A DNA stretch of 63,190 bases, counting the filler. It is 10 parts of 10 records of this genome, joined end to end, with 100 filler letters (N's around TTAATTAATTAA, not from the genome) between each part and the next. Parts side by side here need not be neighbours in the genome. Positions count along the whole stretch, not along the records: positions 45,347 to 50,488 come from SRR7504441_12097; 9 more parts are not named here. One strand, given 5' to 3'. Below, one piece after another: positions 1-63,190 of the stretch. A model generated the notes under the pieces. That model had not been told where the DNA came from. It saw only the letters and a list, made by a program, of their open reading frames with translations, and did not search any database. Numbering within the stretch: the stretch's first letter is position 1; every line of letters begins with the position of its first letter. Both the position numbers and the translations under genes were made by a program.

Positions 1-21
1 CATGATTGTGATTAGACGAGA

Positions 22-2416
22 TCAGGAACAGAAGCTCTGAAAGCCCATATCATTCTCGTGCTTGAGGTCGTCGGCAATTTGGACCAGTCCGACCCAGGTC
101 ATCATGATCATCGAGAGACCCATCACGACCACCACCATCACCACGATCAGCGCCGACATCTTGTACTTGCGCACAATGTGATTCACCCCGACCTGCCCCG
201 GCTCACTCCCGGCCGGCCTGACTCCTGACCTGGCCTATGAACGTTGAGATCGCCCCGAGAGAGAAGTACCAAATCCCTCGCTGGAAGAGCATCATGCCAA
301 GCAAAGTCTCCTGTAGCACAGCCTCAGTCGACAGCCCCGCCCTGCAGTCGCCTGGAATGTGCCAGATGCGGCAGTGAGTAGCACGGTGGTGGCGGAGGTG
401 GCTGCGGTGGTTTCGGCAAGCATGCCAAGCTCCAGCAGCAGAGGGCCCATGATCATCCCTGCACGAGCCCTCAGTCGACTCACCCTCTCAAGCACCCACC
501 GCCGCCGATTCCGAGCATCCCTCCCATCGCGCCGGCCGCCATAGCAAGCACGGGGTACATGATCACGTTACGCGAATTCCACACGATGTCACCCTCTGTT
601 TCGGGGTAGCCGACAGCAATCCGCTGCTCGTGCTGCTTTGTCATTCTGCCCGACCGATCAGCCTCCCACGATCAGCGAGCCGGGCACTGTTGTGAGAAGT
701 AAACAGTGGCGCCGATCATCACCGCGAACGAGAGCAGCGTGATGAACCAGTAGCTTCCGGAGCAGGCCTCTACTCCGATCATCGATGTCATCCCCGCCTT
801 GCCTCCACGCATAAGAGACAGGATGGAGATCACAACCAAGATCAGCGCAGCCCAGAGCAGAGGCGTCACTCCGTCCTGCTCCCGGGCCCTGATCGTGTCT
901 GCAATAGCCGCCATCTGGAACTCGTCCTCCTTTGTCGGCTGCCACCGTCGCTTCCGGCCAGAATCGCCATCATCAAACGGCTCATCGCCCTCCAGATCGA
1001 CTCCTTGGCTGCCCACCTGGGCGTAGTCCACTCCGCTCCCGCTGCCCCGGCCAGCCCCTGGCGCGCTTCCCAGGTTGTCCCCAAGCAGGTCGTCTGTCGG
1101 AAGCTGTACTTCCTGCCACAGTCTGAGCAGGCTCGTACAGCAGACATGCCTCGAGTGCGGCCAGCCGCTCGTCCATTAGCTGGACTGTTTCCTTGAGCGT
1201 CTTGTTCTCGAGCCGGACCTTATTCAGCTCGCCATGCACCGTCTGCAGCTCACCCTGCTCCGCCGGTCAGCAGGTGCATGATCTGAGAGTCGGACCGAGA
1301 TCAGACTGAGCTGCTGCTCGACTTCTTGGCCTCGAGGCGAGGTGAGATCCCCGCTGAACGAATGATCCTGCAAAGCTATTTGCTCCATCTCCTCGCCTTG
1401 CTCTTGGGCAGCGCTGTCCAGCCACTCAGGCGGACCCGAGCCACTGATGGTGACCGCTCCTTCCGCCAGATCGACTTGGCCTTCTGGAAGGTGCGCCAGG
1501 TGCTGTAGGTCAGGAACACCAGCAGTAGCATCTGGCCCGGCCCTCAGCCGCCCAACAGACAGTCAGACCCCTAGCTCCTAACAAGGCCTGATCTTAATCC
1601 AGCAACGTACCACTATCAGCCAGCCCGGGAAAATCGCGTTCAGGTAGGCCCCGACCACCGTCCCGGCAAGCATCATCGGCTGCCGGCCCAGCTCAGCACC
1701 CCGGCCCAGCTCAGCCCGGACACCTCGAGCATGAGCACTGCATCGTACTGAATCAAAGGCCGTTCCTGCATCGCGCTCGCGCCCTCGCTCAAGCTGGCTC
1801 GCACCGGGACTCTGGGATGCCGGAGCGGGTAGTTCATCACAAAATTCACCAGTCCACCACCGAAAATTGTGGCCTGCCCCGACTGCTCGGCAGGCGGCCT
1901 CGGGAAGCTCGAGCCTGGGAGAGGGGAATAGCCTCGTGGGTGCGGAGCCCGGCGATCAGGATGAAGAAGGGCACGAACATCCCGCCGCCGCCCAGACCGC
2001 CCCCGGCCGCCAGCAGACCGCCCACGAACACCGCCACTGAGGCCCAGCCGTCCGCGGAGGTAAACTTGTCGAACAAAGGCAACTGGCCGCCCGGCTCAGG
2101 TCTAGCAATCCAGCCAGCGGTCAAGGCTCACCCGAGCGCAGTGGCGGATCCCGACTTGCCCGTTCTCGCCGGGCTCCGATTCCTCGTGGTCGCCGCTCCC
2201 GCCGGCCTCCTCTTTGCCGCACACGAACGCTCCAAGCTTGGCGCACTCGGAGTCCCGCCGGCAGTAGGAACAGGTGGCCGGACCGCCCCGGGAGGCGCAG
2301 ACCAGCCCGGCGTGCGCGCAGTCCTCCGATTCCTCGCATTGCCCACCGAACGAGGCGGCCAGCCCTCCGGCCGCAAAGCAGGCGAGGGCAATGACGCGCA
2401 GCTGGGTCCTCGGCAT
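22..2416 (-). CDS. TauE/SafE-family (sulfite exporter-like) membrane protein with Cys-rich N-terminal extension; about 12 short introns
   Basis: Manual splicing gives MPRTQLRVIALAC... then GGLLAAGGGLGGGGMFVP, EAIPLSQ|ATIFGG, RPLIQYDAVLMLE|PMMLAGTVVGAYLN, GMLGIGG|GMIMGPLLLELG, ending GFQSFCS-TGA (22-24). These are typical eukaryotic TauE motifs. The junction near 1050-1075 is uncertain. Confidence 0.85.
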
Positions 2417-2491
2417 CTGCACTGGATCGAGCAACGGCAAACCACAGGCGCTGTACCGTACCCGGCTGCCTCCAGGGCGCTGGATCAGTAG

Positions 2492-3379
2492 ATGGCGAGC
2501 ACCAGGGCGCTGTACCGGCTGCTCCGGAGGCAGGACGCTTCGGCGATGCCCGCCGACCTGTTCCTGCACGCGGCCGTCAACCAGAGGGTGCCGCTGGCCC
2601 GGGCCCTCGAGCCGCGCGCCCAGCTGCAGCTGCTCCGACGGGCATTCGCTGACAGCCGAGACCCGCCGCGCGACCTGGACACCGCAGTCCAGTGCGCGGG
2701 CTACTGCTCCAAGCGGGAGCAGGCCCTGCGCGGCTGCAGCGAGGCCCGGACTGCCTGGCCGTTGCTGGTGCTGGAGGACCCGGTGTTGCCCACAGAGACG
2801 GTAGAGTGGATATTTGTAGAGCCGCGGTACCTTCAAATGGCCCGGGAGGCTCTGGCCGGTACTAGGCGGTTTGTCTACTTAAGCAGCGCGGCATTCCGGC
2901 AGCTAGGCGGCCCAGGGCGGTCGGCGGTGGGCGTGCTGTGCTATATCATGAAGCACGAGCAGCGAGACTCGCGCGTGTTCGCCCAGTGCGTGGCCGGCCC
3001 CCCGACAGTGGTGCGTGGCGTCGAGGCTCGGCCGCTGGAGAGCCCGGTCGGGCCTGGGGAGGTCGCGGAGATGGCCTGGGCGAGCGTGCAGCCCTCGCCC
3101 GAGTTGGAGTGGCAAGAGCAACCGAATGCCGAGCAGGCCGCTCGGGCTGCCCTGTGCCGGCACGCACTGGCCCAGGCGGCCGAGAAGCAGGCGCCGACGG
3201 TGCGGGGCTGGGTGGCCCGATGCGGGGTCCCGCCAGGCGAGGTGGGCCCGTTCTCGTTTTGGCTGGCTGGGGCGTTGGCTCATCAGCAGCCGGCGGAGGT
3301 CAGGCAGAAGCTGCTCGACTGTGGAGTGACTGAGCGGTTGGAGCTGCTGCTGCCGACGCTCAAATCGGCAATAGCTTAG
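2492..3379 (+). CDS. Lon N-terminal substrate-binding (PUA-like) domain protein
   Basis: PLLVLEDPVLPTETVEWIFVEPRYLQMAREAL...VGVLCYI and the C-terminal FSFWLA...RQKLL...ERLELL match the LON_substr_bdg pattern. There is no ATPase or protease domain; in-frame introns are possible. Confidence 0.7.
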   Translation: MASTRALYRLLRRQDASAMPADLFLHAAVNQRVPLARALEPRAQLQLLRRAFADSRDPPRDLDTAVQCAGYCSKREQALRGCSEARTAWPLLVLEDPVLPTETVEWIFVEPRYLQMAREALAGTRRFVYLSSAAFRQLGGPGRSAVGVLCYIMKHEQRDSRVFAQCVAGPPTVVRGVEARPLESPVGPGEVAEMAWASVQPSPELEWQEQPNAEQAARAALCRHALAQAAEKQAPTVRGWVARCGVPPGEVGPFSFWLAGALAHQQPAEVRQKLLDCGVTERLELLLPTLKSAIA

Positions 3380-3439
3380 TTCTGCCATACGAGCATGAGT
3401 TTACTATAAATCCCACTTGCTAGAATTCAAGTTTGCTTC

Positions 3440-3733
3440 TCACTTTGCTTTTGAAGCAGTGCTCTCGATCAGCTTCAAGGCACGGTCGACAAGCTGAGAC
3501 TTCTCCACACAGTCGGTTGTGGACACCCCGCGCGCCTTCAGCAGCCGTTGCAGCTCACCGGCCGACATCTTACTGAGCCCGGCCCTGTCCCTCGGGACTC
3601 CCGCTCCGTCAGCCTTACCACCAGCATCCCGCTCCATTGACTGTTGCACAGCACTAAACAGCTCACGGCCCGACAGCCCTCCAGGGCCACGGAACCGGTC
3701 CGGGTCATCCGAGCTAGTACACAGTGCCCGCGC
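3440..3733 (-). CDS. 3' fragment of a protein ending in a SAP/ARMET_C-like helical motif
   Basis: LSKMSAGELQRLLKARGVSTTDCVEKSQLVDRAL; 5' end lost at the contig edge. Confidence 0.6.
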   Translation of the reverse strand, partial: ARALCTSSDDPDRFRGPGGLSGRELFSAVQQSMERDAGGKADGAGVPRDRAGLSKMSAGELQRLLKARGVSTTDCVEKSQLVDRALKLIESTASKAK

Positions 3734-3833
3734 NNNNNNNNNNNNNNNNNNNNNNNNNNNNNNNNNNNNNNNNNNNNTTAATTAATTAANNNNNNNNNNN
3801 NNNNNNNNNNNNNNNNNNNNNNNNNNNNNNNNN
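3734..3833. other. Artificial contig spacer N44-TTAATTAATTAA-N44
   Basis: Identical 100-nt spacers also at 15829-15928, 23820-23919, 28518-28617, 31670-31769, 45247-45346, 50489-50588, 53732-53831 and 58869-58968. The 12-mer gives stops in all six frames. Confidence 0.98.
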
Positions 3834-3923
3834 GGGACAAGGGCCACTCCATCCTCGCTCAGTTAGACGCTCGCTCACGGCAACAACCCCATCCCGTTGG
3901 ATTTTTCTTCATTTCGTGGGGCG

Positions 3924-6900
3924 ATGGCCAGGCCTCGAACTGGGCTGGTGGTGGTGGTGGCGGTGGGGCTTTGGCTCTTGGCCACCAGCTCGGGCGACGG
4001 CGAGCAGGAGACGGTGGTTGCGCTCGACGGGTCGGCCGATCTCGGGGCCAACATGGCGGACGTGACCGCGCAGCTGCGGCATCGGCCCCAGCTGGCCCAG
4101 ATCCTGCCCCAGCTGCTGATCAGTCTGACCACCAACGCCGGGGGCGACCATGCCAGCGAGGTGCTCAAGCTGACCGACCAGATCCAGGCCAAGATGGTGC
4201 GCGAGTCGGCCGCCGCCGCCAAGGCGCACAAGAGGGAGGCGGCCAAGTGCTCGGCGGCGGTGGCGGCGGCGAACGGTCTTGAGCTAAAGTTCCGCAAGGA
4301 GCGACGGGAGGCCCGCAAGCGGCTGGGGCGGGTGGTGCGCGATCTGGGTCGGACCGGGCTGCAGGCCGGTCTGTCGAGGGAGCGGGTGGCGCATCTCGAG
4401 AGCCGGATCGCCCAGGTTGCCAAAGCCAGAGTGGACGGGCTGGCGACGGTCGAAGCCCGGGAGACGGCGCGGCACCGGGTGCTGCGGAACGTGGCCGATA
4501 AGATATCCTCAGCTTGCAACATGCCCGCGTACCGCGGCTGGCAGGGCTGCAGCCGGGAGGTGGCGGATGCGGTGCAGTCGATCAGGACCACGGATGGCGC
4601 GGTTGGGACGGCCGAGCCGGGGCAACAGTGCGCGCTGCCGTTCCGCAAGACGATCGACGGTGTCGAGCGCACATTCGAGGAGTGCACCACGGAAGGCGAC
4701 GGAAGGAGCGCACATTCGAGGAGTGCAACACGGAGGCCCTGGTGCTGCCTCGACGAGGAATGTAAGGGCAAGTGGGGAAGCTGCGCTCCGGTCACTCTCG
4801 ACCCAGCCCAGGTGCGCGCCGAGGCCCTCCGGGCCAAGAGCAGCTTGCCCGGCTTGCGGCAAGCGTTTGAGGACGAGCGGACTGCTGCCTTCTCGGCAGA
4901 CAAAGACCAGCTGTGGCAACTTGGCGAGTCTCGTGCGTGGACCAAACGGGCCGGCTGGCCGGTGGCCGAAGCTGGACTGGGCCGGGTGACGGTGCTGGCG
5001 GCGGCAGTGTTTGGGGCCGATGCAGTCAAAGGGCAGGCTGCACTGGAAAAGCTGCAGGAACTCAAGTCGGACGCGGCTGGTGAGAGCACGGCAGACCTCG
5101 CGGACTGGCTGTCGGCTGAGGACAAAATGCGGCGGCTGGAGCGGCAGCACGAGGCCGGGGTGGCGCAGGAGGCCAGGGTGCAGGCCCAGTTGGCCATCCG
5201 CGTGGCGCGGTTGGGCCTCGACCAGTCTGGGCACCGCGACGCCCTCGCACAAGTGCGGATACAGCACCGGAAGGCCAAGCGAGCAGCCGACCGGTCGCGG
5301 CTGCGCTGTTGGCGCAAGACGAGTGAGAACGAGCGGCGGATGAGCGCCAGCCGGGGCGACCTGAGCGTGCTCGACCGACTCAGGACACAGTTCCAGACTT
5401 CCCCTCCAAGTTGCCCGGGTGGATGCACCTCGGACGCCAACGGATTCTGCGCGCTCAAACTGGGCAGCGGGCAGCCGTACTGTGCCTGCCGGGCCGGTTA
5501 CTATGGACTCAAATGCGAGTTCCGCAAGTGCCCAGGCTTGGCGATCCCTCCGGAGCCAGCGTTGCAGCGGCTCTGGAAGGCCCCGCCTGAGACCACTTCG
5601 GCAGTGCTGTTTGAAGCGTCCGAGCCGGCGGCGTGCAGCGGACACGGCAGCTGTGACAAGACCAGTGGCCAGTGTACCAAATGTTTCGGCACGATGCAGC
5701 TCTGCAGGCACGCAAACGTGAAGCCTGGCGCCTCGGCTGTCCTTATAGCCGCCAGCAACCAGCCGACCGGCAAGATCACAGTAGATCGGGCATCCGCGCT
5801 GTGCAGGGAGAGCGAGCACTGCCTTGGATTCAGCTTTGCGAGCCCTGCAGGCTACTGGGATGCTACGGGTACCCTGCAGCCGTCTGTGCATAACAAAGCT
5901 TCGCATACGAGCCTTGTGGTGCTGTACGCGGCACTGGGACTCGAGGAGCTGGAGCCATCCGAGTTTGGCATGGATGTGTACCTGAAAACAGAGGGCAGCT
6001 GCCCAAACCTCCGGATGTCCCGCAAGGTCAACCAGAGGGCCGGCACCAAGGCAAGCAAGGTCCAAGGAATGAAGAACGGGGCAAGGCTCACCCTTGAGCG
6101 GGCTAAGGCCGAGTGCCTGAATAACCAGCTCTGTGGAGCTTTCAGCTTCCCTGGACAGCACGGCTTTGTGGACGCGGCTGGTAAGCGGCACATGTGGTTT
6201 GACCAACAGACGAGCAAGGCAGTTGTGGAATTCTATCACTTCCCCGATCCAAAGTCGCTCACACCGCCTGAGGATGGGATGGATCTGTACGTGCTGTCTG
6301 GTCCAGGGACTCTCTGGCTCCAGAATCAGCCGGATTGGATCAGTGAGACTCGCGAGCAGCGCGACCCAGCTGGCTACCTTGATAACAGCTGTGCATGGGA
6401 CTTTGAGGGTGGCGAACTGGGCGGCTGGACGGTGCCAACTGACCTGATGTGCACTGGGGCATTCTTCTCGCAGCCTGCAGCCAAGTCAATGTGTGATGCA
6501 AGCCAGCAGGGTGGTGCCGTCAAGCTTTCAAACATTGAGGTCAATGGCGCGAGTGCCAGTGGCTACACGCAGCTCGAAGGTGGGCTCAAGATAGGTTCGC
6601 AGCTGTTCACAGATAGGCCGTGGAAAATACGAACCGTGGAGGGACCAGAGGAGCAGACTGGCCAGCTGATGGGCCTAGCTGTGCTGAGGGTTCCAGATGC
6701 TGCCAAAGCGCAAGCTCAGACAATCAAATTCTCAGCTGGGATGCCTGTGCAAGTGGTGCTGCTGGTGGATGCCGGCTGGGAGTGGGCAGCTGACCCGAAT
6801 GCTGCATACCCGAGCTGGATGAATGGAAACTTTGAGCGCTGGGCTGACACCAAACTGGATGTCGACGATATCACTGTGTCCATCCACGGTCGGCGACCAA

Positions 6901-9900
6901 TGATACCTTTCATGGGCAACGCTGTCAGCACTGAGGTGGAGATTGGCCCAATTCCTGCTCAAAATCAACTGGCAGTGACTGCAATCGGCGCCTCATCGGG
7001 CCAGGCCATCCAAATCTTGCCTGGGGGTCTGCAAGCTGACGCTCAGCCGTTCACTGACGACACCTCGGTGCACATCGGTGAACTGGGACAAGACGTACTT
7101 GAGGAAGGGCTGCAAGGTGCTGTTCTTCTTCAAGCCCCTGTTGATGGGCGCCAGGAGGATGACATCTCTTTCACAGTGAGTGAGCGCGTGTATGTTTACG
7201 TACTGGTTGACAGCAAGGGGTTTGACGACGAAGCACGCCGAGTTCGGGCACCAGCATGGCTCGAATCCGAGGGGTTGCATGGCTACAGACGTCTGGATGG
7301 CGTCCAGATCCCAATTGATGGTGGAGCAGAAGGCAGACACTTTGCTGTGTTTCGGTCTACAACTCCACTTGCCGGGACCATCAGCCTTGGATCAGAGTGG
7401 TCGAGCAGGGTGGATGAGAGCCAGTTGCTCGGAGAGCCCAAGTCTTCGACTGGGCGCCCATGTGCTGTGCGCAGCCGTGGAGTGAATGTGGGGAAACATG
7501 TATTTGTGGACCAGCCATACACGTTCAGATCTGTTCCAAAACAACTCACTGGAGCCAATCTAGTCATGATCTCGGATGCAGACAAGATGGATGCGCATCA
7601 CACAGTGTCATTCCATTCATCTTCGCCAGTCGACGTTTACCTCGGCCTGGACCCCAGCATTGACAAGCCCCCACCTGGGTTCACCATGACTAGCATGACC
7701 CTCGACGTCGCTGGGCATCCTTCTGGTGGCCTCATACTCAAGGTGGCCAAGTCGCTGGTGCCAATGATGGGCGACGTGAAGATCTCTCAACTGCCTCAAC
7801 TTAACCCCTTCCGAGTTTCCAAGCTCGTCTCCAGTCTCCATGACCAGCCGCTGTCTCTTTCATCGATCAAGAAAGGTGGAACGCTCTATTCCGATTCTCG
7901 AGCTGTGCTAGAACAATTGCCAGAGTCCCTACATTTGGAGGGCCTGCCAGCAGTGGTCGCTACCAACGCAGCACGGGACCATGCACACCTGCTGTCATTC
8001 AACACTAACCAACCTTCAAAGCTTTATGTGCTGCTGGGGATTGGGGCTTCAGGTGTTGATGGTGGTGGATGGGAACTGGTCAGGCGCCTCGCCCCTGAGT
8101 TCAATGAGCTGAAAGACCATCTCAACGGTTCCTCAGTTTATGGAGAGGCGCCTCAACTGTCGTCGAGCAATGCTAGCTTCAGTGTCAAGTTCGACAACAG
8201 GGACTACAACCAGGTGATGATCTCCTCTGGCAACGAGTGGGCCATTCTCCGCCGTGGTGCGCTCGAAAGTGGAGACCACTCTGCAGTGGTGCAATCTTCA
8301 TGCAACGCTGTCCTCGAGACCAACAAGAAGGAAGCATTCGTCGTACAGTGCAGGGCTGGCAGCAAGCAAATGCTGTATAATGAGATGAGTCCCATGCCTG
8401 CTGGCACTAATGTGTTCATCCGCCAGCACGCAACCCATGGCAAGAGCAGCATTGCCTTGGAAGGTGTAGAATGGACATTCAACGCACAACTGGATGGGAA
8501 CAATGGCACGCTGCATGGCAAGATGCTACGAGGTCCTGGCAGATTGGTTGCACAGTCAGGCTATTTGGAAAGCAGTCCAACCAAGCACGACATCAGTGCC
8601 AAGACATTGGAAGTTTGGCTCAGACCAACAGATGTAGATCAGGACGAGGGCTCGGTGATTGCTCTGCACAGTCGTGATGGCAGCTTGGTGGACGCCATAT
8701 CAATCCGTGATCGAAGTTGGGTTATTACGAGTGCCCGAGATGTTCTGTCGAACCCTGTGCTGCAGGGCTCACAGGAGACACAGCCAAACCTTGTACATCT
8801 AGTGGCCACATTCGACGCAGATGGAACCAACACGCTGTATCGCAATGGGAAGGTGTACCGCGCTGCATACAAGCGCCACGACGCCCTCTCCCTTTTCGCC
8901 ACGGGTGCCAAGGTGATTGTTGGTGGCATATCGAGTCAGAAGTTCCAAAGTGTTGTATATCAGGCTACTCTTTACCATCGGGCACTGTCTTCCAACGAGG
9001 TGGTAAGCAACTTTAAGAAAGGGGTTCCCCAGCCCGGAGGTCCATTGCCCAGCTGGCTGGCTGCCCAATTTCAGCCTGCTCTTGGGCCAGATGGTGCCGA
9101 TCTCACTGTAAGGACCGGCAGCACTGTGTATCGGATCCTGGAGTCAAAGAGGCTTCACTCAGGCAAATTCTCGCTGATGGTGCCAAGGCTTACTGTAGCT
9201 TCGCTCCAGAGTCGAGTGCGTGCTCTGACTGAGCGAGCCAGTCACAACCAAGCAGAGCTTTGGAAGCTCAAAGAGGACGAGCAGTTGGCAAATATCAACG
9301 TGACATCTCGGGTTCGAGAGCTCGGTACTGCACAGAACAAGTCCACAGCTCTGCGCAAGGCATTAAAGTCTCGGATGGAACAATTCGCAGTGGCTGCAGG
9401 TACCGCTGTTCGAGTACAAGCAGCGATCCAGCAGGCTAAAGATAGTGCGTTGATTGCCTCTGCATTCAAGGACTTCGCCCAAACACAACTGGAAAATATT
9501 GCGACCGTGCAAGATTCCCATAAGGCTCTGCGCGCAGCTCAGGGGCACTTAAAGCAGTTCCAGCTCGGGTCAATCGATTCAGGGGCAGTTGTAGGCTTAT
9601 TTGGACCTTCTGCCAACTCACGCCGCCTCCAGGCTAGTAGTCCAGAGTCAGCCATCCGTCAGGTTGCAGAGAGCAAGGTCGCTTATAAAATGGCCATGGA
9701 TAAAGCTCAGAGTGGTGCTGCTGTGTTCCGCGAATGGGCCCATACCAAAGCGAATTCAGTTGACAGCCAGAAGGTGGCACTGCAAGACAAATATGCAAAG
9801 GCAAAGACAAAACTGGAAAAAGGCACAGCACAACTGGCAAGATCTATCCAAATGTTTCAATCTGCCGCAGGGCTTCTGGCCAAAGCAAGGAACAAGGTGG

Positions 9901-12900
9901 ACAAGGCCAACTATCAAGCAAAGTTCACCTCAGGAATGGCTGCTGTTGCTGCCGAGAGCGAACTTGGGGAGGCCCTCGAAGGCAGGGCTGCCTCGGCAGC
10001 AACTGCACGCTCTGAAGCAATAGCCGCAGCCAGCACTACGCTGCGCCTCGCGCTCGAGAGTGCTAGCCGAAAGCTCGACAGAACGCGCGAAAAGCACCAG
10101 CGCAGGCTTCTTGGCATGCTCAGGGCGCATGGAAAGATAGGCAGGGTTAGAGTGAGCACTGCAATGCTTCAGTCGTCCTTGAAACAGTTGGCAAAGACGA
10201 AAGAGCTCATCACCCAGGTTGTCAAGGCATCTGATCAGGATCTGGGAGAAGCCTCAGATGCCGATATGGCGACTGCCCAAGAGCACTTGCAGGAGTCGAA
10301 CAGTATCGTCAAGCAGTCCAAGGACGCACTGCAGGCTGTCCTTGGCCTGCAAATCAAAAGTTCAGCCCAACTGCGCGACGCCAAGGCGAGGCAAATGCAG
10401 GCCCAGTCAACCTTTAAGCAGTTCCAAGGGGTAGCAAACCAGGTCTGGACAGCCCATCTACAACGAGAAGGTCGTTTATATGAGCTCCAAGGTAAGGTGA
10501 GCGAGACCAAGCACCGAGTAGCACTTCTTAATAAGCACAAGGCGCAGGCCACAGGGCAGCACATACAGCACCTGACAAGTATTGCACAGCCAGTGGTAGC
10601 CTTACGACCAATTCTTGGGGCTGGGTTGGTGACCATGGCTGTGCCAGCTATTCCATCGCAGATTATAGCGCTGAAGCCAACTATGGTGAACACGGTGGTG
10701 TTGGTCAAACCAGTGGCTTGTGACGAGACAACAATGCAGGGCAGCTACTTCCTGCGAAGTGACTTCTCTGCGGCTGCAGAAGCGCATGGGCACTCTCCAA
10801 AGGGAGTGATCGAGAGTCCAGCATTTGTTGTGGGAAGCGGTGCTAGTCTGTCATTCAAGGTTGCAGGGGGCAGTCATCAGTGGAGCGGGGGCAATCAAGT
10901 TGCGATGGTTGGATGCAACTCACATGCACACGCTGGCATCACGGCAGTGTCGCTCGAAAAGCTCTATGCAGGCTCCTGGGTTCGAATCATGTCTGCATCT
11001 GGGGAGGACAGCTCGAGTTTCAGGCAGGTCGACTGGGACCTGAATGCATACAGTGGGGATACGCTCCGGCTGCGAGCTTATGACCTGGCCCATGGCGCAT
11101 GGGGTTACATTGCACTAGACGACGTGAAGATTGAGGGTTGTCGGGCTGCAGAAAGCGGTGAAGGAGTGATTAAGCTTGACAACCCAGCTACAAGCACGCT
11201 CGATGGAAACGGCACTCGCTCGGGTGGAAAGGCTTACACAGTGCAGTCGAACAACATGCAGCTTGTGTACAATATGCTGGCGGATCATCATGTCGACAGG
11301 GTCCGAATTCTCGCAGGTGATGATGAGAATCTGGAGATCAATGTAGCATGGTCTGATCATGTTGCTGGCCCATGGAACGCCATCGAGCCACCAGACTTAG
11401 CGATCAACAAGGGCGCCTGGGGGACTTTTGACACATTCAGCGTGCAAAGAGCGCAATTCTGGCGGGTGCAAGCACAAGGACCAAGTACAGCACAGGTGAT
11501 CTCGTTGCGTGAAGTCGAGTTCCATGGCAAATCCGGCCAGTTAGCCTCCCCGGTAGACAGTTACATAAGGTACCCAGCAAAGGAGCTTACAGGGACACCG
11601 ATCTGGCAGCAGGAGACCACACTGGAGCGCTGTGCTGCCCTGTGCAACGCGCAGGCCAACTGCAAGTCTTTCAACTACCATTCTGAATGTACCCTCAACT
11701 CTGCTGACCAAATCTCAGCACCTGGAAATTTGATAGACTCAGAGCAAGAGTATTTCGAGAAGGCTGCCAGCAGGTGGCAGTCTGGCAAACTCCAAGCCTG
11801 CGAGAGGCATTTGTGTCCGTTGGATGGCAAGTGCAGCGGGCGGGGCAAATGTGACACAAAGACAGGTCGGTGCAACTGCAATCAGAACTCCTATGGTGAC
11901 CACTGCCAGTTCCTCAAATGCCCCGGCGAAAAACGAGTAGTTCTGAGGAAGTCGAACCCAGAAGTGTGCAATGGGATGGGCCGCTGTAACCGGCGGACTG
12001 GCAAGTGCCGCTGTGTTGAAGGCCGAAGTGGACCTGGCTGCAACCACCGCAAATGTCCAGGTGGATGCACACGAGCATCACAGGGTACCTGCCACCCCGA
12101 CGGCACCTGCACCTGCAAAGCAGGATACCACGGTAAATCGTGCAGCCGGAGGTCATGTCCTGAGGACTGCAATGGCAAGGGTCAATGCGACTCTAATACT
12201 GGCAAGTGTGTCTGCCAGCCAGGATACAGTGGCGCTGAATGCGCGGCGGACAAGCCATGCCAGTCTCTAGTGATGAACTGGTGGGATTCCTTCAATGTGC
12301 GAGGCTGGTCCACTTGTCCTCAGTCGTCACTCCTAACTGGACTCTATATAGACAGCCAACCGTGCCATGGACTGTACTGCATTGAGATGGCCCGTTGCTC
12401 GGTGCCTTGTGCAGGCGCCAAGCAGAGGAATATAGGCAGCTGTTATGTGGCTGACTGGACAACTTCGATGTCAGAAGAAGGTTGGTCCAAGTGCGACACA
12501 AACTATTTTCTGCAGGGATTTTACAGGGAAGCCTGCCACTCGCTCTACTGCTTAGAGAGGGCCAAGTGCTGTCAAGTTGACAAGGCTGAATGGAACGACT
12601 GTGAGCATATCAATTGGGGTGGCGCTTTCAGCCGTGAAGGCTGGGCGCACACCAGTGGCACCGGGTTCCTCACAGGAATGTTTAGGACTGGTTCCAAGTC
12701 TGACTCAGGTAATGGAATCAACCAGATACAGCGGGCCTCGCAATGCCACTTCAGACAGCGCCCACGGCAAGTTGTCTGTGGGGACGGGCTTCGAGAGGAT
12801 AAGGAAAGTTGTGACGATGGGAATGGGCAGGATGGAGATGGTTGCTCGAGTGAGTGTACTGTGGAGCATGGCTGGCGCTGTCGGGATCTGGACATTCCGT

Positions 12901-15828
12901 TGGAGGTATCTGGGGCACAGTCCTCGACAGGAAATGCTGTCAAGCTGATTGGTGGAGGGCTTGGAGCTGGCAAAAAGTACTACACTGACCAGGCATTTAC
13001 CATCAAGGCCACTCCAGTTCTCGGAGGAGCGACTACAATCGCGACTGCAGATGCCGACAAGACCGCTGACTGGACACTGCAGTTTACTGTAAACCAATTA
13101 GTGCATCTTTGGGTCCTTGTAGACAGCGCTACTCTAGCAGCCAATAAGGGCACGCCTGCCTGGCTCAAGGGCACATTCAAGCGAACATCGCATGAGATTC
13201 CAGTCACAGGGCGTGGCCAGGCTGCCAAGTTTGTGGTGTTCCAGTCCAAGCACCAACACAAGGGCGATATCAGCATTGGTCCAGCACCAGCGCAGACCCA
13301 GTCTGGGGCCAACCACATTGTGGCTATCACCCGGGCTGCGTGTGACCCAGTAGTGCCATACCGGAAGGGCTCGGCCAAGCTAATGAATAAGATGCGATAC
13401 ACCGAGCTCGAGGACCAGCTGCGGCAAGGGAAGGCTGTGTGTGGCGAGGGATACCACGTATGCAACTTCCAAGAAGTGACCATTCATGGAGTGATTCACA
13501 GAGAAACTCTGGCAGGCGGAAGAGGCTGGATTGTAGGTGGATTTCCCAACTCTGATAGCAACCGGCGGGCCATCTGGAGTGGCCAAGACAGCACCCAGTG
13601 CCGACAGTCTCAAGCGCCTCGCTGGTGGGGCAAGTGGGGACCATATACTGGTCGAGTGCACTGCACGAATAAGAACCACAGGGACCGAGTGGCGTGCTGC
13701 TCAGATGCCCCCGCCCGAGTAGAGGCAGCGGTTAGATTGCAATATCCCAAAGTGCCGTACACGAGCCTCAAGGCGATGTTGGACCGTGACTGGCAGCATG
13801 GCAATTGTGGGACTGGCTGGCATGTGTGTAATTACGCAGAGGCCTCTATCTACGGCGCCATGCTGGGTCACACATTCAAGGGTGAGCAGCATGCTTGGAT
13901 TGTAGGGGGCGTGGGCACCTCCGAGAAGCCAAGCCGGTCTGTGTGGAACGACCAGTCCTCGGGCTTTTGCCGATCAGGCCGCTATCCAGCCTGGTGGTCG
14001 AAGTTTGAGAACTATCATGGAGCGGTGCATTGCTTTGACGGATCCTCAGTCCAGTTCCCTACTGCTTGCTGCAAGGACAGGAGACAGCTGCCTGCGAGTA
14101 GGCACGCTCATTTGGTCAAGAAGGTAGGCCGGCTGCGGTACAATGAGTTGGAGCATCTGCTCAACAAAGACTGGAAGGGCGCTCGAGCCTGTGGACCAGA
14201 CTGGCATGTGTGCAATTACCAGGAGGCGGTTGCCTATGGCAGCTACATGCACGCGAGCTTGGGCGAGTCAGCTTGGCTGGTGGGTGGATTCTCCAACTGG
14301 GCTCCTCACAGACGTTCTCTTTGGAATGGCCAAGACTCGACCCAATGTGATCACAAGAGGGCCCCGCTATGGCACGCTGGCAAGTGGGGGCCATACTTTG
14401 GCCAAGTTCGCTGCGGGTTGGCCAGCGATAAAGCGCCAGTGGCCTGTTGCCGGAATGCCGGGTTTCCAAGTAAGAGCATTGGGGAGAGCAACATTGCCAA
14501 ATATGCACAAGTCACCACTTCAAGTACACTACGAGCTGATGGGGCTGAAAAATTGGTAGACGGCGAGACCGAATTCAGTGCTGAGGGTAGCTGGTCCGTC
14601 TCGCAGCCAGTGGGCCAGTATGCTGTGTTCGACTTTGGTGCGCCTGTGGAGATTGTAAACATCATAGTCTACAACCACCACGACATCAGTGGCACAGATG
14701 TCAAGAGCCTTACTGTGCAAACCTCGAACGATGGAGTTGCTTGGCAAACTCTCAAAGCAGACCTGCCGCTGTTAGACAGTGGTGGCAGCTCGCCTAATCC
14801 AGGGCAGCCACTGTACCTGCTCGAGACAGCCAGGTTTTGGCGGGTTGAAATCACAGCCGTGTTCGATTCGACCCAGGGCAGTAGCGGACTATCAGAAGTG
14901 CAGCTATTACAGCAAGGCAGAAGCACCGCGCTCGACTTGTTTGCAAAACATTCGGGGCATGGGTTGCTACCGGAAGTATACTCAACTTTGACTGAGCAAG
15001 GCCCACTGCAGTGCAGCGATCACTGTGCAATAGATGCCACTTGCAAGGCATTCAATTATAAGGCCTCAAGCCGCGAGTGTGGCCTGGCTGCTAAGAACCG
15101 AAACGGCGGTGCTGGCTATGCTGCAAATGCTGAGTATGACTACTATGAGAAGATAGTGGACGTGCATAGTTCTGGGTACTGCGAGTTTGATATGAGTGAC
15201 TACCGGGGTATGGAGAGTGTGACCAAATCAGGCACGAGCTGCCAGCGGTGGACTGTGCAGCTGCCTCATCGACACAGCTTCACTCCGGAGCGCTACCCTG
15301 GGCGTGGACTTGGAGAACACAACTATTGTCGCAATCCAAACCAGGATCCGAAGGGTGCCTGGTGTTACACCACCTCGACGACAAACCGGCAGGAGTATTG
15401 TGAAATTGCCAGGGATACCGAATGCCCAGTGACGTACTCGGCCAATATCAAGGGGAATGGAGGCAACGGGAAGCGGACCCCTGAGCTACAGATACACTCA
15501 GAGACTGGTGGGGTCAATGCACGACTCGAATCTCGCCACTGCAGTACGCCACATGAGGTTTACCTGGAGTTGCGTACCCAGAGGCACAGTCAAAGTTGGG
15601 GGATAGGCATGAACGATGACCTCAACCTGTGGATATGCTATGGTCGCTTGGGCACAATGAACAAAGATAAGTGTGCATTGCGAATAGAGCCATCAGGTAC
15701 GGTCCACATCCTAGGATACTCGGCATTTATGGCCAACACCCAACTTTTGGCACGCGAGGAACTTGCTGAAGCACAGACAGAGCCACTCCTGATGCTGCAG
15801 GAGACATGCACAGTGACAGTGTGTGGCT
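3924..15828 (+). CDS. Giant secreted mosaic protein (>3960 aa, 3' truncated): coiled coils, FN2-like, tenascin-type EGF, PAN/apple, LamG, F5/8 discoidin, Myxococcus Cys-rich repeat, kringle and unnamed repeats
   Basis: Single stop-free frame. Signal peptide MARPRTGLVVVVAVGLWLLATSSG; CALPF..TFEECT..RPWC (FN2); CSGHGSC and CNGKGQCD (EGF); TLEVWLRP..HLVATFD..LYRNG (LamG); CGDG..ESCDDGN..DGDGCS (Cys-rich repeat); YRG..CQRW..NYCRNP..WCYT (kringle). Confidence 0.9.
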
Positions 15829-15928
15829 NNNNNNNNNNNNNNNNNNNNNNNNNNNNNNNNNNNNNNNNNNNNTTAATTAATTAANNNNNNNNNNNNNNNN
15901 NNNNNNNNNNNNNNNNNNNNNNNNNNNN

Positions 15929-17231
15929 GGCTGCGCCGGGCCCAGCTGCGCTCGGCTTGCGAGTCCGGTGCTGCTGGTGCGCTCGGAGGTGGGTACAGAG
16001 AGCAGCGTGTGGCGAGGGGGGCTGGCGGCCTGGCTGCTCCGGTGGGTGGGCCACCACGAGGCTGTACTCAACTCAGTCGACTGCTTCGCCGAGCGCATGC
16101 AGCTGACAATCTACCTATACGACCAGGAGCTCAGCGCACACTCGGCCTACAGCGCCGCGCGGGCTCAGCCGTTCGTGCTCACGCTGGTCGCTGGCCTGCT
16201 GCAGGTGGCCGGCGGCCGAGCTGGCCGTGAGCCGTTGGGCAGATCGTGCTGAGCTACCTCACCTGCCTGGTGCTCAGTTTGACTGTACAGATCTATATCT
16301 GGGCAGCGACGGGATATGCAGGTGCCTCCCCCCCAGCGAAAGGACTTGATTTATGTCTATCGCAGTGCCTTCAATCTGCTGGGTCCTGACTCAGGCCTCG
16401 CACCTGGCCGCGGCGCCCCGCTGCCAGCTCGTCCTGGCCAACTTGTACGGGGAAGAGTGGTTTACACCAGGGTTTTGGTGTGTCACTGTCTTGTGCATCC
16501 CTCTGCTGTTTGGTCCGCCCGTCACCCGGCTGCTGGCTCACCGTTGGGCCAGCCTACACAGCGCCGCTGGTGTGCACCGCGCTAGGCGCCTGGTACTCCA
16601 CCACCGTCTGGTGAGCTATCCGGGCTATTGGGCGCTGACCATGGCCAGGGCCGCATTCTGGGCCAGCCTGCTGTCGGAGCTCGCCCTGCACTTTGGGGCT
16701 CGCCGGATGGCTTCGGTTCAGCTGCTGGCCAACGGCACGCCGCTGATGATGATGACCTATACGGTCTACATCAGCACGTTCTTCTATAACGGGTACAACT
16801 GGCTGGCTGGCTGGCTGCTCATCCTCTCGATCTTGATGCTTTGGCTAGTCGTTGGGTTACACCTCGAAGGCGCCGCCCCAGAGCCGGAGATGCCAGCCGG
16901 TCCGGTGGTCACCAAGCGGTCGGTGGAGGTCCCGGCGCTGTACAATCTGACCGGGCCGCCCCCGATCTGGTCGGTGCTGCACTCTTGGGACCCAGAGCAG
17001 TGGCTTGTGCGGGACCAGGACAGGTGCTGGCTGGTGGTGCCGGGGCACCCGCCGGACCCGCCGGCTGTGGAGGCGGATGAAGAGGGCGAGGAGTCCAGCG
17101 AGGAGGCGGATGGTGACGCGGATAGTGACGGCGAGGCTGAGCCCGAGGCCGGTGTGAGTGTACCGTTGCAGTCCAATGTTAGTTCGGTCGCAGAGGAGGG
17201 CCATGTGTCTAATGTGTCATCAGCTTCATGA
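15929..17231 (+). CDS. Membralin (TMEM259)-like multipass membrane protein, 5' truncated, with introns
   Basis: LLRWVGHHEAVLNSV and ELALHFGARRMASVQLL..YTVYISTFFYNGYNWLA..LHLEG resemble the conserved membralin blocks; acidic C-terminal tail. Confidence 0.5.
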
Positions 17232-17679
17232 CACGCGAGTCGTATTTGTAACGTTGCGGCTCTTTAGATTCACGTGATACTTGGTTATTCATACATGCAT
17301 CGGTTGATTTAATTAGCCTTAATTAAGGTTCCTTGCAACATTGCACCAATACATTGCAACGGTGCTCGTAGAGTACGAATAGTGTAAGCAAGTACATGAT
17401 TGTGTTGCAGCTACAGTCAGCTCTCTCTCTCCCTCTGTGTGAGACTCTATCTCGTGTGAGCACATTCTACAGACCGGTCTATACTCAGTTGGTTGAGGCT
17501 CAGTCGAGCTTCTCGAGCCTTATCGTGGATTCCACCAGTGTTATCAGTCCACCGAGTGTTATCAGTGACGGTACCTGACGCCTTGTCGGCCCGCAGCTAG
17601 GTGTGGGGTGATCCAGAACATTGGAAGCGCCTCCCACTGCCCGACAAGCACCCCCATCCCCTCTCCCGGCCGACGCGCA

Positions 17680-18027
17680 TCAGGAGCCCTCACGCCCGCG
17701 GGCCTGGTCCAGCGTGCGCTGCAGCATCGCCTTGTTCCTCCGAGCCAGTGCATCCGCCCCCCCGGTTCCGGGTTTGTCGGCCAGCCCCTGCCCCCCGCTG
17801 GCCGCCCGCCGGCCCGGGCCGCTCACCAGGTCCTCCGGGCTGCGCAGCGTGGCCTTGCTCAGCCAGTAGCCCATAGCCAGCGCCGAGCCCATGTAGGCGC
17901 AGTTGACCAGCGCCCGGCCGACCGGGGACCGGATCACCAGCGCCTTCCTGAGCGGCGAGTCCGGGTTGTGCACCGCCTGCTTGATGCTGTTGTTGAACAC
18001 CAGCTCGTGCAGCCAGCCGCGCGTCAT
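17680..18027 (-). CDS. Small hypothetical single-TM protein
   Basis: ATG-initiated ORF with coding-like codon use and one hydrophobic segment. It lies divergent to the MLO gene; an intron after EDL is probable. Confidence 0.45.
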   Translation of the reverse strand: MTRGWLHELVFNNSIKQAVHNPDSPLRKALVIRSPVGRALVNCAYMGSALAMGYWLSKATLRSPEDLVSGPGRRAASGGQGLADKPGTGGADALARRNKAMLQRTLDQARGREGS

Positions 18028-18121
18028 CAGCTCTCAGCCTGCTGACCCAGAATGCCGTTGCTCAATAAGATCACACTTTTCTCAGCAAAGGGCGGCCGCC
18101 CTGGGTGAGGCGGCCGGCGGC

Positions 18122-20489
18122 ATGTGGCTGGGGCGGACGGTGATGTGGCTGGCGTTGGGCCTGCTCATCCTCGGGCCGCCTTCCGCCGCCCGCGACGTCA
18201 TCGTGCCGGAGGGGGGCGAGCACGACCTCCTGGGGCTGATGCAGGTCGGGGCGGAGCCGGCCGAGGAGTCTTGGAATTGCGGGAGCAAGGACAAGGCGTG
18301 CCTGGACCAGATCGGGGCTTACATGCTCATCATCACCTTCCTGGTGCTCATGACCATCCTGTTCGAGCTCTGCAAGGAGTTCATTGTGGAGCTCGTGGCC
18401 GGCACGCCCAGCCAGAGCATCGTCGAGGGGATCTTCTCAGAGCTGACCGTTCTTGGGTTCCTGGCGGTCATCTGCTTCCTCTGGAAGAAGGCCGGCACCT
18501 CCGGTCTTAGCAAAGCCATCTACGGCAGCTCCCCGGCGGAGAACGGCGAGCGGTTTGGGGATGATCTAGAGGTGCGCATGCGGCTGGGGGGCGGCGCGAG
18601 CGGCGGGCAGGACGTGCACATGGTGATCTTCGTTGTGATGGTGGTGTTCCTGATCCAGGCGCTCGGGATCATCGGGATGATGTGGTACTACAAGAGGGTG
18701 CGCCCACCCGTCGGCCGCAAGCTGAATCCGGGGCCAGCAATTCAACCGATGGGAAGCCGAAACTCTCGGGCACGAGGGCCGGCTCCAGGTCTACGCGGCG
18801 TACCACCGGGCGGTCGAGGAGCGCCCGTGCTGCTGGTATAACCCGATGGCGTACCTCAAGTTCCGAGACCTCGAGAATCAAGTCATGTTCTCTTTGGTCC
18901 GGCAGGAGTTTATCAAGCCGCGAGCCGAGATCCAGTCCAGCTCCGAGTTTAAGAAACACCGGCGTAACTTCGACTTCGGGGCGTACATCGAGGCGGTGCG
19001 GGCCGGGGGTGGGCCAGGGATGACGCGTACTGCAGGTGTTGGCAGAGAACATGCGGAGTATCATTGAGGTAGGGGTGCTTACGTGGCTCATTGTTCTCGG
19101 ACTGACCGGACTATTCTGTGGAATCGTGGCGGCCGAGGGCGGCGACAAGGACTTTATATATTCAGCGTGGATAGTCAGCGGATGGGTGCTGGTGTTCACT
19201 ACGTGGTACTGTTACAAGTTCAGTCTGCCGCACAGTACGCTCCCCTCCCCCACACCGGGCTCTGACCGTTGGTGCTCAGTTTACAAAAGCTTCGTGCCGG
19301 TTCAGATGGGCCAGCACTATGTGGAGCACCACGCCAAGAAAGCCGACCGCGGCGCGACCCGGCACTGCCCTACCGAGGAGGCGTCTCTAGTCCAGCGGTT
19401 CTCGCTCCCTCCGTTCCTGGAGGCACACTCCAGCGAGCTTGTGGACTGGTTCGAAGGAAATTCCAAATTGAGCGAACCTTACACAAAAATAGTCAAGGTG
19501 GCATCGTCGCTTGAGCATGAACTGACCAGCAACCGTATGTGCAGAGTGCTCAGCTCGACGTGCTCGGCTTTTCGACCAAGAGACGAGCAGTCGCGTTCTA
19601 CATAGAGGTGTTCAGGGCTACGATGCTGACGAGCGCAGTGCTGCTCTCGGTGTTTGTTTGCGAGCTGTGTCAATATGTGTACAAGGAGCATCACGACGCG
19701 CTGGCGACCCTATTCTCAGTGCTGGCAATCCTGCCGCCGTGCATCATTTTCTTTGGCTTTCTAGGGCATAGCATGGTCACCGTGACCATCGTCACTTCGA
19801 TTGAAGGGCTCAAAGACACCAAGAAACTAGCGCTGATTACACGGCGGCAGAAGGAGAGGAGGGCGATCCGCATCCTGCAGTTAGTCACCCAGATGCGAAG
19901 CCTCGCTTCCAGCCGCGGAGCTGAGCAGACGGAGCTGCGCAAGAAGATAACTAAGGATGCGGATGCGGCGTTTCAGGAAGTGGATGAGACGCTGCAGGAC
20001 ACCTCTCTGGATAACCTATTGATAGAAGACATGGGTAATCTTTTTGACCGCCTCGACATCTCGATGGACGGTGCACTGACAGCCGACGAGGTGGCCGCCT
20101 TCCTGACATCCATGTTCAGCGGCAAGCACGGGACTGCGGATGCGCTCGATGTGAGTCAGCTGTTTGAGTCGCTATGTATAGACTTGGAGAAAGACGACAG
20201 GATCCAGAAGCAGGAGTTTATGGTCTGGGTGAGGACTGCCCAAAAGTACTCCGGTGAGCAGGACCTTGAGGCGTTCGCGCACCTGCTCTTCCGGCTGATC
20301 GATACCGACCACAATGAGAGGATAGACATAGACGAGTTTAGCGCGATGTTTGTGGACAAGGTGCTGATGCTGACCGGTGATTCGTTTACTTCGACGGAGA
20401 TGGCGGCTCTTGTGTCAGAGGTGGACGAGGATGGCGACCACGAGCTCGGACTTGAGGAGTTTTTAGTTTGGGTCAAAAAGAACTACTGA
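18122..20489 (+). CDS. MLO-family membrane protein with C-terminal EF-hands; at least 5 introns
   Basis: ELTVLGFLAVICF, D|VHMVIFVVMV and NFDFGAYIEA|VLAENMRSIIEVGVLTW are MLO motifs. DISMDGALTADE, DTDHNERIDIDE and DEDGDHELGLEE are EF-hand loops. First intron 18572-18610. Confidence 0.8.
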
Positions 20490-20639
20490 TTAGCCTGGGA
20501 TGGTATGGAACTTACGAATAAATAGCAAGGAGCTTGTACGGAGCTCAAGCGCAGACCGGTAGCAAACCGGCAGCCTCATGCTCAATCAATCAATCAATGT
20601 TTAATAAAACTAAATAGACGCTAGCTTGATCTAGGTTTA

Positions 20640-21353
20640 TCATTGTCCCACACTTGATTGGCTTACGTTGTCCATGCTCGAATCGCTCAGGAAGTGTCTC
20701 GCATTGAGTTTGAACAAGCCCCACCCGAGCACAAACGCGATTGCGAAAGTCAGGACATAACCGCCCAGCACTACAAACGGAAACGCAGCGACCGGCACCT
20801 GCAAGACAGCGCTGAGGAGCACAGATGCAGCGACAGCGTGGGGCTCGGCACCTGGTCGTACAGATTCACGTCGAACACCCCCCGTACAAAGAGAGCAAAC
20901 AGGAAGTACATCACCGCGCAATAATACTGCGACGGAGCTCGCGGGGAGCAGGGAGGCGGGCGGTCACCGGCTGGGTGGAGAGTTCAACCTTCCAGTTCCA
21001 GTGGCCATCCAGTGACCAAAACACCGGGAAGAGCAGCCGGGCGGCCACCGCGATCGCCCCCAGCACCACGCTGACCCAGGCGTCCACGAACAATGCGTGC
21101 AGCCACAGGGTGAGTGTGAAGGGCGTCATCTGTTCCAGGGCGTTGAGGAAGGTGCGGTCGGTCATGGTGGCCAGCTCGGCCTCGGCTGGGTCGCTGGAGC
21201 CCCGGAACCGCTTGCCCTGCAGCTGGTGGACCATGAACGCGTAGTACACCACAAAATAACAAACAGTGACCACCATCACCCCGCCCAGGCCGTCGGTGGT
21301 CGGCAGCAGCGCCTGCCATCGGGCTGGCGCCCAGCACAGCCGGCCGGCACCAT
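20640..21353 (-). CDS. MAPEG-superfamily membrane protein; 3 introns
   Basis: DRTFLNALEQMTPF..LWLHA..ARLLFP is the MAPEG R-x3-N-x2-E motif. The first coding exon is only the ATG (21351-21353), followed by a GT-AG intron. Confidence 0.75.
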
Positions 21354-21398
21354 AAAGACCGCCCTGAGCCGGTGAGTAACGCTAACGGCTGATCGCCC

Positions 21399-22049
21399 AT
21401 GGTCGGAGAAGGTGGCCAGGGCTCGCCCGGGCGGCTGCTCTGCCTGCACGGGTTTGGCGAGACGGCCCAGTCATTCAGGCGCCGGCTGGCCCCGCTGGCG
21501 GCAGCGCTGGCCCCAGTCGAGCTGTTTGTGCCCGATCACAGCACGCCGTGGTGGCGGGCGAGCAGCCTGTGCTGTCCGAGCTACGTCGGCTGGGCCGAAT
21601 CAGTTGAGTTTTTGCGGGAGCTGGTCGCGGCCAGCGGGCCGTTCGACGGTGTGCTCGGTTATAGTCAGGGGGGCTGCCTGGCCGGGATGCTCTGTGCGTT
21701 GGACCCGCAAATGTTTAGGTTCGCGGTGATATGCTGCGGCTTCCGGTCGCGGGACGGCCAGCACAGCGAGCTGTACAGCCGGAGGATCCGGACGCCCTCG
21801 CTCCATCTGATCGGAGAGGGTGACTTCTGCCTGCTGCGGTGGATGGCAACTGGGCTGGCCCGGGATTGCTTTGAGCAGCCCGAGCTGATCCGACACCCCG
21901 GCGGCCACGACCTGCCGGATGATCTGGGCCAGACGGCCCGGTTCGTGATGCGGAGGCTGGATGAGCCTGGTCCGACTGCGGTGATAGAGCCGAGCGGCCG
22001 GTCCGACGAGTACGATGCGCCGCTGGTCGCAAACGATAAATCTAGCTGA
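21399..22049 (+). CDS. FSH1/OVCA2-family serine hydrolase
   Basis: LCLHGF, GPFDGVLGYSQG (nucleophile Ser), PSLHLIGEGD, HPGGH. Confidence 0.88.
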   Translation: MVGEGGQGSPGRLLCLHGFGETAQSFRRRLAPLAAALAPVELFVPDHSTPWWRASSLCCPSYVGWAESVEFLRELVAASGPFDGVLGYSQGGCLAGMLCALDPQMFRFAVICCGFRSRDGQHSELYSRRIRTPSLHLIGEGDFCLLRWMATGLARDCFEQPELIRHPGGHDLPDDLGQTARFVMRRLDEPGPTAVIEPSGRSDEYDAPLVANDKSS

Positions 22050-22248
22050 CCTTAATACGAGTAATTAATACTTAGTCGTACTCGTATCGGTGCTCGAATA
22101 TTCAGTGCGTTTCATGTTGCTCGAGCAGCCGGCTCCGAGTCGGGAAGAGTCGCATAGCTTTACCATGAGATTTCAAAGTGGTGCCGTTGTTTCGAGTCAA
22201 CAGCGCGCAACTAATTCCTTCATAGACTACAGTTAGTCATACAGTTAG

Positions 22249-23688
22249 TCAAGCGACAGCACACAAACTCTCAAACCCCTTGCACGCCTTCTTCTCCTTT
22301 GCCGGCTCCTGGGTGAGTATTTGCGCGAGCTCGTCGGCCTTTACGCATCTGGCGGCACCGGAGGCGTTGTAGCACATCCCATCCACTCCCGGCTGCTCCT
22401 TGCAATGGTCAAGCAAAGGGTTGGCGGTGGCATTGCTGCAAGCCGGCGGTAGGTTGCGGCCGCCGCACTGCCCGCCGAGCAGAGGCACGGCCGGTTGACC
22501 ATCGCATAAGGACGCAGTGCTGTTGTCGGCCCTACATCCACTCCCCTGCCCCGACATCGCAGAATAGGTATTCCCTGCAACTGTGAGCGGGCCGCACCAC
22601 TTGGTGTTCCCTGGGTCCGGGAAGTCGCCCAGAAAGCTAAGAAAGTTGCGCGCCCCTTCGCAGTGGTTCTCAATCCATTGAATGCCGCTACCGCCAGCAT
22701 AGGTTGCAAAGCACGCGTGCGAATAGCAGTTCTTCGCAGCGTCGCTGCAGTCGCAGTTGGGGAAATCCCGGGGTGCCAAGGCGGAAGCGCTGCTCATGCC
22801 GGGGTACTGGCGCGGCCACCTCCCAACATTGTGTCGCAGCACGATGTTCATTTGGCAATTATCAGGGTCGGCCTTGGCTTCCGTGGACACTGGCCAGAGG
22901 CCGTAAGGATCATCACCAGTGAAGCTCATCTCACAATCTTCTATGAGCACGTTGTGGTGCCCCCCGTGAAAGTTTATGCCGTCCGCCCAAGTACCCCAGC
23001 TCACAATTCCTCTTAGAGTTATGTTTCTTGAGCCCGTGGCCCGGTCAGGCCCCCATGGCGACGTGTGAGGAAACCACCCAGCGCTGGAGCTCAGCGGCCA
23101 CCACTCGCCATCGCCGCCCACATATGGCCGGACGTGAACATGCTCTGCTGTGGCGTTTTCGACCCCGGCGCAGTACCTAGCCCCCTCCGGGATGCACTGG
23201 CCGCCGCCATCGGTGCAGTCGCCTGTGGAGAGGCAGCCGGGCGTCTGTATGGCCGCGTCGAAGCCGCCACGGCTCGCCTGCAGACCCTGCCAGGTAAAGT
23301 GCCCGAGGTAGCTGTGGTTCCCGAGGATGAAACCGCGCCGCCCGCTCGACGGCGCGCCGCACGCCACGATCGTGGTATGATTGATCCCGCGTCCCACGAG
23401 ACGGGCTCCCTCGGGCATCGCCACGGAGCGGTCGTGGTAATAGGTCTTGGCCTCCAGCTGCCGAAGGCTCCAGGGCTGCAGGCTGCAGATCTCCGGACTG
23501 CACCGCTGAGAAGCGGTGAAGCCCTCGCACACGTCGACCAGACCCGGTATCGGAGGAGGGGCGGACCGGCTCGCAGTGACGAGGCAGGCGAGTAAAGCAG
23601 CGAGCAATGCCCGATGCTCTGCGATGGGTCGTCGCAGTGGAGAAGAAGCGGGGGAAGCGGTGCGAGCCGCACGAGCTTCGGACAACAT
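22249..23688 (-). CDS. Secreted parallel beta-helix (pectin-lyase fold) protein, GH87/alpha-1,3-glucanase-like
   Basis: WADGINFHGGHHNVLIEDCEMSFTGDDPYGLW resembles the GH87 ADGIN..TGDD motif. Hydrophobic signal-like stretch; Cys-rich; start codon uncertain. Confidence 0.55.
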   Translation of the reverse strand: MLSEARAARTASPASSPLRRPIAEHRALLAALLACLVTASRSAPPPIPGLVDVCEGFTASQRCSPEICSLQPWSLRQLEAKTYYHDRSVAMPEGARLVGRGINHTTIVACGAPSSGRRGFILGNHSYLGHFTWQGLQASRGGFDAAIQTPGCLSTGDCTDGGGQCIPEGARYCAGVENATAEHVHVRPYVGGDGEWWPLSSSAGWFPHTSPWGPDRATGSRNITLRGIVSWGTWADGINFHGGHHNVLIEDCEMSFTGDDPYGLWPVSTEAKADPDNCQMNIVLRHNVGRWPRQYPGMSSASALAPRDFPNCDCSDAAKNCYSHACFATYAGGSGIQWIENHCEGARNFLSFLGDFPDPGNTKWCGPLTVAGNTYSAMSGQGSGCRADNSTASLCDGQPAVPLLGGQCGGRNLPPACSNATANPLLDHCKEQPGVDGMCYNASGAARCVKADELAQILTQEPAKEKKACKGFESLCAVA

Positions 23689-23761
23689 GCACGACGGGAT
23701 GCTCGGCAGGCTCCCCGACACAGCGAATGCCGTTTATCGATAATTGCCGTTATCCATCGAG

Positions 23762-23819
23762 ATGTTGATGGGGCGGCTGCTCCCGCTGATGGCCGTGGCG
23801 CTGCTGGCTGGGCTAGCGG
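23762..23819 (+). CDS. 5' stub (signal peptide) of a gene cut by the contig end
   Basis: MLMGRLLPLMAVALLAGLA. Confidence 0.45.
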
Positions 23820-23919
23820 NNNNNNNNNNNNNNNNNNNNNNNNNNNNNNNNNNNNNNNNNNNNTTAATTAATTAANNNNNNNNNNNNNNNNNNNNNNNNN
23901 NNNNNNNNNNNNNNNNNNN

Positions 23920-24471
23920 GTTGGGGTGAACAATGGCGGTTGGCTGCACTATGCATGGTTTGAGATGTTGCTGCGCGACAAGCTCGATTTTGATTTCATC
24001 GCTTACCACTGGTACTCGGAGATGGGCGACTTTGACAACGCCGGCGGGCAGGACGTGTTCAGCAAGGTGGCCTCGTTCGGGAAGGATTTGTGGATCACAG
24101 AGCTCGATCGCAGGGGTGGCTCTTCCGTGCTAGAGCCGGGTGGTCCGGATAGCACGATGGACCAAGCCGAGTACCTGGACCACCAGATTGGGCTGCTGGC
24201 CCATCTGAGCGCGACAGTGCACCGCAATGTGCTAAAGGCTATTTTTGTGTATGAACTGTATGACGAGCCTCATATTGACACGTCTTGGCTCAACCGCAGT
24301 CACGCGTGTGAAGTTGATCTGACAAGGAATGGAGAGAGCTGCTATGGGCTGGTGGGGATGCAGTGGCTGCCTGGAGACCCGTGTGACCAGTATCCGAGCT
24401 GCCGGTTTGAGGTGACCGGCCGCAAGCCTGCATTCGATGTGGTCAAGAGCTGGGCACATAGGCTCGCATAG
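23920..24471 (+). CDS. C-terminal fragment of a clan GH-A glycoside hydrolase
   Basis: DFDFIAYHWY, GKDLWITEL (nucleophile Glu), IFVYELYDEP, YGLV. Confidence 0.75.
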   Translation, partial: VGVNNGGWLHYAWFEMLLRDKLDFDFIAYHWYSEMGDFDNAGGQDVFSKVASFGKDLWITELDRRGGSSVLEPGGPDSTMDQAEYLDHQIGLLAHLSATVHRNVLKAIFVYELYDEPHIDTSWLNRSHACEVDLTRNGESCYGLVGMQWLPGDPCDQYPSCRFEVTGRKPAFDVVKSWAHRLA

Positions 24472-24594
24472 CCGACGGAGTGATCCAAGAGAGAAAATAC
24501 CAATACAAGTACAATATTTGCCCCGCCGATGAATCAAGATCTATGTATGTTAATTTAATTAATCTATATTGTAAATATAACAGTTCAACCCACA

Positions 24595-25638
24595 TCATGC
24601 TACTGAGTTGTAGAGCATTCCCTCTCGCAGCATCACGGCTATTGGACTCACACTGCCCGCAGCCACATCGCCCGCGAATATCTTGGACAACGCCACCGCG
24701 GCCGTCGATTGGTTCCTCTCACTCCCACTCTGGAGCATTTGCATCAACGGCGAGGTCGCCCCGGCCGCCACCACCTCGTCCCTGCACTCATCGCCCTCGC
24801 ACACCTTGGACAGCGCCACGGCCGCATTCGCACGCACCGCCTCTTGCTCACCCTCCCCTAGAAGCTCCACCAGCCTTTCAATAGCGCCAGACCCGGCCAC
24901 GAGCGCCCTGTGCTCAGGCCGGTTGGTGAGCCTGCCGAGCAGACAGGCCGCGTTGCACTTGCTGGTCGAGTCTCCGTGCCACATGAGCCCTATCAGCGCA
25001 TGCATCACCTCGGGGCTCATAACGTCCACCTTACAACTGCACAGCCGAGACAGCGCAGCAGCCGCGTTCGACTGTGCCGGCTCGCCATCGTGGCAGAGCA
25101 GCCGGGCCAGCCTGGGGACCACCCCGGTGGACACCACCGCCGCCTTGTTCTCCTGAGAACAACATAGCGTGCAGAGCGCCTCCGCCGCGTTCGCTCTGAG
25201 TAGCTCCGAGTCGCCATCAGCCAGCAATCTGGAGAGCTTCTGGGCCTCTACCGTCACTTCGAAGAACCCGCTGCATCCCGGATCGCCCGCGTCGTCCTCC
25301 GAATCCAGCTCCAACGCAGCCTCGCTCGTATTGGTGCTCGATGGGGACAGCTTGACCGAAGGGGTCTCGTCTACCGTCCACAGCCCGGTCTCAGGATCGA
25401 AACCAACATCGAGCGAGCCCTCCTGCTCGAGCTCCTCCGAATCCACCTCCACCGCCCGCACCACCTCCCGTCGGGCGGCCACCCGCTCCGACAGCCGGCG
25501 GCGGGCCGGCTTTGGAGCCGGGGCCGCCGGCTCGGCTTGGTGAGGCGCGGGTGGAGCCCGCCTGGATCCGCGGGCATATTCGAGGGCTTGGTGAAACGAA
25601 GCGGACGAGTGGTCAAAGTGGTGCGGATACCGGATCAT
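24595..25638 (-). CDS. Armadillo-repeat protein
   Basis: Five NAA-x-AL / G-x-x-x-L-x-x-LL ARM repeats in the C-terminal half. Confidence 0.8.
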   Translation of the reverse strand: MIRYPHHFDHSSASFHQALEYARGSRRAPPAPHQAEPAAPAPKPARRRLSERVAARREVVRAVEVDSEELEQEGSLDVGFDPETGLWTVDETPSVKLSPSSTNTSEAALELDSEDDAGDPGCSGFFEVTVEAQKLSRLLADGDSELLRANAAEALCTLCCSQENKAAVVSTGVVPRLARLLCHDGEPAQSNAAAALSRLCSCKVDVMSPEVMHALIGLMWHGDSTSKCNAACLLGRLTNRPEHRALVAGSGAIERLVELLGEGEQEAVRANAAVALSKVCEGDECRDEVVAAGATSPLMQMLQSGSERNQSTAAVALSKIFAGDVAAGSVSPIAVMLREGMLYNSVA

Positions 25639-25740
25639 CCCTCTGGCCGGGCCGCCCCCGCTGGCGCGGAGCTATGAGTGACCCAGCAACGGCCAGATCC
25701 CAACACCTTGATCAAGTCCCGGCGCAGGGCCAACTGTTCC

Positions 25741-27195
25741 ATGGAGCATGCAGCAGGCTGGCTGTGGCTGCTGCTCGCCTGGGCCGGAACGGCGTGCAGC
25801 GCGTACGGGGAGGGCCTTTTCCCGCTGCATGCCCGGCCTAAGGTCTGCTCCTCCTCAGGCGGCCAGCTGCGCTTACTGCCCGGGCTCGACTGTGAGCGGC
25901 AGACAAGTCGAGTTCTGCCAGTCCGACTCACCGGACTCCAGTTCGAGGGCAACGCCAGCTGCGTCACGGCCACGGTCCGGCACGAGGCCAATCCGGGCGC
26001 CTGGTGGTACATGACACCCCCCGTCGCCGCCGCCGACCAGGTCACCCGCCACTGTGTCGCCCGAGCCGGCCCCGAGTTCCGGCTCGACTTTGCGCTGCCG
26101 GTCACGCCCGGGTTTGCGGCGATTGAGCTGCGGCTGGAGCAGCCGCGGCAGTCGGTGCATCCGCTGGTGCCACCGGTGCACGCGCTGGTCTGGAGGAGCG
26201 AACAGCCGTGGGAGGAGGCCCGCAGCCAGCTGGATCGGAGCATCAGGGCGGTGCGGGCCTCGGAGGCTCCGGAGCGGGCAGCGCAGCTCCGGCAGATCGA
26301 GTCGAACCGGGCGCTCTTCGGCGGCAGCCAGTTCCGGCTGGCGGAGCTGATCGACCCTCGGCTGAATGAGGCTCTGAAAGAAGGCTCAGTGCGGGCGTTG
26401 TGGGGGGTGCTGCGCGGAGCAGATCACAGCAGCCGATGCGACCTGCCGGGCCCGTTGCCGCCCGCCTGCACCGCGGGCGCCTTCACGCTGCCGGTGCTTT
26501 CGCCGGCGGGGGCCGAGAGACTAGCCGCGGTGATCAATGCAGCGAGGCACTCACCGCTCGCCGCCGGGCTTTCGGTCCCCAATAACGACGCCGGCAGCGG
26601 CAGGACCGAGGGCAGTGGGGTACTGCTGGACGAGATCGGGCTATCCGATCTATCGGGGGCAATCGCGTCGGAAGTGCTCGGGCCAGTGGCTCGGTTGGTG
26701 TTCCCTGAGTGGGGCAGTTGGTCTATTGACTCCTACCATGCCTTCTCGCTGCACGTAACGGCCGGCCGCGACCGATGGGTGTTCAACCGGACGGCCGACG
26801 GCGGGCAGGAGCGGCCGCATGAGGACGTGGTGCACCGAGGGCAAGGCGACCGGCTGCCGATGCACATCGACGTCTGCGAGGTGTCTATCAATATCTGCCT
26901 GGGCGACGAGGGTTTCCGAGGCTCCGAGCTGCGGCTGTCCAGCCGTGTTGGCGCGATGGCGTCGCCGGAGGGCGCTGGGCCTGCCACAGTGATTGAGCAC
27001 GTGCCGGGCCGGGCGTTTGTCAACCTTTGCCAACAGTTTCACGGGACCGGCCCACTGATCAGCGGCCGGCGACATGGGCTGGTCGTGCGCGGGATGAGCT
27101 CACGGTTTCGTCGCTCGCCGGCTGAGCTGTTTCACGACAAGTGCATGAAACCCAAGGGTAGGGATTCGAACACGCCACCATGGAGTACAGGTTGA
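25741..27195 (+). CDS. Secreted 2OG-Fe(II) dioxygenase (OGFOD2/PLOD-like C-terminal domain)
   Basis: Signal peptide; LPMHIDVCEVSINICLG (HxD), HVPGRAF, FHG..LISGRRHGLV. Confidence 0.75.
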   Translation: MEHAAGWLWLLLAWAGTACSAYGEGLFPLHARPKVCSSSGGQLRLLPGLDCERQTSRVLPVRLTGLQFEGNASCVTATVRHEANPGAWWYMTPPVAAADQVTRHCVARAGPEFRLDFALPVTPGFAAIELRLEQPRQSVHPLVPPVHALVWRSEQPWEEARSQLDRSIRAVRASEAPERAAQLRQIESNRALFGGSQFRLAELIDPRLNEALKEGSVRALWGVLRGADHSSRCDLPGPLPPACTAGAFTLPVLSPAGAERLAAVINAARHSPLAAGLSVPNNDAGSGRTEGSGVLLDEIGLSDLSGAIASEVLGPVARLVFPEWGSWSIDSYHAFSLHVTAGRDRWVFNRTADGGQERPHEDVVHRGQGDRLPMHIDVCEVSINICLGDEGFRGSELRLSSRVGAMASPEGAGPATVIEHVPGRAFVNLCQQFHGTGPLISGRRHGLVVRGMSSRFRRSPAELFHDKCMKPKGRDSNTPPWSTG

Positions 27196-27418
27196 TTTGG
27201 CACAGCGCATTTAATTAATATTTTTCGTTGCTTATATCTTTTTTAATTGATGCTTAGGGACTGTTTTACGCCCTTGGAAATTGCTTGAGTATTGAAGGAG
27301 GATCGTCCGCGCTGGCCGCGCACGCCTCGACGTCTGCTCATGACGTAGATTTACGTGGATCGCTGTGTGCATGGATCTCAGCTTTTTTTTTTGCTCATTT
27401 TTACAAGTTTGAGCAGTC

Positions 27419-28517
27419 ATGTCGGCGGTCCAGCAAGTGCAGTGTCGGCGCCGCCGGGTGACAGGCCTTGGCTGCCTGGCTGGTGCTCACCGGCCGGAGG
27501 CAGTACCTCAAGGCCATCGTCGAGCGTGGGGTGCACGAGCGGCTTTCCATCAGCGGGCGGGCGCAGGAGCCCCCGGAGTCGCCCGAGTCGAAGCGCAGCC
27601 ACGCTGTGCTCCGTCCGGCCAGTCACAACTCGCGCAGCTGCTTGTCGAGCCCAAAGCTCTTCACCCCTGAGGAAGCCTCACACCCGCCGCCGGCCCGCCA
27701 CCTGCGCGCGTTGCGAACACTGGGCCGGGTGGTGAGACGGTCCGCGCTGGCGGCTGGCCGGGAGGTCGACCCGGGGGGCAGGGGAACTGAGCGGGCTGCC
27801 TGGAAGGCGGTGGAGCGGTGGCGGCTCAACGGGGCCGGGGCGGCGCTCAGCCAGTGTGTGCGCGTGTGGGAGCGAAGTGCGCAGGCCCGGGAAGAGCAGC
27901 TGCTCCAGCAGCTGAGCAAGGCGAACCAGCGGGCGGTGCGCGGCCAGGGGTGGAGCGGGGGGAGGAGCCCGGGGCAGGATCAATGCGGGGCGCAGCTGAG
28001 TGAGGTGGAGGCCAAGCTGCGCCGGCACAGGGTCAAGGCCCAGCTCGAGCAGAAGCAGCATGCAGATCACGTGGAGCAACTCAAGATGATGAACTCGCTC
28101 CTAGAGCTGCGGCTGCAGGCCGACAGGGTCACTGCCCCCCCTGAGACACACCCAGCAGATCAGGCGCCCGCTGCGGCGCTGCTCAGCGCGTGCATCGCAC
28201 CGCAGCCTGTGGAAATGCTAGAGGCGGTCGCTGTGTTGAGATGGGCGCGCCGAGCGCTAGCTGGGCGGCTAGTCCGGCTGGATGCAGCTCAGATCGCCGA
28301 GCTCACGCTGCTGAAGGACCAGATGAAAGCGGCCTCGGCTCTGCGTGCAGAGGTGCAGCCGGCAGGCCGAAGTTTGGTCTGATATGATCGCAGGAGCTTC
28401 TGGCCGCCTCACAGGAGCGCTGTTTTGCTTATCGCCAGCTGTGCGTGGCTGCCGTATTCCACGGGCTGTGCGATAGCCGCCGGGTGCTTTCAGGCCACCA
28501 GATGGCGGGGCTGGTCA
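27419..28517 (+). CDS. Hypothetical coiled-coil protein with introns, 3' truncated
   Basis: Long ORF 27468-28382 with helical E/Q/K/L-rich segments and GT..CAG mini-introns. Confidence 0.45.
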
Positions 28518-28719
28518 NNNNNNNNNNNNNNNNNNNNNNNNNNNNNNNNNNNNNNNNNNNNTTAATTAATTAANNNNNNNNNNNNNNNNNNNNNNNNNNN
28601 NNNNNNNNNNNNNNNNNGCCTAGGCTCGACTTCACGAATAAATGTAGCTACTGTTTACAAAAAGGTTAACTGATTGCTCACAGAATTGTTGCTACGAGTA
28701 CGTAGTTTGGTTGATCCGG

Positions 28720-30330
28720 TCAACCGGACGATTTCTTGAACCTCTTGAGCGCCTTGAGCACCTTCTTATCCCCGGCCTGCTCGCTCTCGCGCTCCTCGCG
28801 CGCCTTCCGCTTCTTGTCCATCGCCTCCCTGATCATCTCCCGCTTGGCATCCACCACGTTGTGCTGCTTGTTCAGAAACCGACGCATCGCCGTGCTCCTA
28901 CCGCGCTGCCGCCGGCGGGCCTTGCGCTCGAGCTTGCCGGCCTCGAGCGCCGCCTTTCGCTCCTGATACTCGGCCTCCAGGATCTGTTTAGAGGCCCGGT
29001 CTACAGTGCCCACCTTCTCCGGATCGAGCTGAATCAGCTCGGGGGCTATCTTCTCGAGCAGCTGGTGCACCTCGCCCTCCCGACGCTGCTTTGAGGTCTC
29101 AAACGGATTGGCCTCGAACGTGTCGAAGTTCGGCTCGCCCGCTCCCGGGATGATCAGACTGCTCCAGCCCTGCTCGTGACCCACCCCTAGCACGTCGTCG
29201 AACGGGCAGAAGTGCATGTCGCGCACCACCGGCCCAGACAGCTCGTGCCGCATGTACGGCGCCCGCTGCTTCCGGTTGAGCGCCTCCTTCCACACCTCCA
29301 CGTGCGAGCCGAACCCCAGCCCGAGCAGCCCACGCTGTGATATGTCCACAGAAGCGACCGGCAGCTTTGTCTTGTACGAGTGCACGATTTTGAACTTGCG
29401 GACGTCCCAGATGTGCGTCTGAGCGTCCAGGCCGCAGCTGGCCATGTACCGGCCTGACAGGTCAAAGCTGAGCCCGGAGACTGGCCCGCGGTGGCATAGC
29501 ATTTTGACTACTGGCGTGTTGAGGTTTGGGGTCCACATGGAGCATGTGCCGTTCTGATGCCCAAGCGCGACCACGGCGTTGTACGGGTTCTGGCCCATGG
29601 TGTCGCACCCGCCCAGCCTGGTCCGGTGCTCGGCGATCATTTTGCCAGTGGAGGTATCCTGGTACTTTAGGTAACCGCCGTTGCCCACTGTGGCTAGCAG
29701 GAAATGGTAAGGCAGGAACTCTAACCGGGTGACGTCAATGTGGTTGCGCAGGCAGTGCAGCTCCATCCCGGTGCTGTCGTAGATATACGTGTACTTCTTC
29801 TGGGCCACCGCGAACATTTGCTCGTTGTGGAGGAATTTAACATCCCGCACCGTCTCCTTGGCCTGGAATTCTGCCTTGATCAGCCCCTTGCCCCACTCCA
29901 CCAGCGCCACGTGGCCCTTCCGCCCGCCCAGCAGCAGCGACCGCCCGTTCCGCGAGTAGTCGAAAGTGTACGGCCCGAAGTCCGTCAGCCGGAGCTCGAA
30001 GGCCTTGCGGGCCGCCTCCACCACCACCGCGTTCTTGATGTCCTTCTGCTTGAACCGCTGGGTCTGCTCCATCCCCTCGGCCTCCAGGTACCCGGCCTGC
30101 TCCGGCAGCAGCATCTCCGCCATCCCCGCCGTGGTCGCGGCCGTCTCGGCCATCTTCTCTGCCCGGGCCAGCTTGGCCTTCAGCTTCTTGTCCCCCACTG
30201 CCCGGAGCTTGTTCTCCGGCCCGCGACGGTACTTGCGGGCCCGCGGGTCAGCAGCCGCATCCGGCTGGCTGCCCGGGCTCTTGCCACCCCCGCGGCTCTT
30301 GCCTCCCGTGCCAGAAGACGGCTTGCCCAT
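28720..30330 (-). CDS. WDR46: WD-repeat protein 46 / Utp7 (SSU processome component)
   Basis: YSRNGRSLLLGGRKGHVA, FAVAQKKYTYIYD, EFLPYHFLL, IPGAGEPNFD..EANPFET (BING4CT domain). Start MGKPSS at 30330. Confidence 0.95.
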   Translation of the reverse strand: MGKPSSGTGGKSRGGGKSPGSQPDAAADPRARKYRRGPENKLRAVGDKKLKAKLARAEKMAETAATTAGMAEMLLPEQAGYLEAEGMEQTQRFKQKDIKNAVVVEAARKAFELRLTDFGPYTFDYSRNGRSLLLGGRKGHVALVEWGKGLIKAEFQAKETVRDVKFLHNEQMFAVAQKKYTYIYDSTGMELHCLRNHIDVTRLEFLPYHFLLATVGNGGYLKYQDTSTGKMIAEHRTRLGGCDTMGQNPYNAVVALGHQNGTCSMWTPNLNTPVVKMLCHRGPVSGLSFDLSGRYMASCGLDAQTHIWDVRKFKIVHSYKTKLPVASVDISQRGLLGLGFGSHVEVWKEALNRKQRAPYMRHELSGPVVRDMHFCPFDDVLGVGHEQGWSSLIIPGAGEPNFDTFEANPFETSKQRREGEVHQLLEKIAPELIQLDPEKVGTVDRASKQILEAEYQERKAALEAGKLERKARRRQRGRSTAMRRFLNKQHNVVDAKREMIREAMDKKRKAREERESEQAGDKKVLKALKRFKKSSG

Positions 30331-30394
30331 CTCCGAGCTTCTTTGCGGTCGAGGCCGCGCGGTGCCGTTGCTGAGGTCGCCCGCACCGGTGCTG

Positions 30395-30939
30395 ATGTGG
30401 CGCCGGCTGGTGGGCTGCGGGCTGCAGGCCGGCGGGCGGCTGGGCCCTGCGCGGGCAGCACCGTGCGCGTCAGCGGCGCAGGCGGGCTGGGTGACGGTCC
30501 GGTTCGTGGAGCAGGACGGGACCGAGTTGGTGTGCCGGGGGAGCGCGGGGACCGATCTGCTCCAGCTGGCCTGGGACAACCAGGTGGAGCTCGAGGGAGC
30601 CTGCGAGAAAACCGTCTCCTGCTGCACCTGCCACGTGTACATCCAGCCCGAGTTCGCCGGTCAGGTGCCCGGCCGGCCTGGGCTGGCGGGAGGGCCGGCC
30701 AGCTGCCGGAGCCGGACGAAGACGAGTTGGACATGCTCGAGCTGGCCGACAACCTGGAGCCCACGTGCGCGGGAGCGGGGGGGTGGGCGAGTCGGGGGGG
30801 CAGCTCGCGGCTGGGCTGCCAGGTGCTGCTGGAGCCTGGGCTGGACGGGATGACAGTCACCGTCCCCAAGGAGGTGTGCCTACCCGGCTATACAGCTGTA
30901 GCTCCAGATAGGCGCTGAGACCCGGGGCAGGACTGGTGA
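30395..30939 (+). CDS. Mitochondrial adrenodoxin-type [2Fe-2S] ferredoxin; 2-3 introns
   Basis: Arg-rich presequence; LEGACEKTVSCCTCHVYI|LPEPDEDELDML..PT|SRLGCQV. The last exon is uncertain. Confidence 0.9.
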
Positions 30940-31287
30940 CAGCGGCCAATGTAGCTCTAATGATAAAACTTAGAATACTTAATCATACGCGTACGGACGA
31001 AACTAATCTCGACATGCGTGTTGGTGCAAGTTTCAATCATAACATTTGTTCCGGATTGTACAGGATGCTCTCCGGGGTCGAAGGTGAGCCTATCCACTAA
31101 AGTGCACAAATATGGGCAGGGAGGAATCATGGTCTGAATTCTTAGAGAACGAGTACATTCATCGGGCTTGTATTAGGTTCTCAGCTAGCTTTGTCATGGA
31201 TTAAATCACTTCGGTACTCGTTTAGTTCAATGATGCTCGTTGATCGGATTTAAATCGAATTACACCATGTTCGTGATCTAGGTCTAC

Positions 31288-31669
31288 TTATTTCGGGCCG
31301 CGTTTCAGTAGCGTCCGCAAGCCCGCTAGCACCATATTCTCCGATGTTGGAGACATGCTTCCGAGCTCGGTTATAATCCTGTCGGTTGCGACGTTGGTTT
31401 CGTTGCGAGGATCCAAAGGCCTTGCGACTTCAGGTGTCTGGTGATCACGTGTAGTGCCGCTGCGCCTCCACACGGTCTGCCACTCTTGAACCACGAAACG
31501 CAGCCCAGCATGACCATCGAGCATCTCAAGGTCTGCTAGCAACTCAGCATTGTTGCACCAGGGCTTGCAATCTCTTGATGTCTGCATTACCAATAAGGTG
31601 AGTCTCAAGCGATTATCATCCAGCCACTTTGAGTCCAAGATGCGCATACTCACGCACAAACAAGAGCCC
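31288..31669 (-). CDS. Possible 3' fragment of a hypothetical protein
   Basis: Open frame up to the contig edge; no recognisable motif. Confidence 0.3.
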
Positions 31670-31769
31670 NNNNNNNNNNNNNNNNNNNNNNNNNNNNNNN
31701 NNNNNNNNNNNNNTTAATTAATTAANNNNNNNNNNNNNNNNNNNNNNNNNNNNNNNNNNNNNNNNNNNN

Positions 31770-32981
31770 CCCCCCCCCCCCCCCCTCAGGGCAGCCCCCA
31801 CCCGGCCGCAGGCGATGCGGGAGGCGTTCCGTTACACTGACGCCGTCCCGACGGACGACGCGGGCCCTCGCAACCTGGCGGCGCTGCTGGAGGCGTTCGT
31901 GGGAGGGCAGGCGGCCGACGAGGCGGTGGAGATGGGGCTGGCCCGGGTGCCGTCCAGCGTCAATCTGGTGGTGCACGCCGCCGTGCTGAAGATGCGCAGA
32001 GGCGAGCTGCTGCCAGCGGCCGAGCAGCTGACCGCGGCGACGGTTATGGAACCGAATCACCCTGAAGCCCATCGCAACCTGGGGACTGTCTTCCACCTGC
32101 TATCTCTCAATAAACGGGCCAAGGTGGCGCTGGAGCGGGCGATTGAGCTGGACCCGACCGACTACAGTAGCTACAACAACCTCGGGGCCGCGCTGATCAC
32201 ATCCATGAAGCCAGCTGCGGCTGCCGATGCGTTCCGAGCTGTGCTCGAGCTGCAACCAGGTCACGTGATGGCCGCTTACAACATGGACCACGCCAACAGG
32301 CAGTTCTGCCAGTGGCGGGGGCGGCAGCAGCTCTCCAAGGTGCTGCTCAGGTACACCGAGGTCCAGATGCGAAAAGGGCAGCCCCTCACGTTAGGAGCCT
32401 ACCCAGCACTCACCTACAGGCTTTCACCCGAGTTCCACAGTAGTGCATACAAGCTTCTAGAACCAGGAGAGGTAGAGTGCGACACGGCAGGGGACAAAGT
32501 TGCGCTTGTTGTGTACAATCAGCCCTACAAGGTGGCTCCAGAAATATTCAGTGTGTGGATTGGAGCTGTTGTCCGTCTCCAAGGGGAGGCGCAATTGCAG
32601 CTTGTTCAGTGGCCTGAGGAGGTGCGTGAGCCACTCGTCGCTGAGGCTGCCGCCCGGGGTGCGGGTAGCGATTTCAACCTTGTGCCTCGGCTCGACCGTG
32701 ACAAGCATTTGCAGAGAGCGTATTGTGCTGATGTATTATTAGACACTCCTGTGTTGAATGGGGGCACTACTGTGATGGACGCTCTCGCCGGGGGACTCCC
32801 AGTGCTGTGCTTGCAGGAGGCGAGGATGGCATCACGGGTTGCAGCGGGTTTACTTGCTGCAGTTCATGGGTTCAGTACCAATACTGCTGGTAATCATGCG
32901 AGTATGCTAACGATGGCATCTTTGAAACAATACGAGGATCACCTTGTTAGTCTTGCAACTGCTATACCCGCAACTAGCTAG
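31770..32981 (+). CDS. TPR + GT41 (O-GlcNAc transferase-like) protein, lacking the N-catalytic lobe; 5' truncated
   Basis: TPRs (EAHRNLG, SYNNLG); YNQPYKVAPEIFSVW, HLQRAYCADVLLDTPVLNGGTTVMDALAGGLPV, ASRVAAGLL. Confidence 0.75.
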   Translation, partial: PPPPPLRAAPTRPQAMREAFRYTDAVPTDDAGPRNLAALLEAFVGGQAADEAVEMGLARVPSSVNLVVHAAVLKMRRGELLPAAEQLTAATVMEPNHPEAHRNLGTVFHLLSLNKRAKVALERAIELDPTDYSSYNNLGAALITSMKPAAAADAFRAVLELQPGHVMAAYNMDHANRQFCQWRGRQQLSKVLLRYTEVQMRKGQPLTLGAYPALTYRLSPEFHSSAYKLLEPGEVECDTAGDKVALVVYNQPYKVAPEIFSVWIGAVVRLQGEAQLQLVQWPEEVREPLVAEAAARGAGSDFNLVPRLDRDKHLQRAYCADVLLDTPVLNGGTTVMDALAGGLPVLCLQEARMASRVAAGLLAAVHGFSTNTAGNHASMLTMASLKQYEDHLVSLATAIPATS

Positions 32982-33200
32982 CAATAAGGAGGAACGCACC
33001 CATTATGTTGGATCGGGCTTTAATGGATTTCTACATGTACAGCCCACTAAACCCCAGTTAGATACTGATTGTCTACTGATTAACCTTCTACTAACCTTCT
33101 ACGTAGATACATGACATTGTACCGGTACATGTATGTATCGATTCCGAATCAGTTATCTTTGACCATGCGTTGCAGATGGCCAGCTTTGACACATGGTACC

Positions 33201-34797
33201 TCATGGCGAGCACGTGAACGGGCCACGATCTTGCAGCTGTGCTACCAGCAAGTCGACAGAGCCAACTGCGCCGAGCGCCATAAGCACAAAGCCGTATATG
33301 TTGAAAGCATAAACCAAGACTCGTTCACCTCCCTCCGGTTGGCATAATTTCAGGTAACAAAATGCCGGAATGTTGTAGGTGATCGCGACACCCACAATCG
33401 ACCCCTGCAGGTTGACAAACGTGGAGAAGGCCGGTATCACTTCAGCTATGACGTAAGCACAAGCACAGGTGACTACAGTGACAGCAAACCATCGCAGTGT
33501 CGCACCACAGTTGTAGTCACCTACCTTCTCTGGCCATATTCTCACAAAGACGAACGAGTTGAACGCGTGCGCATTGAGCGAGTACCCTACCAGCACATGG
33601 AACAGGAGCACAATCTGTGCCACCACAGAAGCCGCTCCGGTGGTCAGATTTGTGGTGATCGGGGACTTGACGCTGTCTCCAAGGAGCGCATACCCCAAGC
33701 AGGCCACCAGCAGATAGGTGGCCGCCATGACCGCGTTGGACAGGTATATGCTCTTGCTAAAGTCCTTGGGCTGGCGCATCTCGCACATGAACTCAGGGAA
33801 GAGAACTTGCCCTGAAAAAGCGAAGGCGACACCGCCTATCAGATTGGAGAGGAACTCACCCCATCCTGAGTTCTTATCCATGCCGTCGTTGAACAGCTTG
33901 TTGTCCCCATCGGTGGACGGGTCTTTGAAGGCTTGAATGAATACAATCACCACGGGCACCACGACAGACGTGACGCCGACCACAGTAAACCAAGTGAGGT
34001 TGCCTAGATCCCTTACCTGTGCGACCGGCAGCACCACAGCGATGATCGCCAGCGAGGCCTGCCACTGGCAGAAGTCTTCGGGGCTCACATCCTTGCTCGC
34101 ATCTAGCACTGCCCATTGCAGACACTCGCCCGCAGTCAGCTGCAGGATGCAGATCGAGGAAGCTATCGATATGTTCGCTGGCCCAGCCGTCAGCCCCCCT
34201 CCCCCGGCCGCGCACCGCAGATCATCGACCACGTGCGGCCCGCGTCTCCATACGCCGCCGCCCCGATGTCCGCGAACGAGCGCGGTCGGTCCCCGGCGCC
34301 GCTGTTCGCAACCGCTCCGTAGCTCCGCCGGGCTGTGGCGGAGCTCTCGCTAGACATGGAGCCGAATAGCACGGAGCCTGTTCGGCGGCGCTCGGACCCG
34401 ATCACTTCCGAGTCCATCGCAGCGATGTAGCACCGCTTGATGAGGATCCCTACGCGCCCAGGACGTCAGCCACGGGGGGCGGCCGGCCCACACCGGAGTA
34501 GAGGGCTGCGACCCCCCCGATGATGAGCGAAAGGAGAGCCGGGACCCAACCGACGACGGCGAAGTTGTACGGCAGGCCGAGCACCCCAACCCCTAGAATC
34601 ATCCCCATCACCATGAAAGCGGCCGCCGGCCAGCCCATTGAGCCCGTTGAAGCCTCGAAGCTGGTGTACCCGTCCATGCTCTCGTCCATGCTCGAGAGCA
34701 GCACTGTCCACCGGTGAGCAGCCAGCCCGAGGCCTGCCCCCGCACCATTGCTCTTCCGACCGCCGGCCTCGCCCGCAGCTGTGGACTCGGCCGCCAT
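33201..34797 (-). CDS. Amino-acid transporter (AAAP/Aa_trans family); introns in the 5' part
   Basis: ILGVGVLGLPYNFAVVGW, SFADIGAAAYG, FAFSGQVLFPEFMCEMRQPKDF, AEVIPAF; multiple TM helices. Confidence 0.9.
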
Positions 34798-35010
34798 CCG
34801 ATCTCTCTTGCGGGGGCAGGCCGCACCGATCTCTTGAACGTTCAGTGATCAGTCGGTTGAAAAAGTTAACGGACGGCGTATTTCATCGTGTCCACCGCTC
34901 TGCACCAAAGCACAGCGCCCCGCCGGTCGGCTGTGGCTCACCAGGTGCCCCGAGTGGATCTCCAAATCAACGTAGACCCTGTGCTACTACCGCACCAGGA
35001 GTGAGTGATC

Positions 35011-36257
35011 ATGCAGCACTGGCACTGGCTCGCGGGCCGAGGCCGGGCCGGGCTGGTGGCGCTGCTCTCTGTGGTGGCGTGCTTCGTGCTCTGGAACCTG
35101 GCGCCCGGCCGCCCGGTCAGCCGCGGCATCTGGGTCCGCGGGGGAAGCTACTGGGAGCCGATGGACGTGCTGGATGCGGCGGCCCTCACGCCAGATCGGT
35201 TCGAGCGCGAGTACGTGCAGGCCGGCAGGCCGCTGGTCATCCAGAACGATCCCGGAGCGCGTGCGCTGCGGGAGGCGTTCTCGCTGGACGTGCTGCTCGA
35301 CAAGTGCGGGGGCGGGCCGCCGGAGCTGGGCCGGCGGCTGGTGGACGTGCTCGAGGCCTTCCCGCCGGCGGTGAAGCAGGACTTGTCGGCGCGACTGGAG
35401 GAGACTCACCAGATTACGCTGAGCGAGGCGATCTCGGTGCTCCGGAGCGATGGGCCTGTGAAGACGCTGCGGCAATTCTTTGAATCGAGCGGATACTTTA
35501 AGGCAGTGGAAACGGCACAGGACCCGCGATTCCCGAATGCCAAGAAGGACTGGTCGCACGTTGCTGACTACCTGTGGCCGCCCAGCATCCACAGCTGGCC
35601 AATAAACCTGCACTGCCCTGCACTGCGCGACGCGATAGCCGAAGTATACAAAGAGACACCAGTAGGGTTCCTGCCGACAATCACCGAACCACTCCACCCC
35701 ATGCGCATAGACGGTCGCCCGGCCTAGCAAGCTAGCACTGACTTGGTGCGCCTGGTGCAGACTTTTACCTCTTCGCGTCGGGTGACCAGTGCAGGGCATA
35801 CCATCCGCACAGACATGGCAAGCCCAACCACGTTATGATGGTGCTTCTTCAGGGTGAGAAGCAACTAGTTACCTGGCCCTGGGAAGAGGCCGACAACCTC
35901 TACCCAGTCATGAGCGGTCTGATTCCAGCCAACGATATCAAGGAAGTTACCCCGATCTTTCTAGCAGATGGGTTCAACGTCGATTTGACTCGGCAGCCTG
36001 ACTTGGCCAAAGCGAAGGGCGGGCTGCACGGAGTCGCAGGCCCGGGGGACTTGTTGTTTATTCCTTGCGGCTTGGTGCACACCCTCGCGAACCTGGGCGA
36101 CATGGTAGCCATTGCGTGGATCCCGACTAACGTCCCGGATTCGCGCATCCAAAAGTTGCATGATTGCCCGAATCAAAATGGCAAGGGCTACGAGAACGAC
36201 GAGAACGAAGGCACGGATGATGAGGACGACACGGATGAAGAGACTCCATTCACTTGA
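35011..36257 (+). CDS. JmjC/cupin-8-like protein with N-terminal signal anchor; one intron near 35714-35760
   Basis: FEREYVQAGRPLVI, YHPHRHG..MVLLQGEK, PGDLLFIPCGLVHTLANL. Confidence 0.75.
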
Positions 36258-36438
36258 ATAAGTCTTTATTGGTAAACTAAAATAATGTTAGGTCAATGTT
36301 AGGTTCTAAATTACTCGTCTCTACAGTATTGCAGCCACCCAGCCGACCCAAGCGCATGCACTGCTGGGGCCGGGCAAAAGTAACGGAAGTAACATATTTG
36401 GATCTCTGAGCTCGGGAGACTCGGGACGGTGCTGGCCG

Positions 36439-36693
36439 ATGGCCCCCCTGAAGCACCCGGCGCACCGGCCGTTCGAGAGCTGGGAGCTGGGCAGAGACAC
36501 CCGGACCCGGCCGCTACCCTATGCGGCGCCGGTGCCCTTCGTGGCTATGGCCAAGCCAGTGACCGAGACGCACTGTCCGCACGGCCCTTGGAAGCAGCGC
36601 GATGTGCGCAACAAGTATCGGACAGCAAAGCTGGCCGACCCACTGTTTAAGCGCTCCCAGGGAACTGAGATTGGCTGGTGGGCCCGTCGCTAG
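36439..36693 (+). CDS. Small basic hypothetical protein (84 aa)
   Basis: ATG ORF with GC3-biased codons. The C-terminal EIGW motif is reminiscent of ciliary microtubule-inner proteins (inference). Confidence 0.5.
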   Translation: MAPLKHPAHRPFESWELGRDTRTRPLPYAAPVPFVAMAKPVTETHCPHGPWKQRDVRNKYRTAKLADPLFKRSQGTEIGWWARR

Positions 36694-37214
36694 AATTGAT
36701 GCTGTCTCATAGTCTGTCTTTGTTTAAGTTTCGCCTCAAACTGTAGGAAGTTCCCAACTGCATTGGCGGATATTCCAGCCTTCATTAGTGCAGTAGTCTT
36801 CTTCACGCACTCCTGTTCATCCTCGGCCTTACCACATTTTTTGCGCATAGAGTGTGTGCTTTCTAATAGCTTCTCGGTATGTCGATGGGCTGCCTTGGTA
36901 ATCATGCGCGTTTTATGAAGGAAGCATGCCGCAAGCTTCTCTCCGACTTTGCTGCTAGCTGGAGTCTTCTTGGTGTTCCTGGTGAAGCTATTAAAAAATA
37001 TACTCCGGTCCTGAGCTGTCAGCTCGGCGCATGGATTGCTGGTGCCCGATGGCGTTTCTTGCACAGCAGGATCGCGCTGAGTTGAGCCAGTTGGACAACT
37101 GCCTTGACCGACGCTGAATCCGGCGATGAAACTGTCGGCCGGCGATGAAACTCCGGAAGAATTGGCCACCGAGATCAGCAACAGCACAGCGACGGCTGTG
37201 ACAGGCCCGCGCAT
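36690..37214 (-). CDS. Small secreted hypothetical protein
   Basis: Signal peptide MRGPVTAVAVLLLISVANS; five Cys; lies divergent to the protease gene. Confidence 0.55.
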   Translation of the reverse strand: MRGPVTAVAVLLLISVANSSGVSSPADSFIAGFSVGQGSCPTGSTQRDPAVQETPSGTSNPCAELTAQDRSIFFNSFTRNTKKTPASSKVGEKLAACFLHKTRMITKAAHRHTEKLLESTHSMRKKCGKAEDEQECVKKTTALMKAGISANAVGNFLQFEAKLKQRQTMRQHQF

Positions 37215-37323
37215 TTCTCGATCTGCGCTCTGGGAATCAGCGCGGCACTCCCGACGAGCGGGCCACCCACCGATCAGCACAGATCTCGTTCCGTGTCACA
37301 CAGCACGGCAACGGCAAGGCAGC

Positions 37324-38244
37324 ATGGCGGCTTTCCGGCTCACTCTACTTACCATTGTGGTAGCTGTTGCGGCGGGCCGGGTGCGGACTGATCTGAGGCC
37401 CGACGGTCTCCCCGTCCAGCTGCGCCCCCCCGGGGCGATGGCGGCTGAGCTAGCCCTGCACGCCGCCCGCAGCCTGCAGTCTGCCGAGTACACCCGGGGG
37501 GAGGTGGACCGCGCGCTGGCCCAGGGGGTAGACTGGTTCACCAAAGGGGCGGTCACGCCAGCCAAGGACCAGGGCGCGCTCGGGTACTGCGGAACATTCG
37601 GGCGGACGGCCGCCGCAGAAGGGCAGTTTGCAATCCACGCGGGACATGGACTGCGCAACTTCTCCGAGGAGGAGCTTGTGGACTGCATCGGGTGGGACAA
37701 GGACCAGTTTGACTACTTCGCCGCGCACGGATTCATGGATAGCGCAGACTACCCATACAATGGGACCGGGAGCAACCAAGACCCCCCGATCCCTGGCCGG
37801 CCGTGCCGGTATGAGCGGGCTAAGGTAATTCCAGGCACGGCGTATGGCAATTTCACTCAAAGCATTGCGGTTGCTCACGGAGACGAGGAGCAGCTGGCTG
37901 CGTGGGTGTTTCACAACGGCCCGGTGAACACGGGGATCGACGCCACTGTGTTCGGGCTGAGGCTCAAGGGCTGCGAGGCGACTGGTGATTGCTTTATCAC
38001 CAGCGAAATGTGTGACAACTCGACCGCCGGGATAGATCACTCGATCACGATCACCGGGTTTGGAACAGATCCAGTCCGGGGAGATTACTGGCTCGTGAAG
38101 AATTCGTGGTCGACTGCTTTCGCAAACCATGGGTTCATCAAAGTTGCCCGGGGTTACAACAGATCTGGTCATCCAGATGGGTGTGCGCACATCGGCTGTT
38201 GCGGCTGGGTGCCATGCTATGGAGATTGCCCTCACGCGGTGTAG
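37324..38244 (+). CDS. Papain-family (C1A) cysteine peptidase, atypical
   Basis: VDW..GAVTPAKDQG..YC, FSEEELVDC, DHSITITGFG, YWLVKNSW; signal peptide. Confidence 0.88.
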   Translation: MAAFRLTLLTIVVAVAAGRVRTDLRPDGLPVQLRPPGAMAAELALHAARSLQSAEYTRGEVDRALAQGVDWFTKGAVTPAKDQGALGYCGTFGRTAAAEGQFAIHAGHGLRNFSEEELVDCIGWDKDQFDYFAAHGFMDSADYPYNGTGSNQDPPIPGRPCRYERAKVIPGTAYGNFTQSIAVAHGDEEQLAAWVFHNGPVNTGIDATVFGLRLKGCEATGDCFITSEMCDNSTAGIDHSITITGFGTDPVRGDYWLVKNSWSTAFANHGFIKVARGYNRSGHPDGCAHIGCCGWVPCYGDCPHAV

Positions 38245-38275
38245 TCTACTGAACGGATCAAATAAATGTACTGAA

Positions 38276-39437
38276 CTACACAGTACTATACGAAATTGAC
38301 TTGTTATGACTCACCCGCGGCTGCCTCTTTCTCGTCCTCCTTTCGCTGAGCCTCACGGAGCTGCTCCTTGAGCAACTCGATCTTCTCATCCTGGGTCTCA
38401 GGCGGCGCGGCCACGGGTTCTGCAGGGCTCTCCTCCGGACCCGGTGCGTACTCGGCCTGTTCAACAAACTAATCACAAGGCGACCCGAAGGAGCCTCACT
38501 GGCATGGTTGCATCGAGGGCAGCCGGCTCTTCAGCCTCAGCGGCCACTGCGGCGGCTGCTTCTCGCCCCGCTTCTTCAACTAGAGCTTTGGCTTTGGCTG
38601 CTGCAGCGGCCCGAGTCGCTTCCCGCTCCGCGCGCTCCTTGTCGTAATCTGCTTGGAAGTTACCCTGGCGGTCCGCTGATATAGCTGGTCAACATGACCC
38701 GCACTGCAACAATCATAGACACCAAATTTGGCTCTGCTGGACTGCCTTTTGCAGCATCGTCAAACTCGAACACAGCCTTGGCAGGTCCGGCATCATCCCT
38801 GGCCTGGCCCTGCATACACTCCTCAGCTCCCACTTTTGGACAGCAGTTACTTTTGGGCCCGCGGGCTCGGCTTGATTTCGATTAGGGCAAGATATATCGT
38901 GCGAAGGTGGGTCGCAGGAAGGCTTGCATCCCGAATTCACAGCTGGTTTTGCTGTTCTTTGCTTGCCTGCAGATGCTCGCTTAACTGGTGCCGCCCTCTT
39001 CCTGGCGGCTTCGTCCTTTTCTTGCCTGGTGGCCTCTCGTTCCGCTTCGATCGTGGCTATCCGATCCACCGACGCCTTCGTGGTCTTGGATGCCACTCCA
39101 AACAGAGGCGGGGGCTGGCGTCCCGCCTCTCGGTCTGAGTTTAGTTTTTCCCTCACTCCACCGCCCGCTTAAACTTTGCTTGCTCGTGATCAAAGTTAGG
39201 CACCGGCCGCACTTGCGACTGGTGCTCCATCCGTGCCGCTGCCGTCGCCTGAGCCTCCGCCTCGGCCGCCTCGCGCTTCATTCTCTTGAGCTGCCGGGCC
39301 GGACTCACATGGCAGCTAACATTACACGCCCGCCTCTTCGCGCTGATCGAACTTGAACGGCTGCCTCCTCGAGCTGATCTCCTCCTTCGCAATCTACCCA
39401 ATGCCTCACGTCCGGATTCGGTTAGGCACGGCACCAT
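38276..39437 (-). CDS. Hypothetical charged/coiled-coil protein with several introns
   Basis: Successive minus-strand ORF pieces (KREAAEAEAQ..RPVPNFDHEQAKF; EAEREATRQEK). Exon structure and start not resolved. Confidence 0.4.
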
Positions 39438-40200
39438 CTTGCGCGCTTCCCGCGGCCAGTGGCACGAAGAGGACCCGGAGGCCCGGCTGGCCGATCTGGT
39501 GGACCAGATCGAGGCCTGCCAGGGGACCCCGCGCCCGCAGCCCACCCCAGACGATAGCCCACTGTCGCCAGTGTCCCCACTGCTCTCCACGAGGTGCGCC
39601 TGGTCGGCACCGTGGCGCTCACCGCCCGGCTGCAGGCGGATATCGGCCCATAAGAACCAGATCGCCCGCCTGCTCGAGTCAACACGCAAAAGGTCGCCGA
39701 CTCGCGGGGGCGGTGCGGCGGCTGGGCCCCGGGCCCGGTCCGCGGTCGACCGCCGGCCGCGCTGGGACGGCTCTAGCAAGGTGGTCCCGCAGGCGGGATC
39801 CCCTGTCGGTCTGAGAAAGACGGTCACACAAAGAATGATAGCGTTCGAACTCAAAAAGGGATGGTTGACAGGCAGGCGTGGCGATGACGGCGGCAATCTG
39901 GCGGCTGTGAAGGACAGACTTCTAAACCTATTAGTAGATACCAGCAGTACACTGTATGATGGCTTGACCACTCTCCTTTTAGACTCACGGTACTTGCTCT
40001 ACGATGGTGAGGATCCAGGAGTGACTGAGGCACGGGTGGCCCTCGGTGGAAGTGACACACGCATTGATGAAAGTCTGATGCAATACATAGGTCTCGGAGT
40101 TTTCATTGCTCTTCCAGCATGTTGTTGCTGTTACACGCTTTTGACAGAGTACCTCGATCGACGAGCACAAAGACTTTCTTATTTGACTAGGTTTGACTGA
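39401..40200 (+). CDS. Hypothetical protein with a C-terminal TM helix
   Basis: ORF ends IGLGVFIALPACCCCYTLL followed by a short tail; 5' structure uncertain. Confidence 0.4.
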
Positions 40201-40498
40201 ATTGTCTACATTATTTAAATAGATCTTGTATCAAGAAGGATATAGGTACACTTTAGGTACACTCATTCGTGAAGTCGAGCCTAGGCCACATATTAACCGG
40301 AGGTCTTGTATTAGTCTTGTATAAAGAAGGAGATTGCATTGATTGTCGTGTGGCCAAGTGGGCACAGGTTAGCTCAAAACAGCGTAACTGAAAAATCGAG
40401 AGTGATGTATATACATGTACATGACTTGTACACTGTCCACAATCATGATCATAGCTATAATAAAGTCTTCGATTTGAAAATCATCGCAGTGCAGAGAT

Positions 40499-43018
40499 CT
40501 ACTGGTAATCTACTGGAACTTGAAAGAAATCTCGGGCATCGGTCATGCCTTGGAAGCGCAATGCACCATCGAGTACCGACCCGTCCCAGCAATCAATGTA
40601 CTCGCAATGTCGCGACAGTTCAGCATTGCTCATCAAACAACTTGCTTCCTGCCAGAGCACGACCTGCGATCCTAGAGCCGGCCACTGCTCACACAACTTG
40701 AGCAGCTCCTCGACGGCAGAACTCTCGGTCTCGCCATGCGCCTGCTCCATGAGCACACAGTCCTGCACTGCACTCACAAGAAACTTGTGGTTGAACAATC
40801 TGGCCGCCACAAGCCCAGAACGAAAACCAACGCCGCAGAGAACACACACCGGTGCAGGCAAAATGCAGAGAGATGGCACCCGCAGAGTCCGACACCAGTT
40901 AGTGAGTGACTGTCGGACCTCCACTGAGAAGCTCAGTTCCATGGGCTCTGCAATCAGCACTGGGAACTCTGCAACTGTTGTTGAATCGTGTGGATATGCT
41001 CGTACCCTGCTGTTGTGACCGACAAACTTGTCAATTCCCCAACCAATTGCTGCCGAGTACCCCTCAGCGTCCACGGTACACAACCCAGCCTCGTCGAGCT
41101 GGAGCACTTGGCGTGCCTTTTTTACCCCCCGATAGTGTGTATCCCCAACCTCATCGCCGACCAGATGTTGCTTCAGCCCTGAGCCTGCGCCCCAGAGGTG
41201 GCCCATGGATCTGGCGACCAGTGCGGGGCATTTCTTCCTCCGGAGCTCCTTGCCATCGAACCAGCCAAACTCCATGTCAGTGAACCCGACGTGGAGACAG
41301 AGTGGCTGGAAGTATAACTCGGCGATCCGGCGGGCTCGATAGCGGGCATACCAGTCCACAAGATGAGGCGGGACCTTCACCCTGATTCCACCACGACACG
41401 CCCTAGATTTGGCCATCTGCGTATCAACATGGAGCCGCTGGATCGTCATCTGCATGTGCGACACAAGCGCCTTCGCGCCATAGGCGGCCCAGTAGTCTCT
41501 GCTCTTTTTGAGCTTGACAACCTTAGGCTCGGACCCAGGGCTGAGCGTAAGCGTGAACCCTTCGCAAGTCTCTTGGCCATATTGGCTGGTTCCGCGATCC
41601 ACCAGCAGCTCCGACTCGGCGGTGAGCTCCCACTTCAGATCGTCTGCGGAGAGCAACTCGTCGTCCGCCGAGAGTTCTGTGGGCGCAAAATGAACCGTTT
41701 CTTGGCTCATCTCGAGCCTACCAGCGACATCAACAAACAGCACCTCCAACTCCACACTTATTCCTTGCTCAAACTCGTAATTAGCAAGCGCAGGAGCCCA
41801 CTGGCTAGCCTTGGAGGGCAAAAGCCTGAAATCAGCCGGAGAAAGTGTTTGCTCCAAACCAATATTTGCTCCCCACCGCTGGTAGAATAGCCCCGACCAG
41901 GGCTCACCATCCCTGGCCACCTGGCACCACGTGATAGACACCTCGGACAGCATGTTTAGCTCTCTCGGCCCGAGCCACCCAAGTAGATGCATCAGCATCT
42001 GGAGCGGCAGCGCGGGACTCCAGCTGTCTCCAAGTTCGAGCCTGCGCTCGTGCAGCAGTGAGGGCAGTTCTGCCTGGATCTCCATGGCTGCCAAATAGCT
42101 CTGGGTCGACTCGGCCGGCCGACCTTGCTGTTGCTCGTCAATCGACTGCTGGTACAGTCTTTCGGCTTCAATGTATCGAGGGTTGTCACGGTAAGAAGGC
42201 TGGAGCGCTCTCATCGGAGTGCATCGCTCAAACATGATGTCGCTCCGCAGAATGTATTTGGTCCCTGACAGCACGGTGCAGCCCTTGTGCAGAGCGTCGT
42301 GATTGAACACCACCGCCATGCCGCGTTTGGGATGCACAGTCACCGGAGGGAACCGAGCCCCATCCGCACCGGAGAGTTCGAGTGCCCCTCCCGTGAATTC
42401 GCCACCGGCACCTTCGAGCAGGGCGCCCGACCCGTGAACACCCGAATCATTCAAGTAGAGTGAGATCGTGTACACCGACCGGTGGTCGTCAGTCACCACG
42501 AATCCGCCGTCTCGGTGCGTCTCAAACTTGCCCCCGGATGTATACTTGGAAAGCCTCACGCACGGGTTTACCCCCACTGGCCGCCACACGCCCTCGTTGC
42601 CGAACCCGTACGGCCGAGCCATCACGTCCTCGCGGGTGAGCACGGGTACGATGCGGGACCAGAGCACCTCGGCGAGCGAGGGGCTCATGGCCACTAGCCG
42701 CTCGCAGTCCCGGTACTCTTTTGCGTACTCCCAGGCCACCGAACTGAACCCGATCTGCTCGGCCTGCTCCACCAGCCAGCCGGCTTCGGCGGTCGAGACC
42801 AGCGAGTCCAGCTGGAAGCAGCGGGCCCCGTTCACCGGCAGGTCGGTGCGGCAGGCTCGGTCGGGCCCGGGGATCTGCTCCGGCCAGGCCGGCAGACTGG
42901 GGTAGTCCGCGATGCTGTAGGCGTGCCGGACCTGCCCGATCATCGCGGGCGGCGGGCCCGGGACACGCGTGCTCGTCGGAGACTCAGTTGCTGGCATAGA
43001 TCTGCCGGAGCCCATCAT
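40499..43018 (-). CDS. Fusion protein: prolyl-4-hydroxylase-like 2OG-Fe(II) oxygenase + F-box + partial actin-like domain
   Basis: FETHRDG..YTISLYLND..FTGGAL..LHKG..GTKYILRSDIMF (oxygenase); LPLQMLMHLLGWLGPRELNMLSEVSITW (F-box); CPALVAR..VGDE..FPVLIAEP..VPSLCILPAPVCVLCGVGFRSGLV (actin-like). Confidence 0.8.
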   Translation of the reverse strand: MMGSGRSMPATESPTSTRVPGPPPAMIGQVRHAYSIADYPSLPAWPEQIPGPDRACRTDLPVNGARCFQLDSLVSTAEAGWLVEQAEQIGFSSVAWEYAKEYRDCERLVAMSPSLAEVLWSRIVPVLTREDVMARPYGFGNEGVWRPVGVNPCVRLSKYTSGGKFETHRDGGFVVTDDHRSVYTISLYLNDSGVHGSGALLEGAGGEFTGGALELSGADGARFPPVTVHPKRGMAVVFNHDALHKGCTVLSGTKYILRSDIMFERCTPMRALQPSYRDNPRYIEAERLYQQSIDEQQQGRPAESTQSYLAAMEIQAELPSLLHERRLELGDSWSPALPLQMLMHLLGWLGPRELNMLSEVSITWCQVARDGEPWSGLFYQRWGANIGLEQTLSPADFRLLPSKASQWAPALANYEFEQGISVELEVLFVDVAGRLEMSQETVHFAPTELSADDELLSADDLKWELTAESELLVDRGTSQYGQETCEGFTLTLSPGSEPKVVKLKKSRDYWAAYGAKALVSHMQMTIQRLHVDTQMAKSRACRGGIRVKVPPHLVDWYARYRARRIAELYFQPLCLHVGFTDMEFGWFDGKELRRKKCPALVARSMGHLWGAGSGLKQHLVGDEVGDTHYRGVKKARQVLQLDEAGLCTVDAEGYSAAIGWGIDKFVGHNSRVRAYPHDSTTVAEFPVLIAEPMELSFSVEVRQSLTNWCRTLRVPSLCILPAPVCVLCGVGFRSGLVAARLFNHKFLVSAVQDCVLMEQAHGETESSAVEELLKLCEQWPALGSQVVLWQEASCLMSNAELSRHCEYIDCWDGSVLDGALRFQGMTDARDFFQVPVDYQ

Positions 43019-43063
43019 AGACCGCGGGAGCGTCTGCGGACAACAGGCAGCCGTTGGTGCAAG

Positions 43064-44730
43064 ATGGCGAAGAAGAAGAAGAAGGGCGCCAAGAAGGCGC
43101 CGGCGAGCAGGGCCAGCAGGCTATCCACCAAGAACGAGGCTGAGCCTGCGGCCGAGCCTGCCACTGAGCCATCCTCCCCGCTGGTGGAGGACGACAACGA
43201 ACTGCTCGAGCTCAACTCGCAGCTCCACCAGATGCAGCAGGTGGCGCTTGCCACCCGGGCTGGCCCACCCCCGGGGGCAGGCGCTGCTCACCTCTCCCAA
43301 GCACAAGCGCGCCGAATTAAAGCACGAAGCAGCCCGGCTCGATTCGCTGGTGTTTGCTCTGCCTGCCGCGCTGAGCTCCGCGGCAGATCCGCCGCAAGCA
43401 CGCACACCGGAAGGAGACCCCTCCCGCCCCGGCGAGCTCTGACCCGAGCCCCATTCCCGACGGGTGCACTTCCAGCAAGCCGGGCTCGGACCACCAGCCC
43501 GGCCAGAGCGCGCCGACTGGCCAGGTCCCGCGGCAGTGTTCAGTGGTGGTGGACGAGCTGCGGTCGGACTTGCGCCCAGCGCTGTGCAAGGGAATGGGCT
43601 TGTCCATGATCTGCACCGGATCCGGCCTTTCAGCGCTGAGACAGGACTGCAGCCGCTCCTCTCTTGAAGCTGTCCGACAGATGCTTTCTACAGACGCCCG
43701 GCCGCTCGAGGTCCACTTCCAGCACCCGAGCTCGCACGCTCTGGTGGCGCATCGATTTGACGAGGTCGGTCCGCTCGGGATTAAGATCGTGGGTTGCGAC
43801 GAGGCTGATGAGTATGAGCCAGCCTCGCCCCGGTTATCGTATCCGGACGAGTATGAGCTGGTGGAGCCAGCCTCGCCCAGGCAGACGCGGCCAGTGCCTG
43901 TCCCTGGTTCCGAGAGGGCGTGGTTCAGAAGCGTACCAGCAGCGGCCGATCGGGCGAGTACCAGGTTACGCAGCATACATCACAAGATTGCGCAGCGGCT
44001 CGGTCACTTGGCCCGAAGTGATTCGTTTGCCACGAGCGCACCGGTGCTTGCCCAGGTGCTAGATCAGAAGGATGTGGTGAGGCAAAGCGGCTTCCCAGAG
44101 ATTCGGCGCATGCGACTCAAGATGAAGCAGATGTATCTCGAGCCGGTGGGCAACGGCTCTGTCTGGCCCATAGTTATGCTTTCGGTGTGCAGGGGCTGTC
44201 CCCCAGGCTGTCTGAGTTGGGCAAGGCGTGTGCGCACAGATTGCAGGGGCTGCAGGACAGCTGGACGGCTGAGCAAGTCGGATCGTGGCTGCAGGCCTGT
44301 GGATGGCCCGACCTTGCCCGCGCGGCAGTGGAGGCCTTACTGGATGGGACGCGTCTGCACGGTGACCAAATTACTAGCAGCTAGTGCTTACTCTTGTGCA
44401 GACGTGCTGCGCTCGAACGATCCACGAGCCAGACTTGCTGGAGCGCTAGGACAAGACATTGACAAATTGCCCGATGATCTGGTGCTGGAGGTCTGCAGGC
44501 TGTTCCATGCTGCTAACGCGGGTGGCCTGTCCACTGAGCCCTCATTGCATTTGATTTGTGTGCGCTTGCAGGTCAAATCCGGCGACTTCAATGCTTTTAC
44601 CGACGTCGCCTAAGCAAGCAGAGGAAACGCGCAGCTGCGAAGAGAGAGGAGTTGCAGATTCGAAAGATCTTAGAGCTTGAGAGTGCTAGTGGTAAGAAAG
44701 TTGAAATGATTGATTGATAATTATACGACT
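43064..44730 (+). CDS. Hypothetical protein with a SAM-like domain and a possible PDZ-like segment; introns
   Basis: MAKKKKKG start; WTAEQVGSWLQACGWPDLA..LDGTRL (SAM, ~44260-44360); RPLEVHF..GPLGIKI. The 3' end is approximate. Confidence 0.5.
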
Positions 44731-44759
44731 TAGTGACGTTTATTTGCTCCCGTACTTAA

Positions 44760-45246
44760 TCACTCGGTGGGCTCGGGATCTGTCATCTTCGCGAGCACCC
44801 GCTTCCAAAACCCCCCGTCGGCCCGCTCTACCGCAACCTCACACCCGCTGCCCTCGATACTATGCCAGGCGGGAGGGGATGCCCGTGGCCCGCTCGCCTC
44901 ACCCGCGGCTGGCACCTGCGCCTCCTTAGCCCAGCCAACGGCCTGGTGCGCCTGTCGAGGCGGCGGCTGCCATCCCATTAAGTGGCACTGAACGCTCATC
45001 AGCTCCTCGTTTGCCTGCGTCCGCTCGGCCGAGCCCAGGCCACTGGCCCACCGCGTGCATCTGCTCGACCGCCCGATCCCGGGCCTCCACCGCCCGATCG
45101 CGCTCCTCCCGCACTCGCGCCAGCTCGTCGTCCACGGATGATCCGTCACGCGGCAAGCTGTCGGGCGGGAGGCCGCTGTCGGGCGGGGCAGCGCCCTCCG
45201 GTGGGGTCCAGCTGGACTCCCCAGAGATGTGATTGAACCAGTACGG
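44760..45246 (-). CDS. 3' fragment of a WW-domain protein
   Basis: The reverse strand at the contig edge reads PYWFNHISGESSWTPP, followed by a short coiled coil; end approximate. Confidence 0.6.
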
Positions 45247-45566
45247 NNNNNNNNNNNNNNNNNNNNNNNNNNNNNNNNNNNNNNNNNNNNTTAATTAATT
45301 AANNNNNNNNNNNNNNNNNNNNNNNNNNNNNNNNNNNNNNNNNNNNTCCGAAGTTGCGGGAAGAAAGAGAAATTCAGCACAGCCCGCTATTTTTCACGCA
45401 TGTCTGATGGTAGCACGTATCAAAATACTAAACAAGGAGGACTAGAACAGCATCTTTATGCAACCGAGGAGTCGATCACGGGTAGATCACGGGGCATTAT
45501 CCGATGGCATACGCAGTAACGGTGCAGAGTAACCCGACGGGTCAATCACTTAGTCAATCACTCAAA

Positions 45567-46487
45567 TCACGCAGTCCTTGACATCAAAACCACCGACTGG
45601 CGTATCGTATCGCAATCCCTCCTGAGTTGATCTACGTTAAAACTCCGTTGATCCCACAGCATCCCATGCCGGGACGGAATCGAAGCAGTCTCGGATTTGA
45701 TGCTTGCCACTCCGGCCTTCAGGCTGGCTAACCCAGACATCACCGAAGCGACCGTCGCATGCTTTTCCATCACCTCTGAAGCCAGCGGCCCCAGGGCCCC
45801 GCACTGGCCGGCCTGCTGAGCCTGCTGCGTCCGCTGGCGAGATTGATCACAAAACTGCTCCATCGCCAGCTTCAGCCTGCCAGTCTCCTCTTGAAAAGCC
45901 TGCACGGACTCCTCATCCGCGGGCTCCTCGGGCGCCCCCGTCAACTCCGGCATGGCCGCCAGCCTCGCCACCGCGCCCTCCAGCTCGGCGCACACCAGCC
46001 GTGCCGAGCCCAGCGTCGCCGGTTCACTCGCCATCTCCTTGGGACCGGGCAGACTCCCGTCCGGTTCGAAAAAGCCGTTGCCCAGCTCGCCCACCCGGCG
46101 GATGAGCTTGCCGTCGTGCTCACTCCGCTGGTTTAGACCCTCCGGATCGTCGGCTCGGTCCATGCTTTGGACGAGGTCGGCCAGATCGCTAATGAAGCTG
46201 AGCGAGCTCTGCTCAGTGCACAGGCCTTCTAGCAGGCTGGGCAGGTCCGGGGCCCCGGGGGCGTACGAGTCGCGCCAAAGTGTGAGCAGCACGCACGTCT
46301 GCTCCAGACGCGTCATCTTGAGCTCCGGGGCCTCGTCGGTGCGACTAGCCTCCCCGCGCTCGATCCGGCCGATGAGCCAGTCCAACAGCGATAACCGGGC
46401 GGGACCCGGCTCGATCATCGAGCGGCCGTCCAGGCAGAGCGGGCAGCCCATCCGCTCCAGCCGGAGCGCAAGACCCACCTCGTCCAT
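45567..46487 (-). CDS. Helical protein, possibly augmin subunit HAUS7/AUG7-like
   Basis: LERMGCP..GPARLSLLDWL and a downstream coiled coil resemble HAUS7; weak match from memory. Confidence 0.4.
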   Translation of the reverse strand: MDEVGLALRLERMGCPLCLDGRSMIEPGPARLSLLDWLIGRIERGEASRTDEAPELKMTRLEQTCVLLTLWRDSYAPGAPDLPSLLEGLCTEQSSLSFISDLADLVQSMDRADDPEGLNQRSEHDGKLIRRVGELGNGFFEPDGSLPGPKEMASEPATLGSARLVCAELEGAVARLAAMPELTGAPEEPADEESVQAFQEETGRLKLAMEQFCDQSRQRTQQAQQAGQCGALGPLASEVMEKHATVASVMSGLASLKAGVASIKSETASIPSRHGMLWDQRSFNVDQLRRDCDTIRQSVVLMSRTA

Positions 46488-46784
46488 CCTGCTGGCTGCT
46501 TTGTGGCACCACGCCCTTGCCTTTTGATGCCACAAAAATGATAAATCAAATCGGGACGGAAAATTCTGCGGATGAGAGTTCGTTATCAGCCTAGATTTGC
46601 TCCGAGCACGCCGAGCTCTCGTCAGCTTCCGGACGACGCGCCCCCCCGGTGAGCCCCCCCTCGGCGGTCCCCGGGGCCGGCCAGCCGCTTACCCGACGCT
46701 GTGTTGAGCCTGTGCCCTCAGGCTCGCTCTCGCCACGCCCCGCCTCGGTCCTCCCGAGTACAAGAAGTGAGCCTTGCCCCGACA

Positions 46785-49123
46785 ATGGCCGCATCTAGAT
46801 ATGGAGGCGCCGACGATACCCCGCCCGAGCTGCAAAATGCGTGCGAGTTCATCAAGGACCGGTGCCGCTCTCCCCCTCCCCCGCCCCCCCGCCCCCGCCC
46901 TACGCCCTGCCCCCCCGACCGCCTTCCTTGCCCTTCGGCCAGCCGGCGGGCCACTCGCGGCGTCTCGGCGGCGACCGGCTGCGGAGCACCCGGGAGCCGC
47001 CCGGCCGTCTAGCCACGCGGCGAGGGTCGCCCACGGCACATCAGGCCGCCTGTCGTGCCCGTCGCCACAGCCGACAGATCAGCGAAGCGCTAAGCCTTGC
47101 AGGAGCGCTCTAGCCAGGGGTCTGGCCGGGGGCACAACAGGGTGGCGAGGAAAGACGGGGCGGTGAGCGAGGGCGCGCGGGTGTCGTGGCGATGGGGCGG
47201 GTCCTGACGTCCCTCAGCTCCGGCCGTTGCGGCACGATCACTCCAAGCTGAACCGGCTCTAAACTTGAAAGATCACTTTGAGTGCCCGAAACTGCGGTGT
47301 CGAAACAGAACCGGCAGACGGTGGCAGGCTGACCGCACCGAGTTGGCTGGGCCACGAGCCACCAGAACCGTTGATCTGATCTCTGTTACGCTGGAGTCTT
47401 TCGCAGCAGCGTTGCACCGCGAGTAGAGCTTGTCGTATCAGCAAGCTGCCCACCCCCTTCCCCGCGTGCCCCTCCCCGTCCATCCCCCGCTGTGCTCCTG
47501 ACCCGCTGCCCCGCAGGCTCTACTTTGCCTCGTTCCGCTCGCAGCCTCGACGGTCTGTCGAATACCACTACTTCTGCACCGACAACGAGCTGGTCTACGA
47601 ACCGTTCTTTGACGACTTTGGGCCGCTCAACTTGGCAATGCTTTACCGGTACCTCCCGCGGGCTGGCGGTGACTGATCAGCCGGCGGCAGGTTTGTGTGC
47701 CACCTCGCGGATAAGCTCAAGGATCGTGCGCTCGCCGACAAGAAGATTGTTTACTACTCATCGATGGACCAGAACAAACGGTGCTTCCGTTGATTTCTGT
47801 CGGTCTCGGCTGAGCTTGGACGGGCAGGGCGGTCGCCGCCTGCCTGATCGGGACCTTTGCAGTGATTCATCTCAAACAAACCCCTGAAGAGGCGTTCCGC
47901 CCGCTCATGGGTACTGCCTGGCTGGCTAATCGCGCATTGAGCGGTCGACTCAGGCGCCCAGCCACCATTCAAGCACTTTAAAGACGTCTACGGCGGCTCA
48001 TGGAACTGTACGCTGCTCGACTGCTTCCGCTCAATAGACACTGCTATGAAGCTGGGCTGGTTCAGAATGGATAACTTCAACGTCCAGGAATACGGTGTTG
48101 CCTAATCGGGCAATCGCTTAGGTTGACATCTGTGAACAGAGTACTACGAGCGGGTAGAGAACGGCGATCTCAACTGCATCGTCCCCGGCAAGTTTGTAGC
48201 CTTTAGCGGCCCTGCGGCCCGGAGGACCGACGTGAGCCTGGGACCCGAGGACTACATCCCGATCTTAAAACGGTTCGGGGTGACGGCCGTGGTCAGACTT
48301 AACAAGAAGGTGGCTATAAATAGCACGGCGGTTGTGGCTCAGCCCGGGGCAGGTGTATGACCGCAAGAAGTTCCTGGACGCCGGGATCAAGCATTACGAT
48401 CTTTACTTCGTGGACGGCGGCAACCCGTCTGAAGCGATTCTCAAGCAATGGCTTGACATCTGCGAGAACGAGCCCGGAGCGATCGGCGTGCACTGCAAGG
48501 CTGGGCTTGGACGGACTGGAGTGTTGAACGCGTGTTACCTTATGAAGCATTACAGGGTCACAGCCAACGAGCTGATCTCTTGGTTCCGGACCTGTCGACC
48601 AGGTCTTAACAGACCCTTCCCGATTAGGCAATGAGTATATGTTAACAGGGTCGGTGATCGGGCCGCAGCAGCAGTTTATAAAGGAGATGGAGCCCAAGAT
48701 GTGGGCGGAGGGCGAGGTGCCAACCCTCGTCCAAATAAGGAAATAACAATATGTTAACAGGCGTACCGTCGGAGAAACGGGCCCAATCCACCCAAGGGCA
48801 GCCCCGAGCTCCCGCCGCCCCCGGCCGGCTGGTACGACAGCGATCCTCCGTCCGACGCGCAAGAGGACGAGCTGGTCCGAAGCATGAGTGGAATGACAGT
48901 CTCACAGCAGTCCGTGGGCTACCAGCCCGCCAACCCTGCCCAGAGCCCTAGCATGTACGGCGCCGCCAGAGTGCCGCACACCCAGCAGCCGGCGCGGGCC
49001 GGCGCGGGCTACACGTCGCAGCAGCAGTACAGCGGGTACACGAGGCCTACTGCCAACATGTCGAGTACAAGGAGTTCGCAATACCCTCAGCCAGTGAGGT
49101 CAAACGCGTCGCGGTACTACTAA
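46785..49123 (+). CDS. CDC14: Cdc14 dual-specificity phosphatase; 8 introns
   Basis: [85 protein letters not shown]. Confidence 0.96.
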
Positions 49124-49325
49124 AGTGCTCACACGGAGAAGGAAGAACGAGCGAGAGGATTATGGCGGCTGGTGAGACTTTAGTGAGACTTCGATTGCCT
49201 AGGAGTGGTACACAAGACGGTAATTTATCGATCAATCGCGCGCCCCACGGCGGGCGTGCATGCATGCTTAAAAATGTAAAAACAATAAAAGAATTCAGAG
49301 AGTTTTGTTATTATTGTATCATTTT

Positions 49326-49369
49326 CATGCTCTTGGGGGACGTTTCACATGCTCTTGGGGGACGTTTCA
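49326..49369. repeat. Perfect tandem duplication of a 22-mer
   Basis: CATGCTCTTGGGGGACGTTTCA x2. Confidence 0.95.
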
Positions 49370-49510
49370 CTAGGCATTCAGACAAATCATCATGTGACGC
49401 CAGCCATGCCCACCGCTAGCCCACCGCCGCACTCTGGCAGAAAGTCTGCGCCCCGCGGTTTTTTATGATTTTCCGTACGATTTCGATCTGGAATTTTGGG
49501 CCACCGTAAC

Positions 49511-50488
49511 ATGTATGGGCTCATCACTGCCGCGCTGAGCATCCTGGTCGTCGCGCCCGGGGCACCCAACCCGGCATTCCCAGCGATTTCAGGCCCTGCG
49601 GGCGAGCTGCTTCAGTCCAAGGTCGGTGTGGGTGGCTGCTGGGGCAAGTGGTGCGCTGGCCAGCCAGCCCCGGCTCAGATGGGGGCAGCTGCCGCCGGCG
49701 CGCCACCCCGCCGACTCCGGCTCCCCCAATGACCCAGGAGATTCGCGACACAGTGGTGGCCCGTCACAACAGTCTCAGGCGCAGCCTGGTGCAAGCTGCC
49801 AATATGATTGAGATGACCTACGATCTCAACCTGGAGACGGTCGCCCAAGGCTACATTGACTCCATGGGCAGCACTTTCTCAGGCCATAACCCAGACCGGT
49901 CCTCGCAGTACAAAGCGCTGGGAGGGAGCAGCCACTACGTCGGTAGCCCAACTGTGCAGCGCATGCCCAAGTGGATACGACAAGTGCAACGACGGGCTGT
50001 GCAGCACCACCGCTGGCGTGACCAGTGCGCCCACACCTGCACCGGCAAATGGCACAGTGGCCACGCCAGTGGTCACACCCAGTCCGTCAGTCGCACCGCT
50101 CGCTCCGGAGGGGTTCAAGAGCAGCCTCGAGAGCTCTTTCTCCAGCGTGGATACTTCGGAGTTTGGCACGCACAAGTCTCAATTCTGCACAGAGTTCAGC
50201 TCCGAGTGCTCATCGTGCACATGCTCGACTTCAACGCTCAAGAGCAGTGAGCTATCTGAAGCCACTCTTGGCGGTACAGTGACACTCGACCTAGCACCGT
50301 TCGACTCGGACGCGCAGGCAGCAGTGCTAGCCTCTAGCGGTATAATGGTAAGGGCAGGAGGCATTCAAGCGAGCCGTGGCGGACGTGCTCGGCCAAGCAG
50401 TGGCTGGGCAGGAGGTTCCATGGCGATCCTTGGGGATTGTCATCACAAATGTTGTCACTACTGGCGAGGAGCTGGTTCAGACCGGTGC
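49511..50488 (+). CDS. CAP/SCP-domain secreted protein with the CAP core missing (possible pseudogene or chimera); 3' truncated
   Basis: Signal peptide; VARHNSLRR..AANMIEMTYDLNLETVAQ..HN..YVG, then a frame change to CSACPSGY..CNDGLC. Confidence 0.65.
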
Positions 50489-50588
50489 NNNNNNNNNNNN
50501 NNNNNNNNNNNNNNNNNNNNNNNNNNNNNNNNTTAATTAATTAANNNNNNNNNNNNNNNNNNNNNNNNNNNNNNNNNNNNNNNNNNNN

Positions 50589-53500
50589 TTGTTTAACAAT
50601 GAATGGTTTCTTGGGAGCGACTTGGTCGACATTCTTAATTGTCGGGAGAGTGGTTGGGAGATTTGCAGCTGCCTTGAGATCAGGTGTGCCTTTCTTTGTA
50701 ATGTGATTCGAGGCACTGCCTTCCATTGTAATGCCTTTCGAATCGCCGTTGTATCTCGTGGTATTATCCATGGTATATCCATCGTTGATGATAGCATCTT
50801 GCGCCTTCTTCGTTCGCTTTGATACATAAGTGGAAGCACTCAGCTTCATGGCGGTTTTCGATTTGGTTTGGATCTTTTCTGCCGATGAGAAATCACGCCA
50901 TGGATCAAATTCTGACTGAAACGGGATTCCGAGCACAGCAAGCTGTATGGCGAGCTCACGGAGTTGCCGTTCGCTGGAGCCAGCATCAGCATTGTTGACA
51001 GAAAGCAGATTGACATCGCGTTTATCCTTCAGAATCGACGAGGCTAGCTTCTTAAGGGTGTGCCGAGGCCCAAGCTCCACAAATGTCCGAGCGCCATCAT
51101 CATACATTTGTTTTATTTGTGCGTCGAAGTGTACCGAACTTGTCATGTGCTGGGAGAGAGTCGCAAGGACAGGTGCAGATGTCGAATATGGAGCAGCTGA
51201 TGTGTTGCTGTACACCTGTGGTCCGTCTCCCAGAAGAGCGTCGCCAATCTGAGTCTCGAGGTGCTTTGCAAATGCGTCAGCTGCTGGTTGCATGAGAGGG
51301 GTATGAAACGCATCGCTGACCTTGAGTGGGACCACCCGAAGTCCCCTGCTTGTCAGGACCTTGCTGAAGCTGTGCACTGCTGCTGTGGTTCCAGAAATCA
51401 CAACCTGGGAAGGACTGTTGTGGTTAGCCATCCAGACATCTGTGGGGAAGTCTCCAATTTGGTCTACAGAAGCACCAAGCACTGCTGCCATGGCACCGCC
51501 ACTGGCGTGCTTCTCCATCAGCATACCACGCTGACAGGTGATGTTGAATACTTGATTGTGGTCCAGGAAGGTATTGGCATATAGAGCAGCAATCTCCCCA
51601 AGGCTATGGCCGGCGACAAAATCAGGCACAACCCCAGCAGCCTTGAAAATGTCAAAGCATCCAACAGAGCAGGCCACTGTGGTGAGTTGTGCTAGCTTGG
51701 TATTATTGAGCTGTGTTGCATCAACGGTTTTCTCATCTTCGCTGTGATATTTTTCGCGAGGATATAGCACTTGAGATGGCTGGAACCCATGCTTAGCTGC
51801 AGCTCTGTCCATAGCAGTGAGAGCCTCGCGGAATGCAGGCCAATTCATGGCACACTCGTCAAACATGTTCTTGTACTGTGAACCCTGACCAGAGAAGAGG
51901 AAGGCAAGCTTGCCCTGAGCACTGCGTTGGCGGAAGATCACGCCGTCGGACTCCCAGCTGTCCTTTTGGGGCTCAGCCTGCAGGAGAGCAATGCAGTGTT
52001 CAAGAGCAGAAACGCACTGTTCAGCACTTGTGGCAAGAAATCCTAGACGTGGACCCTCAGCAATCGGGGCTGACAGAGAAAAGGCTTGGCAGAACTCCTC
52101 GAACCCCAAGAGAACAGACTTTGCTTGCTGCTGACAAAGTCCTACAAGTGCAGGGACGTCAGATGCAGACATCACCACTGGAACAGGTAGTGCATGGACA
52201 CGGTATGCCTCTGCATGCTCTGCTTCGTATTCCTCGACAACACAATGATAGTTTGCTCCACCAAAGCCAAATGAGCTGACAGCAGCCATTCTCGGCAGAT
52301 GAGCGCCATCTGAGCCCACGGGTGTAATCCATGGGCGATTGCTAGTGTTGAGATATAGCGGTGAGTCTTGGATGCTAGAGCCATCCCGTAGAACTGGCGG
52401 CGTACTCACATGGATTGTCTGAGGCAGGATCTTGTGCTTGAGAGCAAAGATGACCTTTAGTAACCCAGCACAGCCCGCCACAGCCTTCAAGTGGCCAATG
52501 TTGCTCTTGATGCTTCCTACGGCAACGCGTTCATGGCCAACTCCTTGGAACGCATTCTTGAGAGCTGTCAACTCGATGGCATCCCCAACAGGTGTCCCGG
52601 TGCCATGGCCTTCCACCAATGTGATGGATGAAGGATCCACGCCGGCTCTTGCCCAGGCCCGCCGAATCGCTTGCTCTTGTCCCTCGATCGTTGGTGCATA
52701 GATGCCAGGGGCTCGCCCATCGCTAGATGAAGCACAGCCACGAATCACAGCATGTATCTTGTCGCCATCAGCCTCAGCATCTGCAAGCTTTTTAAGAACA
52801 AACATGACACTGCCTTCACCAATGAGCATGCCACCAGTGTCTTTATCGTATGCTGACACGTTCTGCTTGGTGCTGAATACAGGCGTCTTGGAAAAAGCCA
52901 TAAACATTCCAATACTGCAGTCTGTGCATGTTGCACCAGCAATCATTGTACGGCAGTCTCCATCAAGCAGCTCATTGATAGCGACTTTGATTGCCACGAG
53001 CGAACTGGCACATGCAGCATCCACGACACAATTCATACCATCCAGGTTGAAGACATTTGTGATGCGGCCTGCAGTAACATTCCCTAAGAACCCGGGGAAA
53101 GAGTCAAGCCTCCATTCTGGGAAGTGGGCTTTGTACTTGTCCACAGCCTTTTCGACGTCTGCCTCAGGCATACCCATCTTGCGCAGAACTTTGTCGACCA
53201 CCACGTAATTCAAGCGGGAGTAGAACTCGTTTGAAGACTTTTGGCCACCACCAATGCCCAAAACACAGCCGATATTATGTTTGGTTTTGCCATCAGTAGG
53301 AATACCAGCATCAGTGAGAGCCTCCTTGACCTTCACCAGACTCAAAGTCTGATTCACATCCATGTCTTCAACTTGCAGCATGTTTACATTGAACACTCTT
53401 GGATCGAAATCGAAGGGATCGATAAAACCGCCTCGTGTGCAGTATATCTTGTCTGGCACACGCTTGTCTGGATCAAAGTAGGCTGTCACATCGACACGGT

Positions 53501-53731
53501 CGTCTGGAAGGTCACTGATAGAATCCAAGCCATCACGAATCATCTCCCATGACTCTTTGATTGTACCGCCACCAGGGAGGGCGCAAGAATAACCTATAAT
53601 AGCGATTCGGTTGTCTTGCTCCGGGGGGGGATCCGCAAACCTTGGAAGAGAATTGGCAGAGGGAGATGGAACATGCTGGGCTTGAGGGCCTGAAGCAGTA
53701 GTGGGCTGGCTGGGCTGGATGCTCGGAGCAG
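50589..53731 (-). CDS. pfaA: PUFA synthase (PfaA/OrfA-type iterative PKS) fragment: KS + malonyl-CoA acyltransferase; truncated at both ends
   Basis: RIAIIG, DKIYCTRGGFI, FPEWRLDSFPGFLGNVTAGR, VVDAACASS, EGHGTGTPVGD, KSNIGHLK, SFGFGGANYH (KS); FSGQGSQY, GHSLGE, AFHT (MAT). Closely recalls thraustochytrid OrfA. Confidence 0.92.
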
Positions 53732-53911
53732 NNNNNNNNNNNNNNNNNNNNNNNNNNNNNNNNNNNNNNNNNNNNTTAATTAATTAANNNNNNNNNNNNN
53801 NNNNNNNNNNNNNNNNNNNNNNNNNNNNNNNTCACGATCACCTGTTATAAATATGAAGGTAAGCTTATACTGTAAGCTAACTGCTTACAATTCAACTCAA
53901 AGTAGTCAAAA

Positions 53912-53945
53912 CAAAGGTATACTAATAGCAAAGGTATACTAATAG
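53912..53945. repeat. Perfect tandem duplication of a 17-mer
   Basis: CAAAGGTATACTAATAG x2. Confidence 0.95.
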
Positions 53946-54587
53946 AAATACAAAGATAGGCATACAAAATGTTTCGCCCTAGAACGAACCTTGCTTTTTA
54001 TCCGGAACATCAAATTATGATTCATGATTGACCAAATGGACGATGAAAACGCCAGAAGATTATGTAATGTTCATAGGCAAACACGTTTATAGCCCGGCAA
54101 CTATCGTTTTGATAGCACGGCAACTACGGTGTTGTGAGTAAACTATTACTAGTTGGAGCAGCTGGAGCATGTGATCTGCTTTAAATTCTGAAGTGGTAGA
54201 TGGTGAAAATAAATCATTACAACTAGATGCATAATTGTTATTCTCCCATCTGTCTTCCGACAATGATTGTTGCAAATCTTTTGGCGAATTTATTGGCAAA
54301 TTAATCGCTAAAATACCTCGAAAACTGCTGTTTCGGACAGATGAATAGCTTGCTTGATGGCCACTCATATCTAAGGGGCGCATGCTACGTTTACTAGAGA
54401 TACTGAACTACAAGTACTGCAGACTCATTGAAAATCTCAGAAAAGTCAGATTCGAATTGATGAAGCATGTCAACGTATAACAATTACATTATGTTATGTA
54501 GTTATTAATAATACTCTATTACTAAGCGAGGTAAATCGATTTTGTGCACTATAATTCTTAGCTAACTGCAGCGAACTCATTAGCTAG

Positions 54588-57500
54588 CTAACTGCTTGAG
54601 ATCGCCTTCAGGTTGGCGTTCTCGGCCTTGAGCGCCTCCAGCTGGGCCATTAGGCTAATATTTTGCTTGCTCTTGGACGCCAGCCGCTTGTGCACGCTAC
54701 TCAATGCTAGCCTGGTAACGCCAGCCTTGGCCTTACCAGTTCGTTCCTCCTCCTTGAACTTGCCAAGCAGCTCGCGCTCCTTGGTCTCTTCGCAGCCTGC
54801 GTTAGCTGCGCACGTGCCCTGGGTGCCAGACTTGACACACATGCTGCCTGCCTGGTTCCTGTTAGAGAAGTTATAGTTCCGTGTACCCATGTAAGAGAAT
54901 CGGCCCGCCTTGCGCATCTGGACTAGCCCACCATCAAAGTACGGAGTGCGCTGCCCAGACTTATCCATCACCGCGTTCAGCTTGGCGCAGTTCCGTGGAT
55001 CTCTCTCTCGTGCATTCTGGTTCAGCTGCTGCAGCGCGTCTGGCGAGAGGCACTGCTGGCCCTGGCCCTGGAGCGATTCCATCTGATTCAAGAAACCAAG
55101 CTTCATTATCGTCTTCTCGTCTGGCTTGCCGTCTGCTCCCCAGAACATTCCTGTATACTTTGTGTTCAGGTTCTTCCAATCCTGCAGTGCCCCGGCAAAA
55201 TAGGCATGCCCTGAGTCCACCGCTGCATGCCGCTGGCCGGCACCACTGTACGCAGCCCCGCTCGGTCGCCGACGCCACTGGATCTTAGGCAAGCTGTCCA
55301 TGTCCACAATATTGCTCCGGTCGGCGCGACGAGCTTGATTCTGGTCAAGGCTGTCCCCACCGCCTTCCGCATCGTTTGGGTTACGTTGTGGGTTGTAGTC
55401 GGAGCCGGTCCACTGGAAGTGCACAAAGTCGTCCTTTTCAATGCACAGGTCGTTAGGTACAAAATCATACTCCACTGCAGGATAGGTCTGCACGATGTTG
55501 CCGCGCTTGCCTCTAACGTTCACATTGTAAATCTTGGCAGTTGCAGGCATATTCCGAGGCCGAGGCCGGATTGCAAACACGTACGAACGGTCTTGGAAGG
55601 TCCGGCCATACTGGTTGGTGTTGACTGCCAGAGAGAGGAATGAAACTGCCGGATTTCCCCCGATTCCCATATACGGATCCTGTACAACCGGGCTGGAAGA
55701 TCTGCCAGACCGAGGATTCTGGTTGTGTTGGGCGTTGGTCATTGGTTGGCCTTCATTGTTCCAAGCAAAGTAGTCTGCTGTTGATATGTTGTATCGCAGC
55801 CGGAGCACACAGTTTTCATTGATGTGCTCAGGCACCTTCCAGATGTATCGATTGGCATTAACTCCATGCGGGATGACCTTTGCCATCTCAGGTCGGTTTG
55901 TGGCCGTGCTGCGAGAGTTGCCGAGGTGATTCTCACGCGCCACCGACGACTGCCCGCCTACACAGTCCACTGTTGGTATCTGCTCGGGCGTCTGGCCCTC
56001 GACAGCAGCCTTGGCCTCCACCTTGGCCTCCGTCTCCACCTTTGTCTCCAGCCAGCTGTCTTCGTCCTCTGTGTCCAGCAAACGGCGGCCACGCCGTGTG
56101 GCTGTCTTGGGGGCCAGTGCCGGGTCACAGTATGACCAGAATGGGGCAGCCTTCTGCGGGGTGCCTGACACTATCTCCGTATTGCCGCCCCATGCTGACG
56201 GATCAGCTGTCTCCAGCTTGCCCACTTTAGCATACAGCTGGCAGCTGCCTGATCCCAAGTGCGTCCAACCAACACAGCCAGCGGTCGTAAAGCAAGCGTG
56301 TGAACACCACGCGGGCCCTGGCTCTTCTTTCACCGTCACATACCGGGTGTTGAATGTACCGCCGTAAGCACGATTTACCGCCGAAAGCTCAGTCAGTAGC
56401 GTACTTGTTGCCTGTGCAAAGACCTTCTGTTGCTGGCCGACCCTGGTTCGAGGCACTTGACAAAAGCACCATGGAGCACCAAAGGTGGTGAATGAGGGCT
56501 GAGCACAAGCTGCAGGGGCATTCGCTAGCGGAGATCCGGTCACCTCGACCACCTCTGACCAGGCTCTGCACTTACAGTCAGGCGTGGCTTGAGTCTGTGG
56601 CTTGACATTGGTGATGTCTTCGTCACACGCTTGAGTGCTGCACAGCTGGTAAGCTGGGTCAGAGGCTCCTCGAGCTTTCATTGGGGCATCAAGTGTCCCG
56701 TCTGGCATTTTAACTCCTACGCCAACAGTTGCAAGATCTTCACCTGTCTTGGAGGTGGCCACCAACGCGGCCTGTGTGTTAGCTGCCAGGGTCTGAGGCA
56801 GTGATGCCACCCACTGATCGCCAGCAGTACCGGTCGCCTTTGCAATCACCTTTCCGTTGAGCCACAGCTGGTTCCCAGCCTGACACACAGCGCTGAATGG
56901 ACTGGCGGGCTGGTAGCACTAAGTTTCACCTCGTTGGAGAGCATGAACGTCCAACTACCGGCCACCTTTGGCCGAATGAAACCGGAAACTCTTCTGAAAT
57001 TGGCATTCACCGGGCCTGCATGCATCAATCAGCTAGTAGACCAAGCGCCCAGCACCTGTCGAAGATTCGCACTTGCAAACTGCATTTGGACTTGGAAACT
57101 TGTAGTCACAAGATCGTGTTGGGGTCTCGATAGCCTTGCAACCCTCGCCCACATCATCCCACGCAGAAGTACATTTCAGCTCGGGGCCCAGAAAACTGCT
57201 TGGGTCACCTTGCCCTTTACAGTACTGGTCACAGGTTTCATAAATTGGAGGCGGCGGTGGAGGCGGAGGACACCCACCGCACGCCCTCTTGCAGTACTGT
57301 TTGTATGGGACTCCGTCAAACGAACTTATCCTTTCACAATTGCTTGTCCTGCAAAAGATGCTTCGATCGAAGCAGCCAGAGGAGCTTTGAAGCAGCTCTC
57401 CAGTTGTACTGTGTGTGGGGTGAGCAGTGATGAGCTCGATGAGTGCGTTGCCTTTGGAGTCAGCAGTGGTAAACTCCACTGGAGCAGCGACGGCTTGCGC

Positions 57501-58868
57501 TTGGATTAGCTGCCCTCGCCCCACTGGCTTACATTGCTCAGGACAACACAGACTGACGTCGTTATTGTACTTCAGATCGGTGCATACTATGGAGGCTTTG
57601 GCGCAGGTATCACAAGCCTCCTTCTTGCCTTGTCCACAGAGCTTGACACCTGCAAAACCAACCCGCTGGAGGCAGCTGTCGCTATTCATGGGCTTGGCCT
57701 CCTTGGTGCCTCCCCCGGACTGGTTCCCATTGGATCCGCTGCCAGGGCCCTTGCAAACGTATCTGAACATACCAAACTGCCGACCTCCATTCGACTGTGA
57801 GTTAAAGACCACAATGTCGGGGCCTCCCCAGCCATCTTCGCCAAGGGCTTTGACACTGCATCCGGCTGGTATTGAGCCTCCCTGTTGCAGGTTGTTCCAC
57901 TGGTAACGGTTTGATATCTTGTACCCTAAATAGGCTGCAGCAGCTACACATTCCTTGAAGTCCTGCACGTGAGAGTACCCGCGAGGACACGGCTCCGGCT
58001 GTTGGCAGGCTGGAGTTTTATCATACCCACACGGGAGGGTTTCCTTGCCAGCAGCAAGGAAGTCGCCGCCCAGAGAGATGATAGCAGTAGCCAGCCCACA
58101 AGTCTTGCCCACACTGCTCCAGGTCTTTGTGGATGGAACACAATCAGACGAGCCTGTAGCATCCTGCACGCACTGCTTGGCAGCCAACTTGTAGCGGTAG
58201 CCATAGGGGCAGCCGCATGCATCGCCTGTCTCGTACGCCCGCCCGCATGATGACATGCCTGCACGGCCGATTCCTCCGAAAAGCACAGCACCCTTGGCCT
58301 CTTTGGAGCTGATTGGTGTACCTTGCACAATCTCATTCCGGAAGCCGCCGTCTGTGGACTGGGTGCGCCTTTTCCAGTCTGTCTGGGCCTGGGCGGTCTT
58401 GGGGTGATCAGCATCCCACCACACCTACACATGACAGATCAAGCCAGGATTAATTACACCCACCGGAGCCCAGACGTGCCCGGCTGCCTCACATTCGTGT
58501 GCCATTGCCGGCCACCTGCCATTGCTGTTGGCAACGTCTGTCTGCAGAAAGTCCGGACTTGGGTGATCCGATTCCTCCTGGGGAGAAGGCATTGCCAGCG
58601 TCTCAACCAACAGCTGACCTCGGCGCCTGCGTCTGCGGGTCTGTTCTTCACCTCTGTTCGTGTTGGTTGCCTGAGCAGAAGTTGGCACACGGCCATAGTA
58701 GCCCGGGCATGTGGGCTTCCTCACAATCTGCTGCTGCCCATAGAAAGTCTTCTGCGGTATGCACTCGCCGCGAGGCTTGACGTTGCTGCTTTCTGCCATG
58801 TAGTATGCACATCGCTCGGGGTTGTTCGTAATCACAGCCACGTCAATCCACGGGCTGGCTTGCCAGTG
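54588..58868 (-). CDS. DD3-3-family protein with a large Cys-rich insert; 3 introns; 5' truncated
   Basis: RCAYYMAESSNV, RENHLGN, CVLRLRYNIST, NTNQYGRTFQDRS, NVRGKRGNIVQTYPAVEYDFVP, FQWTGS, YFDGGL, NFSNRNQ. GT-AG introns at about 58425-58463, 57017-57056 and 56881-56930 join three ORFs. Confidence 0.85.
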
Positions 58869-58968
58869 NNNNNNNNNNNNNNNNNNNNNNNNNNNNNNNN
58901 NNNNNNNNNNNNTTAATTAATTAANNNNNNNNNNNNNNNNNNNNNNNNNNNNNNNNNNNNNNNNNNNN

Positions 58969-61948
58969 GCGGTGCGATTTCGTCGAGAGACCCCGGCTCT
59001 CTCAGAGTGGTTGAATTCGATTCAAAGACGTCCGCCTGGCAGAATGCCAGCTCACTGTTGCCCTCAGCGGTTGCTACTGTGGTCCGATCAGCTCAGGCTG
59101 ACTCAGAGGCTGTAGGTGGGGCAATTGATGGCTTCAAAGAGCCCGAGACATTCCTTCGCTTCGAGCCCAACCCAAGCGCGCGACGGCAAGCAGAGTCCCC
59201 GGAACAGACCTTTATGGCTGCAGTGGCCCGGGTAGACTTGACGGGAGCGAGAGTGCAAGTGGAGACTCCAGATGATTTCTTCAACGCAGGCATTCCGTGT
59301 GTGACTGCAGCTGTGGACGGGCTGTGGAGGGATCAGCCGCCGGTGTATGTGCACGGGGCCATGGCGTGGGATATACCGTTAATTGGATGGAGATCAGAGT
59401 ATGGCGGCACTATATGTGGGCAGCCGGAGCGCGTCGCACAGGAAGGGGTTTACTGGCTCGCCAGGCAGCTGAAGCAAGATCCGCCGGGTCACAACCGCAG
59501 TCGCTGTAAGGCAGACCCGGCTACAAAACTGTCCAGCCAGGATCCCGACAGTCGGTTCAACGGCGTTGGTTCGATCAACTCGAGGCACTACGATATGCAA
59601 TCACAGATGTTCGAGCAGCAGATCCACATGTGGCGGATGACAGGCAACAGCACGCATGAGCAGCTGCTCAGACCTGGACTCGAGTTGCACGCCGCGTGGG
59701 CCGGCGAATCTTTTGACGCGGACGGCAACGGACTCTACCATAGCTACGTCAACACGTGGCCTACTGATGCAGTTTATTACAATGGGGGAGAGTCTGTTGA
59801 AGAGACAGCGTACATGCTCTCCACTCATCAGGCACTGAGGGACATGGCACGGCGCGCGGGAGACAACACAACTGCCGAGCGGCACGATGCAGTTGCGTCA
59901 AAGATTCGGACCAACTTCTTTGCCGATGGGGTAGGCCTATGGATCAACAAAACTGGGCACCCTGCTGCGTGGCGTGAAGAGATTGGGCACCGCAGGCTCC
60001 GGCCAGATCCTTGGTCTTACTCGATCTTTTTGCCTATCGACGCGAAGCTCCTCACGGGTCTCGAGGCTGCCCAGGCTCTCCACTTCACCGAGTGGGGTCT
60101 ACAACGCTTGCACATGAAATGTGATAACGACACACCGTGTGGCCAGCGCCATTGGACATCTAATTGGGTAACAGCTCAGTACTAAGCTCATGACTGACTG
60201 CCAAAACAGGTGCCATCTGTGTGGTCGGCCAGGGAATTCTGGCCCGGCGACAACTATGCATTAGCATTGGCATACTTTCAAACTGGGCTTCCAGACGGGG
60301 GATTTGAGCTCTTGCAGGGAAACCTCATGCATGACATGTATCGCTATATGAGCCCAGGAGCACTCGGTGACTGCCGAGGGGGCAATTTGTTGTAACTGTG
60401 CCTACCCCAGGCTCGCACAATGGCGGACTCGATTTCAATGACATTGTCAATCCGGCGGCACGTGCATTCGTCGAGGGCCTCTTCGGCATAAGACCTGGTA
60501 TCCCGACGCCTATCATCCGTGACCATGGTGTGCTCCAGATTTACCTAATGGCATCCTTGAAATCGCACCACAGCTGTCCCCCGAGTGGGACAATGCTTCG
60601 TTGACAACTGGCTATCTCAAAATCGCTACCAGTGGGTTCAAACAGGCCTCTGGATCTGGCACTGTGTCGATTTCTGTTGAGCTTAGGAAAGGGATGGTTG
60701 GTGTCGCCAGGGTGCTGAAGGTAGTGCTGCCTCTGCGGGCCGAGCAACTGACAAATGTGACGGTCAATGGCGCAAAGTGCACTTCCTTCAGTGTGACTGC
60801 CGGGTTTGGGCAATCTGTTGTAACTGTGCTTACCCCAGCACCACAGATATACAACTCAAGCACAACAGTCACAGTAGGCTACGATAACGCGCTAGGATAT
60901 GCGCGTGCTGTGAGTCTCGCGGGAATCAGTGGGGGGCTTGTCAAGCTCAACGTTGGGCCAGGGCGCACAGTTGAGCGGATTGCAGACCCACAGGGCGCAC
61001 TTGCGTCATATAGCATCGCAGATGGGGTCGTGACCGGCGTCCTGTCAAATGCCAGTGGACACAGTCTGGTGAGCGTTACGGTAAGACTCAGCAAGGCGGT
61101 GACACAGCAACGCCTGTTCAAACTAAATGTCACGCACACAGCAAGCGGGGCAGCAGCCAGCAAAGAGGTGACAGCTGCGGAAGTGAGTTCTTCTGCTTTC
61201 ACACCAGTCAATATTTCTTCACTTCTGAACGGCAATCTTTCCAACATTTTCCACCCCGCTGGCGGCTATCTAGAGCCTCGTCCGCAGACCTGTGCAAGCA
61301 GAATCGCGACCGACGGATACTCCCCATGGTCGTTTGTGAACGCAGGCGCTGGACAAGGTAATGCCGCTTCTTGTTTGCTGGGGTTGTGAATGTTGAATTG
61401 TAGGGGATATGCCACCATTTCCAGACTTCAAGAATGTCTCTGCCGATGGCGTGGTACGGACCCCGACAGGAGCTTTATTCAGGTTGGAGCACACTTCAGA
61501 AACCAATGTCGGGTTTGTGTCACAATGGGCTAACTACCCCACTACACTCACTTTACCACTGTCGAGTCTGGCTGTGGGCGGAGATGTGGTGTGGCTGCTC
61601 ATTTCAGGCTCGACGAACAACATGCAGACGAGGCTTGCGAATGCAGTGATCCGGTTTGCCTATACAGATGGCTCTGCAGAAGAACTCGAGCTCATCCCGC
61701 CAATCAACTATTGGTCACTTACGCCAATAGCAGGCATAGACTACGATTATGTGCGTGACGGGTTCTGCTTGCCCGCCAAGCCGCCACCAGCTGTCCAGCT
61801 TGGAGGTCACAACAGAGCGATGGTGTACTCGTGGCGAGCAAGATCTGCATTAGCATCAGTAACTCTGGAGGCGCTGTCTCTTGAAGTGGTTCTTGGGCTC
61901 CTTGCGGTTTCGGTTAGTCGGCCGGCAACCAATCTTAGTAATACTTGA
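58969..61948 (+). CDS. DUF4450-like six-hairpin glycosidase-type protein; 4 introns; 5' truncated
   Basis: GWRSEYGG, YDMQ, FDADGNGLY, TSNW|VPSVWS, ALAYFQTG, VEGLFGIRP, YLEPRP, SQWANYP, GSTNNMQ recall Bacteroidota-type DUF4450 proteins. Confidence 0.7.
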
Positions 61949-62087
61949 ATCTGTAGTGGTTAATCGACCATACGGGGTGATTGTAATTGATGCGTACATG
62001 GCGCAAGTACCCTAGACCGCTTTTATTTTTCTTACTCTTGCGCTCTTGGGTCTATCGTACAGTAATCAACCAGTTACCTTAGTTCTA

Positions 62088-63190
62088 TCAAATCTTGGGA
62101 TCTCCAAACAGGTAGCCATCCGGGCTAAGCTCTTCAGCCGATTGGTTCTGGGGAGGTGCTAGCCGCCTAAAGTAATCGAACCGGCGAAAAGAGCTAGCCA
62201 GACCACACTTTGTGAGCAAGGCATGGGCACAGTGGTTGTCGACGTGGGCGTGACACAGAATCTGGCACGCCATAAAGACATTCTTGCAATGTTGCACTGC
62301 ATGGTTGAGCAGCGCTGTGCCGACACCGCGGCGGCGCATGCCCCCAGTAACAAACACGTTGACAATCTCGCAGACAGCTCCTTCTTCATTGTCTGGCTGT
62401 TTTGAGCAGCAATTAGGCCGGACCTCGCCGCAATGATGCTGAAGCCTTGACCAGGCGTGCGCTGGCACCCGCTTCCACGCGACGTAGCCGATCACCCGCT
62501 GGCTGTCATCTATTGCCACAGCGACAAACAGCCTGGCCGGCTGCGGGGTGCCATCCCGGTCGAGTGCCACCTCCATGACCGGCCTCCCTTCACTCACCAA
62601 CTCCCGCTCCAGCTCTATCCATGCACCGCAGTGCTCTACACCCAGGCTCTGCACCGTCACTCTCGCACGGGCCGGGCGGCTCTCCTGGGGCCGCCTGCTC
62701 AGGATGGTCCGGGCTGCCTCCAGCCCCCTGGCCTGCAGGAGCGCCTGGACAGCCGCTGCCCGCGACGTCCGGTCGGCCAGCAGCGCTTCCAGTGGGCTCT
62801 GGGTCTCGTCCAGCTCACGCAGCCGCCAGGTTTGCCGCCGGAGCGCAGCCGCGACCGCCCGATGGTTACGGCAGTGGTAGATGTGGTTCTGCCAGCGCTT
62901 CCAGGCCTTGCCCACCTCGGTCTCCTGATACCACCAGTCGCCGCACCGGCAGTAGAGTTCTGACACGCTCTCCTCTCCCTCGAGTGCGAGCACAGACCAG
63001 CTCTGGAGGCTGCCGCACCGCTCCGTCGGCGCCAGCCGCTGGCCGCCCGGGTAGAGGACCAGCCGCTGGCCCTTGGCTGCCCAAAGGTGGCGTGCGAGCT
63101 GGGCTACGGTGAGATCGTTTGGTACTGACCGGACGTCGACCAGCTTGTGCCCGGAGAGATCATAAGGCACAAAGTCCGGGGTGAGCACAA
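62088..63190 (-). CDS. GNAT (RimI-like) acetyltransferase with N-terminal extension; 5' end beyond the window
   Basis: VIGYVAW, EIVNVFV..MRRRGVGTALL (acetyl-CoA motif A), HVDNHCAHALL. Confidence 0.75.
   Translation of the reverse strand, partial: VLTPDFVPYDLSGHKLVDVRSVPNDLTVAQLARHLWAAKGQRLVLYPGGQRLAPTERCGSLQSWSVLALEGEESVSELYCRCGDWWYQETEVGKAWKRWQNHIYHCRNHRAVAAALRRQTWRLRELDETQSPLEALLADRTSRAAAVQALLQARGLEAARTILSRRPQESRPARARVTVQSLGVEHCGAWIELERELVSEGRPVMEVALDRDGTPQPARLFVAVAIDDSQRVIGYVAWKRVPAHAWSRLQHHCGEVRPNCCSKQPDNEEGAVCEIVNVFVTGGMRRRGVGTALLNHAVQHCKNVFMACQILCHAHVDNHCAHALLTKCGLASSFRRFDYFRRLAPPQNQSAEELSPDGYLFGDPKI

Follow-up and report, generated by a model that had tools for sequence, protein, structure and literature searches.

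Evidence for multi-level domain insertion, with a proposed strand-return stalk, in a secreted giant protein from a marine microbial eukaryote

How deeply can domains be inserted into one another within one polypeptide, and does the chain that leaves such a domain come back through it? This question is raised by a giant protein, P0001, for which the original prediction proposed insertions nested six to seven levels deep and a chain returning as a hairpin stalk. P0001 is encoded in the window (the whole stretch of DNA analysed, 63,190 nucleotides) by a single open reading frame at nt 3897–15884 of the plus strand, the strand of all features given below, which runs uninterrupted for 3,995 aa. The coding feature covers nt 3924–15828, with residue numbering starting at nt 3897; on the 3′ side it is cut short by contig end and spacer, and the frame is open there because it runs into the N-spacer. 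The protein carries a signal-peptide-like stretch after Met10, and its Pfam content includes EGF, PAN, LamG_3, F5/8C and Kringle. P0001 is a eukaryote-type domain mosaic of at least 3,995 aa, a secreted protein of adhesion or matrix type from a marine microbial eukaryote. Its two PAN/apple-like modules (aa 602–800, nt 5700–6296) form an internal repeat (aa 588–696 against 697–799, E 4e-9 in a BLAST of protein slices against P0001) and are collinear with the homologue P0155. The block that follows is best explained, with a probability of about 0.6, by a genuine domain insertion on several levels, in which returning strands would build a stalk.

The host domain and its insert

The prediction had recognised, on both sides of the block, the halves of one module carrying DFE-G-W and WG-I-LD motifs, and the module is indeed split in this way. 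We built a profile HMM of 176 nodes from 24 contiguous homologues, in which the WDFE-G-L-GW motif lies about 40–55 aa upstream of the part matching the C-terminal half of P0001. This profile finds only two matches in P0001, aa 834–870 (positions 1–40) and aa 2272–2414 (positions 36–170), which abut on the profile. The N-terminal piece (aa 834–865, WDFEGGELGGW..., nt 6396–6491) is weak alone, scoring 11.8 bits in the whole of P0001 and 19.1 bits as a separate piece; in a search of all six translated frames of the window its iE is 0.009, the next best match having 0.29. The C-terminal piece (aa 2276–2414, nt 10722–11138) scores 124.8 bits at positions 36–170, and this half has 278 relatives at E ≤ 1e-3. 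When the insert is excised and the halves are rejoined in silico, as had been suggested, they give a single full-length match (positions 1–170) of 158.0 bits, above either piece alone (130.5 and 19.1 bits).

The interruption comes after the first ~35 residues of the domain, in a loop bracketed, as predicted, by two cysteines, Cys866 (nt 6492–6494) and Cys2275 (nt 10719–10721, placed by the sequence and the P0155 alignment). These are separated by 1,408 residues in P0001 and by 13 aa in P0155, an insert-free natural homologue; Cys866 aligns with the first cysteine of its C-x13-C loop. P0155 is collinear with aa 602–885 of P0001 (35% identity, E 3e-56) and next aligns directly to aa 2275–2375 (44% identity, E 7e-23). 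The host domain, of about 175 aa, is almost certainly cut in two by a real insertion, the base of which would be closed by a Cys866–Cys2275 disulfide.

The rejoined halves match, end to end, the profile of a beta domain associated with GH32 and PEP-CTERM proteins, with which they share the motifs WDFE-G-L-GW, G-[IV]-[IL]-E-[ST], GGG-H and R-[LI]-R-x-YD...WG-x-I-x-x-D. The predicted kinship with GH32 proteins is borne out by 10 of 25 scanned homologues, which carry Glyco_hydro_32N and/or 32C (E ≤ 1e-10); in an earlier set of 22 homologues, LamG_3 was found in 8 and PEP-CTERM in 11. Members of this family are contiguous (24/24 aligned) and, among the matches listed, most relatives are bacterial, whereas P0001 carries the giant insert, has an extra cysteine pair and places the domain in a eukaryote-type mosaic. 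The family is unnamed. Among curated models the closest is NCBIfam NF038128 (choice-of-anchor J), which matches the C-terminal half alone at 19.1 bits, below its cut-off of 30 (E 1.2e-3, positions 58–162/162). No Pfam model matched the host domain in our Pfam search, and searches by sequence found no solved relative. By class, the host is a small beta domain of jelly-roll and sugar-binding type.

The beta repeats and the fourth copy

A beta repeat with five copies had been described within P0001. Five copies are present, with a unit of 145–155 aa rather than the ~110 aa first given. BLAST, a repeat HMM and alignments place copy 1 at aa 867–1024 (nt 6495–6968), copy 2 at aa 1025–1175 (nt 6969–7421) and copy 3 at aa 1176–1304 (nt 7422–7808), and copies 1–3 (aa 880–1300) match copy 5 (aa 3002–3141) with E values of 1e-4 to 1.5e-8 in BLAST of 150-aa slices against P0001. 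Copy 5 (aa 2995–3150, nt 12879–13346), placed by AlphaFold2 and the 6HPD match, is intact, lies between Cys2995 and Cys3149, and has the tail ISIGP...NHIVAITRAAC, in agreement with the ending originally read. The final strand of copy 5 is absent from copies 1–4. Alignments of copies 1–3 reveal the predicted stop at the ISIG-like strand and loop, after which the next copy begins at once with its own first strand; copy 1, for instance, ends VEIGPIPAQNQ and is devoid of the terminal strand.

The repeat has no significant sequence match in the PDB. The AlphaFold2 model of copy 5 (pLDDT 78.1, pTM 0.75) superposes with its residues 7–154 on residues 848–990 of the GH2 beta-glucuronidase 6HPD (Z 15.7, rmsd 2.5 Å, 137 aligned, 20% identity; Foldseek E 4.8e-6) and matches 6HZF_A at Z 9.9, unrelated rows having Z of 5.3 or below. 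The last strand of the model (model residues 146–152) is the least confident part of the domain, with a pLDDT of only ~60, and the solved 6HPD is aligned through it. Judged from the copy 5 model, to which the fold match is confined, the repeat is a CBM-like beta-sandwich, similar to the C-terminal accessory sandwich of 6HPD and of GH138 (6HZE/6HZF), in which we know of no conserved ligand residues. P0001, unlike these proteins, is not an enzyme; it has five copies of the sandwich, four of them without the last strand in cis.

Copy 4 was predicted to be split by an insert containing LamG. Its N-terminal part (aa 1305–1390, nt 7809–8066) was found at aa 1336–1381 by an HMM from copies 1, 2, 3 and 5 (positions 44–90), and its C-terminal part (aa 1713–1766, PLPSWLAAQF...KFSLMVPRL, nt 9033–9194) by the rejoined match. 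As pieces these score 17.5 and 5.9 bits; rejoined, they give one match of 26.9 bits over positions 44–141, a score reached by none of 200 random-join controls (maximum 22.4). Between them lies an insert of about 322 aa (aa 1391–1712, nt 8067–9032), made of a ~160-aa module and then LamG_3 (PF13385; aa 1554–1702, nt 8556–9002; 38.8 bits against a gathering cut-off of 27.6, profile 4–150/151). The ~160-aa module has no Pfam match and gives only a weak fibrinogen-C-like lead. Comparison at the sequence level thus makes it very likely that copy 4 is itself split, as the rejoined score exceeds both the pieces and the controls.

The helical region and the late strands

Copy 4 is followed by the innermost element of the block, aa 1767–2216 (nt 9195–10544). 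The ~450-aa coiled coil announced for this place is present as a helical stretch in AlphaFold2 DSSP, with pLDDT mostly of 55–74 and breaks near aa 1890–1915 and 2019–2024; its Pro/Gly content is low and its periodicity heptad-like. It may form an antiparallel hairpin, a geometry that we infer.

Four hydrophobic strands then appear together at aa 2231–2273 (nt 10587–10715), with a period of 10–12 aa, exactly where predicted: QPVVALRP, GLVTMAVP, QIIALKP and NTVVLVKP, here L1 to L4, delimited by sequence, motif and conservation. In a 6-row alignment containing 3 distinct sequences, the strands have 20 invariant columns out of 45, compared with 7/33 in the preceding helix, and so are conserved to about the same degree as the folded C-terminal half of the host (68/140). 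L4 with its cysteine (NTVVLVKPVAC) resembles the tail of copy 5 (NHIVAITRAAC), and within the 3,995 aa of P0001 the pattern N.[IV]V.[IV]...AC has just two matches, at aa 2265 and 3139. A wider motif, set post hoc as were all these motif statistics, which were defined after the strands had been seen, matches only L1, L3, L4 and the copy 5 tail, and 0 of 2,000 shuffles contain 4 matches; L2 fits it less well. Searches by sequence recovered fragments and no full-length orthologue; in these fragments, from a metagenome and a EukProt transcriptome, the helix is again followed by the four strands, the Cys and the C-terminal half.

We lean towards the proposal that L1–L4 complete copies 4, 3, 2 and 1 in this reverse order. 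It is made plausible by the agreement in number between the missing and the late strands, four of each, the likeness of L4 to copy 5, the conservation of the strands and the chain geometry. The chain would come back via four strands of 10–12 residues, each serving as the final strand of one copy, and the repeats would sit nested, each in the last hairpin loop of another, to form a rigid two-way stalk. We estimate ~15 nm of beta modules and up to ~30 nm of helical hairpin for such a stalk, which would keep the helical tip and the module with LamG at a distance from the host domain.

The strongest competitor, which we consider possible and clearly less probable, is a plain large insertion: copies 1–4 would be tandem sandwiches that tolerate one strand fewer, and the hydrophobic, Pro-spaced L1–L4 a conserved linker in extended form, or a clasp or small sheet of their own, that just leads back to the host domain. 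The split host and the tandem copies are real under this reading too. No model put the late strands onto the repeats; in an AlphaFold2 model of aa 1168–2280 (1,113 aa), whose mean pLDDT is only 47.9, they are coil at pLDDT ~30, a confidence too low for this model to favour either reading. The departure of L2 from the motif and the low confidence with which copy 5 is modelled at its last strand also suit it. Against it, the returning strands are just as many as the truncated copies, namely four, L4 and its cysteine mirror a tail pattern found only twice in the protein, and the alignment with 6HPD extends through the last strand. Moreover, by our own estimate 44 residues in extended form are roughly as long as four domains of this kind, and a floppy linker is not expected to be as conserved as a folded domain.

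An assembly artefact, in which the 12-kb contig would be chimeric or retain non-coding sequence and the insert would lie outside the mature protein, is very unlikely. The window does consist of short contigs chained by N-spacers, the gene is truncated on the 3′ side, and RNA-library contigs cover the insert only in parts; however, the 3,995-codon frame is uninterrupted in DNA of 52–67% GC, the junction that leads from the helix through strands and Cys into the C-terminal half is preserved in two other taxa, and none of the contigs compared skips the insert. The junctions are also crossed by short contigs of two public DNA runs, the N-terminal one by X2 record 6 (nt 6300–6610) and the C-terminal one by X1 record 4 (nt 10516–10861); one of the two runs may be the source of the window itself. 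Equally improbable is a membrane-embedded hairpin at aa 2231–2273, suggested by the hydrophobic composition (ILGAGLVTMAVPAIP, QIIAL, VVLV) but contradicted by the Lys, Arg and Pro recurring each 10–12 residues, by flanks that are both extracellular-type, Cys-rich and parts of one domain whose halves must meet, and by the likeness to a strand of copy 5, a soluble domain.

Nesting depth and related architectures

Judged by homology, the nesting in P0001 has a depth of two, from the host to the block and, within the block, from copy 4 to the LamG insert. These two splits are what is demonstrated of the six to seven levels first proposed. The EGF level, said to open at ~5630 and to close at ~11800, fell away: the EGF-like module at aa 559–602 (nt 5571–5702) has its six cysteines locally and aligns with the complete EGFs of aa 2640–2704, EGF_2 matching only its aa 579–594 (profile positions 7–22), and the EGF_2 at aa 2640–2670 (nt 11814–11906) is complete alone (profile positions 1–32/32, 30.1 bits). 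The outermost split-EGF level is therefore unsupported, as both EGFs are complete locally, and an EGF as a further outer shell is most improbable.

With the reverse-order completion of the repeats, a depth of five to six is plausible. We give even odds to the full arrangement of a disulfide-stapled loop, four serially nested sandwiches, a helical-hairpin core and, in copy 4, a side branch of the ~160-aa module and LamG, in which each closing strand would return ~1,000–1,400 residues later. As the 1,408-residue excursion holds a split domain of its own, the chain probably leads outwards and returns along one long stalk.

Domain-in-domain construction of this sort has a precedent in the pneumococcal pilus adhesin RrgA, where D3 is inserted into D2 and D2/D3 into D1, and the parent domain re-forms from its halves (PMC5333627). 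RrgA resembles P0001 in being a secreted, adhesin-type protein with a beta-sandwich built from both sides of an insert and more than one level of nesting, but its three levels are made of unrelated domains with isopeptide locks (PMC5333627), in contrast to the 1,408-aa insert and proposed Cys-pair lock of P0001. The sequences are unrelated, and in P0001 up to four homologous repeats may nest serially with a helical hairpin innermost. In the integrin beta head, betaA is inserted in the hybrid domain, so that the chain crosses a beta-sandwich rod domain once on its way out to the inserted domain and again on its return (PMC12383024), as is proposed for P0001. Compared with P0001, integrin has only one or two levels, and the folds are unrelated. 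The hybrid domain of integrins itself sits within a PSI domain. Out-and-back chains with pairing N- and C-terminal segments also occur in flagellin (D0–D3), in the SMC/Rad50 hairpin inside an ABC head and in the streptococcal AgI/II stalk, which are helical or polyproline-based. To our knowledge, none of these has a series of homologous beta-sandwiches that returning strands complete one by one, and we know of no covalently continuous two-way stalk of this type among solved proteins.

P0001 probably shows domain-in-domain building that goes deeper than usual. If the five- to six-level arrangement is true, it would mean that tandem repeats can arise or persist nested in one another, and not only as beads on a string.

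The giant reading frame and its outer modules

Each spacer between the contigs of the window consists of 44 N, TTAATTAATTAA and another 44 N (3734-3833, 15829-15928, 23820-23919 and six further sites) and introduces a stop in all frames. The window is thus a series of joined contigs and not one molecule, and "genes" across spacers are therefore unlinked. The contig at 3834-15828 contains a 3,995-codon frame at 3897-15884 (+), which encodes the giant protein P0001 and enters the spacer, so that its 3′ end is missing. A signal-peptide-like stretch follows Met10, and Pfam detects EGF-type modules, PAN, Laminin_G_3 (aa 1554-1702), F5/8 type C and Kringle. Typical eukaryotic proteins are encoded on other contigs of the window (BING4CT/WD40, type I PKS and a papain-family protease), while orthologue fragments of P0001 come from metagenome assemblies and a EukProt transcriptome. 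Based on the domain set, these neighbours and the fragment sources, we take P0001 to be a mosaic protein secreted by a microbial eukaryote. The polyketide synthase fragment lies at 50541-53543 (-) on a separate contig and comprises ketoacyl synthase N and C parts and an acyltransferase.

Long antisense ORFs overlap the giant gene at 3875-5458 (-), 4509-6239 (-) and 10235-10708 (-); because the plus frame has homologues, we regard these as shadow frames within coding DNA of high GC content. Further downstream, three Cys-containing look-alike units (12270-12790, about aa 2792-2965) lie between the EGF array and the fifth beta-sandwich repeat. These units, with the pattern W-x-x-x-[FM]-x-x-x-G-W-S/A ... 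L-x-G-[LFM]-[YF] ... C, may resemble dermatopontin-type repeats. At 13332-14460 (aa 3146-3521) lie three repeats rich in Cys and each about 120 aa long (C-G-x-G-[WY]-H-V-C-N ... C-C); they are 36-47% identical to one another (E down to 9e-29), and the whole-protein Pfam scan gave no match for them.

The original prediction placed the outermost nesting level in an EGF repeat opening at about 5630 and closing at about 11800. This level was rejected, since both EGFs are complete locally and neither leaves an unpaired half. Within aa 559-602 the module has six Cys of its own (C-x35-C-SGHGS-C-x6-C-TK-C-x6-C) and is similar to the complete EGF at aa 2672-2704, and the EGF at aa 2640-2670 spans the whole EGF_2 profile.

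A small beta domain split by a 1,408-residue insert

With aa 2225-2420 as query, phmmer found 278 relatives at E<=1e-3 among 1.84 billion representatives. Apart from two orthologue-fragment groups, most are bacterial proteins with a contiguous domain. They carry the motif WDFE-[ST]-G-x-L-x-GW some 40-55 residues before the start of the match, and in P0001 this motif is found at aa 834-844. An HMM of the host family (24 contiguous domains, 176 nodes) matches P0001 exactly twice, at aa 834-870 (positions 1-40, 11.8 bits) and at aa 2272-2414 (positions 36-170, 124.8 bits). When all six frames of the whole window are searched, the N piece scores iE 0.009 and the next best hit 0.29. Once rejoined, the halves give one match over positions 1-170 with 158.0 bits, more than the sum of 130.5 and 19.1 bits for the pieces, which bears out the prediction of a module like that of bacterial GH32 proteins in two halves.

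The clearest evidence for the split, taken from alignment, is P0155, a 446-aa metagenome protein that is a natural insert-free homologue. It is collinear with aa 602-885 of P0001 (35% identity, E 3e-56), covering two PAN-like modules and the N-half, and then aligns directly to aa 2275-2375 (44% identity, E 7e-23). The bracketing Cys are 13 residues apart in P0155 (C-NQTNSNNQTNYTQ-C) versus 1,408 in P0001.

The predicted link to GH32 proteins was also correct: GH32 domains were present in 10 of 25 scanned homologues of the host domain, and an earlier homologue set contained LamG_3 in 8/22 and PEP-CTERM in 11/22. In the bacterial GH32 enzymes P0029, P0046 and P0074, a host-type domain follows the N-terminal part of Glyco_hydro_32N and precedes Glyco_hydro_32C (in P0029, domain 442-546, GH32N stretch 45-299, GH32C 661-807); from this position, the host-type domain is itself an insert in GH32 catalytic modules. 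No Pfam model matches either half, leaving the family without one, and the score against NCBIfam choice-of-anchor J (19.1 bits) is below the cut-off of 30. Sequence searches of the PDB gave no significant solved relative for the C-half or the host-family profile, and a word-based search gave no homologue of region 826-2420 at near lengths.

Contigs from public sequencing runs support the reality of the insert. The N junction is crossed by record 6 of run X2 (6300-6610) and the C junction by record 4 of run X1 (10516-10861); these contigs are 95-99% identical and come from two public DNA runs, one of which may be the window's own source. No contig skipping the insert was seen among those compared, with each run covering a share of 0.20 or less of the stretch, so small that uncovered parts carry no meaning. 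RNA-library contigs cover several inner parts of the insert. A joint in a third run, X3 (8081 to 8178), was left out because one of its sides spans 26 letters and some letters are replaced. Fragments from two other taxa (54% and 46% identity) preserve the same succession of elements: helix, four strands, Cys, C-half, discoidin-like module, PAN.

Beta-sandwich repeats and their proposed return strands

BLAST of 150-aa slices against P0001 links aa 880-1300 to aa 3002-3141 (E 1e-4 to 1.5e-8). An HMM built from copies 1, 2, 3 and 5 locates these repeats at aa 875-1021, 1023-1175, 1170-1317 and 2997-3133, and matches copy 4 partially at aa 1336-1381 (HMM positions 45-90). The five predicted copies were thus recovered, but the unit measures 145-155 aa and not about 110. 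Pfam has no match for copies 1-3 and 5, the repeat profile has no significant PDB relative by sequence, and the Atlas matches of copy 5 are only unnamed bacterial or eukaryotic clusters. Word-based searches gave no homologues of copy 5 among longer proteins or of copies 1-3 at near lengths, and neither scan of metagenome contigs gave relatives.

AlphaFold2, with a four-row alignment of P0001's own copies, predicts a beta-sandwich fold for copy 5 (pLDDT 78.1, pTM 0.75), with the tail NHIVAIT (model residues 146-152) as its last strand. Foldseek matches this model to 6HPD (E 4.8e-6), and VIA-align places residues 7-154 on 6HPD residues 848-990 (Z 15.7, rmsd 2.5 Å, 137 aligned), the C-terminal accessory domain of a GH2 beta-glucuronidase. 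The equivalent GH138 domain scores Z 9.9, and unrelated rows start from Z 5.3. Since the aligned range takes in the first and last strands, both are part of the fold.

In agreement with the original prediction, copies 1-4 stop after the ISIG-like strand. The end of copy 1, VEIGPIPAQNQ, aligns opposite ISIGPAPAQTQ of copy 5, which goes on with SGANHIVAITRAAC, whereas copy 1 directly enters LAVTAIGASSG. An assignment of LAVTAIG to copy 1, as its last strand, was considered and rejected: copies 1 and 5, neither of which has a repeat upstream, also start with this element (h-x-V-x-G...SS-x-G), so it is the first strand of whichever copy follows. Junctions 2/3 and 3/4 behave likewise.

Copy 4 is itself split by a LamG-containing insert, as predicted. 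Its similarity stops after LYVLLGIGASG and resumes 322 residues later at PLPSWLAAQF...KFSLMVPRL, with LamG_3 in between. The rejoined copy gives a single match (HMM positions 44-141, 26.9 bits), versus 17.5 and 5.9 bits for the parts alone. When the N part was instead fused to random 54-aa pieces of P0001, none of 200 such controls reached this score (mean 16.4, max 22.4). Within copy 4, LamG is preceded by a module of about 160 aa (8049-8561, aa 1385-1555) with no Pfam match; the Atlas feature search gave a weak fibrinogen-C/COLFI-like lead (score 0.92, low recognition).

Between copy 4 and the first late strand, 450 residues are predicted as helix, interrupted near aa 1890-1915 and 2019-2024. 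The late strands L1-L4 (10587-10715, aa 2231-2273) read QPVVALRP, GLVTMAVP, QIIALKP and NTVVLVKP, joined by ILGA, AIPS and TMV and followed by VAC, with a period of 10-12. The motif N.[IV]V.[IV]...AC has just two occurrences in P0001, one at aa 2265 (L4) and the other at aa 3139 (copy 5 tail). A wider motif matches only L1, L3, L4 and the copy 5 tail; four matches occurred in 0 of 2,000 shuffles, a statistic that overstates significance because the motif was written after seeing the strands. Cys2995 and Cys3149 bracket copy 5 just as Cys866 and Cys2275 bracket copy 1 plus L4. In a six-row alignment of 3 distinct sequences, invariant columns number 20/45 in the late strands, 68/140 in the folded C-half and 7/33 in the preceding helix. 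By our own estimate, 44 extended residues correspond roughly to the length of four sandwich domains.

For strand order, we modelled aa 1168-2280 (copy 3 through L4) as a contiguous native construct, where L1/L2 were expected to be paired and L3/L4 free. AlphaFold2 with a 4-row alignment gave a mean pLDDT of 47.9 and rendered every late strand as coil at low confidence; neither these strands nor the beta parts are reliable, and the helices alone are usable. A complex of copy 1 (aa 866-1024) with L3-L4 (aa 2249-2280), predicted without alignments or controls, gave an ipSAE of 0.03 in both runs, a value that speaks neither for nor against binding. At the level of sequence, two nesting levels are proven. 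Four-fold serial nesting of copies 1-4 is plausible, and the originally predicted out-and-back chain, in which L4-L1 would close copies 1-4, is the best available inference.

Nested insertion and a possible way of stalk building

Domain insertion is common, the usual insert being one domain, one or two levels deep, and flagellin, SMC/Rad50 and AgI/II form out-and-back stalks. Nesting is already known from RrgA, where D3 sits within D2 and D2/D3 within D1 (PMC5333627), and from integrin beta subunits, with the betaA domain inserted in the hybrid domain (PMC12383024). For serially nested homologous sandwiches, a narrow full-text literature search found no description. The insert in P0001 is very large and has a natural insert-free counterpart.

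This work also marks two widespread domains without a Pfam model, the GH32/PEP-CTERM-associated domain (278 library relatives) and the 6HPD-like sandwich. Domain parsers, HMM annotation and structure predictors see only fragments of this region of P0001, with no Pfam match for either half or any repeat; should the return strands indeed close the repeats, this region would be a hard test case for all three. The natural pair, a 13-residue Cys-bracketed loop and a 1,408-residue insert at the same loop, shows how far a small beta domain can be stretched. Strand closure, if true, would represent a new way for sandwich modules to form an extracellular stalk that is both long and stiff.

Follow-up and report, generated by a model that had tools for sequence, protein, structure and literature searches.

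A P4H-type oxygenase, an F-box and a reduced actin fold in one reading frame: a probable FbxE-type protein from an uncultured marine protist

The gene described here is a real gene of an uncultured marine protist, and its product combines an oxygenase of the prolyl-hydroxylase type, an F-box and a reduced actin fold. It probably belongs to an FbxE-type family of F-box proteins, an ancient family that is widely distributed among eukaryotes and has hardly been characterised. The architecture is best explained by a single polypeptide that links hydroxylation, which depends on O2, with the ubiquitination of a bound client by an SCF ligase. We assign a probability of roughly 55% to this joint reading of family and function. 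The gene lies in a window, i.e. the whole stretch of DNA that was analyzed, of 63,190 nucleotides with filler included, and all positions are counted along this stretch. The initial annotation had proposed an O2-responsive SCF adaptor, an interpretation that as a whole was partly supported.

The reading frame and its integrity

The coding sequence (40499..43018, minus strand) comprises 839 codons plus the stop codon at 40499-40501 and runs from ATG to TAG. The initial annotation had placed all domains in one ORF, and this was borne out by a single, uninterrupted frame of 839 amino acids. From the N to the C terminus, the protein consists of the 2OG oxygenase, a TPR-like helical linker, the F-box, an insert of 170 residues and the reduced actin/Arp fold. 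Four Met codons (M1, M2, M8 and M26) precede aa ~42, where the first conserved residue lies, leaving the start codon uncertain, and the homology of the relatives to the window protein begins at about aa 42-50.

Metatranscriptome contigs from four runs of four studies cover 40285-41090, apart from a 7-base hole at 40599-40605; each piece shows 0-3 differences, and no joint is seen. This cover is restricted to about 800 bases at the 3′ end of the ORF and does not extend across any domain boundary, and DNA may be present in RNA libraries. That 41091-42223 and most of the 5′ half lack RNA contig cover says nothing either way. Short RNA matches at 43061-43100, which are of lysine-codon low complexity with loose ends on both sides, and a 36-base RNA piece at 42224-42259 with 3 differences were ignored.

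The neighbouring gene carries tiny introns of 37-40 nt. The UTP7/BING4 neighbour had its best match (71%) with a EukProt transcriptome protein, followed by chytrids and holozoans with 54-57%, values that do not place the organism.

The lineage-specific insert (41359..41866, minus strand; aa 385-553) separates the F-box from the actin fold, and at its site most relatives have only about 25-35 residues in the alignment. It showed no similarity in BLASTP to the long inserts of the diatom-type members P0009 and P0022 (E at least 0.33), its atlas score of 0.80 amounts to noise, and neither a Pfam match nor tandem repeats were found in it. Its conservation was addressed with a metagenome scan for close relatives, which gave 44 pattern matches and 0 relatives. 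GC3 exceeds GC2 throughout the insert, which has no RNA cover. The possibility that it is wholly an unspliced intron was rejected because the observed introns have a length of 37-40 nt.

It is highly improbable that the ORF is a gene-model artefact, with separate genes joined or introns left unspliced, or a decaying gene. Such a reading could draw on the insert without relatives, on the absence of RNA cover from 41091-42223, on the existence of tiny introns in the neighbouring gene and on a Gly-rich stretch of 15 residues (aa ~192-206), which is peculiar to the window protein and missing from 21 of 21 aligned relatives; the loss of the nucleotide-binding residues from the actin fold would fit decay. 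However, no in-frame GT..CAG intron candidate of 30-70 nt was found at aa 185-230, and an intron of 37-40 nt is too small to explain an insert of 507 nt. The 839 codons are free of stops, GC3 is higher than GC2 in every 60-codon segment of the ORF, and the catalytic and family-specific residues are all retained. The same domain order is found in transcriptome-derived relatives, and the members from the transcriptome assemblies of Ancoracysta, Pterocystis, Amoeba proteus and Pyxidicula are single ORFs.

Oxygenase, F-box region and actin fold

The P4H-type 2OG/Fe(II) oxygenase domain was mapped to 42224..42835 (minus strand; aa 62-265), in agreement with the initial annotation, which had located an oxygenase with an HxD..H..K signature at about 42830-42230 (aa 63-263). 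Its core (42248-42553, aa 156-257) scored 34.3 bits (E-value 4.6e-8) against Pfam 2OG-FeII_Oxy_3, for which the curated cut-off is 27, and the same Pfam family was matched by 22 of 22 aligned family sequences. The iron ligands are H168 (42515-42517), D170 (42509-42511) and H244 (42287-42289), and 2OG is bound by K254 (42257-42259), which follows the distal His at a distance of ten residues; from the P4H literature, we take this Lys to bind the C5 carboxylate of 2OG. These four residues align with their counterparts in B. anthracis P4H in the profile alignment, and together with R258 they are invariant in the alignment of 22 family sequences.

A search of the PDB with the oxygenase profile returned exclusively P4H-class enzymes. 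The nearest solved relatives are collagen-type P4Hs, namely B. anthracis P4H (3itq, 5hv0; E 1.1e-9), Chlamydomonas Cr-P4H-1 (2jig, 3gze; 1.1e-7), human P4H-TM (6tp5; 2.4e-7) and vCPH of PBCV-1 (5c5t; 6.5e-7). The Skp1 hydroxylase DdPhyA was far weaker (6t8m, identity confirmed from PMC7864055; E 1.6e-3), and human PHD2 was absent at E <= 10. By sequence, the domain is thus nearer to collagen-type P4Hs than to PhyA. It shares the HxD..H ligands with the former, and B. anthracis P4H also matches the Lys following the distal His. Differences are that collagen-type P4Hs are stand-alone or ER/secretory enzymes, whereas the window domain is fused to modules of the cytosolic type, and that the latter carries the family-specific invariant residues E97, Y102, R103 and R107 ahead of the core.

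The AF2 model of the domain (pLDDT 89.3) predicts the double-stranded beta-helix of the prolyl/lysyl hydroxylase class. In the VIA comparison, the model reached Z-scores of 17.1 with TaPHD, 16.9 with both CrP4H and vCPH, 16.7 with PPHD, 16.5 with mimivirus LH, 15.6 with DdPhyA (rmsd 3.7, 178 residues aligned) and 15.4 with LH3. Foldseek gave 1.2e-9 for CrP4H-1. The structural scores (Z 15.2-17.1) separate neither PhyA from collagen-type P4Hs nor prolyl from lysyl hydroxylases.

The oxygenase is followed by a conserved helical linker (42047..42196, minus strand; aa 275-324) that resembles a single TPR hairpin and forms two long helices in the AF2 model. The consensus of the family alignment is AExLYxxSIxLQxxGDPxGSTxAYLxAxExQA. 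TPR matches were weak and below significance, both for profile positions 243-276 (E 0.06-1.7) and for Pfam TPR_Slam (E 0.13).

The F-box (41873..42016, minus strand; aa 335-382, LPLQMLMHLLGWLGPRELNMLSEVSITWCQVARDGEPWSGLF) has the span predicted by the initial annotation (about 42015-41880) and retains the LP, the hydrophobic heptads and the final W. The window protein scanned by itself matched Pfam F-box-like at aa 336-378 with an E-value of 8.3e-4 and 19.5 bits, under the cut-off of 24.3, and Pfam F-box with 14.6 bits, under the cut-off of 20.5. Its sole sequence match in the PDB was the F-box of FBXL5 (aa 337-384, E 0.016). When 17 relatives were scanned one by one, the same columns exceeded a curated Pfam cut-off in 11 of them, and F-box-like was matched at E <= 0.01 in 17 of 22 family sequences.

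A reduced actin/Arp-fold domain occupies 40502..41356 (minus strand) and extends from aa 555 to the last residue, aa 839. The initial annotation had recognized a degenerate actin-like part at about 41310-40800; the actin fold, in reduced form, was confirmed, but not its restriction to the N-terminal half, as the whole fold spans 41356-40502. Likewise, the profile searches that it had suggested recovered the F-box, with scores under the cut-offs, and actin by way of the family profile, but no match to Pfam Actin at E <= 10 for the window protein by itself. Pfam Actin was matched by 9 of 22 family sequences (best E 6e-19), and its cut-off of 27 was exceeded by P0005 (68.4 bits), P0006 (39.2) and P0012 (29.7). 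The family profile matched actin in the PDB with an E-value of 3.2e-28, with profile positions 379-673 corresponding to actin residues 2-362.

The AlphaFold model of aa 541-839 (pLDDT 82.3, pTM 0.82) was most similar to Arp4 (Z 20.7, rmsd 3.2, 242 residues aligned, model residues 28-299), followed by Arp3 (18.8), actin (18.3) and Arp8 (17.6), and in Foldseek it matched actins with E about 1e-10 (7e-11). Both halves of the actin fold are predicted by the model. The Z-scores form a continuum from 20.7 to 15 across Arps, actin and MreB, and therefore no particular Arp class is indicated. An atlas look-up of aa 550-839 pointed to MreB/actin-like clusters with 0.89, which is under the 0.9 line and serves as a lead only. 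The identification of this part of the window protein as actin-like depends on relatives and on a model derived from their alignment.

Subdomain 4 is almost absent, with 78 actin residues lacking a counterpart in the family profile. The nucleotide-binding motifs, which we take to be DxGS..K for phosphate-1, DxGxG for phosphate-2 and GG for the adenosine site (in part after a printed actin alignment), are replaced in the window protein by LHVGFTDME, AARLFNH and LWQEA, respectively. The residues of all three sites are thus lost, and therefore the domain cannot be an ATPase. Within the family (n = 22), the phosphate-1 Asp is retained in 16 sequences, the phosphate-2 DxG in about 2 and the adenosine GG in most. 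The GH(Y/L)WxAGSG family motif (41177-41203, aa 606-614) is located at the position of the actin D-loop region.

Family distribution and the Dictyostelium protein FbxE

A word-indexed homologue search with the whole protein yielded 2 matches, and an exhaustive search was needed. In a library of 1.84 billion representatives, the latter found 3397 matches at E <= 1e-3 and 133 at E <= 1e-30. The named members come from chytrids, Amoebozoa, a diatom, a centrohelid and Ancoracysta. The architecture search suggested by the initial annotation found all three blocks in 80 of the 152 proteins examined, in the same order in 78 of the 80. Among the proteins of at least 650 aa, 69 of 89 contained all three blocks; when the sequences used for building the profiles were excluded, the values were 58 of 130 and, for at least 650 aa, 47 of 67. 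The oxygenase was present in 152 of the 152 proteins, the F-box in 104 and the actin-like block in 89; where blocks are missing, the protein is in many cases a short fragment, and only 89 of 152 have at least 650 aa. As the block profiles were built from the family, they show the conservation of the C-terminal block and not, independently, its actin identity.

P0001, itself among the 22 sequences behind the block profiles, scored 1.3e-79 for the oxygenase, 1.2e-24 for the linker, 3.4e-19 for the F-box and 1.6e-57 for the actin-like block. P0005 and P0006 exceeded the curated cut-off of Pfam for each of the three domains. The window protein contains all of the motifs that mark the family, namely WEY..YR...R, AExLY..SI.LQ..GD and GH(Y/L)WxAGSG. 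In the openly accessible literature that could be searched as text, bioRxiv supplements apart, no description of the three-part architecture was found.

The link to Skp1 comes from Dictyostelium. P0111, a direct phmmer match of the window protein (E 9.8e-34), has the F-box of Dictyostelium FbxE except for one residue. Given this one-residue difference from the FbxE F-box as printed, P0111 may represent a close orthologue rather than FbxE. It contains the three blocks in the same order as the window protein (oxygenase E 1.2e-69, F-box 4.4e-7 and actin-like 1.3e-17 with the block profiles of the family), including HxD..H..K. Unlike the window protein, it has no 170-residue insert after the F-box, and it keeps the phosphate-1 Asp (IIDIGSE) and the adenosine GG (VITGGF).

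In Boland et al. 2022, fbxE is classed as "avsum", i.e. as present in both vegetative and both slug Skp1 co-IPs (PMC9485057, Fig. S3). Its entry in the PhyA column is "veg", the meaning of which follows our own reading of the legend, and its "SR/other" column is empty. FbxE appears only in the supplementary Figs. S3 and S4 of that article and is named neither in the main text nor in the other papers searched. The text of the supplement, several pages of which carry no text, does not contain the terms prolyl, 2OG, oxygenase, P4H or "actin related", and no published account of hydroxylase or actin-like domains in FbxE was found in the searched literature. Because FbxE is listed in all four Skp1 co-IP sets (PMC9485057) and a family member nearly matches its F-box, an SCF adaptor is the best-supported reading, and the adaptor role that had been proposed at the outset thereby gains support.

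Function, rival readings and related systems

By analogy to the co-IP proteomics of FbxE, the F-box would attach the protein to the Skp1 subunit of an SCF ubiquitin ligase, and the actin-fold domain would act as a protein-binding module for a client or partner, as has been proposed for ARP8/SUSA2. The oxygenase would hydroxylate a protein residue, most likely a proline, in an O2- and 2OG-dependent manner. The most likely logic would be a coupling of this reaction to ubiquitination of the bound client by the SCF; alternatively, hydroxylation might govern the turnover of the adaptor itself.

In the animal PHD-VHL pair, hydroxylation creates a degradation signal that is read by a cullin ligase. 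A one-polypeptide equivalent, in which the actin fold holds the client, the P4H domain hydroxylates it if O2 and 2OG are present, and the SCF recruited by the F-box ubiquitinates it, is a speculative and rather unlikely extension. If it were true, an ancient switch for degradation, gated directly by oxygen or a metabolite and unrelated to HIF, would exist in many protists, chytrids and amoebae. The animal proteins KDM2A and KDM2B (FBXL11/FBXL10) are further F-box 2OG oxygenases, each of which joins a JmjC oxygenase to an F-box. Both systems use other enzyme classes than the window protein and lack the actin fold, and PHD and VHL are separate proteins.

Three other functional readings were weighed against the client-delivering adaptor. 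It is possible, if doubtful, that the protein is a free-standing O2-dependent hydroxylase and that the F-box only puts its own abundance under Skp1/SCF control, with no client delivery. Boland et al. concluded likewise for JcdI: overexpression of JcdI lowered the O2 level needed for culmination in a manner dependent on catalysis and independent of the F-box, Skp1 modification lowered JcdI levels, and some Fbxo-type proteins may themselves be substrates (PMC9485057). The oxygenase is also the best-conserved block of the family, being present in 152 of 152 proteins, compared with 104 that have the F-box and 89 that have the actin-like block; however, many proteins without a block are short fragments, and the actin fold with GHxWxAGSG is conserved across eukaryotic supergroups, as expected of a module that binds a client or partner. 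A second reading, that the protein is a hydroxylase of the cytoskeleton or of an Arp complex, with the actin fold docking on actin or taking an Arp-like place and the SCF playing a minor role or none, is improbable. The top structural matches are indeed nuclear Arps and Arp3, Arps function as subunits of larger complexes, and the most conserved C-terminal motif lies at the position of the D-loop, a contact site in actin filaments. But the continuum of Z-scores does not indicate a particular Arp class, 104 of 152 members conserve the F-box, and FbxE is found with Skp1 (PMC9485057).

It is quite improbable that the F-box tethers the P4H domain to Skp1 as its substrate, as a fused alternative to PhyA. 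PhyA is described as the prolyl hydroxylase of Skp1 in Dictyostelium and Toxoplasma (PMC7864055, PMC9485057, PMC11570480), two organisms for which the initial annotation had cited this modification; F-box binding would place the enzyme beside Skp1, and DdPhyA is among the structural matches. DdPhyA and TgPhyA thus share the structural class and the partner system, Skp1/SCF, with the window protein, but they are distant by sequence and have neither an F-box nor an actin fold. Because collagen-type P4Hs (1e-9 to 7e-7) are nearer to the oxygenase profile than PhyA is (1.6e-3 for DdPhyA, with no PHD2 match), Skp1 as the hydroxylation target, which had been suggested at the outset, is unsupported. 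Dictyostelium has both PhyA and FbxE (PMC9485057), so FbxE does not replace PhyA there, and the conserved actin-fold domain would be left unexplained.

JcdI/Fbxo13 of Dictyostelium contains an F-box and an active JmjC dioxygenase, binds Skp1 via the F-box and has an O2-dependent activity (PMC9485057). Like the window protein, JcdI/Fbxo13, JcdH and TgFBXO13 combine an F-box with a 2OG/Fe(II) dioxygenase in a single chain and are conserved in protists (PMC9485057, PMC11570480). In contrast, their catalytic domain is of the JmjC type (JMJD6-like) and not of the P4H type, their F-box is N-terminal and not C-terminal to the enzyme, and they have no actin fold. Plant ARP8 was correctly cited in the initial annotation as a fusion of an F-box and an actin domain: it is identical to SUSA2 (At5g56180) and binds the Skp1 homologue ASK1, and its actin domain is proposed to be the substrate-recognition part, with mutations of G258, K313, G399 and G400 in this domain not abolishing function (PMC7562919). 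The order of F-box and actin-family domain is the same as in the window protein, to which ARP8/SUSA2 is likened by arrangement alone, and an oxygenase domain is absent. A search aimed at plant ARP8, for which the F-box-actin part of P0005 served as query, recovered a single family member besides the query itself.

F-box proteins that are 2OG oxygenases, such as JcdI/Fbxo13, are thus already known, and through them the ubiquitin system is linked to the level of oxygen or of metabolites. To this theme the FbxE-type family adds an enzyme of the prolyl-hydroxylase type and a nucleotide-free actin fold. It spans several eukaryotic supergroups and has a member, FbxE, that co-purifies with Skp1 in the genetically tractable Dictyostelium, so that the question is directly testable with existing tools. 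If the enzyme marks clients for the SCF or gates its own turnover, this would be a second protist oxygen-sensing route beside PhyA-Skp1, and also a function for an actin-shaped domain unable to bind ATP. The window member extends the family to an uncultured marine protist and illustrates the extent to which the actin fold can be pared down without loss of GHxWxAGSG.

Reading frame and transcripts of the gene

The gene is located at positions 40499–43018 of the minus strand and consists of one uninterrupted ORF (839 codons), which begins with ATG and terminates with TAG. Its GC3 value decreased strongly from about 0.9–0.95 at the 5′-end to about 0.52–0.55 at the 3′-end. GC3 was higher than GC2 in every 60-codon window, the pattern expected of an ORF that is coding over its full length. 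Contigs from marine metatranscriptomes (four runs from four studies) matched positions 40285–41090 with 0–3 differences per piece and no joint. They crossed the stop codon, and the 5′ two thirds of the gene had no cover. This shows only that sequence of the 3′-end is present in RNA libraries, and that it is unspliced there.

A divergent neighboring gene (MAKKKKKGAKK...; 43065–43420, plus strand) contains two very short introns of the GT..AG type, both of them GC-rich (40 nt at 43241–43280 and 37 nt at 43350–43386). One poly(A) metatranscriptome contig omitted exactly both introns, and its flanks matched with 0–2 differences. The ATG of this neighbor at 43065 is only 46 bases away from the ATG at 43018 of the gene studied, and therefore, either the two genes share sequence at their 5′-ends or translation of the gene studied in fact begins at a later Met.

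Domains of the encoded protein

The Pfam model 2OG-FeII_Oxy_3 matched aa 156–257 with 34.3 bits (curated cut-off 27, E 4.6e-8). H168, D170, H244, K254, and R258 were invariant in the window protein and the 21 aligned relatives, as were E97, Y102, R103, and R107, which precede the oxygenase core. A profile built from aa 30–334 and 21 short relatives was searched against all PDB sequences, and the significant matches were exclusively prolyl hydroxylases, i.e., B. anthracis P4H (1.1e-9), Chlamydomonas P4H-1 (1.1e-7), human P4H-TM (2.4e-7), PBCV-1 vCPH (6.5e-7), and 6t8m (1.6e-3), the Dictyostelium Skp1 hydroxylase PhyA (DdPhyA; PMC7864055). P3H1 was not significant (0.08). An AlphaFold model of aa 30–395, generated from a 63-sequence alignment (pLDDT 89.3, pTM 0.84), was compared with 48,161 PDB representatives. 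The Z-scores were effectively tied, ranging from Trichoplax PHD (17.1), Cr-P4H-1 and vCPH (both 16.9), Pseudomonas PPHD (16.7), mimivirus lysyl hydroxylase (16.5), P4H-TM (16.2), and OGFOD1 (16.0) to DdPhyA (15.6) and PHD2 (15.2). The top match with Foldseek was Cr-P4H-1 (1.2e-9). Because of the Pfam match, the invariant residues, and the profile and structure matches, the domain can be assigned to the prolyl/lysyl hydroxylase class, with a predicted activity that is apparently retained. As judged from the profile comparison, its closest relatives are the collagen-type P4Hs, and it is not an orthologue of PhyA.

A Gly-rich stretch of 15 residues (SGVHGSGALLEGAGG; 42400–42445, minus strand, aa ~192–206) separates two of the core strands of the oxygenase and is missing in all 21 aligned relatives. 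The confidence of the model was lower in this block (pLDDT 72–73), and no in-frame GT..CAG candidate for the stretch was found. The stretch may represent either an insertion in a loop or an unspliced intron of very small size. The oxygenase is followed by a conserved linker (aa 275–324), which forms two long helices in the AlphaFold model; TPR-like matches to it, with Pfam and with a profile against the PDB, were weak and non-significant.

The initial annotation had proposed an F-box and an actin-like domain in the same protein. In the window protein alone, the F-box (aa 335–382) was matched below the curated cut-offs, by Pfam F-box-like with 19.5 bits (cut-off 24.3, E 8.3e-4) and by Pfam F-box with 14.6 bits (cut-off 20.5), and Pfam Actin had no match. 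Both domains were matched in the relatives. The same F-box columns were recognized at E ≤ 0.01 by F-box-like in 17 and by F-box in 14 of the 22 aligned proteins (best 3.8e-15), and a curated cut-off was exceeded in 11 of the 17 relatives that were scanned singly. The window protein retains the initial LP, the pattern of hydrophobic residues, and the final Trp, and its sole PDB sequence match at full length was the F-box of FBXL5 (E 0.016). By its sequence, the segment is predicted to be homologous to F-boxes that pass the curated profiles. The F-box is followed by an insert of about 170 residues (aa 385–553), and the equivalent region comprises about 25–35 residues in most relatives of the alignment. 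Pfam, the atlas, and a repeat finder detected nothing in the insert, and BLASTP revealed no similarity to the long inserts of two diatom-type members.

Pfam Actin was matched in 9 of the 22 aligned proteins (best 6e-19), and its cut-off was exceeded by three relatives (P0005, P0006, and P0012). A family profile of 34 sequences matched actins in the PDB with E 3.2e-28, and its positions 379–673 corresponded to actin residues 2–362. The AlphaFold model of aa 541–839 (pLDDT 82.3, pTM 0.82) was most similar to Arp4 (Z 20.7, rmsd 3.2, 242 aligned residues), followed by a Leishmania axonemal chain (19.2), yeast Arp4 (19.1), Arp3 (18.8), actin (18.3), crenactin (17.7), Arp8 (17.6), and MreB, ParM, and Hsp70 (17 to 13). 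All of these matches extended over model residues 28–299, and Foldseek retrieved actins at about 1e-10. By the Pfam matches of the relatives, the family profile, and the model, the actin fold is present as a whole in the window protein; the proposed actin-like domain was thus borne out, but not its restriction to the N-terminal half. The fold is reduced, with the family profile lacking equivalents of 78 actin residues around subdomain 4. The nucleotide-binding sites of the window protein read LHVGFTDME, AARLFNH, and LWQEA, and therefore lack the Asp and Lys of phosphate-1, the DxGxG of phosphate-2, and the GG of the adenosine site. Of 22 family members, 16 retain the phosphate-1 Asp, most retain the GG, and about 2 retain phosphate-2. 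The best-conserved C-terminal element, GH(Y/L)WxAGSG, which is retained in the window protein (aa 606–614), is at the position of the D-loop region of actin. We read the domain as a putative protein-binding pseudo-ATPase.

Conservation of the architecture and proposed connection to Skp1

When 1.84 billion representatives were searched exhaustively, 3397 proteins matched with E ≤ 1e-3 and 133 with E ≤ 1e-30. Block profiles were cut from the 22-sequence alignment and run on the window protein and 151 retrieved relatives; being derived from the family, they report the conservation of the blocks, and the link to actin rests on the Pfam, PDB-profile, and structure matches. All 152 proteins contained the oxygenase block, 104 the F-box, and 89 the actin-like block; 80 combined the three. 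The three blocks occurred together in 69 of the 89 proteins of at least 650 aa, and, among proteins outside profile building, in 58 of 130 (47 of the 67 long ones). Their order was identical in 78 of 80 cases, the remaining two being a stray F-box match that overlapped the start of the oxygenase. Members were found in chytrids (Rhizophlyctis rosea and two Nowakowskiella), Pyxidicula operculata, Amoeba proteus, the diatom Odontella aurita, the centrohelid Pterocystis, and Ancoracysta twista. By these profiles, the three blocks are deeply conserved together. Separate genes, a condition under which the initial annotation would have been abandoned, are contradicted for the relatives but not for the source organism, as each EukProt member is an ORF predicted on one assembled transcript (labeled 'type:complete' in those printed names that give the type). 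P0008, the Pyxidicula member, has an additional N-terminal NADAR match (aa 223–301; 34.7 bits, just below the cut-off of 35.1), and another member of the 22-sequence alignment has an additional N-terminal Macro domain (E 8.7e-8), which hints at a link to ADP-ribose signaling in those lineages.

Short motifs of the F-box of Dictyostelium FbxE were found in exactly one retrieved protein, P0111, which is a direct match of the window protein (E 9.8e-34) and contains the three blocks and the catalytic residues. Since its F-box differs from the printed FbxE F-box by one residue, P0111 is, by sequence, FbxE or a very close orthologue. In the supplementary Fig. S3 of Boland et al. 2022 (PMC9485057), fbxE has the class 'avsum', where a denotes an F-box annotated in UniProt and v, s, u, and m denote Skp1 co-IPs with 9E10 (v, vegetative; s, slug) and UOK77 (u, vegetative; m, slug); its 'PhyA' column reads 'veg' and its 'SR/other' column is empty. 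Because P0111 matches FbxE and FbxE is listed in the Skp1 co-IPs, a member of the oxygenase-F-box-actin family is reported to co-purify with Skp1. The name FbxE is absent from the main text of PMC9485057, none of the papers searched named FbxE together with Dictyostelium, and the literature searched contained no mention of its hydroxylase or actin-like domains. Likewise, no description of the three-domain architecture was found in the openly accessible and readable full-text literature searched. Proteins in which an F-box is combined with a 2OG oxygenase are known, and we place the window protein among them.

The residues of the window protein show an intact P4H-type active site and an actin fold that is predicted to be nucleotide-free. 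By homology to FbxE, the F-box would dock the protein on Skp1. The oxygenase would hydroxylate a protein in an O2- and 2OG-dependent manner. The actin fold may bind a client or partner, in analogy with SUSA2/ARP8, which is described to bind ASK1, and in which the reported actin-domain mutations of G258, K313, G399, and G400 did not abolish function (PMC7562919). Most likely, hydroxylation is coupled to SCF action, which would be directed at either a client or the adaptor itself. The main rival is that the F-box might chiefly regulate the level of the enzyme to which it is attached, for which JcdI, an F-box protein with a JmjC dioxygenase, offers a precedent (PMC9485057). Skp1 itself is a possible substrate of the oxygenase, but this reading received no specific support, as the oxygenase profile matched DdPhyA at 1.6e-3 versus 1.1e-9 for the B. 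anthracis P4H.

Other genes of the window

The window DNA is eukaryotic, and encodes, in addition, a UTP7/BING4 WD40 protein, a papain-type protease, an OGT-like glycosyltransferase, and a KS-AT polyketide synthase. The best database match of the UTP7/BING4 homologue (28720–30642, minus strand) was a EukProt transcriptome protein with 71% identity, and the named best matches were from chytrids and holozoans (54–57%). Because of this value, and because a collection of 15 billion proteins contained no identical copy of the protein studied here, the source organism is, by its sequences, poorly sampled. The type I polyketide synthase fragment is one ORF of 1000 codons (50541–53543, minus strand) with a ketosynthase, a KS C-terminal extension, and an acyltransferase; two long ORFs just downstream on the same strand (54588–56888 and 57033–58424) had no Pfam matches. 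An uninterrupted ORF of 3995 codons (3897–15884, plus strand) encodes a mosaic protein of the adhesion type that comprises Laminin_G_3, two PAN, teneurin-like EGF, F5/8 type C, and Kringle domains. For a protist, this predicted extracellular protein is very large.

Follow-up and report, generated by a model that had tools for sequence, protein, structure and literature searches.

Two adjacent short introns of a Cdc14-type phosphatase gene are probably diverged copies of one intron within the same gene

Two neighbouring short introns of a Cdc14-type dual-specificity phosphatase gene in a protist, designated here A and B, show a genuine resemblance that is limited to the introns and stands out as exceptional in the DNA analysed. 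On the sequence comparisons described below, the pair is probably a diverged same-gene intron duplication, whose members would be related by common descent at an identity of ~70%. More precisely, we assign a probability of roughly 0.55 to the reading that A and B are paralogous, that is, that one was copied from the other, or that the two derive from one source intron, the copy entering the same gene at an AG|G site at a distance of 68 nt. What is at hand on present evidence is one diverged pair and not a demonstrated process. The origin of spliceosomal introns is still argued, and cases with a nameable source are few; the A-B pair would add an independent example from outside the animals, fungi and green algae.

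Materials and Methods

The window, i.e. the whole stretch of DNA that was analysed, comprises 63,190 bases and consists of ten contigs with linkers of 44 N, TTAATTAATTAA and a further 44 N between them; the finding is located on the contig at positions 45347-50488. The structure of the Cdc14 gene was derived from three-frame reading, from tblastn with four close orthologue proteins (P0001/2/3/5) and from the upstream sequence. A null set of 38 short introns, 31 of which are unvalidated predictions, was obtained by means of a small ad hoc gene finder based on codon bias and splice-site dynamic programming, which recovered all seven short introns of the Cdc14 gene and 31 more short introns in other genes. 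To obtain a background free of gene models, every GT..CAG segment with a length of 40-50 nt was taken from the window (1880 in total). The presence of introns in relatives was judged from protein matches as a proxy, the nearest relatives being represented by transcripts.

Results

The DNA of the window is eukaryotic, with a G+C content of ~58% and very short introns. The gene under study (Table 1) was assigned to the Cdc14 type because the protein matches of exon 6, 1074 in number, carry Cdc14 Pfam domains or names, and the closest matches to this exon are transcriptome proteins with 89-90% identity. Elsewhere in the window, a conserved Utp7/BING4 gene was noted, which has a transcriptome protein match of 71% and its best named matches in chytrid fungi (54-56%). 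The proteins of the Cdc14 orthologues, encoded on transcript-like contigs of ~1.5 kb, read CRPG[ST]VIGPQQQF and AEG[DE]AYRR without interruption at both junctions, which confirms introns A and B as genuine and their borders as exact. According to the three-frame reading, retention of intron B would create a stop after nine codons.

Table 1. Features of the Cdc14-type phosphatase gene and of introns A and B. Positions are those of the window.
Feature	Position	Strand	Description
Cdc14-type dual-specificity phosphatase gene	46785..49123	+	9 exons, 8 introns; ATG at 46785, stop at 49121-49123
Intron 1	46862-47514	+	653 nt
Short intron	47649-47690	+	one of seven short introns of 42-47 nt
Short intron	47781-47827	+	one of the seven
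Intron 4 (I4)	47911..47953	+	one of the seven; GTnnTGCCT and AATCGC at same offsets as in I5; weak resemblance
Intron 5 (I5)	48095..48139	+	one of the seven; ends ATCTGTGAACAG, 10/12 identical to the shared block
Inverted match, I5 side	48098-48110		TTGCCTAATCGGG
Short intron	48310-48352	+	one of the seven
Exon 6	48353-48602		source of the Cdc14 protein matches
Intron A	48603..48648	+	one of the seven; 46 nt, phase 1, GC 0.41; interrupts a conserved motif read CRPG[ST]VIGPQQ in orthologues
ACCCT in A	48613-48617
Inverted match, A side	48619-48631		reverse complement of the I5 side
Shared block ATATGTTAACAG|G, 3' end of A	48637..48649	+	twin at 48749-48761
Exon 7	48649..48716	+	68 nt; between introns A and B
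Intron B	48717..48760	+	one of the seven; 44 nt, phase 0, GC 0.39; between AEGE and AYRR
ACCCT in B	48723-48727
Twin of shared block, 3' end of B	48749..48761	+	exact copy

Compared without gaps, the last 30 nt of A and B agree at 23 positions, among them an exact ATATGTTAACAG, and the first exon base G is the same as well, in full agreement with the borders, letters and match that the first-pass annotation had reported for the two introns. The ACCCT which it described as shared is indeed present in both, but the two occurrences are offset by 2 nt when the introns are lined up at their 3' ends. In a global alignment, which contains a single gap of 2 nt, 31 of the 44 aligned positions match, and the pair was the top direct repeat in a repeat search (32 nt, 78%, spacing 112). 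The exact ATATGTTAACAG 12-mer occurs in the window in two copies only, those of A and B. The pair falls outside the range of near-identical introns, blastn-short returning the 12-nt block alone with an E value of 0.11.

The likeness begins at the GT of the introns and ends one base past the AG. The exon flanks, also held to be unrelated in the first-pass annotation, proved to be so, the observed scores being reached by 693 and 4406 of 5000 shuffles, respectively, and exon 7 shows no significant likeness to the end of exon 6 or the start of exon 8, nor are the encoded peptides related. Since the similarity extends from GT to AG between unrelated exons, the copied unit would be the intron and not a gene segment. 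A segmental duplication of an intron together with an exon is ruled out by these flanks and by the loss of similarity in the alignment right after CAG|G. An origin by tandem duplication of AGGT was likewise rejected, as blastn-short searches of A and B against the window gave no match in the adjacent exons, and Tandem Repeats Finder detected no array spanning the two introns.

Among the 703 pairs that can be formed from the 38 introns, A-B has the highest identity anchored at the 3' end (23, against a mean of 10.6, a standard deviation of 2.8 and a next best value of 20). With the terminal CAG left aside, the pair scores 20/27, a value reached by none of 200,000 mononucleotide and none of 50,000 dinucleotide shuffles, by none of 20,000 shuffles scored at the best of 17 registers, and by six of 2,997,643 random pairs of GT..CAG pseudo-introns. 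In AT content, A and B rank above all other introns of the set of 38, an outlying composition common to both; among pairs formed from the 108 AT-rich pseudo-intron segments, 17/27 was the highest score. An artefact of composition is ruled out by the shuffles and the AT-rich pseudo-introns, none of which attain the score, and the comparison with composition-matched shuffles that had been suggested beforehand, made within the window, leaves the A-B pair unmatched.

The choice of measure has some influence on this picture. By a plain global-alignment score A-B is at the top with 15 against 14 for GC-rich pairs from unrelated genes, and by stringent local Smith-Waterman alignment with trimmed ends it scores 24 and ties with GC-rich pairs of unrelated genes (24-26). 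One must also bear in mind that the sequences are just 44-46 nt long, that GC-rich introns of unrelated genes have common 3' runs of up to 10 nt (e.g. CCCGGGGCAG), that exact matches of 12-13 nt exist between introns of the Cdc14 gene and unrelated sites of the window (12 nt in the case of I4 or I5), and that an apparent branch A at -15 in both introns adds forced similarity. All of this would suit a mere chance likeness of two short AT-rich introns, aided by the constraints on splice and branch sites and singled out by a broad scan. Such an origin seems distinctly unlikely to us, however, given the probability per pair of ~2e-6 by pseudo-introns and <2e-5 by shuffles, which even after multiplication by the 703 pairs stays below ~0.015, the ceiling of the AT-rich pseudo-introns, and the fact that the most similar pair is also one of the 26 adjacent pairs among the 703. 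As the pair was chosen by a scan, these figures carry a look-elsewhere cost that extends beyond this window.

The resemblance also exceeds what splicing signals alone would impose, as the first-pass annotation had maintained. The other 36 predicted introns end in CAG in 32 cases, in AACAG in a single case (I5) and in TTAACAG in none, and the A of their usual branch motif lies at -13 to -20; a general 3' consensus is thereby ruled out. The motif yT[GA]A[CTG] with its A at -13 to -20 from the 3' end was found in 17 of these 36 introns, and in four of the five other validated Cdc14 introns the same motif is placed at -14 or -15. The A of TTAAC in introns A and B is just 4 nt away from the intron end, and ATGAG and ATAAC, each with its A at -15, are the likely branch sites. 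In U12 introns, the 5' splice site reads (G/A)TATCCTT and the branch site TCCTTAAC is situated ~10-15 nt from the 3' end. TTAAC recalls such a branch site, and the U12 type was considered for this reason, but it was rejected in view of the misfitting 5' ends of A and B (GTCTTAAC and GTGCCAAC) and of the position of the TTAAC A 4 nt from the end.

The distribution of identity along the two introns is uneven. The 12-nt block is perfectly kept, with ~60% identity over the rest, which suggests a constraint on the stretch from the branch to the acceptor. The same observation is the main argument for a quite different explanation, according to which A and B would be unrelated by descent and would have the same functional 3' element, ATATGTTAACAG, with the palindrome TGTTAACA inside it. 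Such an element might be a splicing-regulator site co-regulating removal around exon 7, or a site pairing the two 3' ends: TGTTAACA is self-complementary, exon 7 has a length of 68 nt, so that its skipping would shift the frame, and a transcript retaining B would encode a truncated protein with the whole catalytic domain. A shared cis-element is nevertheless an unlikely origin of the likeness. Significant similarity is also present in the 18 nt preceding the 12-mer (11/18 identical; 31 of 50,000 shuffles and 6 of 703 pairs attain this), where no motif is evident, and the block is found in none of the other 36 predicted introns and nowhere else in the window.

Folding lends no weight to such an element either. 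With minimum free energies of -4.4 and -3.0 kcal/mol, A and B fold no better than their shuffles (z 0.07 and -0.35), and the same is true of the 176-nt region holding both introns (z -0.29). Rfam gave no match on the contig, and an RNA structure or known RNA family was rejected on the basis of the folding and Rfam results.

The introner-like character proposed in the first-pass annotation found no support within the window, as no further copy of A or B was found in the 63 kb of the window with its ten contigs, and the two introns are of ordinary length (46 and 44 nt, as compared to 37-75 nt in the other predicted introns) with no structure beyond that of shuffles. Neither of them displays the length and stable structure that mark fungal introner-like elements. 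A related possibility is that A and B both stem from a dispersed introner-like family, as decayed members which were inserted into the Cdc14 gene independently and are not copies of each other. Introner-like elements are reported to decay fast into ordinary-looking introns (PMC3609843), and A, B and perhaps I5 are alike in their AT-rich composition, their ATnTGTnAACAG end and a 13-nt inverted match; the missing further copies, the typical length and the absence of stable structure nevertheless render such a family improbable. The TTAACAG repeat found at both ends of A offers it no help, as it is no target-site duplication: with RPG|SVIG conserved across the junction, it could not have been ancestral exon sequence, and a transposon with a target-site duplication was rejected on the same grounds.

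The other 25 adjacent intron pairs score 4-12/27, an ordinary range similar to that of unrelated pairs, and the mean score of same-gene pairs (8.17) is close to that of different-gene pairs (7.79). The broader proposal that introns are duplicated or homogenised to nearby sites holds accordingly in part: copying is the best-supported account of A-B, while a general homogenisation of neighbours finds no counterpart in these 25 pairs. The possibility that A and B themselves were unrelated introns made alike by short-tract gene conversion would be in line with the sharp 13-nt perfect block beside more diverged sequence, but conversion requires a prior homology that unrelated 44-nt introns lack, the upstream likeness is graded rather than block-like, and no sign of the process is seen in the other neighbours. 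Homogenisation of this kind is regarded as highly improbable.

The preceding pair, I4 and I5, for which the first-pass annotation had pointed out GTnnTGCCT and AATCGC at identical offsets, does have these motifs in the positions described. The resemblance is weak, however: the two are identical at 14 of 25 positions, a level attained by 5 of the 703 pairs and by 22 of 20,000 shuffles, and the other pairs at this level come from unrelated genes. A relationship between I4 and I5 appears unproven, being not convincingly above the background. Apart from its end, which is close to the shared block, I5 contains TTGCCTAATCGGG, a perfect reverse complement of a stretch of intron A. This inverted match has a local Smith-Waterman score of 26, reached by one of 5000 shuffles, and a blastn E value of 0.028 against the window; given 1406 comparisons it may be due to chance, or it may be a trace of a common origin of the three introns.

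If the latter were the case, the lineage might copy short introns or pieces of them to nearby sites of the same gene, now or in the recent past, with I5, A and B (three of the eight Cdc14 introns) going back to one progenitor and the 13-nt inverted match of I5 and A reflecting copying in reverse orientation, as in templated break repair and not in reverse splicing. We consider this extension rather improbable. If true, it would make the genome a natural system for reading the mechanism of local intron gain from many young copies.

Relatives with longer contigs provide a view of the two sites. P0011 (441 aa, 8.8 kb contig) and P0017 (311 aa, 9.9 kb contig), which are 78-80% identical in exon 6, are encoded by single ORFs spanning both the A and B sites, and the two sites are unbroken in two of two long-contig relatives. 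P0011 starts with 12 non-homologous residues just before RALADKK, a region where the transcript proteins of its clade stay homologous, and this start looks like read-through from an intron at another site. P0019 (152 aa) has the same sequence as the longer P0023 as far as ...EPKM, after which it diverges and stops; this would fit an intron of that relative lying ~16 nt upstream of the position of B, with the splice site placed from the residues. Intron positions in Cdc14 appear to vary among relatives, A and B apparently being not universal in the group, and the unbroken sites of P0011 and P0017 together with introns elsewhere in relatives point to intron turnover in the Cdc14 gene. The absence of A and B from P0011 and P0017 would fit a gain in the lineage studied as well as a loss in the relatives. 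An exon 8 protein search at near lengths, aimed at short genomic ORF fragments of closer relatives in which intron B would show up, yielded nothing. The differences in Cdc14 introns from relatives would mark this genome as worth mining for more.

Discussion

Under the paralogy of A and B, an intron copy would have entered the same gene at an AG|G site 68 nt off. Divergence would since have brought the two copies down to ~70% identity and introduced one or two small indels, the part between the branch region and the 3' splice site remaining identical, probably on account of functional constraint. Two routes may be envisaged. An excised intron could reverse-splice into its own transcript and then be fixed in the genome through reverse transcription and recombination, as in the intron-transposition model of PMC3443670, where 14 unambiguous events are counted. 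Alternatively, a nearby intron could be copied at the DNA level by templated insertion during the repair of a double-strand break, with selection for copies that splice acting as a filter. The data would fit both routes, as well as copying from A to B or from B to A.

Several systems of intron gain invite comparison. The introners of Micromonas and the introner-like elements of Dothideomycetes would share with A-B a sequence spread through copying, and their copies are described as decaying to ordinary-looking introns (PMC3488318, PMC3879977, PMC3609843). In the accounts given there, these families are spread over unrelated genes and number their copies in tens to thousands, whereas A-B are two putative copies of normal length, with no structure beyond that of shuffles, in one gene. 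Fungal introner-like elements are moreover characterised in PMC3609843 by many copies, about twice the length of regular introns and a stable predicted structure. The intron gains of Daphnia resemble the present reading in that they follow a DNA-level route, with new sequence at a break and short border repeats; A and B sit in AG|G contexts. Unlike in Daphnia, however, A and B have no flanking direct repeat beyond AG|G, and the Daphnia gains are described as independent of one another and as having no recognised source, while the putative source of the A/B copy is the neighbouring intron.

A closer parallel is found in Oikopleura dioica, whose near-identical intron pairs (Denoeud et al. 2010) are presented in PMC3879977 and PMC4122922. 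Four such pairs among ~75,000 introns, each within one gene, are ascribed to reverse splicing in PMC3879977. As with A-B, two spliceosomal introns of one gene are alike while most introns of the genome are not, which in Oikopleura is read as spread by reverse splicing within the transcript. The Oikopleura pairs are nearly identical and A-B is at ~70%, so the latter would be older or less certain; with descent judged from just 44-46 nt at this identity, the pair falls short of the published near-identical cases. In fungi, 82 introns in 24 species are classed as 'same gene duplication' (PMC3609843, Collemare et al. 2013), of which half occur with duplicated exons and half are attributed there to possible transposition within a transcript. 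These introns, too, are similar within one gene, of ordinary length and folding energy, and in about half of the cases accompanied by unduplicated exons; by the description in that source, they were found by BlastN as near-identical copies, and a pair such as A-B would probably escape such a search. Seen against these systems, A-B is a probable, older case of same-gene intron duplication, an event of known kind, and probably not an introner.

Make-up of the window and additional features

The nine linkers in the window are identical to one another, each consisting of 44 N, TTAATTAATTAA and a further 44 N. Hence, the window is made up of ten distinct contigs, and gene neighbourhood across the linkers is without meaning.

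A single uninterrupted ORF of ∼4005 codons harbours Kringle, PAN, EGF/teneurin-type, F5/8 type C and laminin-G-like domains, and its predicted product resembles a giant protein of the secreted or adhesion type. No introns were predicted in this ORF; Cdc14, by contrast, contains eight. Another ORF without introns, in which ketoacyl-synthase and acyltransferase domains were detected, is, according to its domain content, a fragment of a type I polyketide or fatty-acid synthase, both ends of which are cut off by contig linkers. In addition, a 22-nt unit (CATGCTCTTGGGGGACGTTTCA) is present in perfect tandem duplication ∼200 nt beyond the stop codon of Cdc14.

Coordinates of linkers, ORFs and sequence repeats along the whole stretch
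Feature	Position	Strand
Linker 1	3734-3833	
Linker 2	15829-15928	
Linker 3	23820-23919	
Linker 4	28518-28617	
Linker 5	31670-31769	
Linker 6	45247-45346	
Linker 7	50489-50588	
Linker 8	53732-53831	
Linker 9	58869-58968	
ORF of ∼4005 codons	3867-15884	+
Cdc14 gene	46785-49123	+
Inverted match, Cdc14 intron 5	48098-48110	
Inverted match, intron A	48619-48631	
GTCTTAACAG, start of intron A	48603-48612	
TGTTAACAG, end of intron A	48640-48648	
Tandem duplication	49326-49369	
Ketoacyl-synthase/acyltransferase ORF	50592-53621	-

Sequence features of the Cdc14 introns

Throughout the window, many predicted introns of non-Cdc14 genes exhibit a very high GC content (up to 0.87) and terminate in GGGGCAG or GGGCCAG, whereas the 3' introns of Cdc14 are AT-rich. 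Given this difference, either two compositional classes of introns exist or part of the gene-finder predictions are false.

Intron A, one of two similar neighbouring Cdc14 introns (A and B) read as probable copies, shares a perfect 13-nt inverted match with intron 5 of the same gene. This match could be due to chance or represent a remnant of reverse-orientation copying. In intron 5, a predicted hairpin (MFE -13.3 kcal/mol, z -2.0) takes in both the matching stretch and the 5' splice site. Intron A also carries TTAACAG near both ends; weak pairing of the two copies is possible in the predicted fold, and their origin as a target-site duplication is not plausible.

Intron layout in Cdc14 relatives

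The related Cdc14 proteins P0011, P0017, P0019 and P0023 show an intron layout unlike that of the Cdc14 gene in the window. The start of P0011 seems to lie within an intron preceding RALADKK. The P0019 sequence apparently continues into an intron located ∼16 nt upstream of site B. Two of the ORFs, both from long contigs, span the sites of introns A and B, along with other short Cdc14 introns: at least the last three are covered in the case of P0017 and at least the last six in that of P0011.
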